A stretch of DNA of 63,394 nucleotides, filler included, from Globobulimina sp. (lineage: Eukaryota): NCBI GenBank assembly GCA_003354225.1. It is 41 parts of 41 records of this genome, joined end to end, with 100 filler letters (N's around TTAATTAATTAA, not from the genome) between each part and the next. Parts side by side here need not be neighbours in the genome. Positions count along the whole stretch, not along the records: positions 27,894 to 29,342 come from PIVH01016501.1; 40 more parts are not named here. The stretch is one strand, 5' to 3'. The number at the start of each line of letters is the position of its first letter. Within the stretch, counting starts at the first letter, position 1. The translations under genes and the position numbers were made by a program. This document shows, piece by piece, positions 1-63,394 of this stretch. The notes under the pieces were generated by a model, which saw nothing but the letters and a program-made list of their open reading frames with translations, searched no databases and was not told where the DNA came from.

Positions 1-201
1 TGTAGTCAAAACCTTCCGACAAAGTACTGTTGTAACATCGTTGTAGGCAAATGCGAGATCTCTATTTAATTTAATTTAGTCAACTGTTTTTTTGTCACAG
101 TGCATGCGAATCTAACTCGCCTCAAAGAAAATGAACACGCCTTTAGGTATCTACTATATCGCACAAACAAATCATCATAAACACCATTGACCACTTTATT
201 A

Positions 202-1450
202 ATGTTTACAGAATTAATATTCATATCATGTATGATATTGATTATAACCGTCACACACTCTTTTCAGTCAACATTGACATTATCAGAGGAATATCCTGGA
301 TTTGACGGAATTGATAGAAATATTCTTGACTGCGATTCAAATACAAAAGATGGTTTATTTACATTCGATTCTGGTCGCGGCATCGCTTATTTTGCATTAT
401 CAAATTCCATGTTTTATCTCGAATACTATGCACCTACACTTTATTGGACAGGGCACTCTCCGGCAGGTTAAGTATTACATATTACATATGCATCAATTCT
501 CGATTTTCATCGGGTTTGTCGGAAAAAAAAACAGATCAATCCGTAGGTGATAGAAATTTTAAATGCGTGGACTGTTTACAAAACAATAACGATGATACGA
601 CAGAATGTAAAAATGATTGTATCGCCGATCATATTTTTGTAGTTACCGGACAAAGTGAAGACGCACAATTATGGATCTCTTTGGAATTACAAATCAATCA
701 AGATTTAAAATTACCAAATCTCAAAAATATAAATGAAATTAACAACCAACAAATAACCAAAGTGCAAGTTTGTGAGAATAATGGACTCGGCGAATGTTAT
801 AAATATATCCATGTTAAATATTATCGCAACTATGAAAACCGACATGGTGATAAATTTGAATTTGCTGACGATAATCAAGCCTGTTTTTCGTGGATTACAT
901 CAAATCCAGCCGAAGGTGCGTTTGTTACCGCAGTCAAAGCCTCCGACGTGTTCAATTATGGCATTGTGTGCGCTGAGACTCAGCCAATGCCGAACTGCTA
1001 TCATCCAGATGATGATGAATATGAAGAAAATATTATATTGCCATCAAATGATCCATTTATTATTCCAGATAATAGTATGTTTTTAATTTATTTTCCCCGT
1101 TTTCGCTAAAAACAGTTTGTTAATATAAAAAAGCATGTAAAGCAAACGATTTGTCGCTAGTTTTTGTGGTGGATTTAAGCGATTCGATTGATAAAAGTTC
1201 AATGGATATCGGTAAACAATGGATTCAGCAAACTATTGATTATGGAAAACAGCTTTTAAGTCAACACGATTTACACTTTCGATCCTCATTAATTACCTTT
1301 TCTTTGCGAGCGAAATTAGAATGGAATTTAGATGCAAATCAAGATGAAATTAGCGCTGTGTTACAGAATTTGGACCGACCGCATGATGCATTAATTGAAG
1401 AAGGTTTGACATTTACGAAGGATGCGTTGCAAAGTGTGATTGATAACGTA
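202..1450 (+). CDS. Secreted C-type-lectin-like + von Willebrand A domain protein, 3' partial (exons 202-466, 535-1074, 1134->1450)
   Basis: Hydrophobic signal peptide. GT-AG introns 467-534 and 1075-1133 join three ORFs in phase. vWA start DLSLVFVVDLSDS contains a DxSxS MIDAS motif. Confidence 0.75.
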
Positions 1451-1550
1451 NNNNNNNNNNNNNNNNNNNNNNNNNNNNNNNNNNNNNNNNNNNNTTAATT
1501 AATTAANNNNNNNNNNNNNNNNNNNNNNNNNNNNNNNNNNNNNNNNNNNN
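1451..1550. other. Artificial contig linker (first of 40 identical linkers, spaced ~1.55 kb)
   Basis: 44 N + TTAATTAATTAA (stops in all six frames) + 44 N. Contig lengths decrease monotonically from 1450 to 1447 bp. Confidence 0.99.
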
Positions 1551-2391
1551 ACTCACTTAATATGTTAATAACCCACCATCTCACAAATATATCATACGAT
1601 TTACAAACAGATCCAATATCTGCACAATGCAATGCTATGCCCATCACATCTTTTTTATGTCCATTCATTACATCATTTGGGTCACAAATTGTATGTAAAT
1701 AATCAAGTCGAGCAATATGACTTTGATGGCTTTCCGGAGCTGTTCCTAATATCATATCATTCATATTTTCGGCGATATATTTTGTTTCTAACTTTGTAAA
1801 ATTCTCCAAAAATCCATTCCATTTTTTGTCAGCTAACACTTGCAAGCTTTCGTTTGAATGCATATATTCCAATAAAGGAGTTTTCTCCTTATATTTGATA
1901 GCTATTTCATGGTTTGTTTCGAGCAAAAAAGCTGAATTAAAACCCGGATGTTTATAATCATGGCATGCTGCACTTAATAAAATAATCAGTTTATCCAAAT
2001 CGGAAATAATTAAGTTACTTTTGATCAAAAAATGAAAGGAATTGAGCATAACATCTGTTGCATGTAAGGATGAATGATATGGAATGTCTAAATATCCCGA
2101 TTCTATTTTATGCAGAAATAGTAACAATTTATCTTGTGATACATTTAGCTTTTTATATAGATCCAATTGCAGGAACAAATAATTAGCGCAGATTAATAAT
2201 GTGTGCCGCCTGCAAATTTCATGTAGTTTAAAAATATTCCAATTTGTAAAATCTGCCGTCGACATCATACCATCAGTCAACAACTCAGTTACTTTTCTCA
2301 TTAAAGAAAACCGGAAAAATTCAACTAATTCAACTGGTTTCTCATTGTCCTCTTTCAGTTTGTCATTGCCATCGTACTCTAAAGGTCGCAT
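1551..2391 (-). CDS. Class I cyclic-nucleotide phosphodiesterase catalytic domain, partial
   Basis: YHSSLHATDV, HDYKHPGFNS, LEYMH and LHCADIG motifs. Confidence 0.93.
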
Positions 2392-2788
2392 TTTTCGTGT
2401 TGAAGATGATGATAGTTATGATTTAACCACTGATTGGGTGCAGTTGTTGGTAATGTTGCAGTCTTTGTAGTGTTTAAATAGTTGCTGTTGGTTGTACAGT
2501 ACGTCTTGGTGTCGCAAATTTAATTTAGCTAATGCTATAATTGTCTTATTACTGTATCATAATTCGTTAAATTTATCACACGCCGTCATTGGTATGTACG
2601 TGTTTCAGCTGCATCAGAGTCAGATAGTTCTATTAAATAGTACTGAAATGATGAGCTTGTTGGCGTTTACCAGCCATCCAATATTTTTGTTGCAGTCTTC
2701 TGTCATGATTAACCTCTGAGTTATCTTAAAAAACTAAAATAAAAACAAGCTGTGTCGGACTGCACATCACTGCACTTCTTCTTTTAAT

Positions 2789-3000
2789 ATGGGTTGTTGT
2801 ACCTCCAAACCACATGACACAGAATTCCAAGCCACACAATCACACAGCACATTTTCACAAATCACAACCACACAAAATGGTACAAATTCAGCATCGCCAC
2901 TTGATTTTAGCACTAAAATAGACAATAAGGAGTCCAAAAAAAAAGAAACAGCAAAAGAAAATGATATCGCTAGCAAAGATGATTGGGATCTGGATGCATC
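2789..3000 (+). CDS. Putative N-myristoylated/palmitoylated protein, 3' partial
   Basis: MGCCTS N-terminus. Confidence 0.6.
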
Positions 3001-3100
3001 NNNNNNNNNNNNNNNNNNNNNNNNNNNNNNNNNNNNNNNNNNNNTTAATTAATTAANNNNNNNNNNNNNNNNNNNNNNNNNNNNNNNNNNNNNNNNNNNN

Positions 3101-3926
3101 ATATATTTATCGTTTTTGTTTTGATCGATGCTCCAAATATCAATCTCCAAAATATATAAAATCAAATAAAATATTTGAGCAATTCCTATCATTGATATTG
3201 ACCACACATAACGTGTTACACGCGTATAACAACTGCATTTTGTATTTCTTTGATAGAGACCAATGGATAAATCAAGTGGCTGCGCAATTGGTAATTTACA
3301 AATACATAATAATGATACAATAATATTCAAAGCAATTGGTGCACAATGTACATATGATAATATCTGAAGATTTATCACTGAAATATCAGCAATTTCAATC
3401 AATACGGATACCACAATAACAATCAACAAGTATACTGCAGATAATATTAATAAGGCATATATAAATTTTTTTAAACCATGTTTCCTTACACATAATTTTG
3501 AGGCAAAACCAAATAAATCAGCAAATAAAGCCAACCAACACGATAATATTAAACAATCGATCGTAAAATTTAACCATAATACAACATATGAACCAAGTAA
3601 ACGTACAATATTTTCGATATTATCGTTGCGAACAAATGGTTGATGAATTTTTATTTCATGCAATACAATTAATAATACCATTGCTGCATTTGTCAATAAT
3701 GTAATCCAATATATTGGAGTTAATGCCGCGACAATTCCTCTCTATTTAAATATAAATAATGTAATCAATCGCATATAAAAAATGCATTTAATACCTGGCG
3801 ACCATATGTTAAACAGTTGGATAATAATTTTAGGGTCGAGTAAACTAATAAAATCCAGAAAGCAATTCCTATCACAACTAAGCAAATATTAAAATATGAA
3901 GGAACATTTGTGTCGATCGAAACCAT
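3101..3926 (-). CDS. Multi-pass (7TM-like) membrane protein, 3' partial (exons 3926-3795, 3741->3101)
   Basis: ATG at 3926. A phase-0 GT-AG intron 3794-3742 joins into the 3696 ORF. About six hydrophobic helices. Confidence 0.7.
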
Positions 3927-4146
3927 TGTGGATCAAAGAATGTTTTTTAAAAAGATAGCCCCCTTGTAAACCATTATCATGGTTCTCGTTTGTTGGAAAC
4001 GGAAGAGAAATATCCAGTATACATTGGTTGGCTTATATACCTGAATATGTCGTTAAATGGTTGGTCCCAATCACTTGCAAGTCGCAAAGGGTTATCGAAA
4101 TTATGGTTTATTATGCATATTTGACAATGATTACAACAAAAATGGA

Positions 4147-4550
4147 TCAGGTCCCAAACTTATTTTTAATTTCATTATAAATCTCATTTGATAGTTTTAT
4201 ATTGTTATTATTTTTAGCTCCAGAAAGTAACGCCACCCACATTGTTTTGCCATTATTCGTATCTTGATATCGATCCTCTGTATTTAAACATTTATACCTT
4301 TGATATTCCGATATTATATTTTTTGCTTCTTTTATTGCGCCATTTTTTGAAAAACAAGCAACTAAACTCGTTACAACATATGAATCATATTTAATTTTGT
4401 TATTTTTTATATCATTTTCCCATATTTTATGTGCAAATACAACATCATTACAGTGACCAATTGCATTAATTAATAAAATATAAAATTTACGATCAACATA
4501 TTTATAAATATTATTTGCCATAAACATACTATAAAATTGTTTCAGTTTCT
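4147..4550 (-). CDS. Pentatricopeptide-repeat protein with an E-motif-like segment, partial
   Basis: PPR-like units (LLINAIGHC; VTSLVACFSKNGAIKEAKNII) followed by MWVALLSGA...N..L, as in plant PLS-E proteins. Confidence 0.75.
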
Positions 4551-4653
4551 NNNNNNNNNNNNNNNNNNNNNNNNNNNNNNNNNNNNNNNNNNNNTTAATT
4601 AATTAANNNNNNNNNNNNNNNNNNNNNNNNNNNNNNNNNNNNNNNNNNNNAAG

Positions 4654-6100
4654 TTATAAGTTATCAACCAATTTATTTATATTTTGTACGCATTTCTGTA
4701 AAATCCTTTCTTGCTGAAATTTAATTTTATATTTAACTTTGGCGTTATTCATTTTCCTCAATGGTTTATTCACTCTTTTCGCGATTTCTAATTTTGAACA
4801 CATAATTTTTTGAACAGTTCGAACTTGTCTATTTACATCACTTTGTCTCAAATTAATTAAAAACTTATTATGTTGCCGTGAATCATCATACATAGTATGC
4901 ACACCAACAAAAAATAACTCCGTGGTCAATTCAAATAAAACAAAATCTAATCTATGAATTTGCAATCTCTCCGATAATATATCCAATGTGTCATCCCTAT
5001 GAAATATCGCTTTGTAACAATTAACGTCATGTTTGGCAAAAAAAAGGAAAAAAGTTAATATCTTATTCACCAAATTTAAATGCGGCAAACTACGATTACT
5101 ATTTCGCAACACCTTATATAATGAACCAATAATGTTATGTTCCACAATCCGATTGCTTATATTTGGTACAATTTTTAGTAAACAACATAATGTATCACAC
5201 GATTCCGACACACCGTATAATGTTCGCGATTTGCTCAATTTTGATAAGGCATCTTCTAATAAATAATTTACAGTCAATTCTTTTTTCCAATTCTTATGTG
5301 CATTGTGCACTTTACGTACAATCTTTTGTAATTCCCCATTCTGAGCACATTCCATCCGCAATAACTTCCCTCTCGACACAGCCTGAACCTTTATCACTTT
5401 CTCAATGTATCCAGCTTTGTTTTGTCGTTTATATTCCATATATCTCCGTTTGTACATTGCACCAACAAACCAAGACTGTATGTAACTCGCTGCATTGTTT
5501 CGCATAGCAATATATCGCCGTTTCTCATCGACCGTACTTCGGAATTTATGCATTCTCCATAAGGATACCAGAGATAACACACATTTTTTCTTACGTTGAT
5601 ATCGCATATATTTAATATATTTTTTCCTATTCATAGTCCCTTTGAACCAGGACTGGATATAAACAGTTGCCTCATTTCGTTTTCTTTGTTTCTCTTCGTG
5701 CTGATATTCAATGTAAATTCTTCGATACATTGCACCAACAAACCAAGACTGTATATAACTCGCTGCATTATTTCGCATGGCGATATATCGTCGTTTCTCA
5801 TCGACCATACTTCGAAATTTATGCATTCTCCATAAGGACAACATAGATAAAACACATTGTTTTTTGCGTTGATGTCGCATGTAATGAATATATTTTTTCC
5901 TACATATACTCCCTTTAAACCATGATTGAATACAAATACTTGCTTCGTTTCGTTGTTTCTCTTCGTGTTGATATTGAAGGTACATTCTTCGATACATTAC
6001 ACCAACAAACCATGACTGTATGTAACTCGCTGCATTATTTTGCATGGCAATATATCGTCGTTTCTCCGCAAGCTTCTTTCGAAATTTATGCATTCTCCAT
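4654..6100 (-). CDS. ASPM: Abnormal spindle (ASPM)-like protein C-terminus, 5' partial
   Basis: Multiple IQ motifs (IQSWF.G...R) followed by a HEAT/ARM-like domain with RNSNRSLPH. Confidence 0.8.
5430..6100 (-). repeat. About 2.5 tandem copies of a ~270-nt coding unit (IQ-motif block)
   Basis: MHKFR...RRYIAM.NNAASYIQSWFVG recurs about every 90 aa, with near-identical DNA. Confidence 0.85.
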
Positions 6101-6200
6101 NNNNNNNNNNNNNNNNNNNNNNNNNNNNNNNNNNNNNNNNNNNNTTAATTAATTAANNNNNNNNNNNNNNNNNNNNNNNNNNNNNNNNNNNNNNNNNNNN

Positions 6201-6710
6201 TTCCAAGCATAGAATAGCAAAAGGTAATCTATCCATAATATGTTTGTGCCACTGCAAGGCGATGAGATGTGGGTTGGTGTGGTTAATACAAAAACATATG
6301 GCATTACAAATGAGATTGAAAAGAAATTTGGTTCATTGTTATATTATGGAGGCAGAGAAATGAGTATAACGAATAACGTAACATACAACAAATGGGATAA
6401 TGGGAAGGGTGCAATTCATGCTTTTGGCCAAGTACTTAAAACTGTGGAGTATTATAGGTCTGGCGATTGGATCTCATTCTTAATTCATTTAAATGAAAAT
6501 GCGCCCAATTGTAAAATTTATAAAAACGGAAATAAAATATTTGATATTCCTGCATTGCCATTCACATCAAAAGGACCTATTATTAATAATCTCTCACAAA
6601 ATAGAAACGACGACCATGGCATATATTTCTGTGTTGTTGTCGATTATTCAATGGATAGTTTTGTTGTGGAAGAGGTTATTTACACGCAAAGTGTTGTTAA
6701 TGTGACATGA
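6201..6710 (+). CDS. SPRY/B30.2-like domain protein, 5' partial
   Basis: MWVGV...LLYYG...Y.SGDWISF...KIYKNG pattern. Confidence 0.6.
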
Positions 6711-6791
6711 TTCATTTATTTTTAATGTTTTTTTTCAGTGAATATAAAAACAGTGTATGAATTTACAAATCATCATATTCACAATTCACAA

Positions 6792-7472
6792 TCATTGTTT
6801 TTTATTGTCAAATTGCAAATTATTGGTCAAAAACTGTTGATTTTGTGTTTGTTTGCGTTTATCAAATTCATCGTTTGGTAAATGATTCCCGCCAACAATA
6901 TTATGTCCAGTTAAATTTGTCTCATTCTGCTTCTCATTCTGTTTATTTTCCGTTTTAAATTGATTAATATCGACATCTTTAATTTTTTGTGCAATCCAAA
7001 AAGGGCAATTATAATGCATTTGAAGCATGGAATTTTGAGATTGCGCATAACCACATTTAACCGCATCATTTTTGGTGTTTTCATAAATTATTTTAAATCC
7101 AAATATCGGCAGTAAATTCATAATCTCTTCGTATGTTAACTCAATGGATGGGTCGGGATTAGATTCATCCTCAAAATGATACAACAACGGTCCCAAATTT
7201 ATCACATATCCGTTCAGTCGTAAACACTGATTAAAGATTGACAAATATTGCAATATGTTATGTGCAGTATCAATAAAAAAGCAGCTAACAATTACATCCC
7301 AGGCTAAATGATGCTGTTTCCGCGCATAAATCTCACAAAAATCGCCGGCTACCATGGATAATAAGTCCTTTCTCTCCAAATCTGATATTTGGTGCATCAA
7401 TGCCGACGGTGAGACATCGGGAATCTTACAATAATGCAATTGCTGCTTAACCGACCATTGATTGGTTGCTTG
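6792..7472 (-). CDS. CARNMT1: Carnosine N-methyltransferase (N2227 family), 5' truncated at a chimeric junction
   Basis: IPDVSP, SMVAGDFCEIY, SCFFIDTAHNI, INLGPLLYHF and SIELTYEE motifs. Confidence 0.88.
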   Translation of the reverse strand, partial: QATNQWSVKQQLHYCKIPDVSPSALMHQISDLERKDLLSMVAGDFCEIYARKQHHLAWDVIVSCFFIDTAHNILQYLSIFNQCLRLNGYVINLGPLLYHFEDESNPDPSIELTYEEIMNLLPIFGFKIIYENTKNDAVKCGYAQSQNSMLQMHYNCPFWIAQKIKDVDINQFKTENKQNEKQNETNLTGHNIVGGNHLPNDEFDKRKQTQNQQFLTNNLQFDNKKQ

Positions 7473-7474
7473 AC

Positions 7475-7650
7475 TTTCTGGAGTGGAAGTCGAACAGGAG
7501 TCCGCAGACCTCGCGTTCGAATTCTACGCACTGGCCTGGGTGACGACCCATTATCTCGCGCTTCATCCCGAGCGAGTGCTGAAGCTGAACAGAATGCTCG
7601 AAGCCCAGGCAAACGGGGCGAGCTGGGAAGATGCCTACGACGCCGCCTTC
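7475..7650 (+). CDS. GC-rich bacterial ORF fragment (DUF1570-like FYAxxWxxxHYL motif)
   Basis: Abrupt GC rise and bacterial codon usage: FYALAWVTTHYL...AYDAAF. Confidence 0.55.
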
Positions 7651-8019
7651 NNNNNNNNNNNNNNNNNNNNNNNNNNNNNNNNNNNNNNNNNNNNTTAATT
7701 AATTAANNNNNNNNNNNNNNNNNNNNNNNNNNNNNNNNNNNNNNNNNNNNCTTGTTTTCTGTATACTGTGTTTAGCGCAATTTCGCCTCTCGTGTTTGTC
7801 CATTGTGGCGTTTGGTGTGTTTTTTGCAAGAAAAGAAAACATTTCAAATACCAATAAAAACCATTTCAACAGCACTTTGCCAAATTACTTTTGGTTAATA
7901 TTGCTTGTTGAATTTATATATTGTTAATGTATCATAGAGGACATTCAAATCAATCAATACGATACAATAATCAACATAACAAGTTACCTATTTGCAAGTA
8001 CATTTGTATATAAATCACT

Positions 8020-9200
8020 GTGTCACTAATTACAAATTATGGATCCAAATTACGGCAAACCTTGTTAATACATAGCATGAAGAGAATAAATGCACATAAA
8101 TTTGGCAATGTGTCATTATCGCCTCACTCCTATAATAATCTATCATTATCTCCTCGTTCTCCTCGTTCCTCTTCGCCCACATTGTCCTACGAGTTGGCGT
8201 ACCAAACACAATTAACTGCCAACAGAAAAAACGGCTCTGCGAAAACACCCAAACAAATGGAATTTATGAGCAAAATAACAGAGGAAAGCAACCACCATTT
8301 AGTGAACCATATAATACAGCTGACCCCCACACCGCCGCCACCACCAACCCCACCAACGCATTGCTCGCCAATTGCAAAAAACACACCAACTGCCACAATG
8401 GACAAACACGAGAGGCGAAATTGCGCTAAACACAGTATACAGAAAACAAGGCATTACTCAGACGAGATCACCGTCGATCCGTACTACAAATGGACAGAAA
8501 ACAGTGCCCAAATACACCAACAGACGCAGCCACCAAAAATGATCAACTCCACTTCAAACAGATCCTATCGGAAGTACAAAACTCGCAAAACACACAAGAA
8601 ACACAAAAAACACAAACATTATAATAGCGACTCGCATCACATATTAGCACAGCCACATAAACACAAATCTGCCTCCAAATCTAAACGGAAAAAACACAGA
8701 GACCGCGCCCATTCCACAAGCACAGTGTTGTCAGAAAACAACAGCACCATAGCCATCACCTACATGCATGACGGCGACGATGCGTATTATTATGCGTATG
8801 AATCGAAACAATCGTCACAAGATTCCTATGCGGCAAAGCTAAAAACGCAGAAACATAATCGGCCGCAGACCGCCAGAGATCACAAACGGACATCCAAACA
8901 CAACAAAATACGCTCCAACGGCACCGTAATTACCCCCAACAAAGCACACGGACACAATCATTACAAATCGCAATCGGATGGCCACAAAATCCATTCGCAG
9001 ACACAGACAAAGTCCAAAACGAAGGGGAAGTCGAAATTGGTGAAAAAAAAGAGCAAAAAGTCCAATTTCAATCAAGAAGCTATGGATTATATGTCTGCCG
9101 AGCAACAATTGTTGTATTTATACGATTACACATCGGGCAATGTGTTGAACCGTAGCAGTGCCTCAGTCACCAGCAGCAATACACAGACACGGACACGAAC
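8020..9200 (+). CDS. His/Lys/Ser-rich low-complexity hypothetical protein, partial
   Basis: About 390 open codons, no recognisable domain. Confidence 0.6.
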
Positions 9201-9300
9201 NNNNNNNNNNNNNNNNNNNNNNNNNNNNNNNNNNNNNNNNNNNNTTAATTAATTAANNNNNNNNNNNNNNNNNNNNNNNNNNNNNNNNNNNNNNNNNNNN

Positions 9301-9692
9301 TAAAACAAGAAATAAATAATTTATTGGATGATAAAAAAGAAATGGAATTAGAAATCAATGAATTAAGAGAAGAGAATCAGAGATTAAATGGGAATAATTT
9401 GGATTATGCGTTATGGCGGGAATGGGATTCAAAAAAAGTGTTTTATTTTATTATGAATACAGCGAATGACGGCTCCTTAAAGCCATACCAAGAAAGCATA
9501 AAAAAAGAGATATTTGAGTCAGAATATACTGGCAAAGACTTAGCAGAAATTGAATTTTATCATATTCAATCAATGGGAATTAAAAAAATCAGTGCAAGAA
9601 ATGCTGTCTATAAAGCAATTCAAAAACTTATTCAAAACAAACCGCAAATGAATGAAGGAATTGCTTCAAATGAGCCAACTCCATACTTATGA
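9301..9692 (+). CDS. Coiled-coil + SAM-like domain protein C-terminus
   Basis: W.EW...V..FI ... YTGKDL ... MGIK ... IQKL. Same family as 12446-13063. Confidence 0.6.
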
Positions 9693-10850
9693 TTTTCTTT
9701 TTTTTTTAATTTTAATCTGTAATAATTATTATATCCTTGCACTTCATTACTAAGCTTGACATAGGAAGCGAGCACTTATCCAACATTCAAAGATTACAAT
9801 TGGCGTAGACTTTAATTATTCATTTTGAATATAAATGGTTATTGTCTGGTTGCTGATTTTATTGTGTCAACACTAGAATTGATTGCAGCCGACGTTGCAT
9901 TGGCTACTTTGTTCCCAGTGGTGATTAGATCGTCTCATATCTGTAATTTTAAATGAGTTTAATATATTTTATATCTTGCATATGACACATATTCAATTGC
10001 ACATAATCTGTTGCAAAATATCTCTACGTTGGACTTTGAAATGCATTTAAATTGCTCTATAAACAATGAGCAGTACACAAGATATCCACACAGCAAATAT
10101 TATTTTGTTGATTTGCATTGGACATTATAGGGATTCTTATTTGAACATAGTAGCAAGGCGTTCATATGACAAAAAAATCTAAACATCCAATATTATATTA
10201 TTGATGCATCTAACATAAATATTTAAACAATTTTATCATATTTTCCCGAGATTTGAGAAGGTAGATCTTTATGTATTGCTTTTTCCATTTGTATACGACT
10301 GACTATATATTTTGAATGCATACAAATGGAAAGCAATAATATAAACACGCAGAAAACATGGAGAAAAAACACAACAAACAAAATAACACAACAAACACAT
10401 GCAAATGTCATGTTATAATGGCAATGACAGAATGACTAACTGTTTTGCTACATTTACTAAATTCGTTCATTACTAATTGCGTAAATAGTATTGTTTAAAA
10501 TGGGTGCACTGAGCTGAACACGTTCCCTTAGACGTAAATCAATCAGTATTGAATTGCGAGTTTGCGACTGAAATAAATTAATAATTATATGCGTTGAATA
10601 TGCTTGCAAATGCGTTGTGAATATATTACTGATGACATTGTGGCAAATGCGTTGAATATGCTTGCAAAGCATGCCGCCAATAATATAATATCACCGTTGT
10701 TATTTACAAATAATATTTAATGTTTCAGCGATACCAATCCATTCATTGGANNNNNNNNNNNNNNNNNNNNNNNNNNNNNNNNNNNNNNNNNNNNTTAATT
10801 AATTAANNNNNNNNNNNNNNNNNNNNNNNNNNNNNNNNNNNNNNNNNNNN

Positions 10851-12300
10851 CATGCATAAATGCGTGTGCGCACTGGTGAGTGCATGACCACACGCATGCA
10901 TTCGCCCATACGCACATGACTACACGCAAGTGTGCGCATACACAGTTGTATACGCATATGTGTGTGTGCATTCATGCGTGCATGCATGCTCGTTTGATGA
11001 ATCATGCCAATGTGTGTATGTCTGTATGCGTGCATTGTTGCGCAGGCGCATATGTGCACGCATGTGTAATCACATGCGTGTATGTGCATGTGCGTGTGCG
11101 TGCGCATTGGTAGTAACCACAAGTTGCATATGTATGTATGTGTGCTCACGCGTATGCGCATGCACCTACACACATGCACGCATGCGCACATGCATGCACA
11201 TGCACGCACATGAATTACGGCATGCGCTTATATTCAAACACACATGCATACACGCACATTCCTAAGTGCACATATGCATCGTCGCACATGCATACTTACA
11301 ACGTGGTGTGCACGCGCACTCACACACATCCACACATGCGTTCATGGGCATGCGCATACATGCATACGATCATACACAAGCCCACATGCACACACACATG
11401 CACACTTGCACACACATGTGCATACACACACATGCACCGTTGTATGTACACATACACCTGTGCCCGCGCCCGCGCATGCGCACACACACACATTAGCGCG
11501 CTCTTGCATTCATATACATATATTCATGCACGCGCACACATGAGTACATATGTACACATGTGTACACTGCCATGCCTACACACATTCATACACATGCACA
11601 CGCAGACGCACGTGCACAACAGTGCATGCGTACATTCATGCATACGTGCGTGCGTGCATGCATACATTGCTGTACGCATACAGTGTTGCATACGCACACT
11701 TGCATAAGTACTTGCTTGCGCATGCGCACACACGTCCGTACATGCATGTTCATGCACATACCATGCACACATGCGCACGCATGCGCACGCATGCTACTGC
11801 ACAGATGCATGCGCACAACATGCAGGTGTGCGCGCGTTCATGCATACCACGCACCCATACACGCGCGTGATATTACACTGCGCGCCAAATCACTAATATA
11901 TATATATGTATGTATATACATAGATATATATATATATATGTACTTTACGAGCGTGCATACATGTATGCACAGGTGTGCACACACATATGCGTGCATGCAC
12001 ACGCACACGCACACACATATGATCATGCGCATACACACATACGCATGTGTGAATGCATGCACGCATACACCTATATGTATAACAAACCATCACGCACATG
12101 CGCATGCAATCACACACATTCGCACGCGTTTATAATACGTTCATCAATGCTAACATGTATGCGCGCACACGCGTGCGCTCATACTTGCATATCAGCACAT
12201 GCATGTGCGCACGCGAATCGATGCGATCGTATGTTCAATCAAACACTTGCATATGCGTGCGTGAGTGCACCACTCAACAATGCATATACACATGCATGAA
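10851..12300. repeat. Degenerate alternating purine-pyrimidine (CA/TG/CG/TA) low-complexity tract filling the whole contig
   Basis: Near-continuous RY alternation (CATGCACACGCATGTGTG...). Confidence 0.92.
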
Positions 12301-12445
12301 NNNNNNNNNNNNNNNNNNNNNNNNNNNNNNNNNNNNNNNNNNNNTTAATTAATTAANNNNNNNNNNNNNNNNNNNNNNNNNNNNNNNNNNNNNNNNNNNN
12401 TGTTCAAAAGCATTTATATCTGTTATACAATTATATAATCATTTT

Positions 12446-13063
12446 ATGGAAGACAATAAGCAGTATATTGATAAATTGCAATCTAAATTTGATAAAATAT
12501 GGAATACATTCGAGTTCCAATGGATGATATGGACTGCTCGAGATATAATTGCTTGGTTCAAATATAAAACAATAAAAATGAAAACAAAAGAAATGGATTG
12601 GGAAAGGATAGAAAAACAATTAGAATCCAGAAATATTACAGGTAAATCGTTGAAAAAATTTAATGATTTAACTTTTGAATTAATTGGAATGGATGATTTT
12701 GATGTTGTTACTCATTTAGTCTCCGGAATTGAGTTATTGATCATGCAAAACAATGGTGATAAAAAGAGCGGAATTGCAGTTATTCCAAAAACTTATTTGT
12801 GTCCAATTACAAAACAAATTATGCGAGATCCAGTGATTGCATTTGATGGTCATAGTTATGATAGAAATCCGATTGAAAGTTATTTAAAAATTCATAAAAA
12901 ATCGCCAATTACTGGTGCCAATGCAGATTATATCATTGTATTTCCAAATAATAAACTTAAGACAGAAATACAATCATTTATTGTCACAAATAACATTGAT
13001 TTGGAGAAACAACATGAATCAATGAATTCGAATGAAGGAAAGAATGACACTGACTATGTTTGA
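12446..13063 (+). CDS. SAM-like + U-box domain protein, probably 5' partial
   Basis: IPKTYLCPITKQIMRDPVIAFDGHSYDR..I..YL....SPIT...FPN..LK is a U-box. Confidence 0.88.
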   Translation: MEDNKQYIDKLQSKFDKIWNTFEFQWMIWTARDIIAWFKYKTIKMKTKEMDWERIEKQLESRNITGKSLKKFNDLTFELIGMDDFDVVTHLVSGIELLIMQNNGDKKSGIAVIPKTYLCPITKQIMRDPVIAFDGHSYDRNPIESYLKIHKKSPITGANADYIIVFPNNKLKTEIQSFIVTNNIDLEKQHESMNSNEGKNDTDYV

Positions 13064-13169
13064 ATGAATGTGTGTGTGATGTATTTAGTGTACAGTTCAA
13101 GCATTCGAAACGGTGTAATTTACTGTTTTCGAAACGGTACTAATTTTAAAGTTCACTGGATTTTGTTGC

Positions 13170-13850
13170 ATGCTCATGAGCTGGAGACCAAAAAAGTATG
13201 AACAAGTAGTCCAATTACAAAGATCAAAACAATATAACTATATCATTTATGGCAGTTTAAATGTATCATCACAATTATTAACTGTTTCTGTGACAGATAC
13301 ACTAACCCAAAAGGAATGGGAACAGCAATTTGCTCAAAGTCATTTCCCAAATCTTACTATTAATTTCATTGGCAAAACATTAATTGATGCAATTCAACCA
13401 TTGACAGTTAAAAAACAATGCAAAATTACAATATTTTCAATTTGGTGTTATTTAACCATTGATAATGGAGCAGCTTTACCATCATTTGCCTTGCCATTAA
13501 AAAATGCTCCCTCACATTCTACAAAACCCAACAAGAATAGAACAAGACTCAAGAGAGCAATGACTGCCGCAACACACAATAACTTAATACCTCCACCAGT
13601 CACATTATCAATGTTAGTGACTTACAGCAAATTAAATTACTGTGATGAAAAGAAGCAAAAACACAGTAAAGTTGCACTATTTGAACCAAAAGAACCAGCC
13701 ATTCCAAGGCCAAAATCAAAGAGTGTAGTAACGTTAACTGCCACCATTACACCCAATCCAGCTCCAATTTTAACTCCAACTACCACCAAAACGCCAGGTT
13801 TACCACCACCGCCACCAAGAAAAGGGAGCACCAAATACAAAATCACAAAT
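13170..13850 (+). CDS. Hypothetical protein with a beta-rich N-domain (weakly XRCC4/CCDC61-head-like) and a Pro-rich tail, partial
   Basis: LTVSVTDTLTQKEWEQQF; poly-Pro. The domain call is tentative. Confidence 0.5.
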
Positions 13851-14069
13851 NNNNNNNNNNNNNNNNNNNNNNNNNNNNNNNNNNNNNNNNNNNNTTAATT
13901 AATTAANNNNNNNNNNNNNNNNNNNNNNNNNNNNNNNNNNNNNNNNNNNNCTTCTGCTTCTTATTATGCAGTTAAATTATGTGACGAGAAAGGTGTATCA
14001 AGTTTGACCGCAATGAAATGGGCTTTTCAAACTTTTCTACTTGGTTACCCTTCCTTGAGACTTATTATT

Positions 14070-15199
14070 GCCTTCAAACCCATCAAATACCGCAAGGCCG
14101 AGGCCTGTGTGGTTGAGCAAGTCCGTGTGATCAAGACCAGGCAGAATGAGTACAGCGAGCAAGAACCGGTGATTGCGACCTTAAAATTGCGCTATAATCG
14201 TTTTCCAATCATCGGTGATAAATTCGCGTCGCGCGCCGGACAGAAAGGGACATTGGCGATGCTCTGGCCGCAGAACGATATGCCCTTCACTGAGAATGGC
14301 ATTGTGCCGGATTTGATCATCAATCCACATGCTTTTCCCTCGCGAATGACCATTGGAATGTTGCTGGAATCGATGGCGTCGAAATGCGGCGCATTGAATG
14401 GCGAGTTTTATGACTCGACGCCGTTTAAGTTTGATGAAGAGAACCGTGCGGTGGACCATTTTGGGCGGAAGTTGTTGCAAAATGGGTATAGTTATTATGG
14501 CGCGGAATCGATGTATTGTGGTACTACGGGCGTGGCGATGAAGGCTGATATTTATGTCGGATTGGTATACTATCAACGACTGAGGCATATGATCTCCGAC
14601 AAATATCAAGTTTTGTATTGTATTTGTATGCTTTTATAGCCATTAAAATGTGTATCAAATATCCGAATTATGAATGTGGATAATTTTTGATTTACCATAT
14701 GGCTTAAATTATTTTTTTAGCGTAAACTGAATCTTGCACCAATTTGCTGCATTTTATTTTGTATGATGGTGAATTAAGTCAGTTTTTGTACATTATTTAG
14801 GTTCGCGGCGGGCAGGGCCCAGTGAATAATTTAACAAAGCAGCCGTTGAAAGGGAGGAAGCGGAGAGGAGGTATCCGTTTGGGCGAAATGGAGAGAGATT
14901 CGATAATATCGCATGGCTGTGCTTATTTGTTACATGACCGCTTGTTCGATAATAGCGATGGAGAGATTCGATGGATGTGTAAGAAATGTGGCACTTTTTT
15001 GACTGTGTTTCTCAATCTAAAACAGGGCAAGCAATGGTGTAAGATCTGTAATAATGCGGATCAACTGACGCGGATTAATGTGCCTCATGTTTTGTCGTAT
15101 TTGTCGAATGAATTGGCCGCTATGAATGTCAAATTGATATTAAAAACTAAAGAAAGTCAAGCTGCCCTGAATACGACTAATCGAATTGCATTGACTTAA
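14070..15199 (+). CDS. RPA2: RNA polymerase I second-largest subunit C-terminus (intron 14610-14800)
   Basis: GDKFASRAGQKG, NPHAFPSRMTIG, YYQRLRHMISDKYQ|VR, GGIRLGEMERD, CxxC...CxxC, ELAAMNVK. Confidence 0.93.
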
Positions 15200-15618
15200 T
15201 TCGTTTTAAATTGTGATTGATTTGTTGTATTTTTTTTCTAAATGTTGAATTATAATTATATTGTAACATTCATTAATTTCTTACCGTCATTACATTTATT
15301 ACCGTCGTTTGAAACCAATATATATATAAAAAAGAAAAGAAAGAATAAAAATTACACTAAAACTAGTTTCTGATAACTAACTTTTTATATAAACAATAAA
15401 NNNNNNNNNNNNNNNNNNNNNNNNNNNNNNNNNNNNNNNNNNNNTTAATTAATTAANNNNNNNNNNNNNNNNNNNNNNNNNNNNNNNNNNNNNNNNNNNN
15501 ATTTTCTGATCTACACGCGGATAGAAATAAACCTAAAGAAAGCAGCAACTGTGGAACTGCCATATGCATTGAAGTGATTGAACTGATTGTAGTTCGAAAA
15601 CAGTAATAGTACGAAACA

Positions 15619-16702
15619 ATGACAAATGTACACTCGTGGAGTATTGGTAGCAGTTGTTTAATTTTTTCGCGTACCAAAGAGAAATGGTTTGAAGGTGAGA
15701 TAATCGGAATGAACGGGTCCAACAATGATGAATGGATGACTGTGGAATATAATAAACATACAAAACTTATTCAACGCAATTGTAAATTTGTAAAACCAAT
15801 TCCATTCGATCATCCATCCCAATTCACACTCGGATCAAAATGTAAAATATATTCAGATATTACCTTATCATGGTGCTACGGAACAATTATTCATATATTT
15901 AATGACAAACAAGGCGAATGGCTTAAGGTTAAATATAATGATACCAATGATAATGAAAACAGTGCACATAAAATATGTGAGATACAAAGATATTCAAATG
16001 ATATCAGATTGATACCAAAACAAGGTAGACAATAAAACAATTTATGTATACAATTTATATCTTTATATGTACATTTACACAGAGTCAGACGAGAAGAAGT
16101 CAGCCAAAGCAAATGCGAGAGATTTGGGGATATTTACAGATATAAAACATATTTTGATCAATGAAGAAACGTTAAAAGCACGAATTATCGAATTGGGGAA
16201 TGAGATAACAGCATATTATGTGGGTGATAATTACAAGAATGACGAATTAATTTGTATTGCAATATTAAATGGAGGATTTTTGTTTTGTGCTGATTTAATC
16301 CGCCATATAAAAATTGCACATCGTGTCGAATTTATGAAAGTAAAATCTTATTCAGGCTCAAAACAATCTGATAATATTAAGGTATTATTAGATATAAATT
16401 GTATGCTCGACAATAAAAATGTTTTAATCATTGAAGATTTGATTGACACTGGAAATACAATGATGTGGTTGCTTCAATATTTGAAATCAAAAAAAAATGC
16501 AAAATCTATTAAAATTGCATGCTTATTACAGAAAAAAACTAACCTTTTAAGCAAAGATTTTAATGTAAAGATTGATTGGATTGGCTTTCCAAATGTTGCC
16601 AATGAATGGATTGTTGGATATGGCATGGATTATAATGATCATTATAGACATTTGCCATATATTGCGTCATTGAAGGAGAGTGTGTATGAAAATGATCAGT
16701 AG
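15619..16702 (+). CDS. HPRT: Hypoxanthine-guanine phosphoribosyltransferase with two N-terminal Tudor/Agenet-like repeats (exons 15619-16024, 16083-16702)
   Basis: ILNGGFLFCADL, VLIIEDLIDTGNT and WIVGYGMDY motifs. A phase-1 GT-AG intron 16025-16082 joins the two ORFs. Confidence 0.85.
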
Positions 16703-17050
16703 ATCAATATCAATATCAATGGTGGCATGGTGTTGTGTGTTGTGTGTAAAATGTAATGTGTGTACATGTTTTTTGCTTCTTTCTTTTCCTGTTACTTTAC
16801 ATGCAGTGTTATTATTGACCGTTGAATTTAAATCATTGACTGCGAGTTGAATGCACAATAAATATTTATGACAGATCATTTATTAATATTCGTGATCAAA
16901 TGAGTTATTTTGAACAATTTGATACGGCCCATAAAAACCATGGTATATATNNNNNNNNNNNNNNNNNNNNNNNNNNNNNNNNNNNNNNNNNNNNTTAATT
17001 AATTAANNNNNNNNNNNNNNNNNNNNNNNNNNNNNNNNNNNNNNNNNNNN

Positions 17051-18012
17051 ATTTCATACAATTTTTTTGGGTGCATAGTCATTCTGAATCAAACATGAAT
17101 GATTTGGTCGATATGCTTGCAAAATGTGCAGCAGGTACAGTAAAATTATGTTTTACGGAAGAAATTAAAAATAAAAGCGTTGAATGTGAGAATTTAAATG
17201 GCAAACAATCAAAAGATAAATGCAAGCACAATAGCGACCATTTAAACGACGAGAAAAAGTATGAAATGGATTTATTTGTTAATCATAATGAACATATCTT
17301 GGCCAATGATCGTAAAACATGGCTAAACCCCAACAACTTGATCGCATATAAAACGATTAAGTCCGAGATTAAATATCTAGCAAATAAATATGACGAACGT
17401 TTTTGGAATGAGAATAAATACGGATTATATTATAGCACATATCCGTATGGTTGGGGTAGGCATTATTACGAATTAAAAATTAAGTGGGAACCTAAAAAGT
17501 ATGCACAGGTAATCCCATATTTATCGATGCTGGAGAACGATATTCGTGTCATGTGTATGGCAGATCAATTGCCATTAAATACGTATATGGCTTTTAAGGC
17601 CAATAATTACGACTTCCTCCCTTATTGCAATCAGCATAGTGATTGCCATATGCACTTACACGATGAGACAATTATGCACTATTTTAGTGAGTGCCAAGCT
17701 GATCACTACATCGCTCCACGTAAGAAATTAATGGACACAGTCAAGCAAATATATGATGACTATAATAATGATGTAACAAATGATAGAAACAAAAGAGATT
17801 TCGATATAAATGGCGGGATAAACCATTTACAAAAATACTTATTTTTCCCATCATTTAAGCTTGAAATCAAAGAAAGAGTCAAAATAATCAAAGCGATAGT
17901 TTTATATATCAAATCTACGCGGCATGATCTAATATTAATGTATAAAAATGGCAAATGCAAAAAAGTGAATGATAAACCAATGGAATTTGATATTAATGAA
18001 TTATTTTTGTGA
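17051..18012 (+). mobile_element. Non-LTR retrotransposon ORF2 3' end (RNase H C-terminus + CCHC-type zinc finger)
   Basis: WVHSHS...NDLVDMLAK resembles the RNase H WVxxH..GNExAD.LAK motif. C..C...ETIMHYFSEC finger. A/T-rich sequence downstream. Confidence 0.7.
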
Positions 18013-18907
18013 TATAATCTAAATCACGTTATTTTTATTTTATTTTTAATAAATTAGTTGATTGGCTGCAGTAAATTAGCAAATATCAAACAAACAATCA
18101 ATAAAAAACTAGTAAAATATACAAAAAAAAATAAATAAAAAACAAAACAAAAATCGATATATGTAAATAAAAAAAAAACAAACAAAAATTACCTCTGATG
18201 ACCTTATTTTTATTGAGATAATATAAATATTAATTTTGGTATTTCCGGCAAGTTTGGTGTGTTTAACACCATATCAATGTTAAATCTATTAATTCTTTAA
18301 TATTTTCAATTATTATTTACCATTACATTCCAATTTTTTCTCTTTATTAACCAGTTACCAATTTTTTCCATATCCATATTAACCATATCCTATAATGTAG
18401 AATTTTAATTTTATTCCAGTTACTTTTAGTTATTCGACTTATTTTTGTAATAAAAATATCTGTATTATGAGCAAATCATTTATGCGGTGGATTTTATATN
18501 NNNNNNNNNNNNNNNNNNNNNNNNNNNNNNNNNNNNNNNNNNNTTAATTAATTAANNNNNNNNNNNNNNNNNNNNNNNNNNNNNNNNNNNNNNNNNNNNT
18601 GTGGATGCATTTCGCAAAAATACTGCTCATCCACCAATGGATCGCCACCTTCATTCTCAACGCCGGAATTTTCAAAGTCATTTCTTGTTTTTATCATTAT
18701 TTGATACAATGACACCATGATGAATGTGTGATTGTGGATTGTCAGTTTCTTCTGGATCAGAATTATACACAATAGCAGCACCAATACATATATTGTGCAT
18801 GACACCGCGTAGTTGATGGTTCTGGTGTTTCAGTTTTGTTGTATTCAGTACGTAGAGTTTTTTTAGTGAACAACATTCATTGTCGACCAAGTATACCTCA
18901 CATTCAA

Positions 18908-20048
18908 ATGATAATGTCTATTTATCTGCTGACGTTATCTGGTTTATACACTCAAAGAGCACTCGGAACACGTATGCAGAATATATTACCACTCAAACAT
19001 GCAGAACAACAACGTTAATAACACCCACACAATGAATGCAGAATCAGACTGGGACACAACCGCCCTGTGGGAAGATAATTTTAATACATTCGATACCACG
19101 TATTGGACGAAGGGTAGAAATGAGGCTAGCTCCCCAAAGCATATTCAATGGTATAGTGATAGTAACGTCGTTATTGAAAGTGGAAAGTATGTAGATTTAT
19201 ATGATATACTTTTGTATACGAATCACATAACCTTGTATTTAATTATCAAAGGTTAGTTATCAAAACCCATTATGGACAAGGTAACAAACATAATAATGAG
19301 TCCGCTGATTGGGCATCGGGCGCCATCACCACTGAAGGCAAGAGAACAATGCTGCCACCTGTGAAAATCGAAGTCGTCGCCAAATTGCCTGTGGCTAATC
19401 TGAATGACGGCAATGGCAATTATTTACCTTGTTTACATACTGCGATATGGTTGCAAAGGGACACTGTTTACCCCACTGGGAGTACAGATGGCAGTACAGA
19501 TTGGACTGACCCAGTCTCAGGGCGTCCTCTTTGTTACCAAGAATATGATATGATGGAACAATGGGATGGCACATGGGCCAATTCACGAGTTAGTGCTGCT
19601 TATCATTTTAACAATGCCGGTGGCTCACAATATGCTACGTGTGCAGCAGCCTCAGCTACATATACACCATCAGACGGAAATTTGTATAAACATTACGAAA
19701 ATACACCAGCGCCACCCTACGGAAGGTAGATGGAATCCTGGATCCGGAAGAGACCCGGATCTATACGATCATACGGACGCAACTATTGTCAACACTTTTA
19801 GCATTGATTATGTTGGCGTATTCAAGCCGGTGGGGTGGACTGCTGCAACAGCAATGTCGAGTCCAACTGATCATTTTTGGTCATTATCAAACGGTGGTAA
19901 AGATTCGTATGTGTTTAATATTTATCAAATGATTGAAATGAATGTATTGGTGTCAGCATTGGTGACAATGGTTATGTTGTGTTGTTTTGTGTGTATTTTG
20001 AAGAGATGTTATTGGGAAAAGAAAGGATATGCTGAGGTTAAATTTGAA
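18908..20048 (+). CDS. Secreted, membrane-anchored GH16 beta-glucanase-like protein (introns 18972-19041, 19187-19251; frame break near 19720)
   Basis: Signal peptide, WEDNF, SGAITT, AIWL, catalytic EYDMME (ExDxxE), FSIDYV.VF and a C-terminal TM helix. Confidence 0.78.
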
Positions 20049-20148
20049 NNNNNNNNNNNNNNNNNNNNNNNNNNNNNNNNNNNNNNNNNNNNTTAATTAA
20101 TTAANNNNNNNNNNNNNNNNNNNNNNNNNNNNNNNNNNNNNNNNNNNN

Positions 20149-21597
20149 AACAGACACGCTATCGACAGAATCAAGCAACAAAGGGCTATGAAGATCAAGG
20201 CGAAAAAGTCCACCAAAACTGCTGCAAATAGCACCAAAACCACACTTAAAACACCCAACAATAACAACATAAATGCACCTAACTCAGATGACAAAAATGA
20301 TAAGGAATTGACCCCCGAACCCGTCCAACCTGAGCCTGCAGCGAAAAAAGCCAATAATCCACCCACAAAACACAAAAGCAAACAGCAGGCAGCGCCACAG
20401 CGTACAGTGCAAAAACGTAAAGTCAAGAATGGCAAACGCAAAATACGAGAAAATATCTTTGAAACTGCCGCTTCTATGAAACTAACAGAGCAAACACCTA
20501 AATTTGACCCTGTTTCTGGCAGCAACAAACCGCATAAATCAACGTATAAAATCACGCCCAAAAAGAAAGCAGCAAAACCAAACGTGACGCCCTCAGAGCT
20601 AGTACTTAACGAACGCGACACGGAGAGCTCCGAGGACAGCGACTCCAGCTCTTCCAGTTCCAGCTCCAGTTCCAGCGTCAGTTCCGCCGAGGAGCTGAAA
20701 AACATGAAACACGTCAAACGCAAATCCAACTTCCGCATCAAAACCATGAAACACGTCCATTCGCCGCGCTTTGCCAACAGAAACAAAAAACGAGGCTCCA
20801 GCATCAGTAACAGCAAGCACAGCGGCACCGGTTTGGAGATCATCAAAGCCAACAAAACCAGCAAAACTGCGAAAAAAAGCGCCATTGAGCGCGACACAAC
20901 AGATGAAAAAACTGCCTTTGCTTTTGGAGACAGCGAGGTGTCGCAGCACGACGATAATGTCGCGAGTGGAGTGTACGAGAAAACGCGCGATTCGCAGCGG
21001 ACAAAGACCCCGCAACATATGCCGAGCACATTGCGGCGCAAAGTGGACGACTCTGTGCGGTTCAATGCCGCGTTGATGAGCCAAAGTGTGCGGAATTTGC
21101 CGGGAGAGGTCAAGCGGGCTGCAGCTCACACAAACGATGCGACGGTGGGCCGTAACAAAGCGCCGTCGCTGACTTATGCGGACTATAAACGTATGCGGCA
21201 GCTGGAAGAGGAGAAGCAGCAGAAACAGGAGTTTGGGAGCAGCATCTCGTGGATTTGCGGCGACGTGATCGGAGTGGGCGCCTTTGGTACGGTGTACAAA
21301 GGGATGGAGAAGAAGAGCGGCAAATTGATGGCCATCAAGGAGTTCAAGTATACGTTCAAAAACCGCGAGAAGACGCTGAGTGAGTTTGAGAAGGAAACCA
21401 AGATTATGAAGAAGTTGAAGCATGTCAACATTGTCGAGTTTTATGACTACAAAGTGGATGAAAACAAGCGTTTGATTTACTTGATAATGGAGTATGTGCC
21501 GGGCAATTCCATCGAGAGCATCTATGTGAACAAAGGCGCGTTTTCAGAGGTTATGATTCAGAAATATGTGTATCAGATTATCAATGGTTTGCATTAT
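20149..21597 (+). CDS. Ser/Thr protein kinase (STE11/MAP3K-like) with a long disordered N-region, partial
   Basis: W..GDVIGVGAFGTVYKG, MAIKE, LKHVNIVEF, IMEYVPG. Confidence 0.9.
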
Positions 21598-21697
21598 NNN
21601 NNNNNNNNNNNNNNNNNNNNNNNNNNNNNNNNNNNNNNNNNTTAATTAATTAANNNNNNNNNNNNNNNNNNNNNNNNNNNNNNNNNNNNNNNNNNNN

Positions 21698-22110
21698 TAG
21701 TTAAGAAAGGCTATGCAGACAGAATTAAATTTGTTAGCAGCACAGATCGGTGTGATATGTGTTAGGTCAGACATAGAGTTAAAACTAACTTGGATACCTA
21801 GGAGACAAATAAGAAAGCAGATGCTTACAGTAGAGAGGTTGACATGGATGACCGGGTGATAAAAAAGCAAAATCTATGGTTTTTTAGATGAAAAATTCGG
21901 TCCGCACGATTCTGATAGGTTTGCTAATGCAGAGAACAAGAAGTGCATAAGTTTCAATTCCCTAAATTGGGAGAAGGAGTCCAGGGGGTGGACGCTCTAA
22001 ATTTCGATTGGAGGGGTTATAATAATCGCGTGGTCCCTCCACCATATCTATTATTAGCCAAAGTCGTATAACATACATATGTTTGCATGCGGGGCAGGAG
22101 GGTATGTTAA
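21698..22110 (+). pseudogene. Decayed DIRS/tyrosine-recombinase retrotransposon RNase H + methyltransferase-like domain
   Basis: Across several frameshifts: LTWIPR / NKKADAYSREVDMDD / LDEKFGPHDSDRFANAENKKCISFNS / GVDALNFDW..YNN.VVPP. Confidence 0.78.
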
Positions 22111-23506
22111 TCATTGTTTTAGACGAGCAATATCGCGTAGGCGATACACCCAGGGGCATCCCGGGATTTCCAACGTCAGTCACACGACTTCTGTTTATGG
22201 GTGAATTAAAATTAAGATTTTTATTTTGGACATTTTTTGAAAGACCGCTAACTGGTCTTTTAGGACGAGATAAGAGACTCGCCAAAGATGAGTTATTTTG
22301 AAAGAAGGTGTCTCCCGTAGGGGACAAAGTGGCATAACCGGTTTCGCTTGATAAACAAGCATCATCAGATGCGACACCATCGTCAATATGCGACTCAATA
22401 GATTGAGCTGAACTCCCAAATTTTGACATTTTTAACAAAATTCTACTTAAGAATTATGATCCAATCTTTACAATTTTCTTTGTTTTTGGTTACCGAGACA
22501 GAGCTTGGTGATATTACTTTGATCAGATGCCGATTTTTGGGCAGTTCTGATAGTGAATGATTTGACAAAGACTGCCTTGACCAGTTTGATTGACTGATCA
22601 GTGCCTGTGGTTTAGGCTAAGTTGGCAGGAGCAGCCCGTTCAGTAGGGAACTGAACTTTTGTGATCGATGGGCGATCAACAACTGCTATGTGTGAATGTT
22701 ATTTTGTGAAAGTATAAACCTTTAGTGAAGGAAAGTTGAATTTCTCTTGCTGTTCACACTGAACGCTTATGAGCTAGCGTGAGAACTTTTCGACTAGACG
22801 CGACTGGATGGCCAGACGCTCAGAAACTCAACTGACGTTTTCGTCTGCTCTGCTGGTATTTATTTCAGATATTGGATCAATATCCCGCCCAACCTTTGTT
22901 TGACCAGGTGTTTAAGGTCTGTTGGGACTCTGGCCTTTAGACAGCCTGAGGGTTCGGGACGCCCTGATGGGCTTAGGGAGGGAGAGATAATCCCTAAACA
23001 AAAGACGAGCACAACTTGTCAATAGTAGGATTACAATCAATGATAAGAAAACTGCAGGTGATGTAACAAAAAAACCAGTGTATCTATCAACAGATGTATG
23101 TATGTACGTCTCTCAGGAAAAGCACAGTATCACATACACTGTGGAANNNNNNNNNNNNNNNNNNNNNNNNNNNNNNNNNNNNNNNNNNNNTTAATTAATT
23201 AANNNNNNNNNNNNNNNNNNNNNNNNNNNNNNNNNNNNNNNNNNNNCAAAGCCAAGACAAATCTATAGCAAACTGTTTCTGGATTTGCAAAGCGTTTCTC
23301 AGATAATTGAATTAAATGTATACAACTTATCGACCAGGGGGGGGGGGTATCTTTTGGAATATATCGTTAATGCAAACGTCATCATATCTCAGCCTCGGAT
23401 TGGACGGACTCGAAAACGTTTTCTGATTTTGCTTCAAAGAAACTTTTTGCTTCAAAGAAACTTCGATCGTGATCACTGCTAATCTACTAGAAATAAAGCA
23501 AACACA

Positions 23507-24174
23507 ATGAACAGTGTAGTATTAGATTCCGCATCTGGTTGTACCTCTTTATCCTGCTATTTCTTTGCGTATATTGGAGTGGCCTCAGCTATTGTATTTG
23601 CGAGTATGTCCAAGTCTCAATTTAATACTAAAATACCATATTATAAAACTAATAAAATATAGATATGGGGGCAGCATACGGTACGGCCAAATCAGGAGTA
23701 GGCATATCATCGATGGGTGTAATGAATCCGCAACTTGTAATGCGAAATATGATATCGGTTGTTATGGCTGGTGTTTTGGGCATTTATGGATTGATTATAT
23801 CTGTTATTTTAAGTGGAAATAGTTTAGCTCATATTTTCATACATCATCAATGTGCAATGCATGCGAATTTGCGCGCCAATTTAGCACATTGATGATTATG
23901 ATTTTGGCAAAATAAAACCTATAAAACACACCAAACAGTTGTGGAGCAATCCAGTTATACGGAATATAAAGCATATGCCCATTTAGCATCCGGTTTATCG
24001 GTAGGTTTAAGCGGATTGGGTGCGGGGATGGCGATTGGTATTGTTGGGGATGCGGGCGTTCGAGCCAATGGACAACAGCCACGGTTATTTGTAGGAATGG
24101 TTTTGATTTTAATTTTTGCCGAAGCACTTGGCCTATATGGCTTGATTGTCGCTATTGTCTTATCACAGCAATAG
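23507..24174 (+). CDS. ATP6V0C: V-type ATPase 16-kDa proteolipid subunit c (exons 23507-23603, 23663-23821, 23939-24174)
   Basis: [49 protein letters not shown]. Two in-phase GT-AG introns. Confidence 0.96.
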
Positions 24175-24795
24175 GTCTAATTATAATATTTATAATTCAT
24201 GTAATCCTATTTCGATACATAGACATTTATACTTTGATTACTTTCATTATTGTATTTACAAACTCAATCAGATCAATGTCATAAAATTTATGTGACTGCG
24301 TACGTGTTTTTCTTTTAATTTGTTGATAGATTTTTCATTTTTGCCAATAGATAATAAAAGTATTAAAATAATTATCAGTTTTATGCAATTTGTGCCTGTG
24401 TCTCCATCTTGCTCCATTTGGTTTTTGTAAGTTTAATTACATTAATTTTTATTCAATTTTTTTTCTGTATAATTATCAGGAATCTCTCAAGCGAAGAAAT
24501 AAAATTGGTTTTCACAGAAACAGCTAACACTAATTTAGTTACATTTATGGGACAATTATACAAAGAAAATAAAAACTCCATGAAATTACTGGAGTTTTAT
24601 TTTGCTTGAAAAAAATAATCGCAAGTTATCGCAACCGATTCATTTTACAACCGATCCAAACAAAAAAAAAACACAATTTCTTTGTTTTATTGTAGNNNNN
24701 NNNNNNNNNNNNNNNNNNNNNNNNNNNNNNNNNNNNNNNTTAATTAATTAANNNNNNNNNNNNNNNNNNNNNNNNNNNNNNNNNNNNNNNNNNNN

Positions 24796-25733
24796 TTAAC
24801 TAATACCAGGTGATGTCCTTCATTTGTATCTAACATTAGCCGTACAAGTGTCATCCATTTGTTATCGATCTCAATATAATCATTGCATGATATCATCAGT
24901 GTGTCATCCAACTCCTCCTCATCCTCATCACTCTGAGTCGACTGATCATCGGTGTTTAATAGCTCTGGATCCATAGTAGGGTCGCTAAAGATTTCTGTGT
25001 CAGATTTAATATGCAAATTATATTTATTATGATATGATAAATTGTCCGCGTTCTGTTTTAATGCTTCTATTAATTTCTTATAATCAAACGTTTCTGAGCT
25101 GTGCTTCTCTTCTTGTTCAATGCCATTACGTTTTAATGCGTTTCTGCCGTGCCAATATTTCTCAAATCTCTCATTTACAGTCTGTTTTTTGGCTGTTTTT
25201 TCATCTGCGTTTGCTAATTCATTTAATTCTGATTTGGCCACGTGAACAATTTGAAAATCGCGTTTCTGGCCTGAATGTAATATATATTCGATAATTTTAC
25301 TAATATTGAATTTTTCTACCGATTTATAATGATAGTCATATTCATTCGGAACATGTAATATGAATTCATCTGAGATGGAACTCACTGTAATGGCATGGAT
25401 TTGATATAATTCTATTCTACGTTTTAACTTTCCCAATGGTGCTTTTTTCATATTGCTGCTACCTTCGCCAATGTTATATATTGCCTTATCTGTTATTATT
25501 AATAGTCGTCGTTGTTCCTTTCCTTTGTGATTGATTTTTAAAATCGAATTTGAATATACTAACTTCTCATTTTTTTCTCCATTTTTTTTCAAAAATTTGG
25601 CGCAATCTCCATGATTTTGTAATGATAATTTATCAAATGAAGCACTATTCGTGTTCTCCACTGTATTCATTGGATTGGTACTTGTATTATTGCCATCGTT
25701 GTTGCTTGGACTGATGTGTCTTATCAAATTCAT
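24796..25733 (-). CDS. Myosin-I TH1-like (PH-fold) domain protein without a motor domain, 3' partial
   Basis: KINHKGKEQRRLLIITDKAIYN...KRRI....I..I.VS..SDEFILHVP.EYDY. Confidence 0.72.
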
Positions 25734-25782
25734 TGTTTTAGTTTTCTAAAGGTTTTGCAACACGTGCTCGGCCTGACTGATC

Positions 25783-26151
25783 ATGTCAACCTATTTCATC
25801 TTTTCAAGGGAAAGACGGTCGCAATTGTTAGTACCACCACCACAACAGCCATTTTATCAACAACCAAATTATCAACAACCGCAGCAAGTAAATTATCCAA
25901 ATTATGGACCAGCTGCACCGTCATCATTTGTGGTGTCATTATCATCGCCGTGGATTATTGCGATTGGAGGTTTCTTAGCAGTGATATTGGTGTTTAATAT
26001 CGTGTTTATGTGTTATATGAATTGTAGAGGAAGAGGGCGAGGAAGAAGAGCTTCGTTGAATAGAAGACGAAGAAGTGGTTATACATCGGTGAAAAATGTG
26101 GATTCGGAGGATTTCAATGATTCGGAAGTAAATGCTATTAATGTAGAGTAG
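25783..26151 (+). CDS. C-terminal fragment of a single-pass membrane protein
   Basis: Gln/Pro-rich linker, TM helix WIIAIGGFLAVILVFNIVF, basic cytoplasmic tail. Confidence 0.55.
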   Translation: MSTYFIFSRERRSQLLVPPPQQPFYQQPNYQQPQQVNYPNYGPAAPSSFVVSLSSPWIIAIGGFLAVILVFNIVFMCYMNCRGRGRGRRASLNRRRRSGYTSVKNVDSEDFNDSEVNAINVE

Positions 26152-26370
26152 ATTAATATATATTTTTTTTTGTACCTTCTCCAAAATAAAATAAAACGCT
26201 TAGATGCAATCCAAATTAAAATGTAGATTAAATGTACATTCTGANNNNNNNNNNNNNNNNNNNNNNNNNNNNNNNNNNNNNNNNNNNNTTAATTAATTAA
26301 NNNNNNNNNNNNNNNNNNNNNNNNNNNNNNNNNNNNNNNNNNNNACATATATATATATGCATATAAATAG

Positions 26371-27689
26371 GTATTTGAACCGTTATTAGGTCCAATTTTG
26401 GATGGAATTCATCCGTTTTTTGATTATAAAGAAGGCAATCTGTCCCATATTGGAAATTTGAAAATGATAAAATTTGATGGTAGCCAAACCTTAAAAGATT
26501 TCGTCATAGAATATGCCTTTCATTTACGCCGCAATTTGCGTGGATATTCCTTGCCGCCGCACTGTACCCGGGCCGAACGAAGAGAAATAAACAGAATCTT
26601 AATATACATATTAAAACAGTTAGAATTTGATGCCTCGCTGCCACACTTTCAACGCTATCAAAATAAAAGCAAAAATACAGCAAAAAACACACCTAAAACA
26701 AAACAAAAAGACGAGAAAAAAGAAAGGGACGAAAATCCAGCAAATTCAAGCAATAAATCCGTTAAAAAACAAAATAAAAATAGAAAGAAGAAAACAGATA
26801 CAAAAAAGCATAAAAAGGGCAGAAAACACAAAGACGTACAAACCAATGGCCCTGTGACCGACTCGCAAGACAATGCCATTTCGAACACGCATATTATAGA
26901 AAGTAAAGAGGATCAGAGCCAACCACCAGTACAGACAGTGGACGCCAATGGTTACAGTGCGCACAGTGAACATAAATATAATCCTAATTCTACGCCGTCG
27001 CAAGTGATTGATTTAGTCAATATCGACGATTTAACCTTAACTGAATTGGAGGAGATGGGCCTAGCGCCCTCACGCGAAGCCTCCCTAACCTCTGAATATT
27101 TAATTGGTGGCTTATCGCGCGATTTCCCTGATGCGCGCACTCTGTTTTTTAACCGCGTGGCGATGGTTGGCGCCTGGACCAATCATGAAAACCATTTGGA
27201 AATGATCATACAACATACGCACCCCGATCTAAATTATATATATAAGAAATTCGTGGATATTTACGTGCAGTTAAGTGGAGAGGATGTGATGTAATATATT
27301 TATGTGTGTATACAGTACAATGTCTTTGTGATAGGTTTCGACGGATATTGAAACGAAAAGAGATGGCTTGGATTCGACATCGCCGACTTGGGATTGTGAC
27401 CACGTCGCCAAAGCACTTTGGAACAGGATTAAGTATTCAATGTTCAATCCGTGCGCCACATTTAGCCAATCATGCCAAGTTTGAGAGGATTATTAATAAA
27501 CGGAGTCTAGAGTTAATTGGGATGGATGGCAATGGAATGAATGAGGATTGTATCGTGAATCTGGAGACGATGCATACGCTCGGCAGGTCTGAGTGGCAAA
27601 TTGCTACGGATTTAGGCAATGCGCTGATTGATTTATGTCGGATGGAAAAGGCATTGGCCAGAAATAAAGATATTGAAAAACTGATCTAA
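26371..27689 (+). CDS. Divergent ATP:guanido phosphotransferase (creatine-kinase-like), 5' partial (intron 27270-27334)
   Basis: RRNLRGYSLPPHCTRAERR, RDFPDAR, WTNHENHL, LGIVTTSPKHFGTG, LGRSE. Confidence 0.82.
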
Positions 27690-28104
27690 TTGTAAATTAT
27701 TTTCGAGTCAATGTTTATGATATCTGATATCGAAATATGTCATGTGTTTTCATTTTTGTTTGGCAAATATGTTTTATTGTATCCTAACATTTTNNNNNNN
27801 NNNNNNNNNNNNNNNNNNNNNNNNNNNNNNNNNNNNNTTAATTAATTAANNNNNNNNNNNNNNNNNNNNNNNNNNNNNNNNNNNNNNNNNNNNTTTCATG
27901 TCTCTAATGTCTCCACTTGTCTTTTAGATTGGCGAACCTAAATATGATTCTCATTGATTATTTTCGTCTAAAAGTCTCTACGACGAAACAGAAATCATAT
28001 TTTGGACAATCTAAAATCGACTCGTCCCGATTTATCAAGTATCGACTTTTTTTGAAATCAAGTAAAAAGCAATGGATATGGATATGGAAAATGAGCAGAA
28101 AAAT

Positions 28105-28181
28105 GGTGACCTAGCTCAATTGGCAGAGCATTGGGTTGAATGGCAGACCAATTGGATGTAGGTTCGAATCCTACGGTGAGA
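28105..28181 (+). ncRNA. tRNA-like sequence (pseudo-tRNA or SINE head)
   Basis: A-box/D-arm TAGCTCAATTGGCAGAGC and a perfect T-arm GTAGG-TTCGAAT-CCTAC. The anticodon loop is enlarged and the acceptor stem mispaired. Confidence 0.65.
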
Positions 28182-28280
28182 GGAATGGAATGGAACGAAA
28201 CGCAAACGGGCGAAATCCCCAGAACTAATTATTTGAGCACATAAATGATAAATGGGCGAAATCCCCAGAGCTAAAGAAAT

Positions 28281-28573
28281 GCCGTCATATATTAAGGCGG
28301 CGAGAATTGGATGCAATGCCGTCATGTATTAAGGCGGTGATAATGAGAGAAGAAAAGCCGTCATATATTAAGGCGGCGATATGAGAGAAGGAATGCCGTC
28401 ATATATTAAGGCGGTGATATTAAATGAGAGAAGAAAAGCTGTCATATATTAAGACGGCGATAATGAGAGAAGAATCCGCCATATATTAAGGCGGTGAGAA
28501 TTGGATGCAATGCCGTCACGTATTAAGGTGGCGAGAACAAGAGAAGGAATGCCGTCATATATTAAGGCGGCGA
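28281..28573. repeat. Array of 8 hairpin repeats GCCGTCATATATTAAGGCGGYGA with 14-20-nt purine-rich linkers
   Basis: Copies at ~28281, 28318, 28357, 28395, 28438, 28475, 28512 and 28551. Confidence 0.92.
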
Positions 28574-28975
28574 GAATGAAAAGCAACTTATAATAGTACG
28601 AGTATCGACAATGAGCAGATTGAACTTCAAACATCTTTAAGTGTTCCTAAATTAAATAAAGATGTTTCCAAATTATATGACAGTGATGTTGTAGCATGAC
28701 AGTCTGGTGATGTTGTAGCATGACAAAAAATATTTTGTATAACTCGGAGTTAATACACATTATTTTTTGTACATATTTAGTATACATTATTGTTTTGTTT
28801 TGTTTTGTTTGATATCATATGATATGCCAGATATGGTGATATATTTTGTTTGATGTGTTGATATATTTGTTTGATATGGTGATATTTTTAAATATTAGAT
28901 ATAAACGATCCGAGTAAAAACAGAATATATAAGTTTCCCTCGACTTCGTCTCCCAATAAGTTATATCCAAGATAC

Positions 28976-29096
28976 AATTGACTTTTAGGTTCACACTTCT
29001 AAACACTTCTTTTTAAAGTTTTTTGCATGGGCGTGATCGGGGCGCTGCGCCTTTGAGTGAAGAAGTGTTTAGAAGTGTGAACCTAAAAAGTCAATT
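28976..29096. repeat. ~36-bp inverted repeat (MITE-like) around a ~50-bp core
   Basis: AATTGACTTTTAGGTTCACACTTCTAAACACTTCTT ... AAGAAGTGTTTAGAAGTGTGAACCTAAAAAGTCAATT. Confidence 0.85.
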
Positions 29097-29140
29097 AAGT
29101 TTGAATTTTTACATTCAAAGTATCAAAAGAAAGAAGGAAG

Positions 29141-29342
29141 GAAAATAGGTTAATAATAAAATGTTAAAGGTAACATTTAACTTTTTGCTTTTCAGTTTGA
29201 AATTACTGTTTTTTACTGTAAAATCTTTGAATTTACAGTTTTTTACAGATTATTCAAAATAAAAACATTGAAAGTCAAAATTGAATTGTTAAAGGTTGTG
29301 TTTCATCGGGAACCATTAACATTTTATTATTAACCTATTTTC
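29141..29342. repeat. ~27-bp perfect inverted repeat (MITE-like)
   Basis: GAAAATAGGTTAATAATAAAATGTTAA ... TTAACATTTTATTATTAACCTATTTTC. Confidence 0.8.
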
Positions 29343-29442
29343 NNNNNNNNNNNNNNNNNNNNNNNNNNNNNNNNNNNNNNNNNNNNTTAATTAATTAANN
29401 NNNNNNNNNNNNNNNNNNNNNNNNNNNNNNNNNNNNNNNNNN

Positions 29443-30244
29443 AGTTGCTTCCGTTGTCGCGAATGGTGAATGTCTGTGCCGTACTGTCATAATCGACTTT
29501 ATAAGTGATGCTGCTGCCGGACTGACTTGAAGCAACATCCATGGCATTTCTGACGGCGGTTGCCAGTTCATCATGAGTATATGTTCCATCCGGAATTATT
29601 GCGGTTATTTCGCTGCCGGGAGTGCCGTTTGTATATTCAATAAAGTTGATTTTATTGTTTGAGCTGTTTACCGTTACATCGGTGTACCTAAAAACATCGG
29701 AGCCGTCATCACCTGATGTAACACGGGAAATTTGTCCTGTTTTTACTGCAAACAGGTCTGTGTTGCCGGAGTAAGTTGCTTCAGTTGGATTGTCTTCATC
29801 ATCCAGATCAAACGGCATGGTGTCGGTCTTTGTGCCACTGAAAATGAATTGTCCGTTTACACTGGTATTTCCAAAGGTTATCATCTGCCTCAGGATGCCG
29901 TCGACCCTTACGGCAGCAACTTCACGCTGGGCTATGGTGTAAGTGCCGTTCGCAAGCTGTTCACTTAGCACCATTGCTTCGGATATCAGATTTTTTGCAC
30001 TGTCAAGAGCGGTCTCTCCGGCGTTGAGCCACGTCCGCCCCGTAGAAATATTTCGACCCAGCTGGTCAATGTTGGACAGGTTCGCCCTGATATTCAAAAC
30101 CTGGGCCAGTCCGACAGGGTCGTCTGAAAGCGAATTGATGCGTTTCCCGGATGCGATAACTTCATTTGTAGACGCCAGCCCTTCCAGGGTCTTGCCCAGC
30201 TCGAACTGGGCGGTTTCAAAAATTGTTTTGTTGGTAACGCGCAT
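29443..30244 (-). CDS. flgL: Bacterial flagellar hook-associated protein 3, 3' partial
   Basis: MRVT...SGKRINSLSDDPVG...E.AL...NG.FIFSGTKTDT.PF. Lies directly downstream of flgK. Confidence 0.95.
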
Positions 30245-30271
30245 TGCTAATACCCCATTTTATAGTAAATC

Positions 30272-30365
30272 AGTCGCGAGTCATGAGTCGCGAGTGCATG
30301 GTATTCTGTCAATTTTAAATAAGATAAACACCTTATTTCGGACTCCAGACTCTCGACTCTCGACT
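30272..30365. repeat. Inverted heptamer-repeat stem-loop in the flgK-flgL spacer
   Basis: AGTCGCG AGTCATG AGTCGCG AGT ... ACTCCAG ACTCTCG ACTCTCG ACT. Confidence 0.65.
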
Positions 30366-30382
30366 TTCCACTCATTCGTCTT

Positions 30383-30890
30383 TTATCTCGCGGCAATCAG
30401 CGTTGCCAGCATCTCATCCGCAACTGTCAGAAGTTTTGCGGCAACAGAAAACGCATGCTGGTATTTCATCAAATTTACCATTTCCTCATCAAGGGAAACA
30501 GCTGAAATCGCGTCCCTCTGTTTTGTGACCTGATTAACCAGAGCTTCGCTGAAACTTTTGGTGGAAGAAATATTCAGGGCCTTCAGCCCCATTTTCCCGA
30601 CCATTGTGTTGTAATACCCGTCAACCGTAGAGTATAAATTGTTTGAAACCGCGTCATTCCCTCTGTCAAAAATCCATTGTGAAAAATTTTGCGTTGAATG
30701 CTGTATGTCGGCAATGGCCAATGCATTCCGGTTATCGCCAACGCCGTAATCGCCGCTGTCCGCATCTATTTTCGCGGCTGCAATGTAATTTCTGGTGTCA
30801 AGAAGACTGTTGACTTCTATACTCATGGCGTCCGTACCGGAAAAAAACGTATTTATTGCCAGTGCCGCCGCAAGTCCCGATTCCTGGGCC
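30383..30890 (-). CDS. flgK: Bacterial flagellar hook-associated protein 1, 5' partial
   Basis: GDNRNALAIA ... RDAISAVSLDEEMVNLMKYQHAFSVAAKLLTVADEM. Confidence 0.95.
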
Positions 30891-31134
30891 NNNNNNNNNN
30901 NNNNNNNNNNNNNNNNNNNNNNNNNNNNNNNNNNTTAATTAATTAANNNNNNNNNNNNNNNNNNNNNNNNNNNNNNNNNNNNNNNNNNNNAAAAAAGATT
31001 TAGTTTTTTTTACAATCTTAATTTTGAAAATTAATAAACACGCTATCTTCAATTCCAACACATTTTTTAACTGTCAAATTCTGGAATATCCTATATATTG
31101 AACGCAAAGTGCAAGGATAAAAATTCTAAATATT

Positions 31135-31761
31135 TTATACGTATATATATATAATACATACACTCAAAGGAACAACATGATGCTTTGTAAAACCAATTTG
31201 CTCAGAATGTGTTCCTTTTTCTTTTAATATTTGTGATAATCTTTTTAAATTATAATCCCATGCATTATATCCAATATATACGGCAATTATAAACGAAATA
31301 ATACCAATCACAATTCCAGCATACACACACAAAAATATTTTAACTCCCTCTCCAATCATAGTTAGAAATCCATTGTGATATCGATTCTGTTGCGTTTCTC
31401 CACCTTCATAGCTGTCATAATATCCCGTAAAATCTTTTCGTAAATTTGCAAGGACTGCATCAGACAGTTTGTGTCCAGTTTCTCTAAATTGATGAAGGTC
31501 TTTAAAACTGACAGCTGGCATATATTCAACATCTTTTGTGTCCCATCCACCATTGGAATCCTCTCCAATCCATTGTCTATTTCCAATGTAACTCACTCTC
31601 CGTCCATTTTTCTTAACAATGTCGCCAAATCGTACATCAATATCAGTCCCATCTCTATTTATTGTCACATGTTGATTTTCTCTGGAAAATCCCAATTTTG
31701 TTTTGCCAAATACACACAATATGAATAAGATCTGCACCAAAAACATCAAGCAGCCCATCAT
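31135..31761 (-). CDS. Signal peptide + C-terminal TM hypothetical protein (paralog A)
   Basis: Hydrophobic N-terminus and TM helix. Shares the FG(D/E)IV...RR..Y.GN.QW motif with the adjacent gene. Confidence 0.7.
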   Translation of the reverse strand: MMGCLMFLVQILFILCVFGKTKLGFSRENQHVTINRDGTDIDVRFGDIVKKNGRRVSYIGNRQWIGEDSNGGWDTKDVEYMPAVSFKDLHQFRETGHKLSDAVLANLRKDFTGYYDSYEGGETQQNRYHNGFLTMIGEGVKIFLCVYAGIVIGIISFIIAVYIGYNAWDYNLKRLSQILKEKGTHSEQIGFTKHHVVPLSVCIIYIYV

Positions 31762-31823
31762 ATTATTCTACGATTTTACAAAGCAAAAACTGCAAAAACT
31801 GCAAAATCATTTTGCACTTTTGA

Positions 31824-32438
31824 ATGATGGCAAAAGTGGTGTTTAGCCACAATAAAAAAATGAAGGATATTTGTGTCTTGTTATTCTATGCGATAGGATT
31901 AGTAATAAACGTAGAATGTCATGAATATAAAGTCAAATATCATAACATCGAACAAAGAATAAATGTCGATTACCATGATACAAAACAAGAGGTAGATTTT
32001 GGAGAGATTGTAGATATTGGAAACAACCGAAGAATTGTTTATGTTGGAAATAATCAATGGAGGAAATATAACCAAGAAGAAAAGAAATGGTTAAAAAAAA
32101 AAAGGAGATTCACAGCAGAGCGTATTGATGGATTTCCACAGTTCATTAAGACTGGATTTCAAGTTTTAGACAATCAGTTAGTTAAAAACGAGCAAAGTGA
32201 GGAAACATCTGCCCATAATATAAATGATCTCGATAATATGTATGGAAACTATAAATTTGATGAAAATGTTAGTGGAATGTATGAGGATTATTTTCAGATA
32301 AAAAGAATAATATTCTTTGTATCTGTTGCATTCTTTTGTTGTTTCGGTGTAGTATGTATTGGGGGATTAATATGTATTGGATTTTGTATGATTGGTTCAA
32401 GAAAACGCAAATATAGTAATGATGTATTACCATCAACA
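31824..32438 (+). CDS. Signal peptide + C-terminal TM hypothetical protein (paralog B), 3' partial
   Basis: VDFGEIVDIGNNRRIVYVGNNQW ... F.QF..TG; Cys-rich TM helix. Confidence 0.7.
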
Positions 32439-32538
32439 NNNNNNNNNNNNNNNNNNNNNNNNNNNNNNNNNNNNNNNNNNNNTTAATTAATTAANNNNNN
32501 NNNNNNNNNNNNNNNNNNNNNNNNNNNNNNNNNNNNNN

Positions 32539-33177
32539 GCTGATCCTACCTCCTATCCTACAGCAGATCCGACCAATGATCCTACGCCCGATCCTACATT
32601 AGATCCTACCACCGATCCTACCTTTGATCCTACAGCAGATCCAACCTTTGAACCCACCACCGATCCAACTCTACAACCAACATTTTCGCCCACTCCAAAA
32701 CCTACACCAAAGCCCGTGCGTGGCAGTGTGATATTTAATAGTATGCCCACTGCGTCACCGATCACTCGAATCCCGACTCGCAATCCAAGTGTTGCGGAAA
32801 CATTGGTGATTGGCTCGTTTAAAGCGGAATATTTGTTATATACATTGGCTGCTGTCGGAGGATTGGGAGTTATAATGATAATATTTGGTGGTTTGCAGTT
32901 CTATCAAGAGAGTAAAAGCAAAAAAAAGAAGGGATTGCGGGGGATTGATATTGATGGCGATGGGCGAGCTGATGATGATGCCAATGTGCAGGGCTTTTTA
33001 TTGGATGAAACTGTTAAATTTATAATATCCGATGTGTTGAATGAAAAAGATGTGTTGGATGATGAGGTGGTTGAAGAAGACCCGGCATTTACTGAATGGG
33101 TTCGAGAGAATGAAGAAGAAATGCGTGAGATTAGGGAGAGAGAGAAATTGAATGATAGTGATTTAGAAAATTTGTAA
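32539..33177 (+). CDS. Mucin-like PT(x)DPT-repeat single-pass membrane protein C-terminus
   Basis: 12-nt GATCCTAC.. coding repeats at 32539-32715, then a TM helix and an acidic tail. Confidence 0.75.
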   Translation, partial: ADPTSYPTADPTNDPTPDPTLDPTTDPTFDPTADPTFEPTTDPTLQPTFSPTPKPTPKPVRGSVIFNSMPTASPITRIPTRNPSVAETLVIGSFKAEYLLYTLAAVGGLGVIMIIFGGLQFYQESKSKKKKGLRGIDIDGDGRADDDANVQGFLLDETVKFIISDVLNEKDVLDDEVVEEDPAFTEWVRENEEEMREIREREKLNDSDLENL

Positions 33178-33483
33178 TAAGCAACAACATGTTCGCACTG
33201 TTTTTATTTTTGAAACATTTTTTATTTAAAATCCGTAAATTCTCAATCTGTTTTGTTTAGACTCCATACGTGCTAAAGCACTATTTTTTTTTGTTTGCAT
33301 TTGTTTGTTTGCATTATTTTGTTTGTTTGTTTACATATTTGTTTTTATCTTATCCAATCAGTGATTATATTAGTTACCAGTGCGCACATATTTTCTTTGT
33401 TTCACAAAAAGTGAAATAAAGATTTACAGCGTTGACAGGAATCTTTTGTGTAGTAAGTACTAAGCAGTAACAATCAATACCAG

Positions 33484-33924
33484 ATGAACATAGTTGAAGC
33501 TGCGTATGATTATGATGGCGCCGATGATACACACATATCTTTTAAAGAAGGTGATAAAATTGAGGTTTTAGAAGAAGACGAGTCAGGTTGGTATCTGGGC
33601 AGATTACAGGATGGATCAGAAGGTTATTTCCCAGCAACCTATGTCCAATCCATCAATGATAATGACAACGACGAAACAGCAAATACCGAAACGGGACTTA
33701 TCGACGCAAACGAAAACACCGAAACAGCAATCATCTCAGCTAAAACTGCTAACCCTCCACCTCGCGAGCAATCCGACACAAATTCTGTCAATGATGAATA
33801 CGAAGACGTTGACGTAAACGCTGATGCTGACGGAGACGGATACGCAGACACAGCAACTGCCGCAGCTACAGAAAAGGAAAAGATTCAAGGTACTGTATAT
33901 ACGACATTCCTGTCAGATATCTGA
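33484..33924 (+). CDS. SH3 domain protein, probably continuing after an intron
   Basis: AAYDY...ISFKEGD.I.V....SGWY.G....GYFPATYV. Confidence 0.88.
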   Translation: MNIVEAAYDYDGADDTHISFKEGDKIEVLEEDESGWYLGRLQDGSEGYFPATYVQSINDNDNDETANTETGLIDANENTETAIISAKTANPPPREQSDTNSVNDEYEDVDVNADADGDGYADTATAAATEKEKIQGTVYTTFLSDI

Positions 33925-34270
33925 CTGCACCGAAAACCCCATCCACAGCATACGCAATCGAGCCCGATCAGGCAAACGTTGCAGTGNNNNNNNNNNNNNN
34001 NNNNNNNNNNNNNNNNNNNNNNNNNNNNNNTTAATTAATTAANNNNNNNNNNNNNNNNNNNNNNNNNNNNNNNNNNNNNNNNNNNNGATTGAAAAGGCCT
34101 TTTCAAGCTACTCAAGCTACCTTATCAACCAGCCTGTGGAGTAGTGTGGGAGAGCTCTTCCAAAGGAATCTTTTGTGTGTTTCAAATTTTAATACCTCAG
34201 TTGAACAATATCTCCACTAACATAATTTCACCACACATAACGAAATATTTTTCAGGCAACACGACTTGCC

Positions 34271-34717
34271 ATGCGGCGAGCGCTGCTGGATTTACGGGTA
34301 AGACCGGATTGTGTCGAACAACAACATAATAACGAATATCCATATACAATGGAAGAGAAAAATCGGAGACGGACTTATATAAAAAGGATAAAACAGACAG
34401 CTAATTTTACTGCACAATGTTTAGAATGGGCTTTTGGAAATTATATGGGAAAAGAAAGTAAATTAGCTGTTGCAGCATTAACAGCAATTTTTGTGCAACA
34501 CGAGCATAACGCGAAAGGCCATACTATGGCAGAATTAGAACAACTGCATAAAGATTTTCATATTTTAGATCCATCACCCAACCCCAATCGATTGAAATGG
34601 AATGGAAACGAATTGCCCAATTCCGCACCATCCGGAATAAATTATGGCAATACGCGGCGTCGCTCAGGACGAGAAAAGCGACTGCCGTCAAGTTATAATG
34701 ATTTCTTTTTATATTAG
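34271..34717 (+). CDS. Hypothetical protein fragment
   Basis: 148-codon ORF ending RRSGREKRLPSSYNDF. No domain recognised. Confidence 0.4.
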   Translation: MRRALLDLRVRPDCVEQQHNNEYPYTMEEKNRRRTYIKRIKQTANFTAQCLEWAFGNYMGKESKLAVAALTAIFVQHEHNAKGHTMAELEQLHKDFHILDPSPNPNRLKWNGNELPNSAPSGINYGNTRRRSGREKRLPSSYNDFFLY

Positions 34718-35834
34718 TCATAATAGTTGGTCCTTAAGAACACCTTCAGTCAGTCCAATTAATTATACTTGTAGCATTATTTATTGACAATTTATGGCAT
34801 AACACAGTACTGTTTCGTTGTAGAAAATTAATTGTAAAAAACTACGAAATTGTAGTTTGAAATTGGCGCTAAAACGGGTTGACCAAGATCTTCAATACCG
34901 TGGATGCTATTGTAAGCAACCTCGAGACGTCGGGGGGAAAGAAAGCGCGAAATTTAAATGCATTATGCATGTTCGTTTTTAGAGTCATTGGTCAATGGAG
35001 TTGTAGAAGTAAACGAAAGTAGCCTGATCACCTATGGAAGTTTATGGAACCTCCAAAATTGAATGCATAAGTTTTAAAACAACACTTTTTAGACGATTTA
35101 GGAACATCATTTCGAAATGACCAAAAAGACAATACAGGTGCTGGCACCTAGACCATCAAGAAGGGGCGGAGCTTCGGAGGTCAGCTATATATACTCGCAG
35201 CAGACGGCTCAGCCTTATCCGTCGCTAATTATCACACAACAACAACACTTATTTTTTTTGTTTAGTGACAGGTTTTTGGAACATTTACAAAGTTTTTTAG
35301 AAAGAACAATCAGAAAAAAATGGTAAATTAACTAACTATTATTAATTAGGAAGATCATACAGTAGCAAAAATAGCACTATAGTACGTACAAAAATACGTA
35401 TGCGAGTAGACAAAGTGACGACCGAAAATGATGCAATAATTAAAATAAATTTTTTATTTTTAGGCCCGTCAACCGCGCTTCGGAGCTTTGGGCGCCCAAG
35501 GGTGGCTTTTCGTAGGAGGATTCGTCATGTTCGCNNNNNNNNNNNNNNNNNNNNNNNNNNNNNNNNNNNNNNNNNNNNTTAATTAATTAANNNNNNNNNN
35601 NNNNNNNNNNNNNNNNNNNNNNNNNNNNNNNNNNTAAATGTTGAATTATAATTATATTGTAACATTCATTAATTTCTTACCGTCATTACATTTATTACCG
35701 TCGTTTGAAACTAATATATATATAAAAAAGAAAACAAAGAATAAAAATTACACTAAAACTAGTTTCTGATAAATAACTTTTTATATAAAAAATAAAGAAA
35801 GCATTAAAGAAAAGAATAAAGAAAAGTTAAAATT

Positions 35835-37082
35835 TTAATGATTGTTTTTGATTTGTTGAAGGAATAAATAACAACAAATAAAAAAGGAAAATATAAATAT
35901 AAATATATGTAATGTTATTTGATTATCAATGTAATTTGGATGCTGATGGTGTGCTGTAGTTGATATCTGGATGAGTTTCATAACTACTTCCATAGAAGAT
36001 AGAGATCTAGATGTCTCCACTACACATGCATCATCACAGTTTTGTTGAATTGTTTGTTGGGTGTCTAAGATAAATTTATCATCCAGTCCAAGACAAAAAA
36101 ATATATCAGGTCCAATTGACGTTATAATCTGTGAAATTCCAATTTGTTTCATTATTTCTTTTGTGATCAATAAAAATGGTTTCAAATTTGTATTATATGC
36201 TTCTATCAATTCCATTGCTAATTTTTTGCTTTTTATTTTCAAATCATGATCGGTATCGGTACCATCTTCATTTGGCTGGATATCATCAGAAGGCTTGATA
36301 CAAAATTTTATTTTAAATTTTGAAAACCGTTTCTGTTTTGTATTAATTAACAGTGATACGAATTCATTCATATCTACAATTTGTTGGCGAAAACCCATTG
36401 ATAAACTAGAAAAATGGCAAAATGATGAAATGATATCCATTTTATTAAAAGTCTCTTTCCATTCTACAATGGTCTTAGAATGACGATATCCAAAATCAAT
36501 GTGTATTTTATCCAATTTCATTGCATATGTTTTGTTCATAATTTGCATTGCATTTCCAATATCACTCAACACTGAATCGACCATGAAATTGTTTGAACCA
36601 TAAAAAAAACTCAATTTAATTTCTTTTAAATTTTGTAATGTATTTGCACCAATAAACTCAAATAATTTAACATTTGAATTACATGATACTGTAAGCACTT
36701 TTTTCTTTTTATTGCCATTTAAAATCCATTTAACAAAGTTAGATAATTGTCGTATAGTTCTAGTATCTGTTTTAAAATGCTTTATCCGATCCAATTGTTT
36801 CAACTGCGATAACATTGGATCATTATTAATATTTTCATCATCATCAATTGTAACAGATTCAAGTGACAAACTTTCTAAATTAACACAACCAATAATTGCT
36901 TTTAATATTTCTTTGTTAAAATTGAAGTCGCCTAATATTAATACTTTCAATGTGTTATAATTAATTTTATTATTAATGAATAATTTCATAGTACAATTAT
37001 ACCACAACGCACATGTTTCTAAACGATCAAAAATTATTATCTTAGACAAGAATGTGTTAAAAATTGATATTCCGTCCGATGG
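35835..37082 (-). CDS. LRR/F-box-associated-like hypothetical protein, 5' partial
   Basis: About 400 open codons with degenerate LxxLxL units (LKVLIL, NLESLSL, NLKEIKL). Confidence 0.6.
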   Translation of the reverse strand, partial: PSDGISIFNTFLSKIIIFDRLETCALWYNCTMKLFINNKINYNTLKVLILGDFNFNKEILKAIIGCVNLESLSLESVTIDDDENINNDPMLSQLKQLDRIKHFKTDTRTIRQLSNFVKWILNGNKKKKVLTVSCNSNVKLFEFIGANTLQNLKEIKLSFFYGSNNFMVDSVLSDIGNAMQIMNKTYAMKLDKIHIDFGYRHSKTIVEWKETFNKMDIISSFCHFSSLSMGFRQQIVDMNEFVSLLINTKQKRFSKFKIKFCIKPSDDIQPNEDGTDTDHDLKIKSKKLAMELIEAYNTNLKPFLLITKEIMKQIGISQIITSIGPDIFFCLGLDDKFILDTQQTIQQNCDDACVVETSRSLSSMEVVMKLIQISTTAHHQHPNYIDNQITLHIFIFIFSFFICCYLFLQQIKNNH

Positions 37083-37904
37083 NNNNNNNNNNNNNNNNNN
37101 NNNNNNNNNNNNNNNNNNNNNNNNNNTTAATTAATTAANNNNNNNNNNNNNNNNNNNNNNNNNNNNNNNNNNNNNNNNNNNNCAACGTGTTTTTTTCAAT
37201 ATATCCTTTTCCGAAAAAAGATTCCGGAGATAATCTTTTACGACATGCAAACATGCGCACCTTACTCGGACTTTTTTCCTAAGGTATTGTCAAAAATCTT
37301 TTTTTAAAATAAACTATACCGGCAACTCGATTAGCACATTTTTTTGCAGCAATGCATTATTTTTTCTTGACTATTTTACCGGTTTTTTAATACAACTATA
37401 AACAAATTTAATAGTTTGAAATTCAATTTTATAAAAATTGTTTCATAATTTTTAGAAATACCATTTTGGGGCAAAAAGTTAACTGTCTGAAATTCCGACC
37501 AAGACGCCCTAATTGCTTGATTTTGCATAATTTTTGCATATTTATAACAAATAAATTTTCTATAATGTGACTTTAATAAAGGATTTCGCATGAAAAGAAT
37601 ATTAAAATTATGCATGGTTTGCTCCTTTTGAAACGTTATATTGTTTTAAAAGGAGATAGTATATTCTGTGCAAACTAGGAAAACAGGGAAAATGGTATCA
37701 TGGCTAAATGTTGATTCTTACCTCTTCTTCCTCCTGATATGGGATACTGACCATACTTACTATCTGCCGGCACATTCCCCCGCTTCTCACTTACTGTTGT
37801 TTGCCAAGTCTGTATTCTCAAAGCCTTTAAATTGAAAAAATAGGAATCCGGATCATTTCCTAATTTTGCAATACATTATTTTACCCAAAATCAGGAGGTA
37901 TGAT

Positions 37905-38255
37905 ATGAAGGCTACAACAACAATAAGGAGGTCCTGCCCGCGTACTTACTATGAATCGATGATACTGCTTCAGACAAAAGATGATTATGCATACTACAAT
38001 AAGGATAATTGCTATTATACGTATGCGAAAATGTACAATAACAGCAAGGACGGCATGTATTTTGAGGCAGATTATGCCCTTCAGCCGGGATCAGATATTT
38101 GTATCAAAATTGTTAATTCCACACCTGATGATACATACTTCCCCGAAGCTTACAAAGCATTCATGGGAAAGGTGATGTGGTGCAGGGAAACATCCGATGA
38201 AAACAGTATCGGCTATGGAATCGGCGTCCAATACTGCAAACCGCCAACAATATAG
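37905..38255 (+). CDS. Bacterial PilZ domain (c-di-GMP receptor) protein
   Basis: AGGAGG RBS. RSCPR (RxxxR), NNSKDG (NxSxxG), GKVMWCRE...YGIGVQY. Confidence 0.85.
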   Translation: MKATTTIRRSCPRTYYESMILLQTKDDYAYYNKDNCYYTYAKMYNNSKDGMYFEADYALQPGSDICIKIVNSTPDDTYFPEAYKAFMGKVMWCRETSDENSIGYGIGVQYCKPPTI

Positions 38256-38360
38256 AAAATTCGTCAAAGGCGTATGCAATTTAGTAGGCCATAAATCTGT
38301 ATTATATATCGATTGCATTTGGAATGAAGTGTTTGCTATTCAACATTAAGGGGATATTTT

Positions 38361-38630
38361 ATGAGGAGGAAATATAAACGCTTTGAAGTTGGAGAAGGCG
38401 TATTTGCCGTTTTCAAGCCCAATTACACCAAACTGTACCAATTAAAAGATATCAGCATGGATGGAATGGCGTTTTGCTATTTTTCCGATGAGGATAAAGC
38501 GAACGACTTTTTTGAATCCTATGGTCTTTCCCTTTTGATGGCTCACAGCAGTTTTTACCTGTACTCTGTTCCATTTAGAAACATATCTGATTTCAGTATT
38601 TCTGAAATACCATCCATTAACTCAGACAAT
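38361..38630 (+). CDS. Second bacterial PilZ domain protein, 3' partial
   Basis: RKYKR and DISMDG motifs. Confidence 0.8.
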
Positions 38631-38730
38631 NNNNNNNNNNNNNNNNNNNNNNNNNNNNNNNNNNNNNNNNNNNNTTAATTAATTAANNNNNNNNNNNNNN
38701 NNNNNNNNNNNNNNNNNNNNNNNNNNNNNN

Positions 38731-39035
38731 AAATGTTTGGAATTTGCAATTGGTGGTAAATATTTCTTATTAAATTGCGCGCTAAATGCGTTCATTAATT
38801 TTGATATTTTTCGATTATTTGTGTGTTGACCAAACCGTAGCTGGTGATGTGAGGAGATACGCGCCCACCGATAAACATGCTTTGCAAAGGATATAATATA
38901 TCTTTGTTGCGGTTTGTCGTAGAATGAGGTCAATACACAAGACAGGAATGTAAATATGTCTTGAGCCGCAGAGTGATTTTCTTTTCTGAGTGATTCGAGA
39001 TCCGTCGGTTCATTTTCTGGACCATAATTATTCAT
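38731..39035 (-). CDS. Hypothetical protein divergent from PPIL1, 3' partial
   Basis: ATG at 39035, open to the contig end. Confidence 0.45.
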
Positions 39036-39156
39036 AGTTCGACGTTCAGGAGGAAGGTGTGGTGCAATGAGTATTTGAAGACTAAGAGAGCATGAAAACC
39101 ACCAGATATATGATGAAAAAGAAAAACTTAGTGAAGTAAATTTGTAGTATAACACC

Positions 39157-39733
39157 ATGCAGATTTCAACAAATGATAACTCACAAAAGTTGATGACAGG
39201 AGGCAATGTGAAATTTAGTACATCAATGGGTGATATTGAAATTGAATTGTATTGGAATCATGCACCAAAAACGTGCAATAATTTTCGAACGCTCGCACAA
39301 AGAGGAAATTATAATAACACAATCTTCCATCGCATCATAAAAGTTTAGTATCGCAATAGAGCGCCTTGCACCAACTGTCCATACATAACATTTATTATAT
39401 AATAAATAGAATTTTGTGGTTCAAGGCGGCGATCCCACGGGAACTGGAAGAGGCGGCCAATCCATTTATAATGGAAAGTTTGAAGATGAGATACACAAAG
39501 AATTGAAACATACGGGAGCCGGGATTTTGTCAATGGCGAATAGCGGACCAAATACAAACGGATCACAATTTTTCATAACATTGGCACCATTGCAACATTT
39601 GGACAATAAACACACAATATTTGGTAGAATTAAATCTGGAATGAAAGTTGTTCAAAAAATGAGTATGGTCCAAACAGATGCAAATAATAAACCATTGGAT
39701 GAAGTGAAAATATTTAAAGCCATTGCATGTTGA
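39157..39733 (+). CDS. PPIL1: Cyclophilin-type PPIase, PPIL1-like (intron 39343-39409)
   Basis: [62 protein letters not shown]. Confidence 0.92.
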
Positions 39734-40278
39734 ATTGAGTAAAGAGTTGGAAAAATTGCCGGGAATCTTTTCAGTAAACGTAATGTTGCAAATTATTTAA
39801 AACTACTTAATTAAATCTTCAGTGCAAGTCACTAATTCAGTATTACTGGTACCAGAGGTCTCTCCTGGTCCCAGGGATACAGAATATACACGAATTGGTT
39901 GGTACAGATTTTGCGTACAACAGAATATACACGAATTGGTACAACAGGTTCTTTTATTTTATGTACACCCAATGCGAGAAAGAAGGTTATCTAAATTATA
40001 AAAAAAATAACATTATTTATTATAAAAAGTAACAGCAAATTAATAATAAAAAAAAAAGTAACAGCAATTAATAATTATTATGTACACATTTAATAGCAGA
40101 AAAAATAAAAGATTACTAATTATCAGATTACATAGACAACGTTTATCAGAGTGAGACCATCGAATCTGTTTAACTTAGNNNNNNNNNNNNNNNNNNNNNN
40201 NNNNNNNNNNNNNNNNNNNNNNTTAATTAATTAANNNNNNNNNNNNNNNNNNNNNNNNNNNNNNNNNNNNNNNNNNNN

Positions 40279-40424
40279 AAAAGAGGATGTTTTATTGAAT
40301 CGAATGTGGGATTCACAGAAAGGAGTTACTAAAGATTCTGTGTTTCGAATGTTTTTTAAGACAAAAAAATGGAAAAAAGTTGTATTGTCTCGCAGAACCA
40401 AGAAAAAAATAATACAATGAATTT
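40279..40424 (+). repeat. Left arm of a ~145-bp inverted repeat bracketing the contig
   Basis: Reverse complement of 41584-41726, with one substitution and a 3-nt indel. Confidence 0.95.
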
Positions 40425-41303
40425 GAGATAAATGGAATTACTTTTGATTGTGATGCAATTTGTGTGCAGCCATGAAAACTTATGCAAAGCCTTTGGAATT
40501 CCCATATTTATTAATCTCAATTCCTCCGTATTTCCCTCCTCCTTTTTCTCTGCAATAAAAGCACCAGAAACAGAACCCATATCATCGCAAATATTTTTAT
40601 TATTTTTATTATTTGTGTTAGATTCATTGGTGGCGCGCATTTGGCGTTGTTTGTATCGAGTTGTTTTTTTATTGCTCAATGGATGTATTTTTAATAAATG
40701 AGGATGTTTAATTCTTTTGTGATGAATGCCATTCTGCACACAATGTCTTTTAAACTTTGAATAATTGAAATTTGTGATTGGATTATGCGCAGTAAAAAAT
40801 CCCTTCAAACTGTCATCAGCACAGCAAATAGTACACGTTACGCCGCTTTCTCTCCATATCAAGCACGCAAACAATGCGGCATCACAATCTTTACTTAGTT
40901 TGGAAATGATTTGAGTGAATGTTGCATAATCGGTATGGCTTCGTTTATATTTCTTTTTCGGCGGTTCATTGGATGGCTCATTGGATGGTGGTCGCACTCG
41001 AATGGTTTTTACGGTTTTAATGGATTGCACTGGTTCTGGTTCTGCGGAGGTAACGATGCGTTTTACTTTTACGTATATTTTCAATGACTTTCGTTCATCA
41101 TCGATTGCGGTTTGCATCGCGTGTTGCAATTCAGAGTCAGTGGCAATGGTAATTTGATCTTGCTCATCATCTAAATATCTCAATTGGAATGCAGTAATTT
41201 TAAATGCGTGGGTCACAAATTGGTTCAATGATTGCAAATTGATAGTGTTCTTATTGAAACGTCGGGTGTCATCGTCCAAAACTAGTTTGATGGTGAGGCC
41301 CAT
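40356..41303 (-). CDS. PB1 domain + putative C2H2/TTF-like zinc-finger protein
   Basis: IKL...TRRF...F.L.Y.DDEQDQITI.TD.EL is a PB1 domain. CTIC...FKRHC...H. Confidence 0.75.
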   Translation of the reverse strand: MGLTIKLVLDDDTRRFNKNTINLQSLNQFVTHAFKITAFQLRYLDDEQDQITIATDSELQHAMQTAIDDERKSLKIYVKVKRIVTSAEPEPVQSIKTVKTIRVRPPSNEPSNEPPKKKYKRSHTDYATFTQIISKLSKDCDAALFACLIWRESGVTCTICCADDSLKGFFTAHNPITNFNYSKFKRHCVQNGIHHKRIKHPHLLKIHPLSNKKTTRYKQRQMRATNESNTNNKNNKNICDDMGSVSGAFIAEKKEEGNTEELRLINMGIPKALHKFSWLHTNCITIKSNSIYLKFIVLFFSWFCETIQLFSIFLS

Positions 41304-41583
41304 GTTAGGAACTCTGCTTTCGCTGCCTCAGGTTTTTAACGTTAATCATCAAAACCTTAAGAATGCTGCGTTCAGTGATGACTAGCTCACTTCAATAAAA
41401 TCTTAATATCAGGGTTGTCACCTCATAGACGACAGTGCGATTGAATGATTGAAATAAATTTATAATTAGCAATTTCATCTAATATATACTAATAAACCAA
41501 AACGGTGTGACGGGTACGAACAGGTTACATTACATAAAACAATGACGACCATTTATTGTCAACTCCCATTTATGGTTCGTAGT

Positions 41584-41726
41584 AAATTCATTGTATTTTT
41601 TTCTTGATTCTGCGAGACAATACAACTTTTTTCCATTTTTTTGTCTTAAAAAACATTCGAAACACAGAATCTTTAGTAACTCCTTTCTGTGAATCCCACA
41701 TTCGATTCAATAAAACATCCTCTTTT
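41584..41726 (-). repeat. Right arm of the ~145-bp inverted repeat
   Basis: Reverse complement of 40279-40424. Confidence 0.95.
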
Positions 41727-42162
41727 NNNNNNNNNNNNNNNNNNNNNNNNNNNNNNNNNNNNNNNNNNNNTTAATTAATTAANNNNNNNNNNNNNNNNNN
41801 NNNNNNNNNNNNNNNNNNNNNNNNNNACAAATATTTGAAAAAATAATTCCACGCCAAACTAAACAAGAAGTTTAGTGGCGAGAAAACTATATTTGTATTG
41901 AAATAATGAGCACATTTGGAAAAATAACTAAAAACAAGGAATTTAGACTAAATAATTCGACGACTTGTAGCCAGTTGTGGGGGAATCACTCTCCTGTAGT
42001 TGCCCTTACTTACATATTTTGTAGCACATTAAGTTTTTAATTGAGTTGAAAACCTCAAAAATCGTTGCTGAGACGAATGAAATGGCACTGAATTAGTGAC
42101 TTTACTTTCTTTTCACTTAAATGCACTAACTCTTAAACAACACGCACGCGTTTAAAAATTAT

Positions 42163-43124
42163 TTATTGTGGAATTACAGCATCTTGGTTGATGTGAACTG
42201 CATCATTTGGTGTGAATAAGGCTACAACAAATACAACTCCTTTATTAACAACCATATAATCTTTTAAATTCAATTTATTTTTTATTAATTTTCCATTTTG
42301 ATAAAATGCGATCGATGCAGTATCATTTTGCTTATTTAGATTAACTAAAATACAAATTCTATCGCCAAAATTCCATTTTGAACCGGTCCATGGTTCAGTG
42401 GATCCATTTCTATATAAACATCCAGTTTCTCCATACAATGAGCATCCAGGGTAGCCAGCACGGCCTGGAAACCTTGTGATTCTGAATGGTTTTGCTTCTG
42501 TAACACCCAATTTTACATACAGTGAACCATGAGATATAACCGTAAATTCAATATATCTTTTACAATTTCCTTGCATATGCATTACACCATAAATAGCAAT
42601 GGCTTGGTTAAGACTTTGGTGCTTTGCTGATCGAGTAACCACATTTCCATATTCACTTAATTCAAGTAATGGTGATTTCATATACGGATTAAATCGACAG
42701 TTTAGCGATAATTTAATCATATCATATAATGTTTTTATTTTATAATATGAGGCATCATTTTGTAATTTTTCTAACTGAATTACCTTTAGTTCACGTAATT
42801 GATGTCGTAAATCATAACCACTTAAATAATCCAGAATATATTGAAATAATTGGGGATTGCGAGCAAAACATAATTTATTAAAATTGCCATCCATTTTTGA
42901 ATATTTTTCTAGAAATAATGTAATTCCATATTGTTTATTGAGTAATGTTTGTGCGTCATAAATTCTTTATTTCCAATCACTAATTTAATTTTTATATTCA
43001 ACCCTTTGTATTGCAATTCTTGCATTTGTTTTTCTTCTTGTTTCATCTCCATAACTTTTTGTTGCATTTCTTGCAACTGTTGTTCCAGTTGACTGAGTTG
43101 ACTCATGTTCAATTCTGTCATCAT
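42163..43124 (-). pseudogene. Coiled-coil + BTB/POZ + SPRY protein with a 1-nt frameshift near 42950
   Basis: IKLVIGNKEFMTHK / TLL...F.RNPQLFQYILDYL (BTB) is split across frames. SPRY GDRICI...FYQNG. Confidence 0.7.
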
Positions 43125-43374
43125 TTAAATTTAATCAAAACCAATCAAAAGTATCGATTTAAAATATCTATGATAATCATTTTATGGACATTCGGACAGT
43201 ATTTGTATGAAACTGAAATTGCTTGAAACACAATTACAACAACTTGCCATGTTGAATATGATGTAAATCATTCCNNNNNNNNNNNNNNNNNNNNNNNNNN
43301 NNNNNNNNNNNNNNNNNNTTAATTAATTAANNNNNNNNNNNNNNNNNNNNNNNNNNNNNNNNNNNNNNNNNNNN

Positions 43375-43501
43375 AATACTGTCATAATCCCATAATCACC
43401 TATTAATACTGTCATAATCCCATAAACACCTATTAATACTGTCATAATCCCATAATCAGATATTAATACTGTTATAAACACATAATTCACCTATTAATAC
43501 T
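43375..43501. repeat. 30-bp minisatellite x4
   Basis: AATACTGTCATAATCCCATAATCACCTATT units. Confidence 0.9.
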
Positions 43502-43633
43502 TTTATTTCACGATATTTTTTCATCTTATCTCTGCATTTTAACCTAAACTACCAAACTCATAGCAGCTAGCTACACGAGTCAGCGTACAAGAAATAAAAC
43601 AAAGCAAAGTAAAGCAAAAAATACCTCTACATT

Positions 43634-44822
43634 ATGAACAAAGCTATTATTTCATTTGGTTTACTTATAACCACAAACATTGCAAGTAGAAATTGTGCTG
43701 GAACTTGGAGATCAACTCATGGTGTGACAACTAGTTGGTGCGCTGACAATTGTTATGCTCCTGGTACAGGTGATTTACACCCGTCATGTGATCCAAATAT
43801 TCCTAATCATGTACCTGTGTGCATTTGCCAGGAACCACCAACAACTGCATCACCATCAAATTCACAATTCCCGCCTGGAATGTGTGATGGAGGCACTGGT
43901 ATGTATTATATCATTCATGTAATCACTTATATAATCACTTTTATCATACAGGTGTTACGGGTATTTTGGGTGATACACGTTTTCAATATGTTTTGGATGC
44001 ATTACAAAATCCATTGGGTCATGGATTTACTATGGATTCTGCAATAGTCGAAGGGCAAAGATTTACGGGAGCCAGTATGTATCAGGATTTTGAGCAATTA
44101 GCATCTATACCATTTTTGAATCAAGTAACGGAGTATTCCGTGTCTGTGTTTACCAACAAAGAGCCAGTCTCTTATTTAAGCGTTGATGATGTTATTATTT
44201 GGAGAGTTAAGTTGAATATATAATTATATATTATTTATGCGTATTATTATACATACATGACATATAAATAGGTTTGTTTACCACCTCCAATTACATATTA
44301 TGGTGTTGCCGGTTATAATGCAGCTGAAATATTGAATGAAAATGCGACATTACTGAATTATAAGCAATCGAGTCTTGGTGATTCCATAAATAATTTAAAT
44401 GTGAAATCCGACACTGGCGATGCATTTAATACACCTGCGTTTTTTGTCATGTCTGGAAGTCAAAGTTCATTGGATATTGTTTCTGGTTTAGTAGCGAGTA
44501 CGTTTGGCGCAACAATTGCAGCTAACATTAATTTTATTAAAGTACCAAACGAAGTATTTTCATTTGCAGAAAGTAGTACATCTTCATTTTCACCAAGAGA
44601 TGTATTTTCATTTTCATTTAGAACTGTAGATAACTCAAATAATGCTAATACATTATATGAGATTTCTAAAACTCCGCAGTATGTAAAACCATTATTTGTC
44701 TTTCGAAAATATACTGCGGAGTCCGTGGGTGATTTTGCATTTTCAGAAAAGCCGCTCGAAGCAGAAACAGTTGAAAATACACCAGGACAATCAAAAAAAT
44801 TCGATGAAGCGGTTGAGGGAAT
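43634..44822 (+). CDS. Secreted protein with a small Cys-rich N-module, 3' partial (introns 43899-43951, 44206-44271)
   Basis: Signal peptide, WCADNC...C...CIC module. Two in-phase GT-AG introns join three ORFs. Confidence 0.72.
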
Positions 44823-45045
44823 NNNNNNNNNNNNNNNNNNNNNNNNNNNNNNNNNNNNNNNNNNNNTTAATTAATTAANNNNNNNNNNNNNNNNNNNNNN
44901 NNNNNNNNNNNNNNNNNNNNNNATGTACCAACAAAAAAGTAAATGTATCTGAATAAATGCGAGGTAATAATGTATATATATAAAAACTAAAACTAGTCCA
45001 CCCATAAATACACAAACGATGGATGGATAGCAAAGGTTATAGTTA

Positions 45046-45810
45046 CTAAGAATGAAAAATATTATCTAAATGTTGAACTGCCACAGGATTTGGTTTTGAT
45101 TGTTGTTTAAACTGTGAATATTGGAATGGATTATTTATTGATCTCGCTAAGCGATCAATTGTTATTAATGGAACGCCACCAATTCGGGACCAAAAAATAT
45201 TAATTTTATATTGCATGCATATTGTTGCAATCTTTGTAATTATTGTTTGTAAATAAGGATTTGATGATTGTTTTGCTGTATATTGGTTCAACATATTTAT
45301 TACTGCTAAATTATCGCAGTAAATCTGAACCCGTTTACCTTTAAATTTATGTGTATACAATTTTAATAAAATATAAATGGACAATAATTCATTCTGTTCG
45401 CGATGATTAACCATCGATGTTTGTGGTATTTCATTAAATGGCAGCATAAAATAAGGAGTATCAGCAACATCAACAAATCCGGCAATTCCGTGATTATCCA
45501 CATAACCGCAATACGCAATGATATCAATTCGTTTTGATGCACTAAATACAGAATCAAATAATTGCTTATTTTCATTGTATAACGTTATGTTATTTTGCAA
45601 TGAGTTAATGTCACTTTTTAATCTTTTATTTGCTAAAATATTCAATTGATTGCGGCGACCATGGATTTCGATATTATTTGTGAATGCATTTAATGGTTTA
45701 ATGATTGGTGCATAATTTCTTGCTCTTTTTGTGAAAGTGAATAGCTCACTCTTTGACACTTTTGATTTCTGTAATAAATTATGTAGTAATATCTGAATAT
45801 TTCTTTGCAT
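45046..45810 (-). mobile_element. DIRS/Ngaro-type RNase H domain ORF, divergent
   Basis: NELLSI..LL......KGKRVQIYCDNLAV...L..I..IC..Y.I.I....I.G....DRLAR. Confidence 0.65.
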
Positions 45811-46470
45811 CTTTTTTTATGTTATAATACGAATTTGTCCGTGTATTTATCTGTATATACTAAAAAAATGAAGTCAGATATGTTCCTTTGAAATGAAGTC
45901 AGATTATTAATAAATAAAAAAGCAATGCTGACAAATATCTGTGATGTTTATCGTGGATATACAATGATGTCAGATGCGATACGATACCTGAATATATTGG
46001 CTAAAGTTGTAGCGATAATGTGAGCAAGTTAACTAGTTGAATTTTGAGGTTAAAAGTTTTGTTGACTAGCTCACTTTTGAAAATCGTGTTAATAAATCAA
46101 ATCGTTTGAGTGAAACGCTTATAGATAATCTATAATTGCCATGTCAACAGACTCAATAATGTATATGAATTAAAATGCAGTACTTTAGAATAGGACGTGT
46201 TTAGAATATTGCCTTTTGGAAATTTTTGATTTAAAGAGCTTATTCTAAACGCGTCATGTTTTAAATTCGTGATGTATAGAATATTACATTCATACGCCCA
46301 TAGGCTATAAACAGGCAGTGTTTCAAAAACGAAATGTTTTGAATTCAAACTGTAATTTTAAAAACAATGTNNNNNNNNNNNNNNNNNNNNNNNNNNNNNN
46401 NNNNNNNNNNNNNNTTAATTAATTAANNNNNNNNNNNNNNNNNNNNNNNNNNNNNNNNNNNNNNNNNNNN

Positions 46471-46827
46471 TTTATTTTTTAATTCTTTTTCAATTTCAAG
46501 TAATTCATTATTTGAGCCATGCTCTGCCAAAAAATGTGCAAAATCATCAATAAAATCTGTGTATGATTCACTACAAAATTCAATTAATATTTCTTGGCTT
46601 ACTTTGCTGGCATTCATCTTATTATTATTTGTTAACACATTGAAATATTTTAAGCTCATTGTTAAGCGCTGTAAATAGGCGCAATTTGATATGATTTCAT
46701 TCTTTGATTTATTGCAATGTGTTGATATTTCCTCAAATATTTTAAGATCAATATCCATGGATTTAGTATTATCCTCATCGTGTTTACTTGTGTTTGATTG
46801 CGAATTCTTTGATATTTTGTTTGCCAT
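46471..46827 (-). CDS. Hypothetical multigene-family protein, 3' partial (paralog of 48019-48604)
   Basis: MDIDLKIFEEIST..SKNEI.SNCAYLQRLTMSLKYFN is shared with the next contig. Confidence 0.7.
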
Positions 46828-47023
46828 AATGCAATTATAAAAACACGTGGAGTCTATGCTTGTTTTGCTTGTCGGTGTATTGATAAACGAGCTGTTGGTA
46901 ATGTGCAACGATGACTTGTCTAATTTATGTTGCTCGGACGGTTCTTGTTGTTTGTTTACATTTAGATTTGTTTCATTGTTGTTTTTTTTTGAAATTTGAA
47001 GTAGTCGCTTGAGTCTTGACTGA

Positions 47024-47918
47024 ATGGGAAATTCCATCAAAGTCAACGAGAATTTGTTAGAATGGGGAGCCAACAAAGCGAAGTTCATCACCATCCACGA
47101 ACACTTTGGCAAAGTGAATGCAGTGTGGTGCGGCAAGATGGACAACGACAATAATTCAATCTTAATAGCCTCGGCGAGTCAAGATGGCAATTTGAAGATA
47201 TCCAAACTGAGCATCACATTGAACGCAGGCAACAAAATTCGAAAAACAAAGAGCAAACTCGTGGCAGCAATCCCTTTGCGTACAGCCTGGGTGATGTCCA
47301 CAAATATATCGCCGTCATTAAATTATATTTGTTCGGGTGGCTTAGACAACGAACTTTCGATTTATTCCATCAATCCCAATATGAACAACCAATGGATCCG
47401 GAATGCACTGTGTATATTACGCAAACATACCGGATATATATCTCGTGTCAGATTCATTGACGACAACTATATACTGAGCAGCTCGGGCGATGGCACCTTG
47501 TTGTTATGGCACATTCCGTCATTGACTGTCGTCGACACCTTAACTGTGCCAAACAACGCCGACATCACTTCCATTGATTACATATATTTGCATCGACGGC
47601 ATATCATTGCGTATTGCTGCATTGACACAGGGCTCAAAAATAAGATTTTCGTGGAGGATATTACTGAGATTTTGGAGCTGTATCAACAGCCAAATAATGG
47701 CAACGACCAATTGCAACAACAAAGCAATGCAACAAAGAACATATCCGATTATTTATGGAATATGGGAGATATTCAGGTATTATACAGTATATATTTTATA
47801 TTAATTTAATTTAATTTAATTGCCTTCATTCATTCATTCAAAGTATATGGTGGAACCGCAAACATTTGGCAGTGTCTTCAAGACCGACGTGAATGACGTC
47901 AAATTCTCAGCGAATGGC
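47024..47918 (+). CDS. Divergent G-protein beta subunit-like WD40 protein, 3' partial
   Basis: SASQDG.L, IPLR..WVM, GGLDN..SIY, HTGY.S..RF, SSGD.T..LW. Confidence 0.82.
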
Positions 47919-48018
47919 NNNNNNNNNNNNNNNNNNNNNNNNNNNNNNNNNNNNNNNNNNNNTTAATTAATTAANNNNNNNNNNNNNNNNNNNNNNNNNN
48001 NNNNNNNNNNNNNNNNNN

Positions 48019-48604
48019 CATTTGCAAATCTTTTCCAAGCAAACCTAGATTTTTCTTGTTTTTTTTGAATTAAATCCCTTTTTGTTTGAAATATTTCATC
48101 AACACATAAAAAATTGTTATTATTATTATTTTCTTTCTTTTCCATTGTTTGTACTCTTAATCCCATGCTAAAAAGATGAAATATTTGATGATGAAACTTA
48201 TCAAATAAATTACAATAAAAATCATTATTATTATTAGTTTCTTTTTTCTCTTCCTCTCTTTCATTATAATATCTTTTTAATTGATTACATTTTGAAATAT
48301 CACATGTTATAAATGCATATTTATTTTTTAATTCTTTTGCAATTTCAATTAATTCATTATTTGAGCCATGTTCTTTTAAAAAATGTGCAAAATCATCAAT
48401 AAAATGTGTGTATGATTCATTACAAAATTCAATTAATGTTTCTTGACTTTTATTATTATTTATTAACACATTAAAATATTTTAAGCTCATTGTTAATCGC
48501 TGTAAATACGCGCAATTTGATACAATTTCATTCTTTGATTTAGTACAATTTGTTGATATTTCTTCAAATATTTTAAGGTCAATATCCATGGTTTTATTAT
48601 TCAA
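48019..48604 (-). CDS. Hypothetical multigene-family protein, partial
   Basis: Close paralog of 46471-46827. CDISKC...R motif. Confidence 0.7.
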
Positions 48605-48920
48605 ATATTTTATTAGGACAGTGTTTGTGTGCTAAGTTGTTTGATATTTGGTGTATGCATAAGAAAATTATTGTTCTTTGCTTGCCATGTAAATGATCGA
48701 CAAGCCCTTACACACAAATCCTTGCACACAAGTAATTTCGAAGAACGCGTTCGAAAAAAATAAATTTAATTAAATGTTCGATCACATTAAAAACAAATCA
48801 AAAATTAAAAGGTTTCGTTGAATCGTGTGCATATTGGACATTTGGTCTTTCTTAGTTAGCTGCAAAGACCAAAAAGGTTTCCAATAAGCCTTTCTTATAT
48901 AATTATATATGTACTGCCTT

Positions 48921-49394
48921 TTAATTTTTCATTGAATCGTGTAATAATTTGATGATTTTAATTTTCTCATCATATAATAAATTGGTTTTGCCACCAGCAT
49001 TAACCGTAGATTTTGGGTCCACAAAATCATTTGAAACTATCGTAGTGTTTGTGGTCTTCTTCAATTTCGAACGTACAACAAATGTAATCACAGCTTGTTT
49101 CATAATATTATTCTTTGTATTTGAATTAATATCATAACACGAAGGGATACATTTCAATTCATTGTACAATGTGGATCCAGGAGTACAGACAGTATGTAAT
49201 ACGTCACGATCTAGAAAATATATTTGCTTCTTTTCATGAATTGATCTGTCGCGATGTCGAATGCTGCCACGTTGTGAACCGCAATATTTGACTGTATCAG
49301 CATCGATTCTTTCATATTTATGATATATTTGCAGGTTGTTTGCACCGCACTGCGTTTCAAAGATGTCATGCACAAAACCGCCTGAAATACACAA
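48921..49394 (-). CDS. Hypothetical protein fragment
   Basis: 157-codon ORF, no motif recognised. Confidence 0.35.
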   Translation of the reverse strand: MCISGGFVHDIFETQCGANNLQIYHKYERIDADTVKYCGSQRGSIRHRDRSIHEKKQIYFLDRDVLHTVCTPGSTLYNELKCIPSCYDINSNTKNNIMKQAVITFVVRSKLKKTTNTTIVSNDFVDPKSTVNAGGKTNLLYDEKIKIIKLLHDSMKN

Positions 49395-49849
49395 TGATAT
49401 AAAATTGGCCTGGTGATTATGTATAAATGTTTGCGCATCTTTTAAAAAAATATTAAATCTGATTTCNNNNNNNNNNNNNNNNNNNNNNNNNNNNNNNNNN
49501 NNNNNNNNNNTTAATTAATTAANNNNNNNNNNNNNNNNNNNNNNNNNNNNNNNNNNNNNNNNNNNNCTTTTACCATATTTGGTATTATATCATTTGTTAA
49601 TTGCTTAGAAATAAAAAAATGGCCTTTTGCTCTGTATTTAGATACAGGCTCATAACACCAGCTGCTGCCATACACAAATGCCAATTTTTTCTTTTTTTTC
49701 CTTTTTTTTACGCAATTCTTTAAATTAATAACACTGAGAGTATTTGTATTGGATGGCTTACCGGCATGTGACTGGTGATTAATTATAGTGTCTTTTATTA
49801 ATATCAACAATTAAATATGTCAGTAATTAACGTATAAAATTATAAAAAC

Positions 49850-51014
49850 CTAACTTGATAAATAATATTCCAGATGATCCAGTTCTAGATCTGATCGTAT
49901 TTTACCACCAAACGGCAACGCAGAATTAGACAATGCAGTCGCTGCAGACGCTGCAGACTCCGAAGTATCATTATCCATTGCAATTATTCTATGATTAACA
50001 GCTGTTTTAGTCAATACTCTGTTATTTTGTATGTCACAATCCTCGGAATCAAACAATTTAACATCGGGTGAAGTTGGATGGCGTATTTTTCCACCACATG
50101 GCAACAGTGAATTGGATTTTTGCTGTATTAAATCCATAGAAATGGAATAATCACTTTCATGGCCATCATCATTGCCAGACACATCATTATATTTTGCATA
50201 TGGATCTGGACATAAATATTGCTTACAACACCTCAATAAAGCAACATATTTAACATTATCTGAATGCGATTCTACATACATATTAATATCAAAATTATCC
50301 ATTGGTATTAATGTTGGATTGCTTTGAAAAAATAGTTCTTTTAAAGGACCAAATTGGAAATCTTTTGCAGTGCCAATACATTCAATCTGTTTAATGATAT
50401 CATGTGCAGATATATCAAATCTTGACACTGTCTCCAAATCAGTCAAATCTTTGCTTTTTCTGTCCGTCAAAGCATCAGTACCTAAACAGCACTGCAAAGT
50501 GCGCAAATTAACAAAAATATTTATTACCAATTGTCAGACCAAAATACATTACAAATGTACCTGTGTCTTCCTGCTTTCTTCGTACTTATTGATCCACCAA
50601 CTTTTATCTAATTTTAATTCTAAATAATTACATCCGAAAAGATCATGTTGTGATGGACGCGATTTATCCTCCAACAAATGCGTTGCCAACGGCACTGTCA
50701 GTCGACAACAACGTTGCTGATCTGGACCAGTTTTCTGTTCGTCTTCAAAGTCTGAATCGGAAGAAACATCATTATCATCATTATCATCAGCATCATCATC
50801 GTCTGTGTATTGCGTAAATGTGAAGCCTACACAAGCTTTGCTTGGATTTAATATTTGTTGAGATATTGATAATATTTTATTAGGCTTTGCTGTTTGTTTA
50901 ATTTTGGGTTCTTTTGAAGGACGGATCGAAGGCGATTTGTGTGGAACAATATTAAACATTGGAATATCAGTTATATCATCAATGTTATTTTTGTTATCTT
51001 CTTTTAATATGGAC
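49850..51014 (-). CDS. Hypothetical protein (two ORFs probably joined by an intron ~50560-50493), 5' partial
   Basis: CAG|GTACAT donor and TTGCAG acceptor link RKTQ to CCLGTD. Confidence 0.5.
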
Positions 51015-51114
51015 NNNNNNNNNNNNNNNNNNNNNNNNNNNNNNNNNNNNNNNNNNNNTTAATTAATTAANNNNNNNNNNNNNNNNNNNNNNNNNNNNNN
51101 NNNNNNNNNNNNNN

Positions 51115-52562
51115 ATACTGGCCCACATAGCCGCTAACGGCGTATCTTGACTAACACCCAAACCGCCATAAGCTTGGATGGCTCTATCAATAATCTTGCA
51201 GCCCATTCTAGGCGCAACCACTTTGATCATCGATATATATTTCCTTGCTTTCTTGGCACCAATCTCGTCGATCATAGCCGCAGTCTGCAACACCAACAGC
51301 CTCGCCTGTTCAATGTCGCATCGACTCTCTGAAATATCCTGTTGAATGGATGTGAATTTTGCAAGATGTCTATTAAAGGCATAGCGCGTCAAACATCTTT
51401 TTTTCATGATTTCCAAAGCTCTCTCACAGACTCCAATGACTCGCATGCAATGATGGATTCTTCCCGGACCCAACCTCCCTTGCGAGATCTCAAAGCCTTT
51501 GCCTTCGCCCAATATCAAATTGTCAGCCGGCACTCGAACATTATCAAAGATAACCTCGCCATGTCCATGCGGTAAATGAGTGTATCCAAACACAGTTAAA
51601 TGGCGCACAATCTTCACGCCACGCAATGTCATGGGACAAATCAACATCGATTGCTGCGAATATGGCGTCTGTTCCAAATCAGTTTTGACCATCAAAATAC
51701 ATATTTTGCAGCGAGTGTCCATTGCACCTGATTCGCACAACTAATATTTGCAGAAATGTCGAAACAGTCAATATGCACTGCACAGACCTGAGGTCCAATG
51801 TTTCCGTCCATTCACAACATAATATTTGCCATCTCGCGTTTTGATGGCAGAGCAGCCAATGTTACGCGCATCGGACGAAGCCACCGCAGGCTCAGTCATG
51901 CCAAAACAACTACGAATGGTGCCTTCCATCAGCGGCTTCAAATACGCTTCTTTCTGGAACGCGTTGCCATATTTTGCCAACACTTCCATGTTTCCAGTAT
52001 CCGGCGCACTGCAATTGCACGCTTCGGGAGCCAACGAACCCGCTCTTCCCATGATTTCACACAACGGCGCGTATTGTAAGTTGGTCAAACCCGCAGATTC
52101 CGGGTATTGAGCCGGCAAAAATAAGTTCCATAGTTTCAACTCTCTCGCTTTTTCTTTCAGAATTTCTAAGCCGTCCCAATGCTTCCTTGCGTTGGCTGCA
52201 TTTAACTGAAATAATTCATACTGTTTCTCTGCGGGATATATATATGCGTCCATGAAAAATAATAATCTGCGCCGCAAATCAAAAAAAGCACTGTTTTTCG
52301 GACTACCTGGCATCCAAAACCGTGCTCTTTGGTCTTCAAAATCATCGTTGACCTCAACCAATAGTCCTTGTACATCTTTTGAATCAACGGATGTGTATGG
52401 GACTGACGAATCTTGGCCTTCTTGTCTATGGCGTAAATCGCCTTCTGACGCCCATGCCAAAATGACTGCATTCAACATACGGTCAATGCGAACGAAATTC
52501 ATGTGCGTTCTTTTTCCCAAACGCCCACAGCGCCGCAAGCCCGATTGCAACAACTGCTGCAT
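51115..52562 (-). CDS. Acyl-CoA dehydrogenase (ACAD10/11-like), partial (intron 51787-51728)
   Basis: [66 protein letters not shown]. Confidence 0.95.
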
Positions 52563-52879
52563 NNNNNNNNNNNNNNNNNNNNNNNNNNNNNNNNNNNNNN
52601 NNNNNNTTAATTAATTAANNNNNNNNNNNNNNNNNNNNNNNNNNNNNNNNNNNNNNNNNNNNAGATTGTGATTGATTCGGATTCGCGTTGTCGTAGCTAT
52701 GCATATTCCGTGATACTCCAGAACTTCTTCCTCTTCCTCTACCTCTTCGTAACTTTGCAATTCGCGGTTGTGAGGAGCTCATTGTTCGTTAAGCAGTATA
52801 GTAATTTGCAAAAGTTTTTTTTTGCAGTTTTTTTACTTTTTCTATATCCACTTAACATTCCGCAAAACCGATAGCTAAA

Positions 52880-54110
52880 ATGCCATCAGCCCGTACAGCC
52901 CGTACAAAGCAATTGAAAACATACAAAAGCAATGAAATTGCAAATCTAAAACGAAGACAATTGCAAGCATTATGCAAAGCAAATGGCATTAAAGCAAATT
53001 CAAAGGTATTATTGTGTCTACTTTAATTAACAAATAAAATAAACACATAATAATATAAACAGAGTATTGTTTTAATAAAAGAATTACGAGACAAACTAAA
53101 AAAAATGGAGGAAGAAAAAAATATATTAAATAATTATTATAAAGAAAATGAATCCATAAATTCAAATAACTGTTCACCACAAAAGAAAGAAGCAACTAAA
53201 TCTCCTAAATCAGCTACAAAATCTGTAAGTAGTCCAATAATAGAAACAGCAAATGAAAATATTCCGAAACCTATCGAATTTCCAAGCAATCATAACATTA
53301 AATCGCAACCAGAACCAGACTCAGAATCAGACGGAGAAGAGGATTGCAATGAAATATTTACTAGACAGCTAACTGAAGACATCGAAGAGATAATAATAAC
53401 AACCAATGACGAGGATTACAATGCGAATCCAAACGGAAATAACGGAAGTTTTGTCGACATTGCTAATGAGAACGACGATGATGTCCATGTATTATCTTCC
53501 AGTTCATTTCGCGATGACACCTCCTACACAAACCACAATACGACAGATATATCCATTGACGACATCAATAATGGCTCAATGATAGACGCTACAAATACAA
53601 GTAATATTAATCTCAATACTCGAGATCCGATTATTATGGTTGTCAGTGATGTGTGCTCGCCACTGGCTGATGATGATAACGTGGCTGATAACGAGGACAA
53701 TAATAATGATACTTCATTGAGTATGGAACATACGCCCAAATTAAATGAATCCATGGAAGAATTTATCCGTAAATCCTTGAATCCACCCAATTGCAATGAA
53801 TCACCCATCCAACCAACACCACCACAACCACAACCACACGATGACGAGGACGATGTCGATATGGAGCTTACACCGTTTTCCTTTCCGAATAGAACGCCAA
53901 TGTTAGCCATGAATGCATCGCGAATTTCAGTGGATGAGACAGCTGATAATGAATGTGATACAGACGAAGAAAATTGGAAACAAACACCGTTGAAAGCATT
54001 ACAAATCTTGGACTCAATTCGTGATTCAATATCGATGGAGGACTGTAATAATAATAAAGAAGAAAAGGAAGAAGAAGAAGAAGAGGAAAAAGAGGAAATT
54101 AGTAACAGAG
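52880..54110 (+). CDS. Acidic disordered protein with an N-terminal SAP/HeH-like motif (intron 53006-53062), 3' partial
   Basis: LKRRQLQALCKANGIKANSK|S..LI..L. A phase-0 intron joins into the 53105 ORF. Confidence 0.68.
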
Positions 54111-54488
54111 NNNNNNNNNNNNNNNNNNNNNNNNNNNNNNNNNNNNNNNNNNNNTTAATTAATTAANNNNNNNNNNNNNNNNNNNNNNNNNNNNNNNNNN
54201 NNNNNNNNNNCAACAGAAAACACAATTTGAGTGTCTAAATTACTCCAATTATAAGGCGCTACCTTCAAAATAGTAGTGAAAATCGACCATCTATGATTGG
54301 CAGACAAATGATGCAGTTATTGACATAACTTTCATTCATGAGGTTTTTCTAAGATTAAAACTGCATTGTAGTTAGCAACTTCAGTTTTGGGCATTTCTCT
54401 CTGGTGATGAATTGAATGTAGCAAAATATTGTTCATCTTGCAACACTATCTTTTCTTGACAAGTAGACTTAACGATTCTTTCAAATTT

Positions 54489-54598
54489 ACAGTTTAATAA
54501 TTCCACATTAAACAGCTTAATAATGTCACATTACAGCTTAATAATGTCACATTTTCAGCTTTATAATGTCACATTACAGCTTAATAATTTCACATTCA
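54489..54598. repeat. ~21-bp minisatellite x5, followed by (TATAC)n-like tracts
   Basis: ACAGCTTAATAATGTCACATT units. Confidence 0.85.
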
Positions 54599-56199
54599 GG
54601 GATGCCTACTATACTACAATATACTAGTAACTTTAATCAAATTAGTAGTATAGTACTATACTATACTATACTAGAATCAAAAAAGCAGATTTTATACTAT
54701 ACTATACTATACTACTAAGATTCATTTGATTCTAGTACAACTTTGATTATAGTATGATTCCAGTAACTATCTCATATGTTGATCATCATGATATGATTTG
54801 ACCTAAACAGCTTGTTTTTGGTAGACAAATTCTTACACTTTCGTTATATTAGCTTAAATTTATGTTCTTGTCGCACAGCAGCATTAAATTTGAAAAAAAG
54901 ATAAAATTGCGCTGATTTTCATCATATTACTAGAATCATACTAGAATCAAAATTTTGAATTTTTATACTAGTATACTATACTTAATTCAAAACCGATTGA
55001 AACTAAAGTCCATTCAAATAGGTTTGGCGGTGGCGGTTTTTTGCGATTTTCTATTTTATTACTTGCCGTAAAACAGACAAATCGTATACCAAATTGTTCG
55101 TCTCGAAAACGACGATCTTAATTTCAATTTTTTTTTCAAAAAATCAATATACAAATTTTTTGGTAATCTGCCAAAAAAAATCGACTTTTTTGGCAATTTG
55201 CCAATTTCCTTGAAAATCACACCATCGATAGCACACGTCTCGGGGATATCGTATAACAAATTTCAGCTCGATCGGTCAATCCGTCTCCGGGTGGCTGCAA
55301 TTTTCCTGAACCTAGTTCGAGCCAAAAGTGCCCAAAAAGTCCAAAAAACGGTTTTTCCGAGCCAAAACACTAAAAAGGTGCTCCAAAGTGGGCAAAACTC
55401 ACGAGTTAAACTGAAATCTGGTACGCCGGATCCACTGGTGCCAACTAGAACTCTCTAGCTTAAACGGTTGGTGAGTTATGGGGTCTCGAAGCTAACATGG
55501 TCAAAATTTGGCACTTTGCCAAATAGACAGATTTTGTGCTAAAAACTATTTCTCTGGGGTACTTTTAGCCGTAGAATTCATTTTTGATACTATCACTGCC
55601 CATTTTACTCCTTAGAAGGCATGAACGAGGGTCCCGAAGTTGATATCAACCACGAGTTNNNNNNNNNNNNNNNNNNNNNNNNNNNNNNNNNNNNNNNNNN
55701 NNTTAATTAATTAANNNNNNNNNNNNNNNNNNNNNNNNNNNNNNNNNNNNNNNNNNNNTTCTATATCACCAGCTACAAATATGGAAAGATTCCACACCAA
55801 AATTATTTCAGTATAATTTGATCATTTACTTGACATGTCCTACCCCAATACAAAAACAGCGGACAGCATTAAGAAATAGACCGGAAGAAAAGGAAGTTAC
55901 AATGGAATATCTGGATATGCTCACGGAATTGTATGATAATTGGATCAATCATGAACAAATGGTATGTTTAAATGCATTCACTGTATCAAGTATGGATAGC
56001 ACAATGAATGTTGCAAAAATGGTTAAACAAATTATGGACAACCAACTACCAAATTGCTATAATTCATGTTCAGACAACCCTCAGTCTAGTTCCCAAGAAA
56101 CCTCACCAGAATCATCTTCTAGTTATCAACGTTCTAGTCCTGAAATCAAACATGTCACATTCAGCCCAACACGAACACATTATATTCTAGCATTGACCA

Positions 56200-57206
56200 C
56201 TGAAGGAAGTATTAGTCCATTTATCCCAGAGGACCAAGATTTAGCAGAAGAACAGCTAAAAGACCCTGACCTAAAATCAGTCATTCAATATATTCAAGAT
56301 GGTGATAAAACATTACCTCAAGATTCTTCTGAAGCCCAACGAATAAGGCGACAAGCCTTAGATTGTGAATTGAAAGATGATATTCTAGTCCACAAAGGTA
56401 TTGAAACTCGTCACAAGAAAGCAACTGAAAATTATCGAATCATTGTTCCTCACCAACTGCAAACAACTATTTTGGACATGTTTCATAAAGATGCACTGAC
56501 AGGAGGACACCTTGGATTACGAAAAACTCTGGGTAAACTACAGCAACGTTTTCATTGGAAAAATCTAAATGAAGATACTAGAATCTACATTAGCAGCTGC
56601 CCTGATTGTCAATCAAGAAAAAGCCCAGCTAAACATGCAAAAGTTCCTCTACAGTCCATTGCAGTAAAAGGAGTATTTGACATGGTTGGAGTGGATTTCT
56701 TGGGACCTTTACCACAAACATACGATGGAAATGTCTATATTCTAGTTTTCACTGATTATCTCAGCAAATTTCCAGAAGCTTTTGCATTGTCAGACAGCAA
56801 AACAACAACCGTAGCCCGAATATTTGTTGATGAGATCATTACACGGTATGGAGCCCCTTCTAAGTTATTAAGCGATCAAGGTAAAAATTTCTTATCTAAT
56901 CTCATGCATGAAGTGTGTGAATTGTTTCTAGTCCACAAAATTAACACTGCTCCTTACCACCCACAGTGTGATGGGTTAACAGAACGTTTCAATGCAACAT
57001 TGTGCCAAATGCTTTCCATGTATGTTGATGCCAACCAGCGCGATTGGGACAAGTATTTGCAGCTCTGCCTTTTCGCTTTTAGATCAAGTAAGCAGGAAAG
57101 TACAAAGGAAACACCTTTCTATCTGATGTATGGACGCGACCCACAGATCCCCTTGGATACTGTGTGGAAAACACCAAATCGAGCTTACGTTGATCAGGTT
57201 GATTAT
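56200..57206 (+). mobile_element. Ty3/Gypsy LTR-retrotransposon integrase, partial
   Basis: HHCC finger (H...GGHLG...CPDC), DFLGP, SDQG, YHPQCDGLTERFN (DD35E), TPF.L.YGR. Confidence 0.93.
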
Positions 57207-57306
57207 NNNNNNNNNNNNNNNNNNNNNNNNNNNNNNNNNNNNNNNNNNNNTTAATTAATTAANNNNNNNNNNNNNNNNNNNNNNNNNNNNNNNNNNNNNN
57301 NNNNNN

Positions 57307-58753
57307 ATTTGTAAAGTGAAGCAAGATAATGTAGATCATAAAGATAATGGTTATGATTATCTATTATGCACAGCATCTCGTGATAAAACAATGCGTGGTT
57401 ATTCCATACCAGATGGCGACATAGTATTTAATATTGCAGACAGTCAGGATACGCTACGAGCTATTGATTGCAATGAAGAATATATTATTAGTGCAGGAAA
57501 AGATAATTATATCAGATGTTACAAATTAATGTCAAATACTATCAATTATCAATTTAGACGCGATAATATTAAAAACAAGCTACAAATATCATTGAAATGG
57601 GCGTATCAAAGACACGAAGGATATTTAAACCGGATTTTATGTGGAAAACAACAATTTAAACATATGGTATTTACTGCAGATAGAAACGGAATTATTTTAG
57701 GATGGGATATGAACACTGGACAATGTATTAACTGTTATGGCAATGATGAAGCTAACATAAACACCATAAAAGCGCCAAAAAAGGAGGTTCGAATGGAAAT
57801 TATAACCATGTTAATACAATTTATGCAATTAGCTACTTTTGCATTTAGTATTAATATAAATTGGGGTGACTTTAACGATAAATATAATCCATTTTCGTTA
57901 TCTGCTAATTTATTTCAATTTGATATTAGTAAATACAGCTCTTCTATTTCTTGGATAGACTGGTTTTATGAAAATATCTCAATCCCATTTGAATGGATAA
58001 TCAGTATCCTATGTATTGCAATCTTTATTGTCTTATTTTGTATGTCCTATAAATTTAAATATATGGCAGATAATAAAGCAAATAAATTTAAAAGCATTTT
58101 ATCATTCTTTTGTTGGATTACTATGAATGTTGGATTTGTACCAATTCTACGCAATATATTTAAAGTGTTTGTGTGTCACAATATTACTCCTTATTTAATT
58201 AATGGCGAATCTGATTGTTGGTCATCTGTAACACATTGGATATATATTTGTATATCTTTGTTTGTGTTAATATTATATTTGCCGACTGCCTATCGAGTGG
58301 AAGCAAGATCTGGTGACTTGCAACAAATTAATGCATATTATTGGGCGAAATGGAGCAAAGATTACCCACAACAAAGAAGAGTACATTTTGCATCTCCGAG
58401 AACAAATTCATTGGCCAGTATTGATAAATCAATTGTTATTTTGATGGTGGCTGTGTCTGTTTTTTTGGTTTATGGAGAAAACGCAAATGAAGAGGTTGAA
58501 TTAAGTGCGTTTGAAGAGAAACAATTGTTGACTATGGATTATGTTATTATTGGTCTCTTATTAACTGCGTCGGCGATTTTATGTGTTGCAATTCTAATTA
58601 AACCACCATTTTATTTTAGGGGAATGAATATATTCAACGCTGCTTTGTTTTTTGGTGTATTATGGACTGATTTGTGGTCATTATTTGTAATTAATGAGGA
58701 AGAGGTTCGTCAATGGAGTAGTTTACGACGGGAAAGGATTGATCAAATTAAAA
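57307..58753 (+). CDS. WD40 repeats fused to a multi-pass membrane domain, partial
   Basis: TASRDKT, SAGKDNYIR and TADRNG..WD blades, then at least seven hydrophobic helices. Confidence 0.75.
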
Positions 58754-58853
58754 NNNNNNNNNNNNNNNNNNNNNNNNNNNNNNNNNNNNNNNNNNNNTTA
58801 ATTAATTAANNNNNNNNNNNNNNNNNNNNNNNNNNNNNNNNNNNNNNNNNNNN

Positions 58854-59143
58854 TTGTCTGCCACAAATAATGCCCCTTTCTCTGCAGTAGCCGACCCGAT
58901 TTGTGCCGCTTGTGTGGCTTTTCCCACAACAGCAGACCCGAATTGTTGTACAGCAGGTGATTTGACGAGATTCGATGCTTGTTCTGCTACAAAACGAATA
59001 GCTGGGACAGCCTCTTGATATCCTCTATAACCTGCAGCTATCACTCGTTGAAAGATGCCTGGTGATGTGTGAGCGATTGCGATCCCGCCAGAAACTATCT
59101 CGGTTGCACTTGGTCCTTCATCAATGTCATTTGGACGTGACAT
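58854..59143 (-). CDS. Ala-rich hypothetical protein, 3' partial
   Basis: ATG at 59143, divergent from the 59191 gene. Confidence 0.5.
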
Positions 59144-59190
59144 AAGGAAGTTTTTTTATTTCCTACTTATCTCATTAATTAAATATAGCA

Positions 59191-60300
59191 ATGACGTACT
59201 TTTCTCTGTTATTAATTGGAATGCTTTACACAGCATTTGGCCAAACCAAGTATGAAATAGCTGGAAGAACAGCGTATTGGCCACGAACCATCCTATTAGC
59301 AGACGGATCATATTTATCGTGTGTTACAAATATGTCCAGTTCCGGAAGTACAGTGCATCGCGAGATCTCAGTCTACAGTTCCTCAGATATGAAAAGCTGG
59401 CGCTATAAATCGAAAATGTTCTCGGTGACATACCAAAACACAGCCGGAAACATCATCGATTTGGACAATTGCTACCTCGCTCAATCGACCATCTACAAAT
59501 CGAATGCGGCGATTATCGGTTCCTTTCGGTATCACACGGGGTGCCATGCAAGCGGCAGCAATCCGGAGTTGTACTGCACGCAATTTTCATTACAGTCGTC
59601 CACCTCTTACGACGCAGGAAAAACGTGGCCGGCCAAGCCGGTGATGATCGTACATTTGGATTACAACTCATGGCCTCAGCAACAGCCCGCCGTTTGGGAG
59701 CCGTTTGTGTTTCAACCAAACACGTTAACAATGTCTGCGTCGGACGCGCAAAATTGCTACAATATTTTTGGTGGGAATAAAAACTTAACCTCCAGTTTCC
59801 AGGTCTATTATTCGCAGGAACTATATCGCAGCGGTTCCGGCTATTTGCAGCAAGACATTCGGATGAAATACACCAACAACAATGGGGCGTCTTGGAGTGG
59901 CAGCGATTATGTGATATCGTCTCACGCCAATTCCCGCGACGGGATGCCCGGCGTTGCGCAGCTGAATGACGGCTCCATCTATCAGGTTATGGAAGGTTTT
60001 TGGGGCTCGCACGGCTGGGGATACTTTACGGTGTCCGGACAGCGCAGTTTTGACTGTGGCAGGACGTGGACGCAGCAGTCTGTCATCAATCAGCCGGCGT
60101 CGACGAGTTATTGTGCCGGCGCACCGGACACCGCCGTCAATGTGAATAGCGGCATTGTTTACGTGTCGTTTATGTCGGATGTGCCCATCTCTGCGGCTGG
60201 TGAGGATGAGCTGAGACAAGCTTTGCAGTTGTTCCAGACGTATGGAAAGGAGTTGGGGAACCAAGAAGGGCAACAAACGGGAATGAACGTAGACGTCAGG
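59191..60300 (+). CDS. Secreted BNR/Asp-box beta-propeller glycoside hydrolase (GH93/sialidase-like), 3' partial
   Basis: Signal peptide. Asp-boxes SSDMKSW, SYDAGKTW, TNNNGASW, SFDCGRTW. VWEPF and RDGMPGV. Confidence 0.8.
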
Positions 60301-60400
60301 NNNNNNNNNNNNNNNNNNNNNNNNNNNNNNNNNNNNNNNNNNNNTTAATTAATTAANNNNNNNNNNNNNNNNNNNNNNNNNNNNNNNNNNNNNNNNNNNN

Positions 60401-61667
60401 TTTATTTGAACCATATTTTTGTCGTTGTGACGGACTCAACGGTATCACTTCCATCCTAACGAGAGAACCGGTTTGTTCCTCTGTGGCCTCGTTTTGCTGA
60501 AACATCTCGTCAATACCAATACCATTGAATGAATCCGTCATTTCGGAAATATCTGCATTCTCCTTATTATTATTATAATTATAATGATCAGCTTTATATC
60601 TTTTTGCTGGTTTTGATTGTAACGAACTTGGTGGTGAATGATGGCGTAATGTGGCTGTAATTGGTGTAGTGGGCGGTAATTCCGGTGGTTTCTTGTTTTT
60701 ATCCGGAGATAATATTAACAATTTGCTACCATATGCACTATTTACATGTACATGATTAGTATCGCCAATATAGCTGATATCACTCAATCCGCTTATATTC
60801 ATACTATTATCCATTGAATTATCCATATTCATGTTATTTATATTTGGTGTGATTGGTGGACCATGAAAGGGAGAATTGGAAGATAATGACATATTACATT
60901 CAGATACATCAACAATAGGCGATAATGCAGTTTTAAATGAGATATTTTTAGGATTGCGTCGGTTCATAAAGGCAGGCGTTGGACTCCTCGATACAGAAAT
61001 TTGTTTCTTTTTTTGTCTGGATCTAAATTGAAATTTTTTCTGTCTCTGCTTACTTTTTTTCTCAGATTCCATCATAAAATTTTCAAAATCAGCAGTTAAT
61101 GGCGTACAGTTAATTTGATTGGTTATTGGTGATATTGGTAATGGCGGCATTGGCGATGCCGCAAAAGGGGTCGGTCCAAATAAGCTCAAATGTTGGGTGA
61201 TTTTCATCCTTTTTTGTTGGTTAACTGGGTTTGCATTTGCATTATTCGTAGTTTTCTTTTGTTTGCTGTGTCGCAATTTAAATGCTTGGAATGCACACAA
61301 AATATCCTCAAATGGCTTTTTATTTGTCGTGGAAATTGTTTCTGAGCTTCGGAAATATACAAAATGAAATTTTAACTTGTGCTTGATATGAAGCAGCTTC
61401 TTCAAATAATTTCACCGCCTTTTGTAATTCGCCTAATTCTTCGGCGATTTCGGATCGAAGAATCCAAATTGATGATAGTTTGGAATACTCCACAAATGAT
61501 TCAGATTTAGTTATATTTAATAATATCTCCTCTGCTCCTTTGTAATTTTTATTTTCACATAATATCACCGCAAATTGCAATAACGGCTCCACTTCGGTTA
61601 CATATTCATGATTATATTGGGTTAAGATTGCTTGATATTTGCTTATCCGATGTTGTAGCGCCGACAT
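60401..61667 (-). CDS. Protein with an N-terminal CKAP2/Mps1-TPR-like helical domain and a disordered tail (intron 61376-61316), 3' partial
   Basis: IWI.R...E...A..LFEEA...QAQ|PFEDI. A phase-0 intron joins the two ORFs. Confidence 0.6.
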
Positions 61668-61947
61668 GTTGGCATAAGAGTTTTTAAGTAAAGCTTCAAA
61701 ACTTTATTCGATCAGAAATACAAAATGCGAGCAAAACCTGTTTGTTCGGTTTGTCGCGGACTACTGGTGACTCATAATCTAGTTACTAAAGTTTATAACA
61801 ATTTTATTTAAATCAAAATATACACAAGTTAAAAATCCCAACCTACANNNNNNNNNNNNNNNNNNNNNNNNNNNNNNNNNNNNNNNNNNNNTTAATTAAT
61901 TAANNNNNNNNNNNNNNNNNNNNNNNNNNNNNNNNNNNNNNNNNNNN

Positions 61948-62839
61948 GATTAGGCAACAAATCGAGAAAATAGATACAACGCATTATCCATTGCCAAGAT
62001 TTAAAGAATTAAACATTGATTTGAACAGTTCGCTTTATTCTTCGTTTCAATTTATGGTTTATTGGTTATTGCAGAATGGCGAAAGCGGAAAGAAATTCTG
62101 TATTAAACGGTCGTATATGCATTTGGATGAAGACGAGTCGTCTATGCATTTGGAGGGCACTCATTTTTTCTCGAGGAATCCGACTCTATTAAATATGCAA
62201 CGCAATGCATTGTTGAAAGTTGATTATTTGAATATTGATTATTTTAAATCAACATTAATGAATATATCAGAATGGATAAGTTTTGATAAAAATATAAAGT
62301 TTAAAGAGTTTTCCTTTGCAATCGGGACAAAAGCATTTAAACAAACTACTTCTTTTGGTTTTCTACCCACTCCTTTTGAACGTGATTTGCATGAAGGAAT
62401 TGTGCGTATTGGCGCTACTTTTCTAACATTGTTGGAGCCATTTACGGCAGTTAGTGATGTATCGACTTTCCAGGCCGATGATCGTCATATGTGGAATGAG
62501 CCAGTTTTATCTGATAAATGTTTTTTATTGGAATGGCCACAGTTTTTAATATCACATTTGTCTAAAAATTTATTTGATAATATAAATATTAGCGACATTA
62601 TGATTGATGTGGCAGGGCATAAACCATTATCTATTTTTGAAGGCTGTGTTGTTCCATGGTTGACAGTCAAGAATTCAGTGTTAAAATGTTCAGTAAATTA
62701 TGATGTTGAGTTTGTTTGTCGTATTTATGATGAATGGACTGATTTTATTGAGGAATTTCAAGCATTGTGCAAAAATTGTCAGCATGAGATTAAGACCAAA
62801 AAACATGGTGGCAATAACGCGATTAGAGTGGTATTTTAG
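61948..62839 (+). CDS. Hypothetical protein, 5' partial
   Basis: About 290 open codons, no firm domain. Confidence 0.55.
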
Positions 62840-63000
62840 TTGTTGACTTGTTTGCCAAACTTCAAACTGACAGAAAAATTTTCCAGACATAAATGAAAAC
62901 TTTTTTATCTCAATTAGACAAATCAGGAACCTGTTGTGAGTCATCGTTGTCGTCTTTATGATCGATACGAGGTCGTAGATCAAATTGGGACAGCTCCAGT

Positions 63001-63394
63001 TTCACATTATCATCACAAGCAAACATAGATAATGATTGCAAGCAATTATGGCTCATGATCATCAGACACGGTGAAAGGTAAATCAATGCATACAATTCTT
63101 GTTTGAATGTCCGTATTAAAATATGTCTCAACAGAATGGACGAAGTAGCAAGTGAGGAGTCCAGGAAATGGAGATTTAAAGCTGCAGATAACAGAATATT
63201 TGATCCACCATTAACTAAGAATGGATTCCAACACGCAAATGAAAGATGACACATATTAGCACATAAATTATCACACATTAAGCAAACGAAAGATTTACCA
63301 AAATGTATTTACGTATCACCGATGGAAAGAACTCTGGGCACTGCCTTTGAGATTGCCAAGGTAACCAAAATGCCAATTGTAGTCGTGCCTGGAT
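63001..63394 (+). pseudogene. Histidine phosphatase (PGM family) with an in-frame TGA at 63247 (intron 63078-63134), partial; absent from the ORF track
   Basis: IIRHGER|MD ... DPPLT.NG..HA ... IYVSPMERTLGTA. Confidence 0.75.

Follow-up and report, generated by a model that had tools for sequence, protein, structure and literature searches.

A tRNA-like module and a hairpin array as inner parts of a dispersed, modular repeat in a probable foraminiferan genome

Introduction

What is a tRNA-like sequence that is followed by a row of eight similar hairpins: a gene for a structured RNA, a SINE, or a part of something larger? Such an arrangement stands at positions 28105-28573 of the window, a stretch of 63,394 nt from the assembly GCA_003354225.1 of Globobulimina sp., and a first reading made from the letters alone (the sequence-only reading) had taken it for a structurally conserved multi-hairpin ncRNA or a SINE with a 5' tRNA head. 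The window consists of 41 contigs of 1447-1450 nt and the spacers between them, and the true neighbourhood of the locus is the contig at 27894-29342 alone. Set beside its relatives, the locus is a single copy, truncated on the right, of a dispersed and modular non-coding repeat in a probable foraminiferan nuclear genome. Head and hairpins are inner parts of this repeat, and nothing here marks a gene for a working RNA. That the copies belong to a dispersed repeat family is almost certain.

Foraminiferan repeats are barely described, and a literature search at title and abstract level, with most subscription journals outside its scope, found no description of a SINE or tRNA-like repeat for foraminifera. 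An abundant family in which tRNA-like modules are combined with hairpin minisatellites and inverted ends is worth knowing for annotation, since it yields false tRNA calls and false structured-RNA calls.

Host, relatives and sequencing runs

Other contigs of the window encode eukaryotic proteins, for example a myosin tail, a phosphodiesterase and a G-beta-like protein. The best two matches of a phosphoribosyltransferase on another of these contigs (68% and 57% identity) are proteins labelled Bolivina argentea and Elphidium margaritaceum, both foraminifera, and the assembly is therefore mostly foraminiferan; the Bolivina argentea match clusters with Nonionella stella. Judged by this majority, and by relatives of the repeat that adjoin eukaryotic genes, the contig of the locus is probably foraminiferan as well. 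Its sole stop-to-stop frame of at least 70 aa has no Pfam match. Elsewhere in the window, a bacterial contig with a flagellin-type gene (29443-30890) lies amid the mostly eukaryotic assembly, and a single open frame at 55761-57206 reads as a deoxynucleoside-kinase-like stretch followed by an LTR-type integrase zinc finger and core.

Relatives of the locus came from pattern searches. L001 and L002 are metagenome records found by a two-hairpin pattern; L003 was found by a one-hairpin pattern among prokaryote genomes and is a eukaryotic contig binned in a bacterial assembly (G001), and L004 duplicates it. Three of the four head-plus-array loci (L001-L003) were thus found with array patterns, and the linkage that they display is not a fair sample. 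Small contigs of G001 look eukaryotic (repeats, a histone H3-like end) for all their binning into a bacterial assembly; positions 1-270 of L003 hold, by eye, the end of a histone H3-like gene with a sub-threshold Rfam histone stem-loop match. Eight sequencing runs were considered, none of them recorded as RNA and their kind unrecorded, and four were compared with the contig at 80% likeness.

Table 1. Features of the repeat copy on the contig, in window positions.
Feature	Position	Strand	Basis
Upstream part of the repeat	27894..28104	+	Identity to L001 and L003 from the contig's first base
Long branched hairpin within the upstream part	27918..28016	+	-21.3 kcal/mol; also in L001, L002 and L003
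tRNA-like module (head X)	28105..28181	+	Rfam RF00005; seven-copy alignment and pair counts
A box	28112..28123	+	Sequence; invariant in 7/7 head copies
B box	28161..28171	+	Sequence; unchanged in 6/7 head copies, altered in L007
GGAAT-type purine-rich short spacer behind the head	28182..28203	+	Sequence; a similar one behind 7/7 aligned heads
Two GGGCGAAATCCC module copies, 46 nt apart	28204..28274	+	Repeat-family analysis; 1-3 copies in L001, L002, L003 and L007
Minisatellite of eight 21-nt imperfect inverted repeats with 16-22-nt purine-rich linkers	28281..28571	+	Tandem Repeats Finder; repeat families
Right junction	28572..28591	+	Likeness to relatives ends at about 28591

A tRNA-derived module with intact boxes

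In an Rfam scan of the contig, tRNA is the sole family above a gathering score, with a match to RF00005 at 28109-28177 that reaches 34.3 bits against a gathering score of 29. SINEBase requires of a tRNA-derived SINE an identity of 60% or more with a tRNA species across 60 nt (PMC3531059, in the part drawn on here); the match at hand is a covariance-model match above the gathering score over 69 nt. The D and T arms are intact, the acceptor stem is partly broken (4 of 7 pairs, read from the sequence) and the anticodon loop is enlarged to 11 nt, so that the unit was correctly described at the outset as tRNA-like, with intact A and B boxes and degenerate acceptor and anticodon arms. The two boxes were identified against the usual consensus, the A box being an element of a type 2 Pol III promoter.

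A working tRNA gene was considered for the window head and is ruled out by the acceptor stem, the anticodon loop and the lack of an ARAGORN call, this program having called no tRNA anywhere in the window. The 7-bp acceptor stem of a working tRNA is absent: among seven head copies, the three outer pairs form in 0, 2 and 2. The anticodon insert varies from 3 to 15 nt across the same copies. A purine is the rule at position 37 of tRNAs; in the window head, removal of an intron after position 37 does not restore a 7-nt loop, and position 37 would be U. No isotype can be assigned, since the D-arm spacing gives GAA and ARAGORN an undetermined anticodon for L001. The source of the module was probably an intron-bearing tRNA gene, because the variable insert sits at the place of tRNA introns. 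The window copy bears two private changes, each of which breaks stems of the head.

The core of the head is better kept than its surroundings. Over 68 columns, 65-68 positions are identical (96-100%), as against 90-93% in the upstream DNA (six pairs among four copies of the same type), and L003 and L006 agree at 67 of 68 columns though their upstream DNA is unrelated. The copy pairs are not independent, and the excess hints at a constraint that may act on the promoter or on the cloverleaf. Two-sided changes are found at none of 21 pairs in the seven heads, a count of low power among copies that are close kin.

The repeat begins upstream and ends at a microhomology

How far does the repeat extend beyond the head? 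The expectation of a family with a tRNA-derived, Pol III-type module held, and the placing of that module at the 5' end of a SINE did not. Upstream of the head the window matches L001 at 188 of 200 aligned bases and L003 at 171 of 195. Because the shared sequence reaches at least 211 nt upstream, the head is internal and not 5'-terminal, and because these bases match both relatives, the family begins well before any Pol III start. The contig starts inside the repeat. Just left of the point that matches its edge, L001 and L003 have in common a terminal motif that follows a T run and is present in L002 only in part, and the motif of the window copy would sit just left of the contig edge. Both ends are missing from the window copy, the left lying off the contig and the right being cut off.

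L001 is the sole locus showing both ends. There two copies of the terminal motif form a perfect inverted pair of 21 bp on either side of 981 nt, with two opposite arrays in between, and the right end of the element abuts a third partial copy. Arm B of L001 and L003 have about 10 further common bases outside the 21-bp repeat, and therefore the true element end is not fixed. The search for target duplications that the sequence-only reading had called for came back empty in L001, over all boundary pairs within about 25 nt of both cores at this one locus; the longest flanking direct repeat is 4 nt, at unequal offsets (repeats below 3 nt not listed). A search of G001 with the terminal motif returned the copy of L003 and one match with two mismatches at control level, and nothing else. 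The two-ended element of L001 has a host frame on the minus strand as its neighbour, whose first ATG comes about 50 nt downstream of it (1872-1920), and in L002 a 36-bp-like tandem repeat array stands directly outside the partial terminal motif (803-1042).

At about 28591, where the likeness of the window ends, L001 and L003 continue into further modules. The 8 nt at 28584-28591 fit both the continuation of the repeat and a flank-side record of run X2, and the join is for this reason placed at a microhomology. Of the 396 nt of this record, 153 align with 28584-28736 and 243 other letters precede them. It represents one of two things, an allele that lacks the element at this place or a spliced RNA, the latter being possible because an AG precedes 28584 and a 38-codon frame runs from 28580. 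No simple-repeat tail is present at the right junction of the window, where the repeat joins the flank directly at 28584-28591; four ATTAG-type repeats at the end of L003 are the sole tail-like end seen. Nor is there a fixed terminator: the first T4 run behind the head comes at +629 in the window (which thus has none for 628 nt), +398 in L001, +132 in L002 and +746 in L003. L002 carries a T6 run ahead of its array; because the first T4 of this copy precedes the array, a head-plus-array transcript is not a conserved unit.

Beyond the junction the contig shows a possible last coding exon and 3' gene end (28580-28868), in which the 38-codon frame reaches its stop at about 28694-28696, with a 19-nt direct repeat at the stop; 28584-28868 is covered by pieces of X2, one of which passes into other sequence at 28584, behind an AG. 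Further on lies a foldback (MITE-like) element of 121 nt (28976-29096) whose long arms match almost perfectly (-62.6 kcal/mol); its depth is high in X1, X2 and X4, partial copies occur in G001, and it forms a family separate from the tRNA-bearing repeat. Matches to miRNA families at 28984-29087 fall below the Rfam threshold and arise from a perfect inverted repeat; they were rejected. Another foldback element, about 200 nt long and with arms of 31 nt (29141-29342), runs to the contig edge and is the deepest part of the contig in X1.

Head and array are separable modules

The order of modules is the same in L001, L002 and L003 (terminal motif, long hairpin, head, GGGCGAAATCCC, array), and their outer flanks differ. 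The sequence-only reading had named separate occurrence of head and array as an outcome that would refute it, and the further places at which they occur show just this. Searched with the element, G001 yielded 8 places, distributed over 6 contigs. The head occurs in L005 and in the closely similar L006 with upstream DNA unrelated to the window type, and behind the head of L005 about 390 nt pass without an array (L006 ends too early for judging). L007 has the head and the GGGCGAAATCCC module with no array within about 410 nt, which brings the upstream contexts of the head to at least three (window type, L005/L006, L007), and L009 starts with half a head. Arrays without head X also occur: L008 holds diverged hairpin units with other loop lengths and letters and no head match upstream, and in arm A of L001 the array stands behind the 3' half of a second tRNA-like module. 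Because head and array each occur apart, the parts are shuffled modules. The array unit itself is exchangeable, since in L009 (800-1068) the array of a different hairpin unit precedes the same downstream module as in L001.

The second tRNA-like family occurs on seven further G001 contigs (L014-L019, L021), mostly with different flanks. Its cloverleaf is conserved, with good acceptor, D and T arms, and the place of the anticodon loop holds a loop of very variable length and sequence; another member lies on the minus strand of L002 (245-345). A reading in which L001 is a single element whose second tRNA-like module was divided by an internal inversion was rejected, the acceptor ends of the two halves being mismatched.

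The sequencing runs bear on abundance. The median summed depth of X1 is 3600 across the 14 bins of the element (range 99-19258) and 13.8 across the seven bins of the flank, where two listed flank pieces match without a difference; the ratio of about 260 is one of summed contig depths and cannot be read as a copy number. Depth is of similar magnitude in the upstream part (2131-10132) and in the head (10095-19258), and numerous related records are thus present in X1 for both. Its variants include records with a different anticodon insert and one from which the GGGCGAAATCCC module is missing. Sequence from X2 and X4 matches the flank and both foldback elements beyond it but little of the repeat, missing cover proving nothing, and X6 gave only short, mostly unrelated pieces on the contig.

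Spread as DNA or through RNA

The perfect 21-bp inverted ends of L001 point to a non-autonomous DNA element, foldback/MITE-like or Helentron-like. Such an element would be moved by an enzyme encoded elsewhere, either by cut-and-paste, as in foldback/MITE-like elements, or by a rolling circle, as in Helentron/HINE-like ones. It may have taken up the tRNA-derived module, which may itself be a simple SINE-like unit and which also sits in other repeat contexts. The window copy joins its flank at an 8-nt microhomology, at which it may have been truncated. On the balance of this evidence, the family seems somewhat better read as having spread as DNA, and the whole explanation, a truncated copy of a DNA-moved non-autonomous element with a tRNA-derived module, is the one that we cautiously favour. 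Several observations count against it: the head core is better kept than the upstream DNA, something that a purely DNA-moved passenger does not need; there is a single two-ended locus, without target duplication, beside a third partial copy and with its true end not fixed; and three of the four head-plus-array loci were found with array patterns.

Could the tRNA-like part instead have travelled through RNA? In a tRNA-derived SINE-like retroposon, the head and the GGAAT spacer would be copied through Pol III RNA by a LINE and would have landed in larger repeats, which we regard as unlikely, with a real chance all the same. No likelier is the extension of this idea, by which the array would be a variable body and the truncated 3' end at the microhomology would resemble that of tailless retropseudogenes. 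The intact boxes suit it, as does a core kept at 96-100% while the anticodon insert varies from 3 to 15 nt; so do the three or more upstream contexts of the head, the seven further contigs of the second tRNA-like family with their mostly different flanks, and the microhomology at the right junction. Tailless retropseudogenes are truncated at internal positions (PMC5322556, in the part consulted), which agrees with such a junction. However, Pol III would not copy the 211 nt or more that are shared upstream of the window head, the right junction of the window has no tail, L001 has no target duplication, and the first T4 falls at four different distances.

The hairpins behave as a minisatellite

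The eight hairpin units at a 37-43-nt period that had been read by eye were recovered in full, as 21-nt units that start at 28281, 28318, 28357, 28395, 28438, 28475, 28512 and 28551 (spacings 37, 39, 38, 43, 37, 37 and 39). Tandem Repeats Finder gives a period of 37, 7.9 copies and a score of 345, far above chance, and units 1-3 and 6-8 form a higher-order duplication with 90% identity. The five arrays hold 8, 6, 6, 3 and 3 units. One loop variant is tied to one linker type, occurring in 5 of 5 units behind that linker and in 1 of 21 others, counts which among related units express shared descent and not a probability; loop variants ride with linker types as in a minisatellite. Copy number and unit subtypes vary as observed, and the array may grow and shrink by slippage or unequal exchange. 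In front of the array, the two GGGCGAAATCCC motifs are present (28208-28219 and 28254-28265), as first described, and the mini-hairpins ascribed to them are weak (-3.5 kcal/mol).

Are the hairpins nevertheless kept for their structure? Leaders of tRNA-like form that are cut by RNase P/RNase Z are found in gammaherpesvirus TMERs and in mascRNA, and a functional multi-copy Pol III RNA would be predicted to use the tRNA-like part as promoter and processing signal, releasing an RNA whose several identical stem-loops bind the same protein repeatedly. The intact boxes may allow Pol III to read head and array, and the better conservation of the head core and the lack of a T4 run for 628 nt behind the window head are in keeping with such a product. 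The head strand gives the more stable hairpins in 7 of 8 units, and with pairs confined to a span of at most 40 nt the own hairpin forms in 7 of 8 with a probability of 0.97-1.0 (unit 7 scores 0 in the common register and, taken by itself, folds in a shifted one). Yet when folding of the array is unrestricted the arms pair across units, and the own-hairpin probability drops to 0.00-0.19 for 7 of the 8. The 501-nt region as a whole folds with z = -2.1, and 2 of 100 shuffles do equally well.

Stem variants had been said mostly to keep pairing, which is true of five of the six distinct changes in the window, all transitions; the sixth, a transversion, breaks a pair, and unit 6, written before with a stem of 5 bp, has lost its outer pair. 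For five pairing-keeping transitions out of five P = 0.068, given that pairing on the window strand survives 7 of the 12 possible transitions. We pooled 26 units from five arrays, 16 of them distinct, omitting L004, which duplicates L003, and the diverged L008. Over the 16 distinct units, pairing at the inner five positions is intact in 79 of 80 cells, which favours a functional RNA, and the outer pair is broken in 5 of the 16, which does not. None of the six stem pairs shows a two-sided change in the 26 units, with low power among copies so closely related, and 445 of 500 shuffles reach the covariation score of the units; at the fifth pair T-A and C-G seem to have been exchanged, but each is a single step away from a shared T-G pair. 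Covariation, to which the sequence-only reading had looked for a decision, is therefore missing from both units and heads (0/6 and 0/21 pairs), and its structurally conserved multi-hairpin ncRNA is not borne out, the more so as arrays hold 3 to 8 units and a T6 run precedes that of L002. Heads without an array, and the two private changes by which the window copy breaks its head stems, also tell against a functional RNA, which we consider very unlikely.

That the hairpins are rolling-circle (CRESS-type) replication origins or their remnants is scarcely credible: the loose likeness of the TATTA loop in a GC-rich stem to the CRESS-type origin motif is all that speaks for it, whereas the contig's sole frame of 70 aa or more lacks a Pfam match, viral contigs gave 0 matches for three patterns (hairpin unit, head and terminal motif), and the diverged units of L008 differ in loop length and letters. 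The resemblance noted earlier found no support.

Comparison with known systems

The nearest working likeness of the DNA-moved element that we favour is to HINE/DINE-1 non-autonomous Helentrons (PMC4067079; the oyster Cg_HINE, PMC7492417) or to composite MITEs (PMC6887750), all compared here on parts of these papers. As those parts present them, HINE/DINE-1 elements resemble the repeat in their short inverted repeats near both ends beside T runs, in lacking a target duplication, and in having a variable number of central tandem repeats and a short microsatellite-like stretch (PMC4067079, PMC7492417). Non-autonomous Helentrons carry a pair of 11-15-bp subterminal inverted repeats (same sources and parts); L001, the one two-ended locus of one, has a pair with a 16-bp core plus 5 T/A, slightly above the published range, and the variable central repeats are present in all five arrays. 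Helentrons have a stem-loop between the 3' subTIR and the element's end, and T bases on both flanks. A candidate for this 3' stem-loop is a 6-bp stem 13 nt beyond one of the L001 repeats, half of which belongs to the neighbouring partial copy; none lies at the matching place in L003. The differences from HINE, within the same portions of the literature, are that no clear 7-12-bp inner inverted repeat is seen, only one of 5 bp; that the 3' palindrome is found in L001 only and may be a product of the junction; that the units measure 37-43 nt, against 140-180 nt in Cg_HINE (PMC7492417); and that the repeat carries tRNA-like modules, the word tRNA being absent from the main text of PMC4067079.

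MITE and foldback transposons such as MER6, a MITE that combines Mariner ends with a SINE (PMC6887750, in part), are likewise non-coding, with inverted ends and a captured piece of a Pol III-type repeat. Here the terminal inverted repeats are the 21-bp perfect pair of L001. MER6, in the account of that source, took up the SINE body and tail without the tRNA head, whereas here the tRNA-like part is kept. Because the 3' stem-loop and the target rule are ambiguous and any partner enzyme is hypothetical, we do not class the repeat as HINE/DINE-1 or as a composite MITE. To tRNA-derived SINEs, as partly consulted in PMC3531059, it is similar in being shorter than 1 kb (about 700 nt in the window, 981 nt in L001), in being interspersed, with differing outer flanks, and in having a tRNA-related module with A and B boxes; with the modular SINEs of molluscs (PMC4758252, also in part) it has in common that modules are swapped between families. 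As far as these accounts go, it differs in that the head is internal, the window copy has no simple-repeat tail and one copy has inverted ends.

The remaining counterpart is found among retroelements with a different promoter. Cassandra TRIMs carry a 5S Pol III promoter inside direct LTRs, and what they have in common with the repeat is a Pol III promoter kept inside a larger non-autonomous element, with conserved DNA upstream; they differ by their direct LTRs and 5S module, where the repeat has inverted ends and a tRNA-like module. If the conservation of the head core reflects a needed Pol III transcript, two normally separate ways of mobility would be linked in one element. It is conceivable, if rather unlikely, that foraminifera harbour inverted-end elements whose anticodon-less tRNA mimics are selected as Pol III promoters and as RNase P/Z signals, each copy giving a discrete multi-hairpin RNA. 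Equally speculative is the idea that this RNA would be needed by the element, for loading on the mobilising enzyme or for escaping silencing, or would have been taken up by the host, and no stronger a case can be made for calling such elements a tRNA-based, inverted-end counterpart of Cassandra. Compared with these systems, the repeat is of an ordinary kind, and its odd trait is the presence of well-kept, anticodon-less tRNA modules inside an inverted-end repeat.
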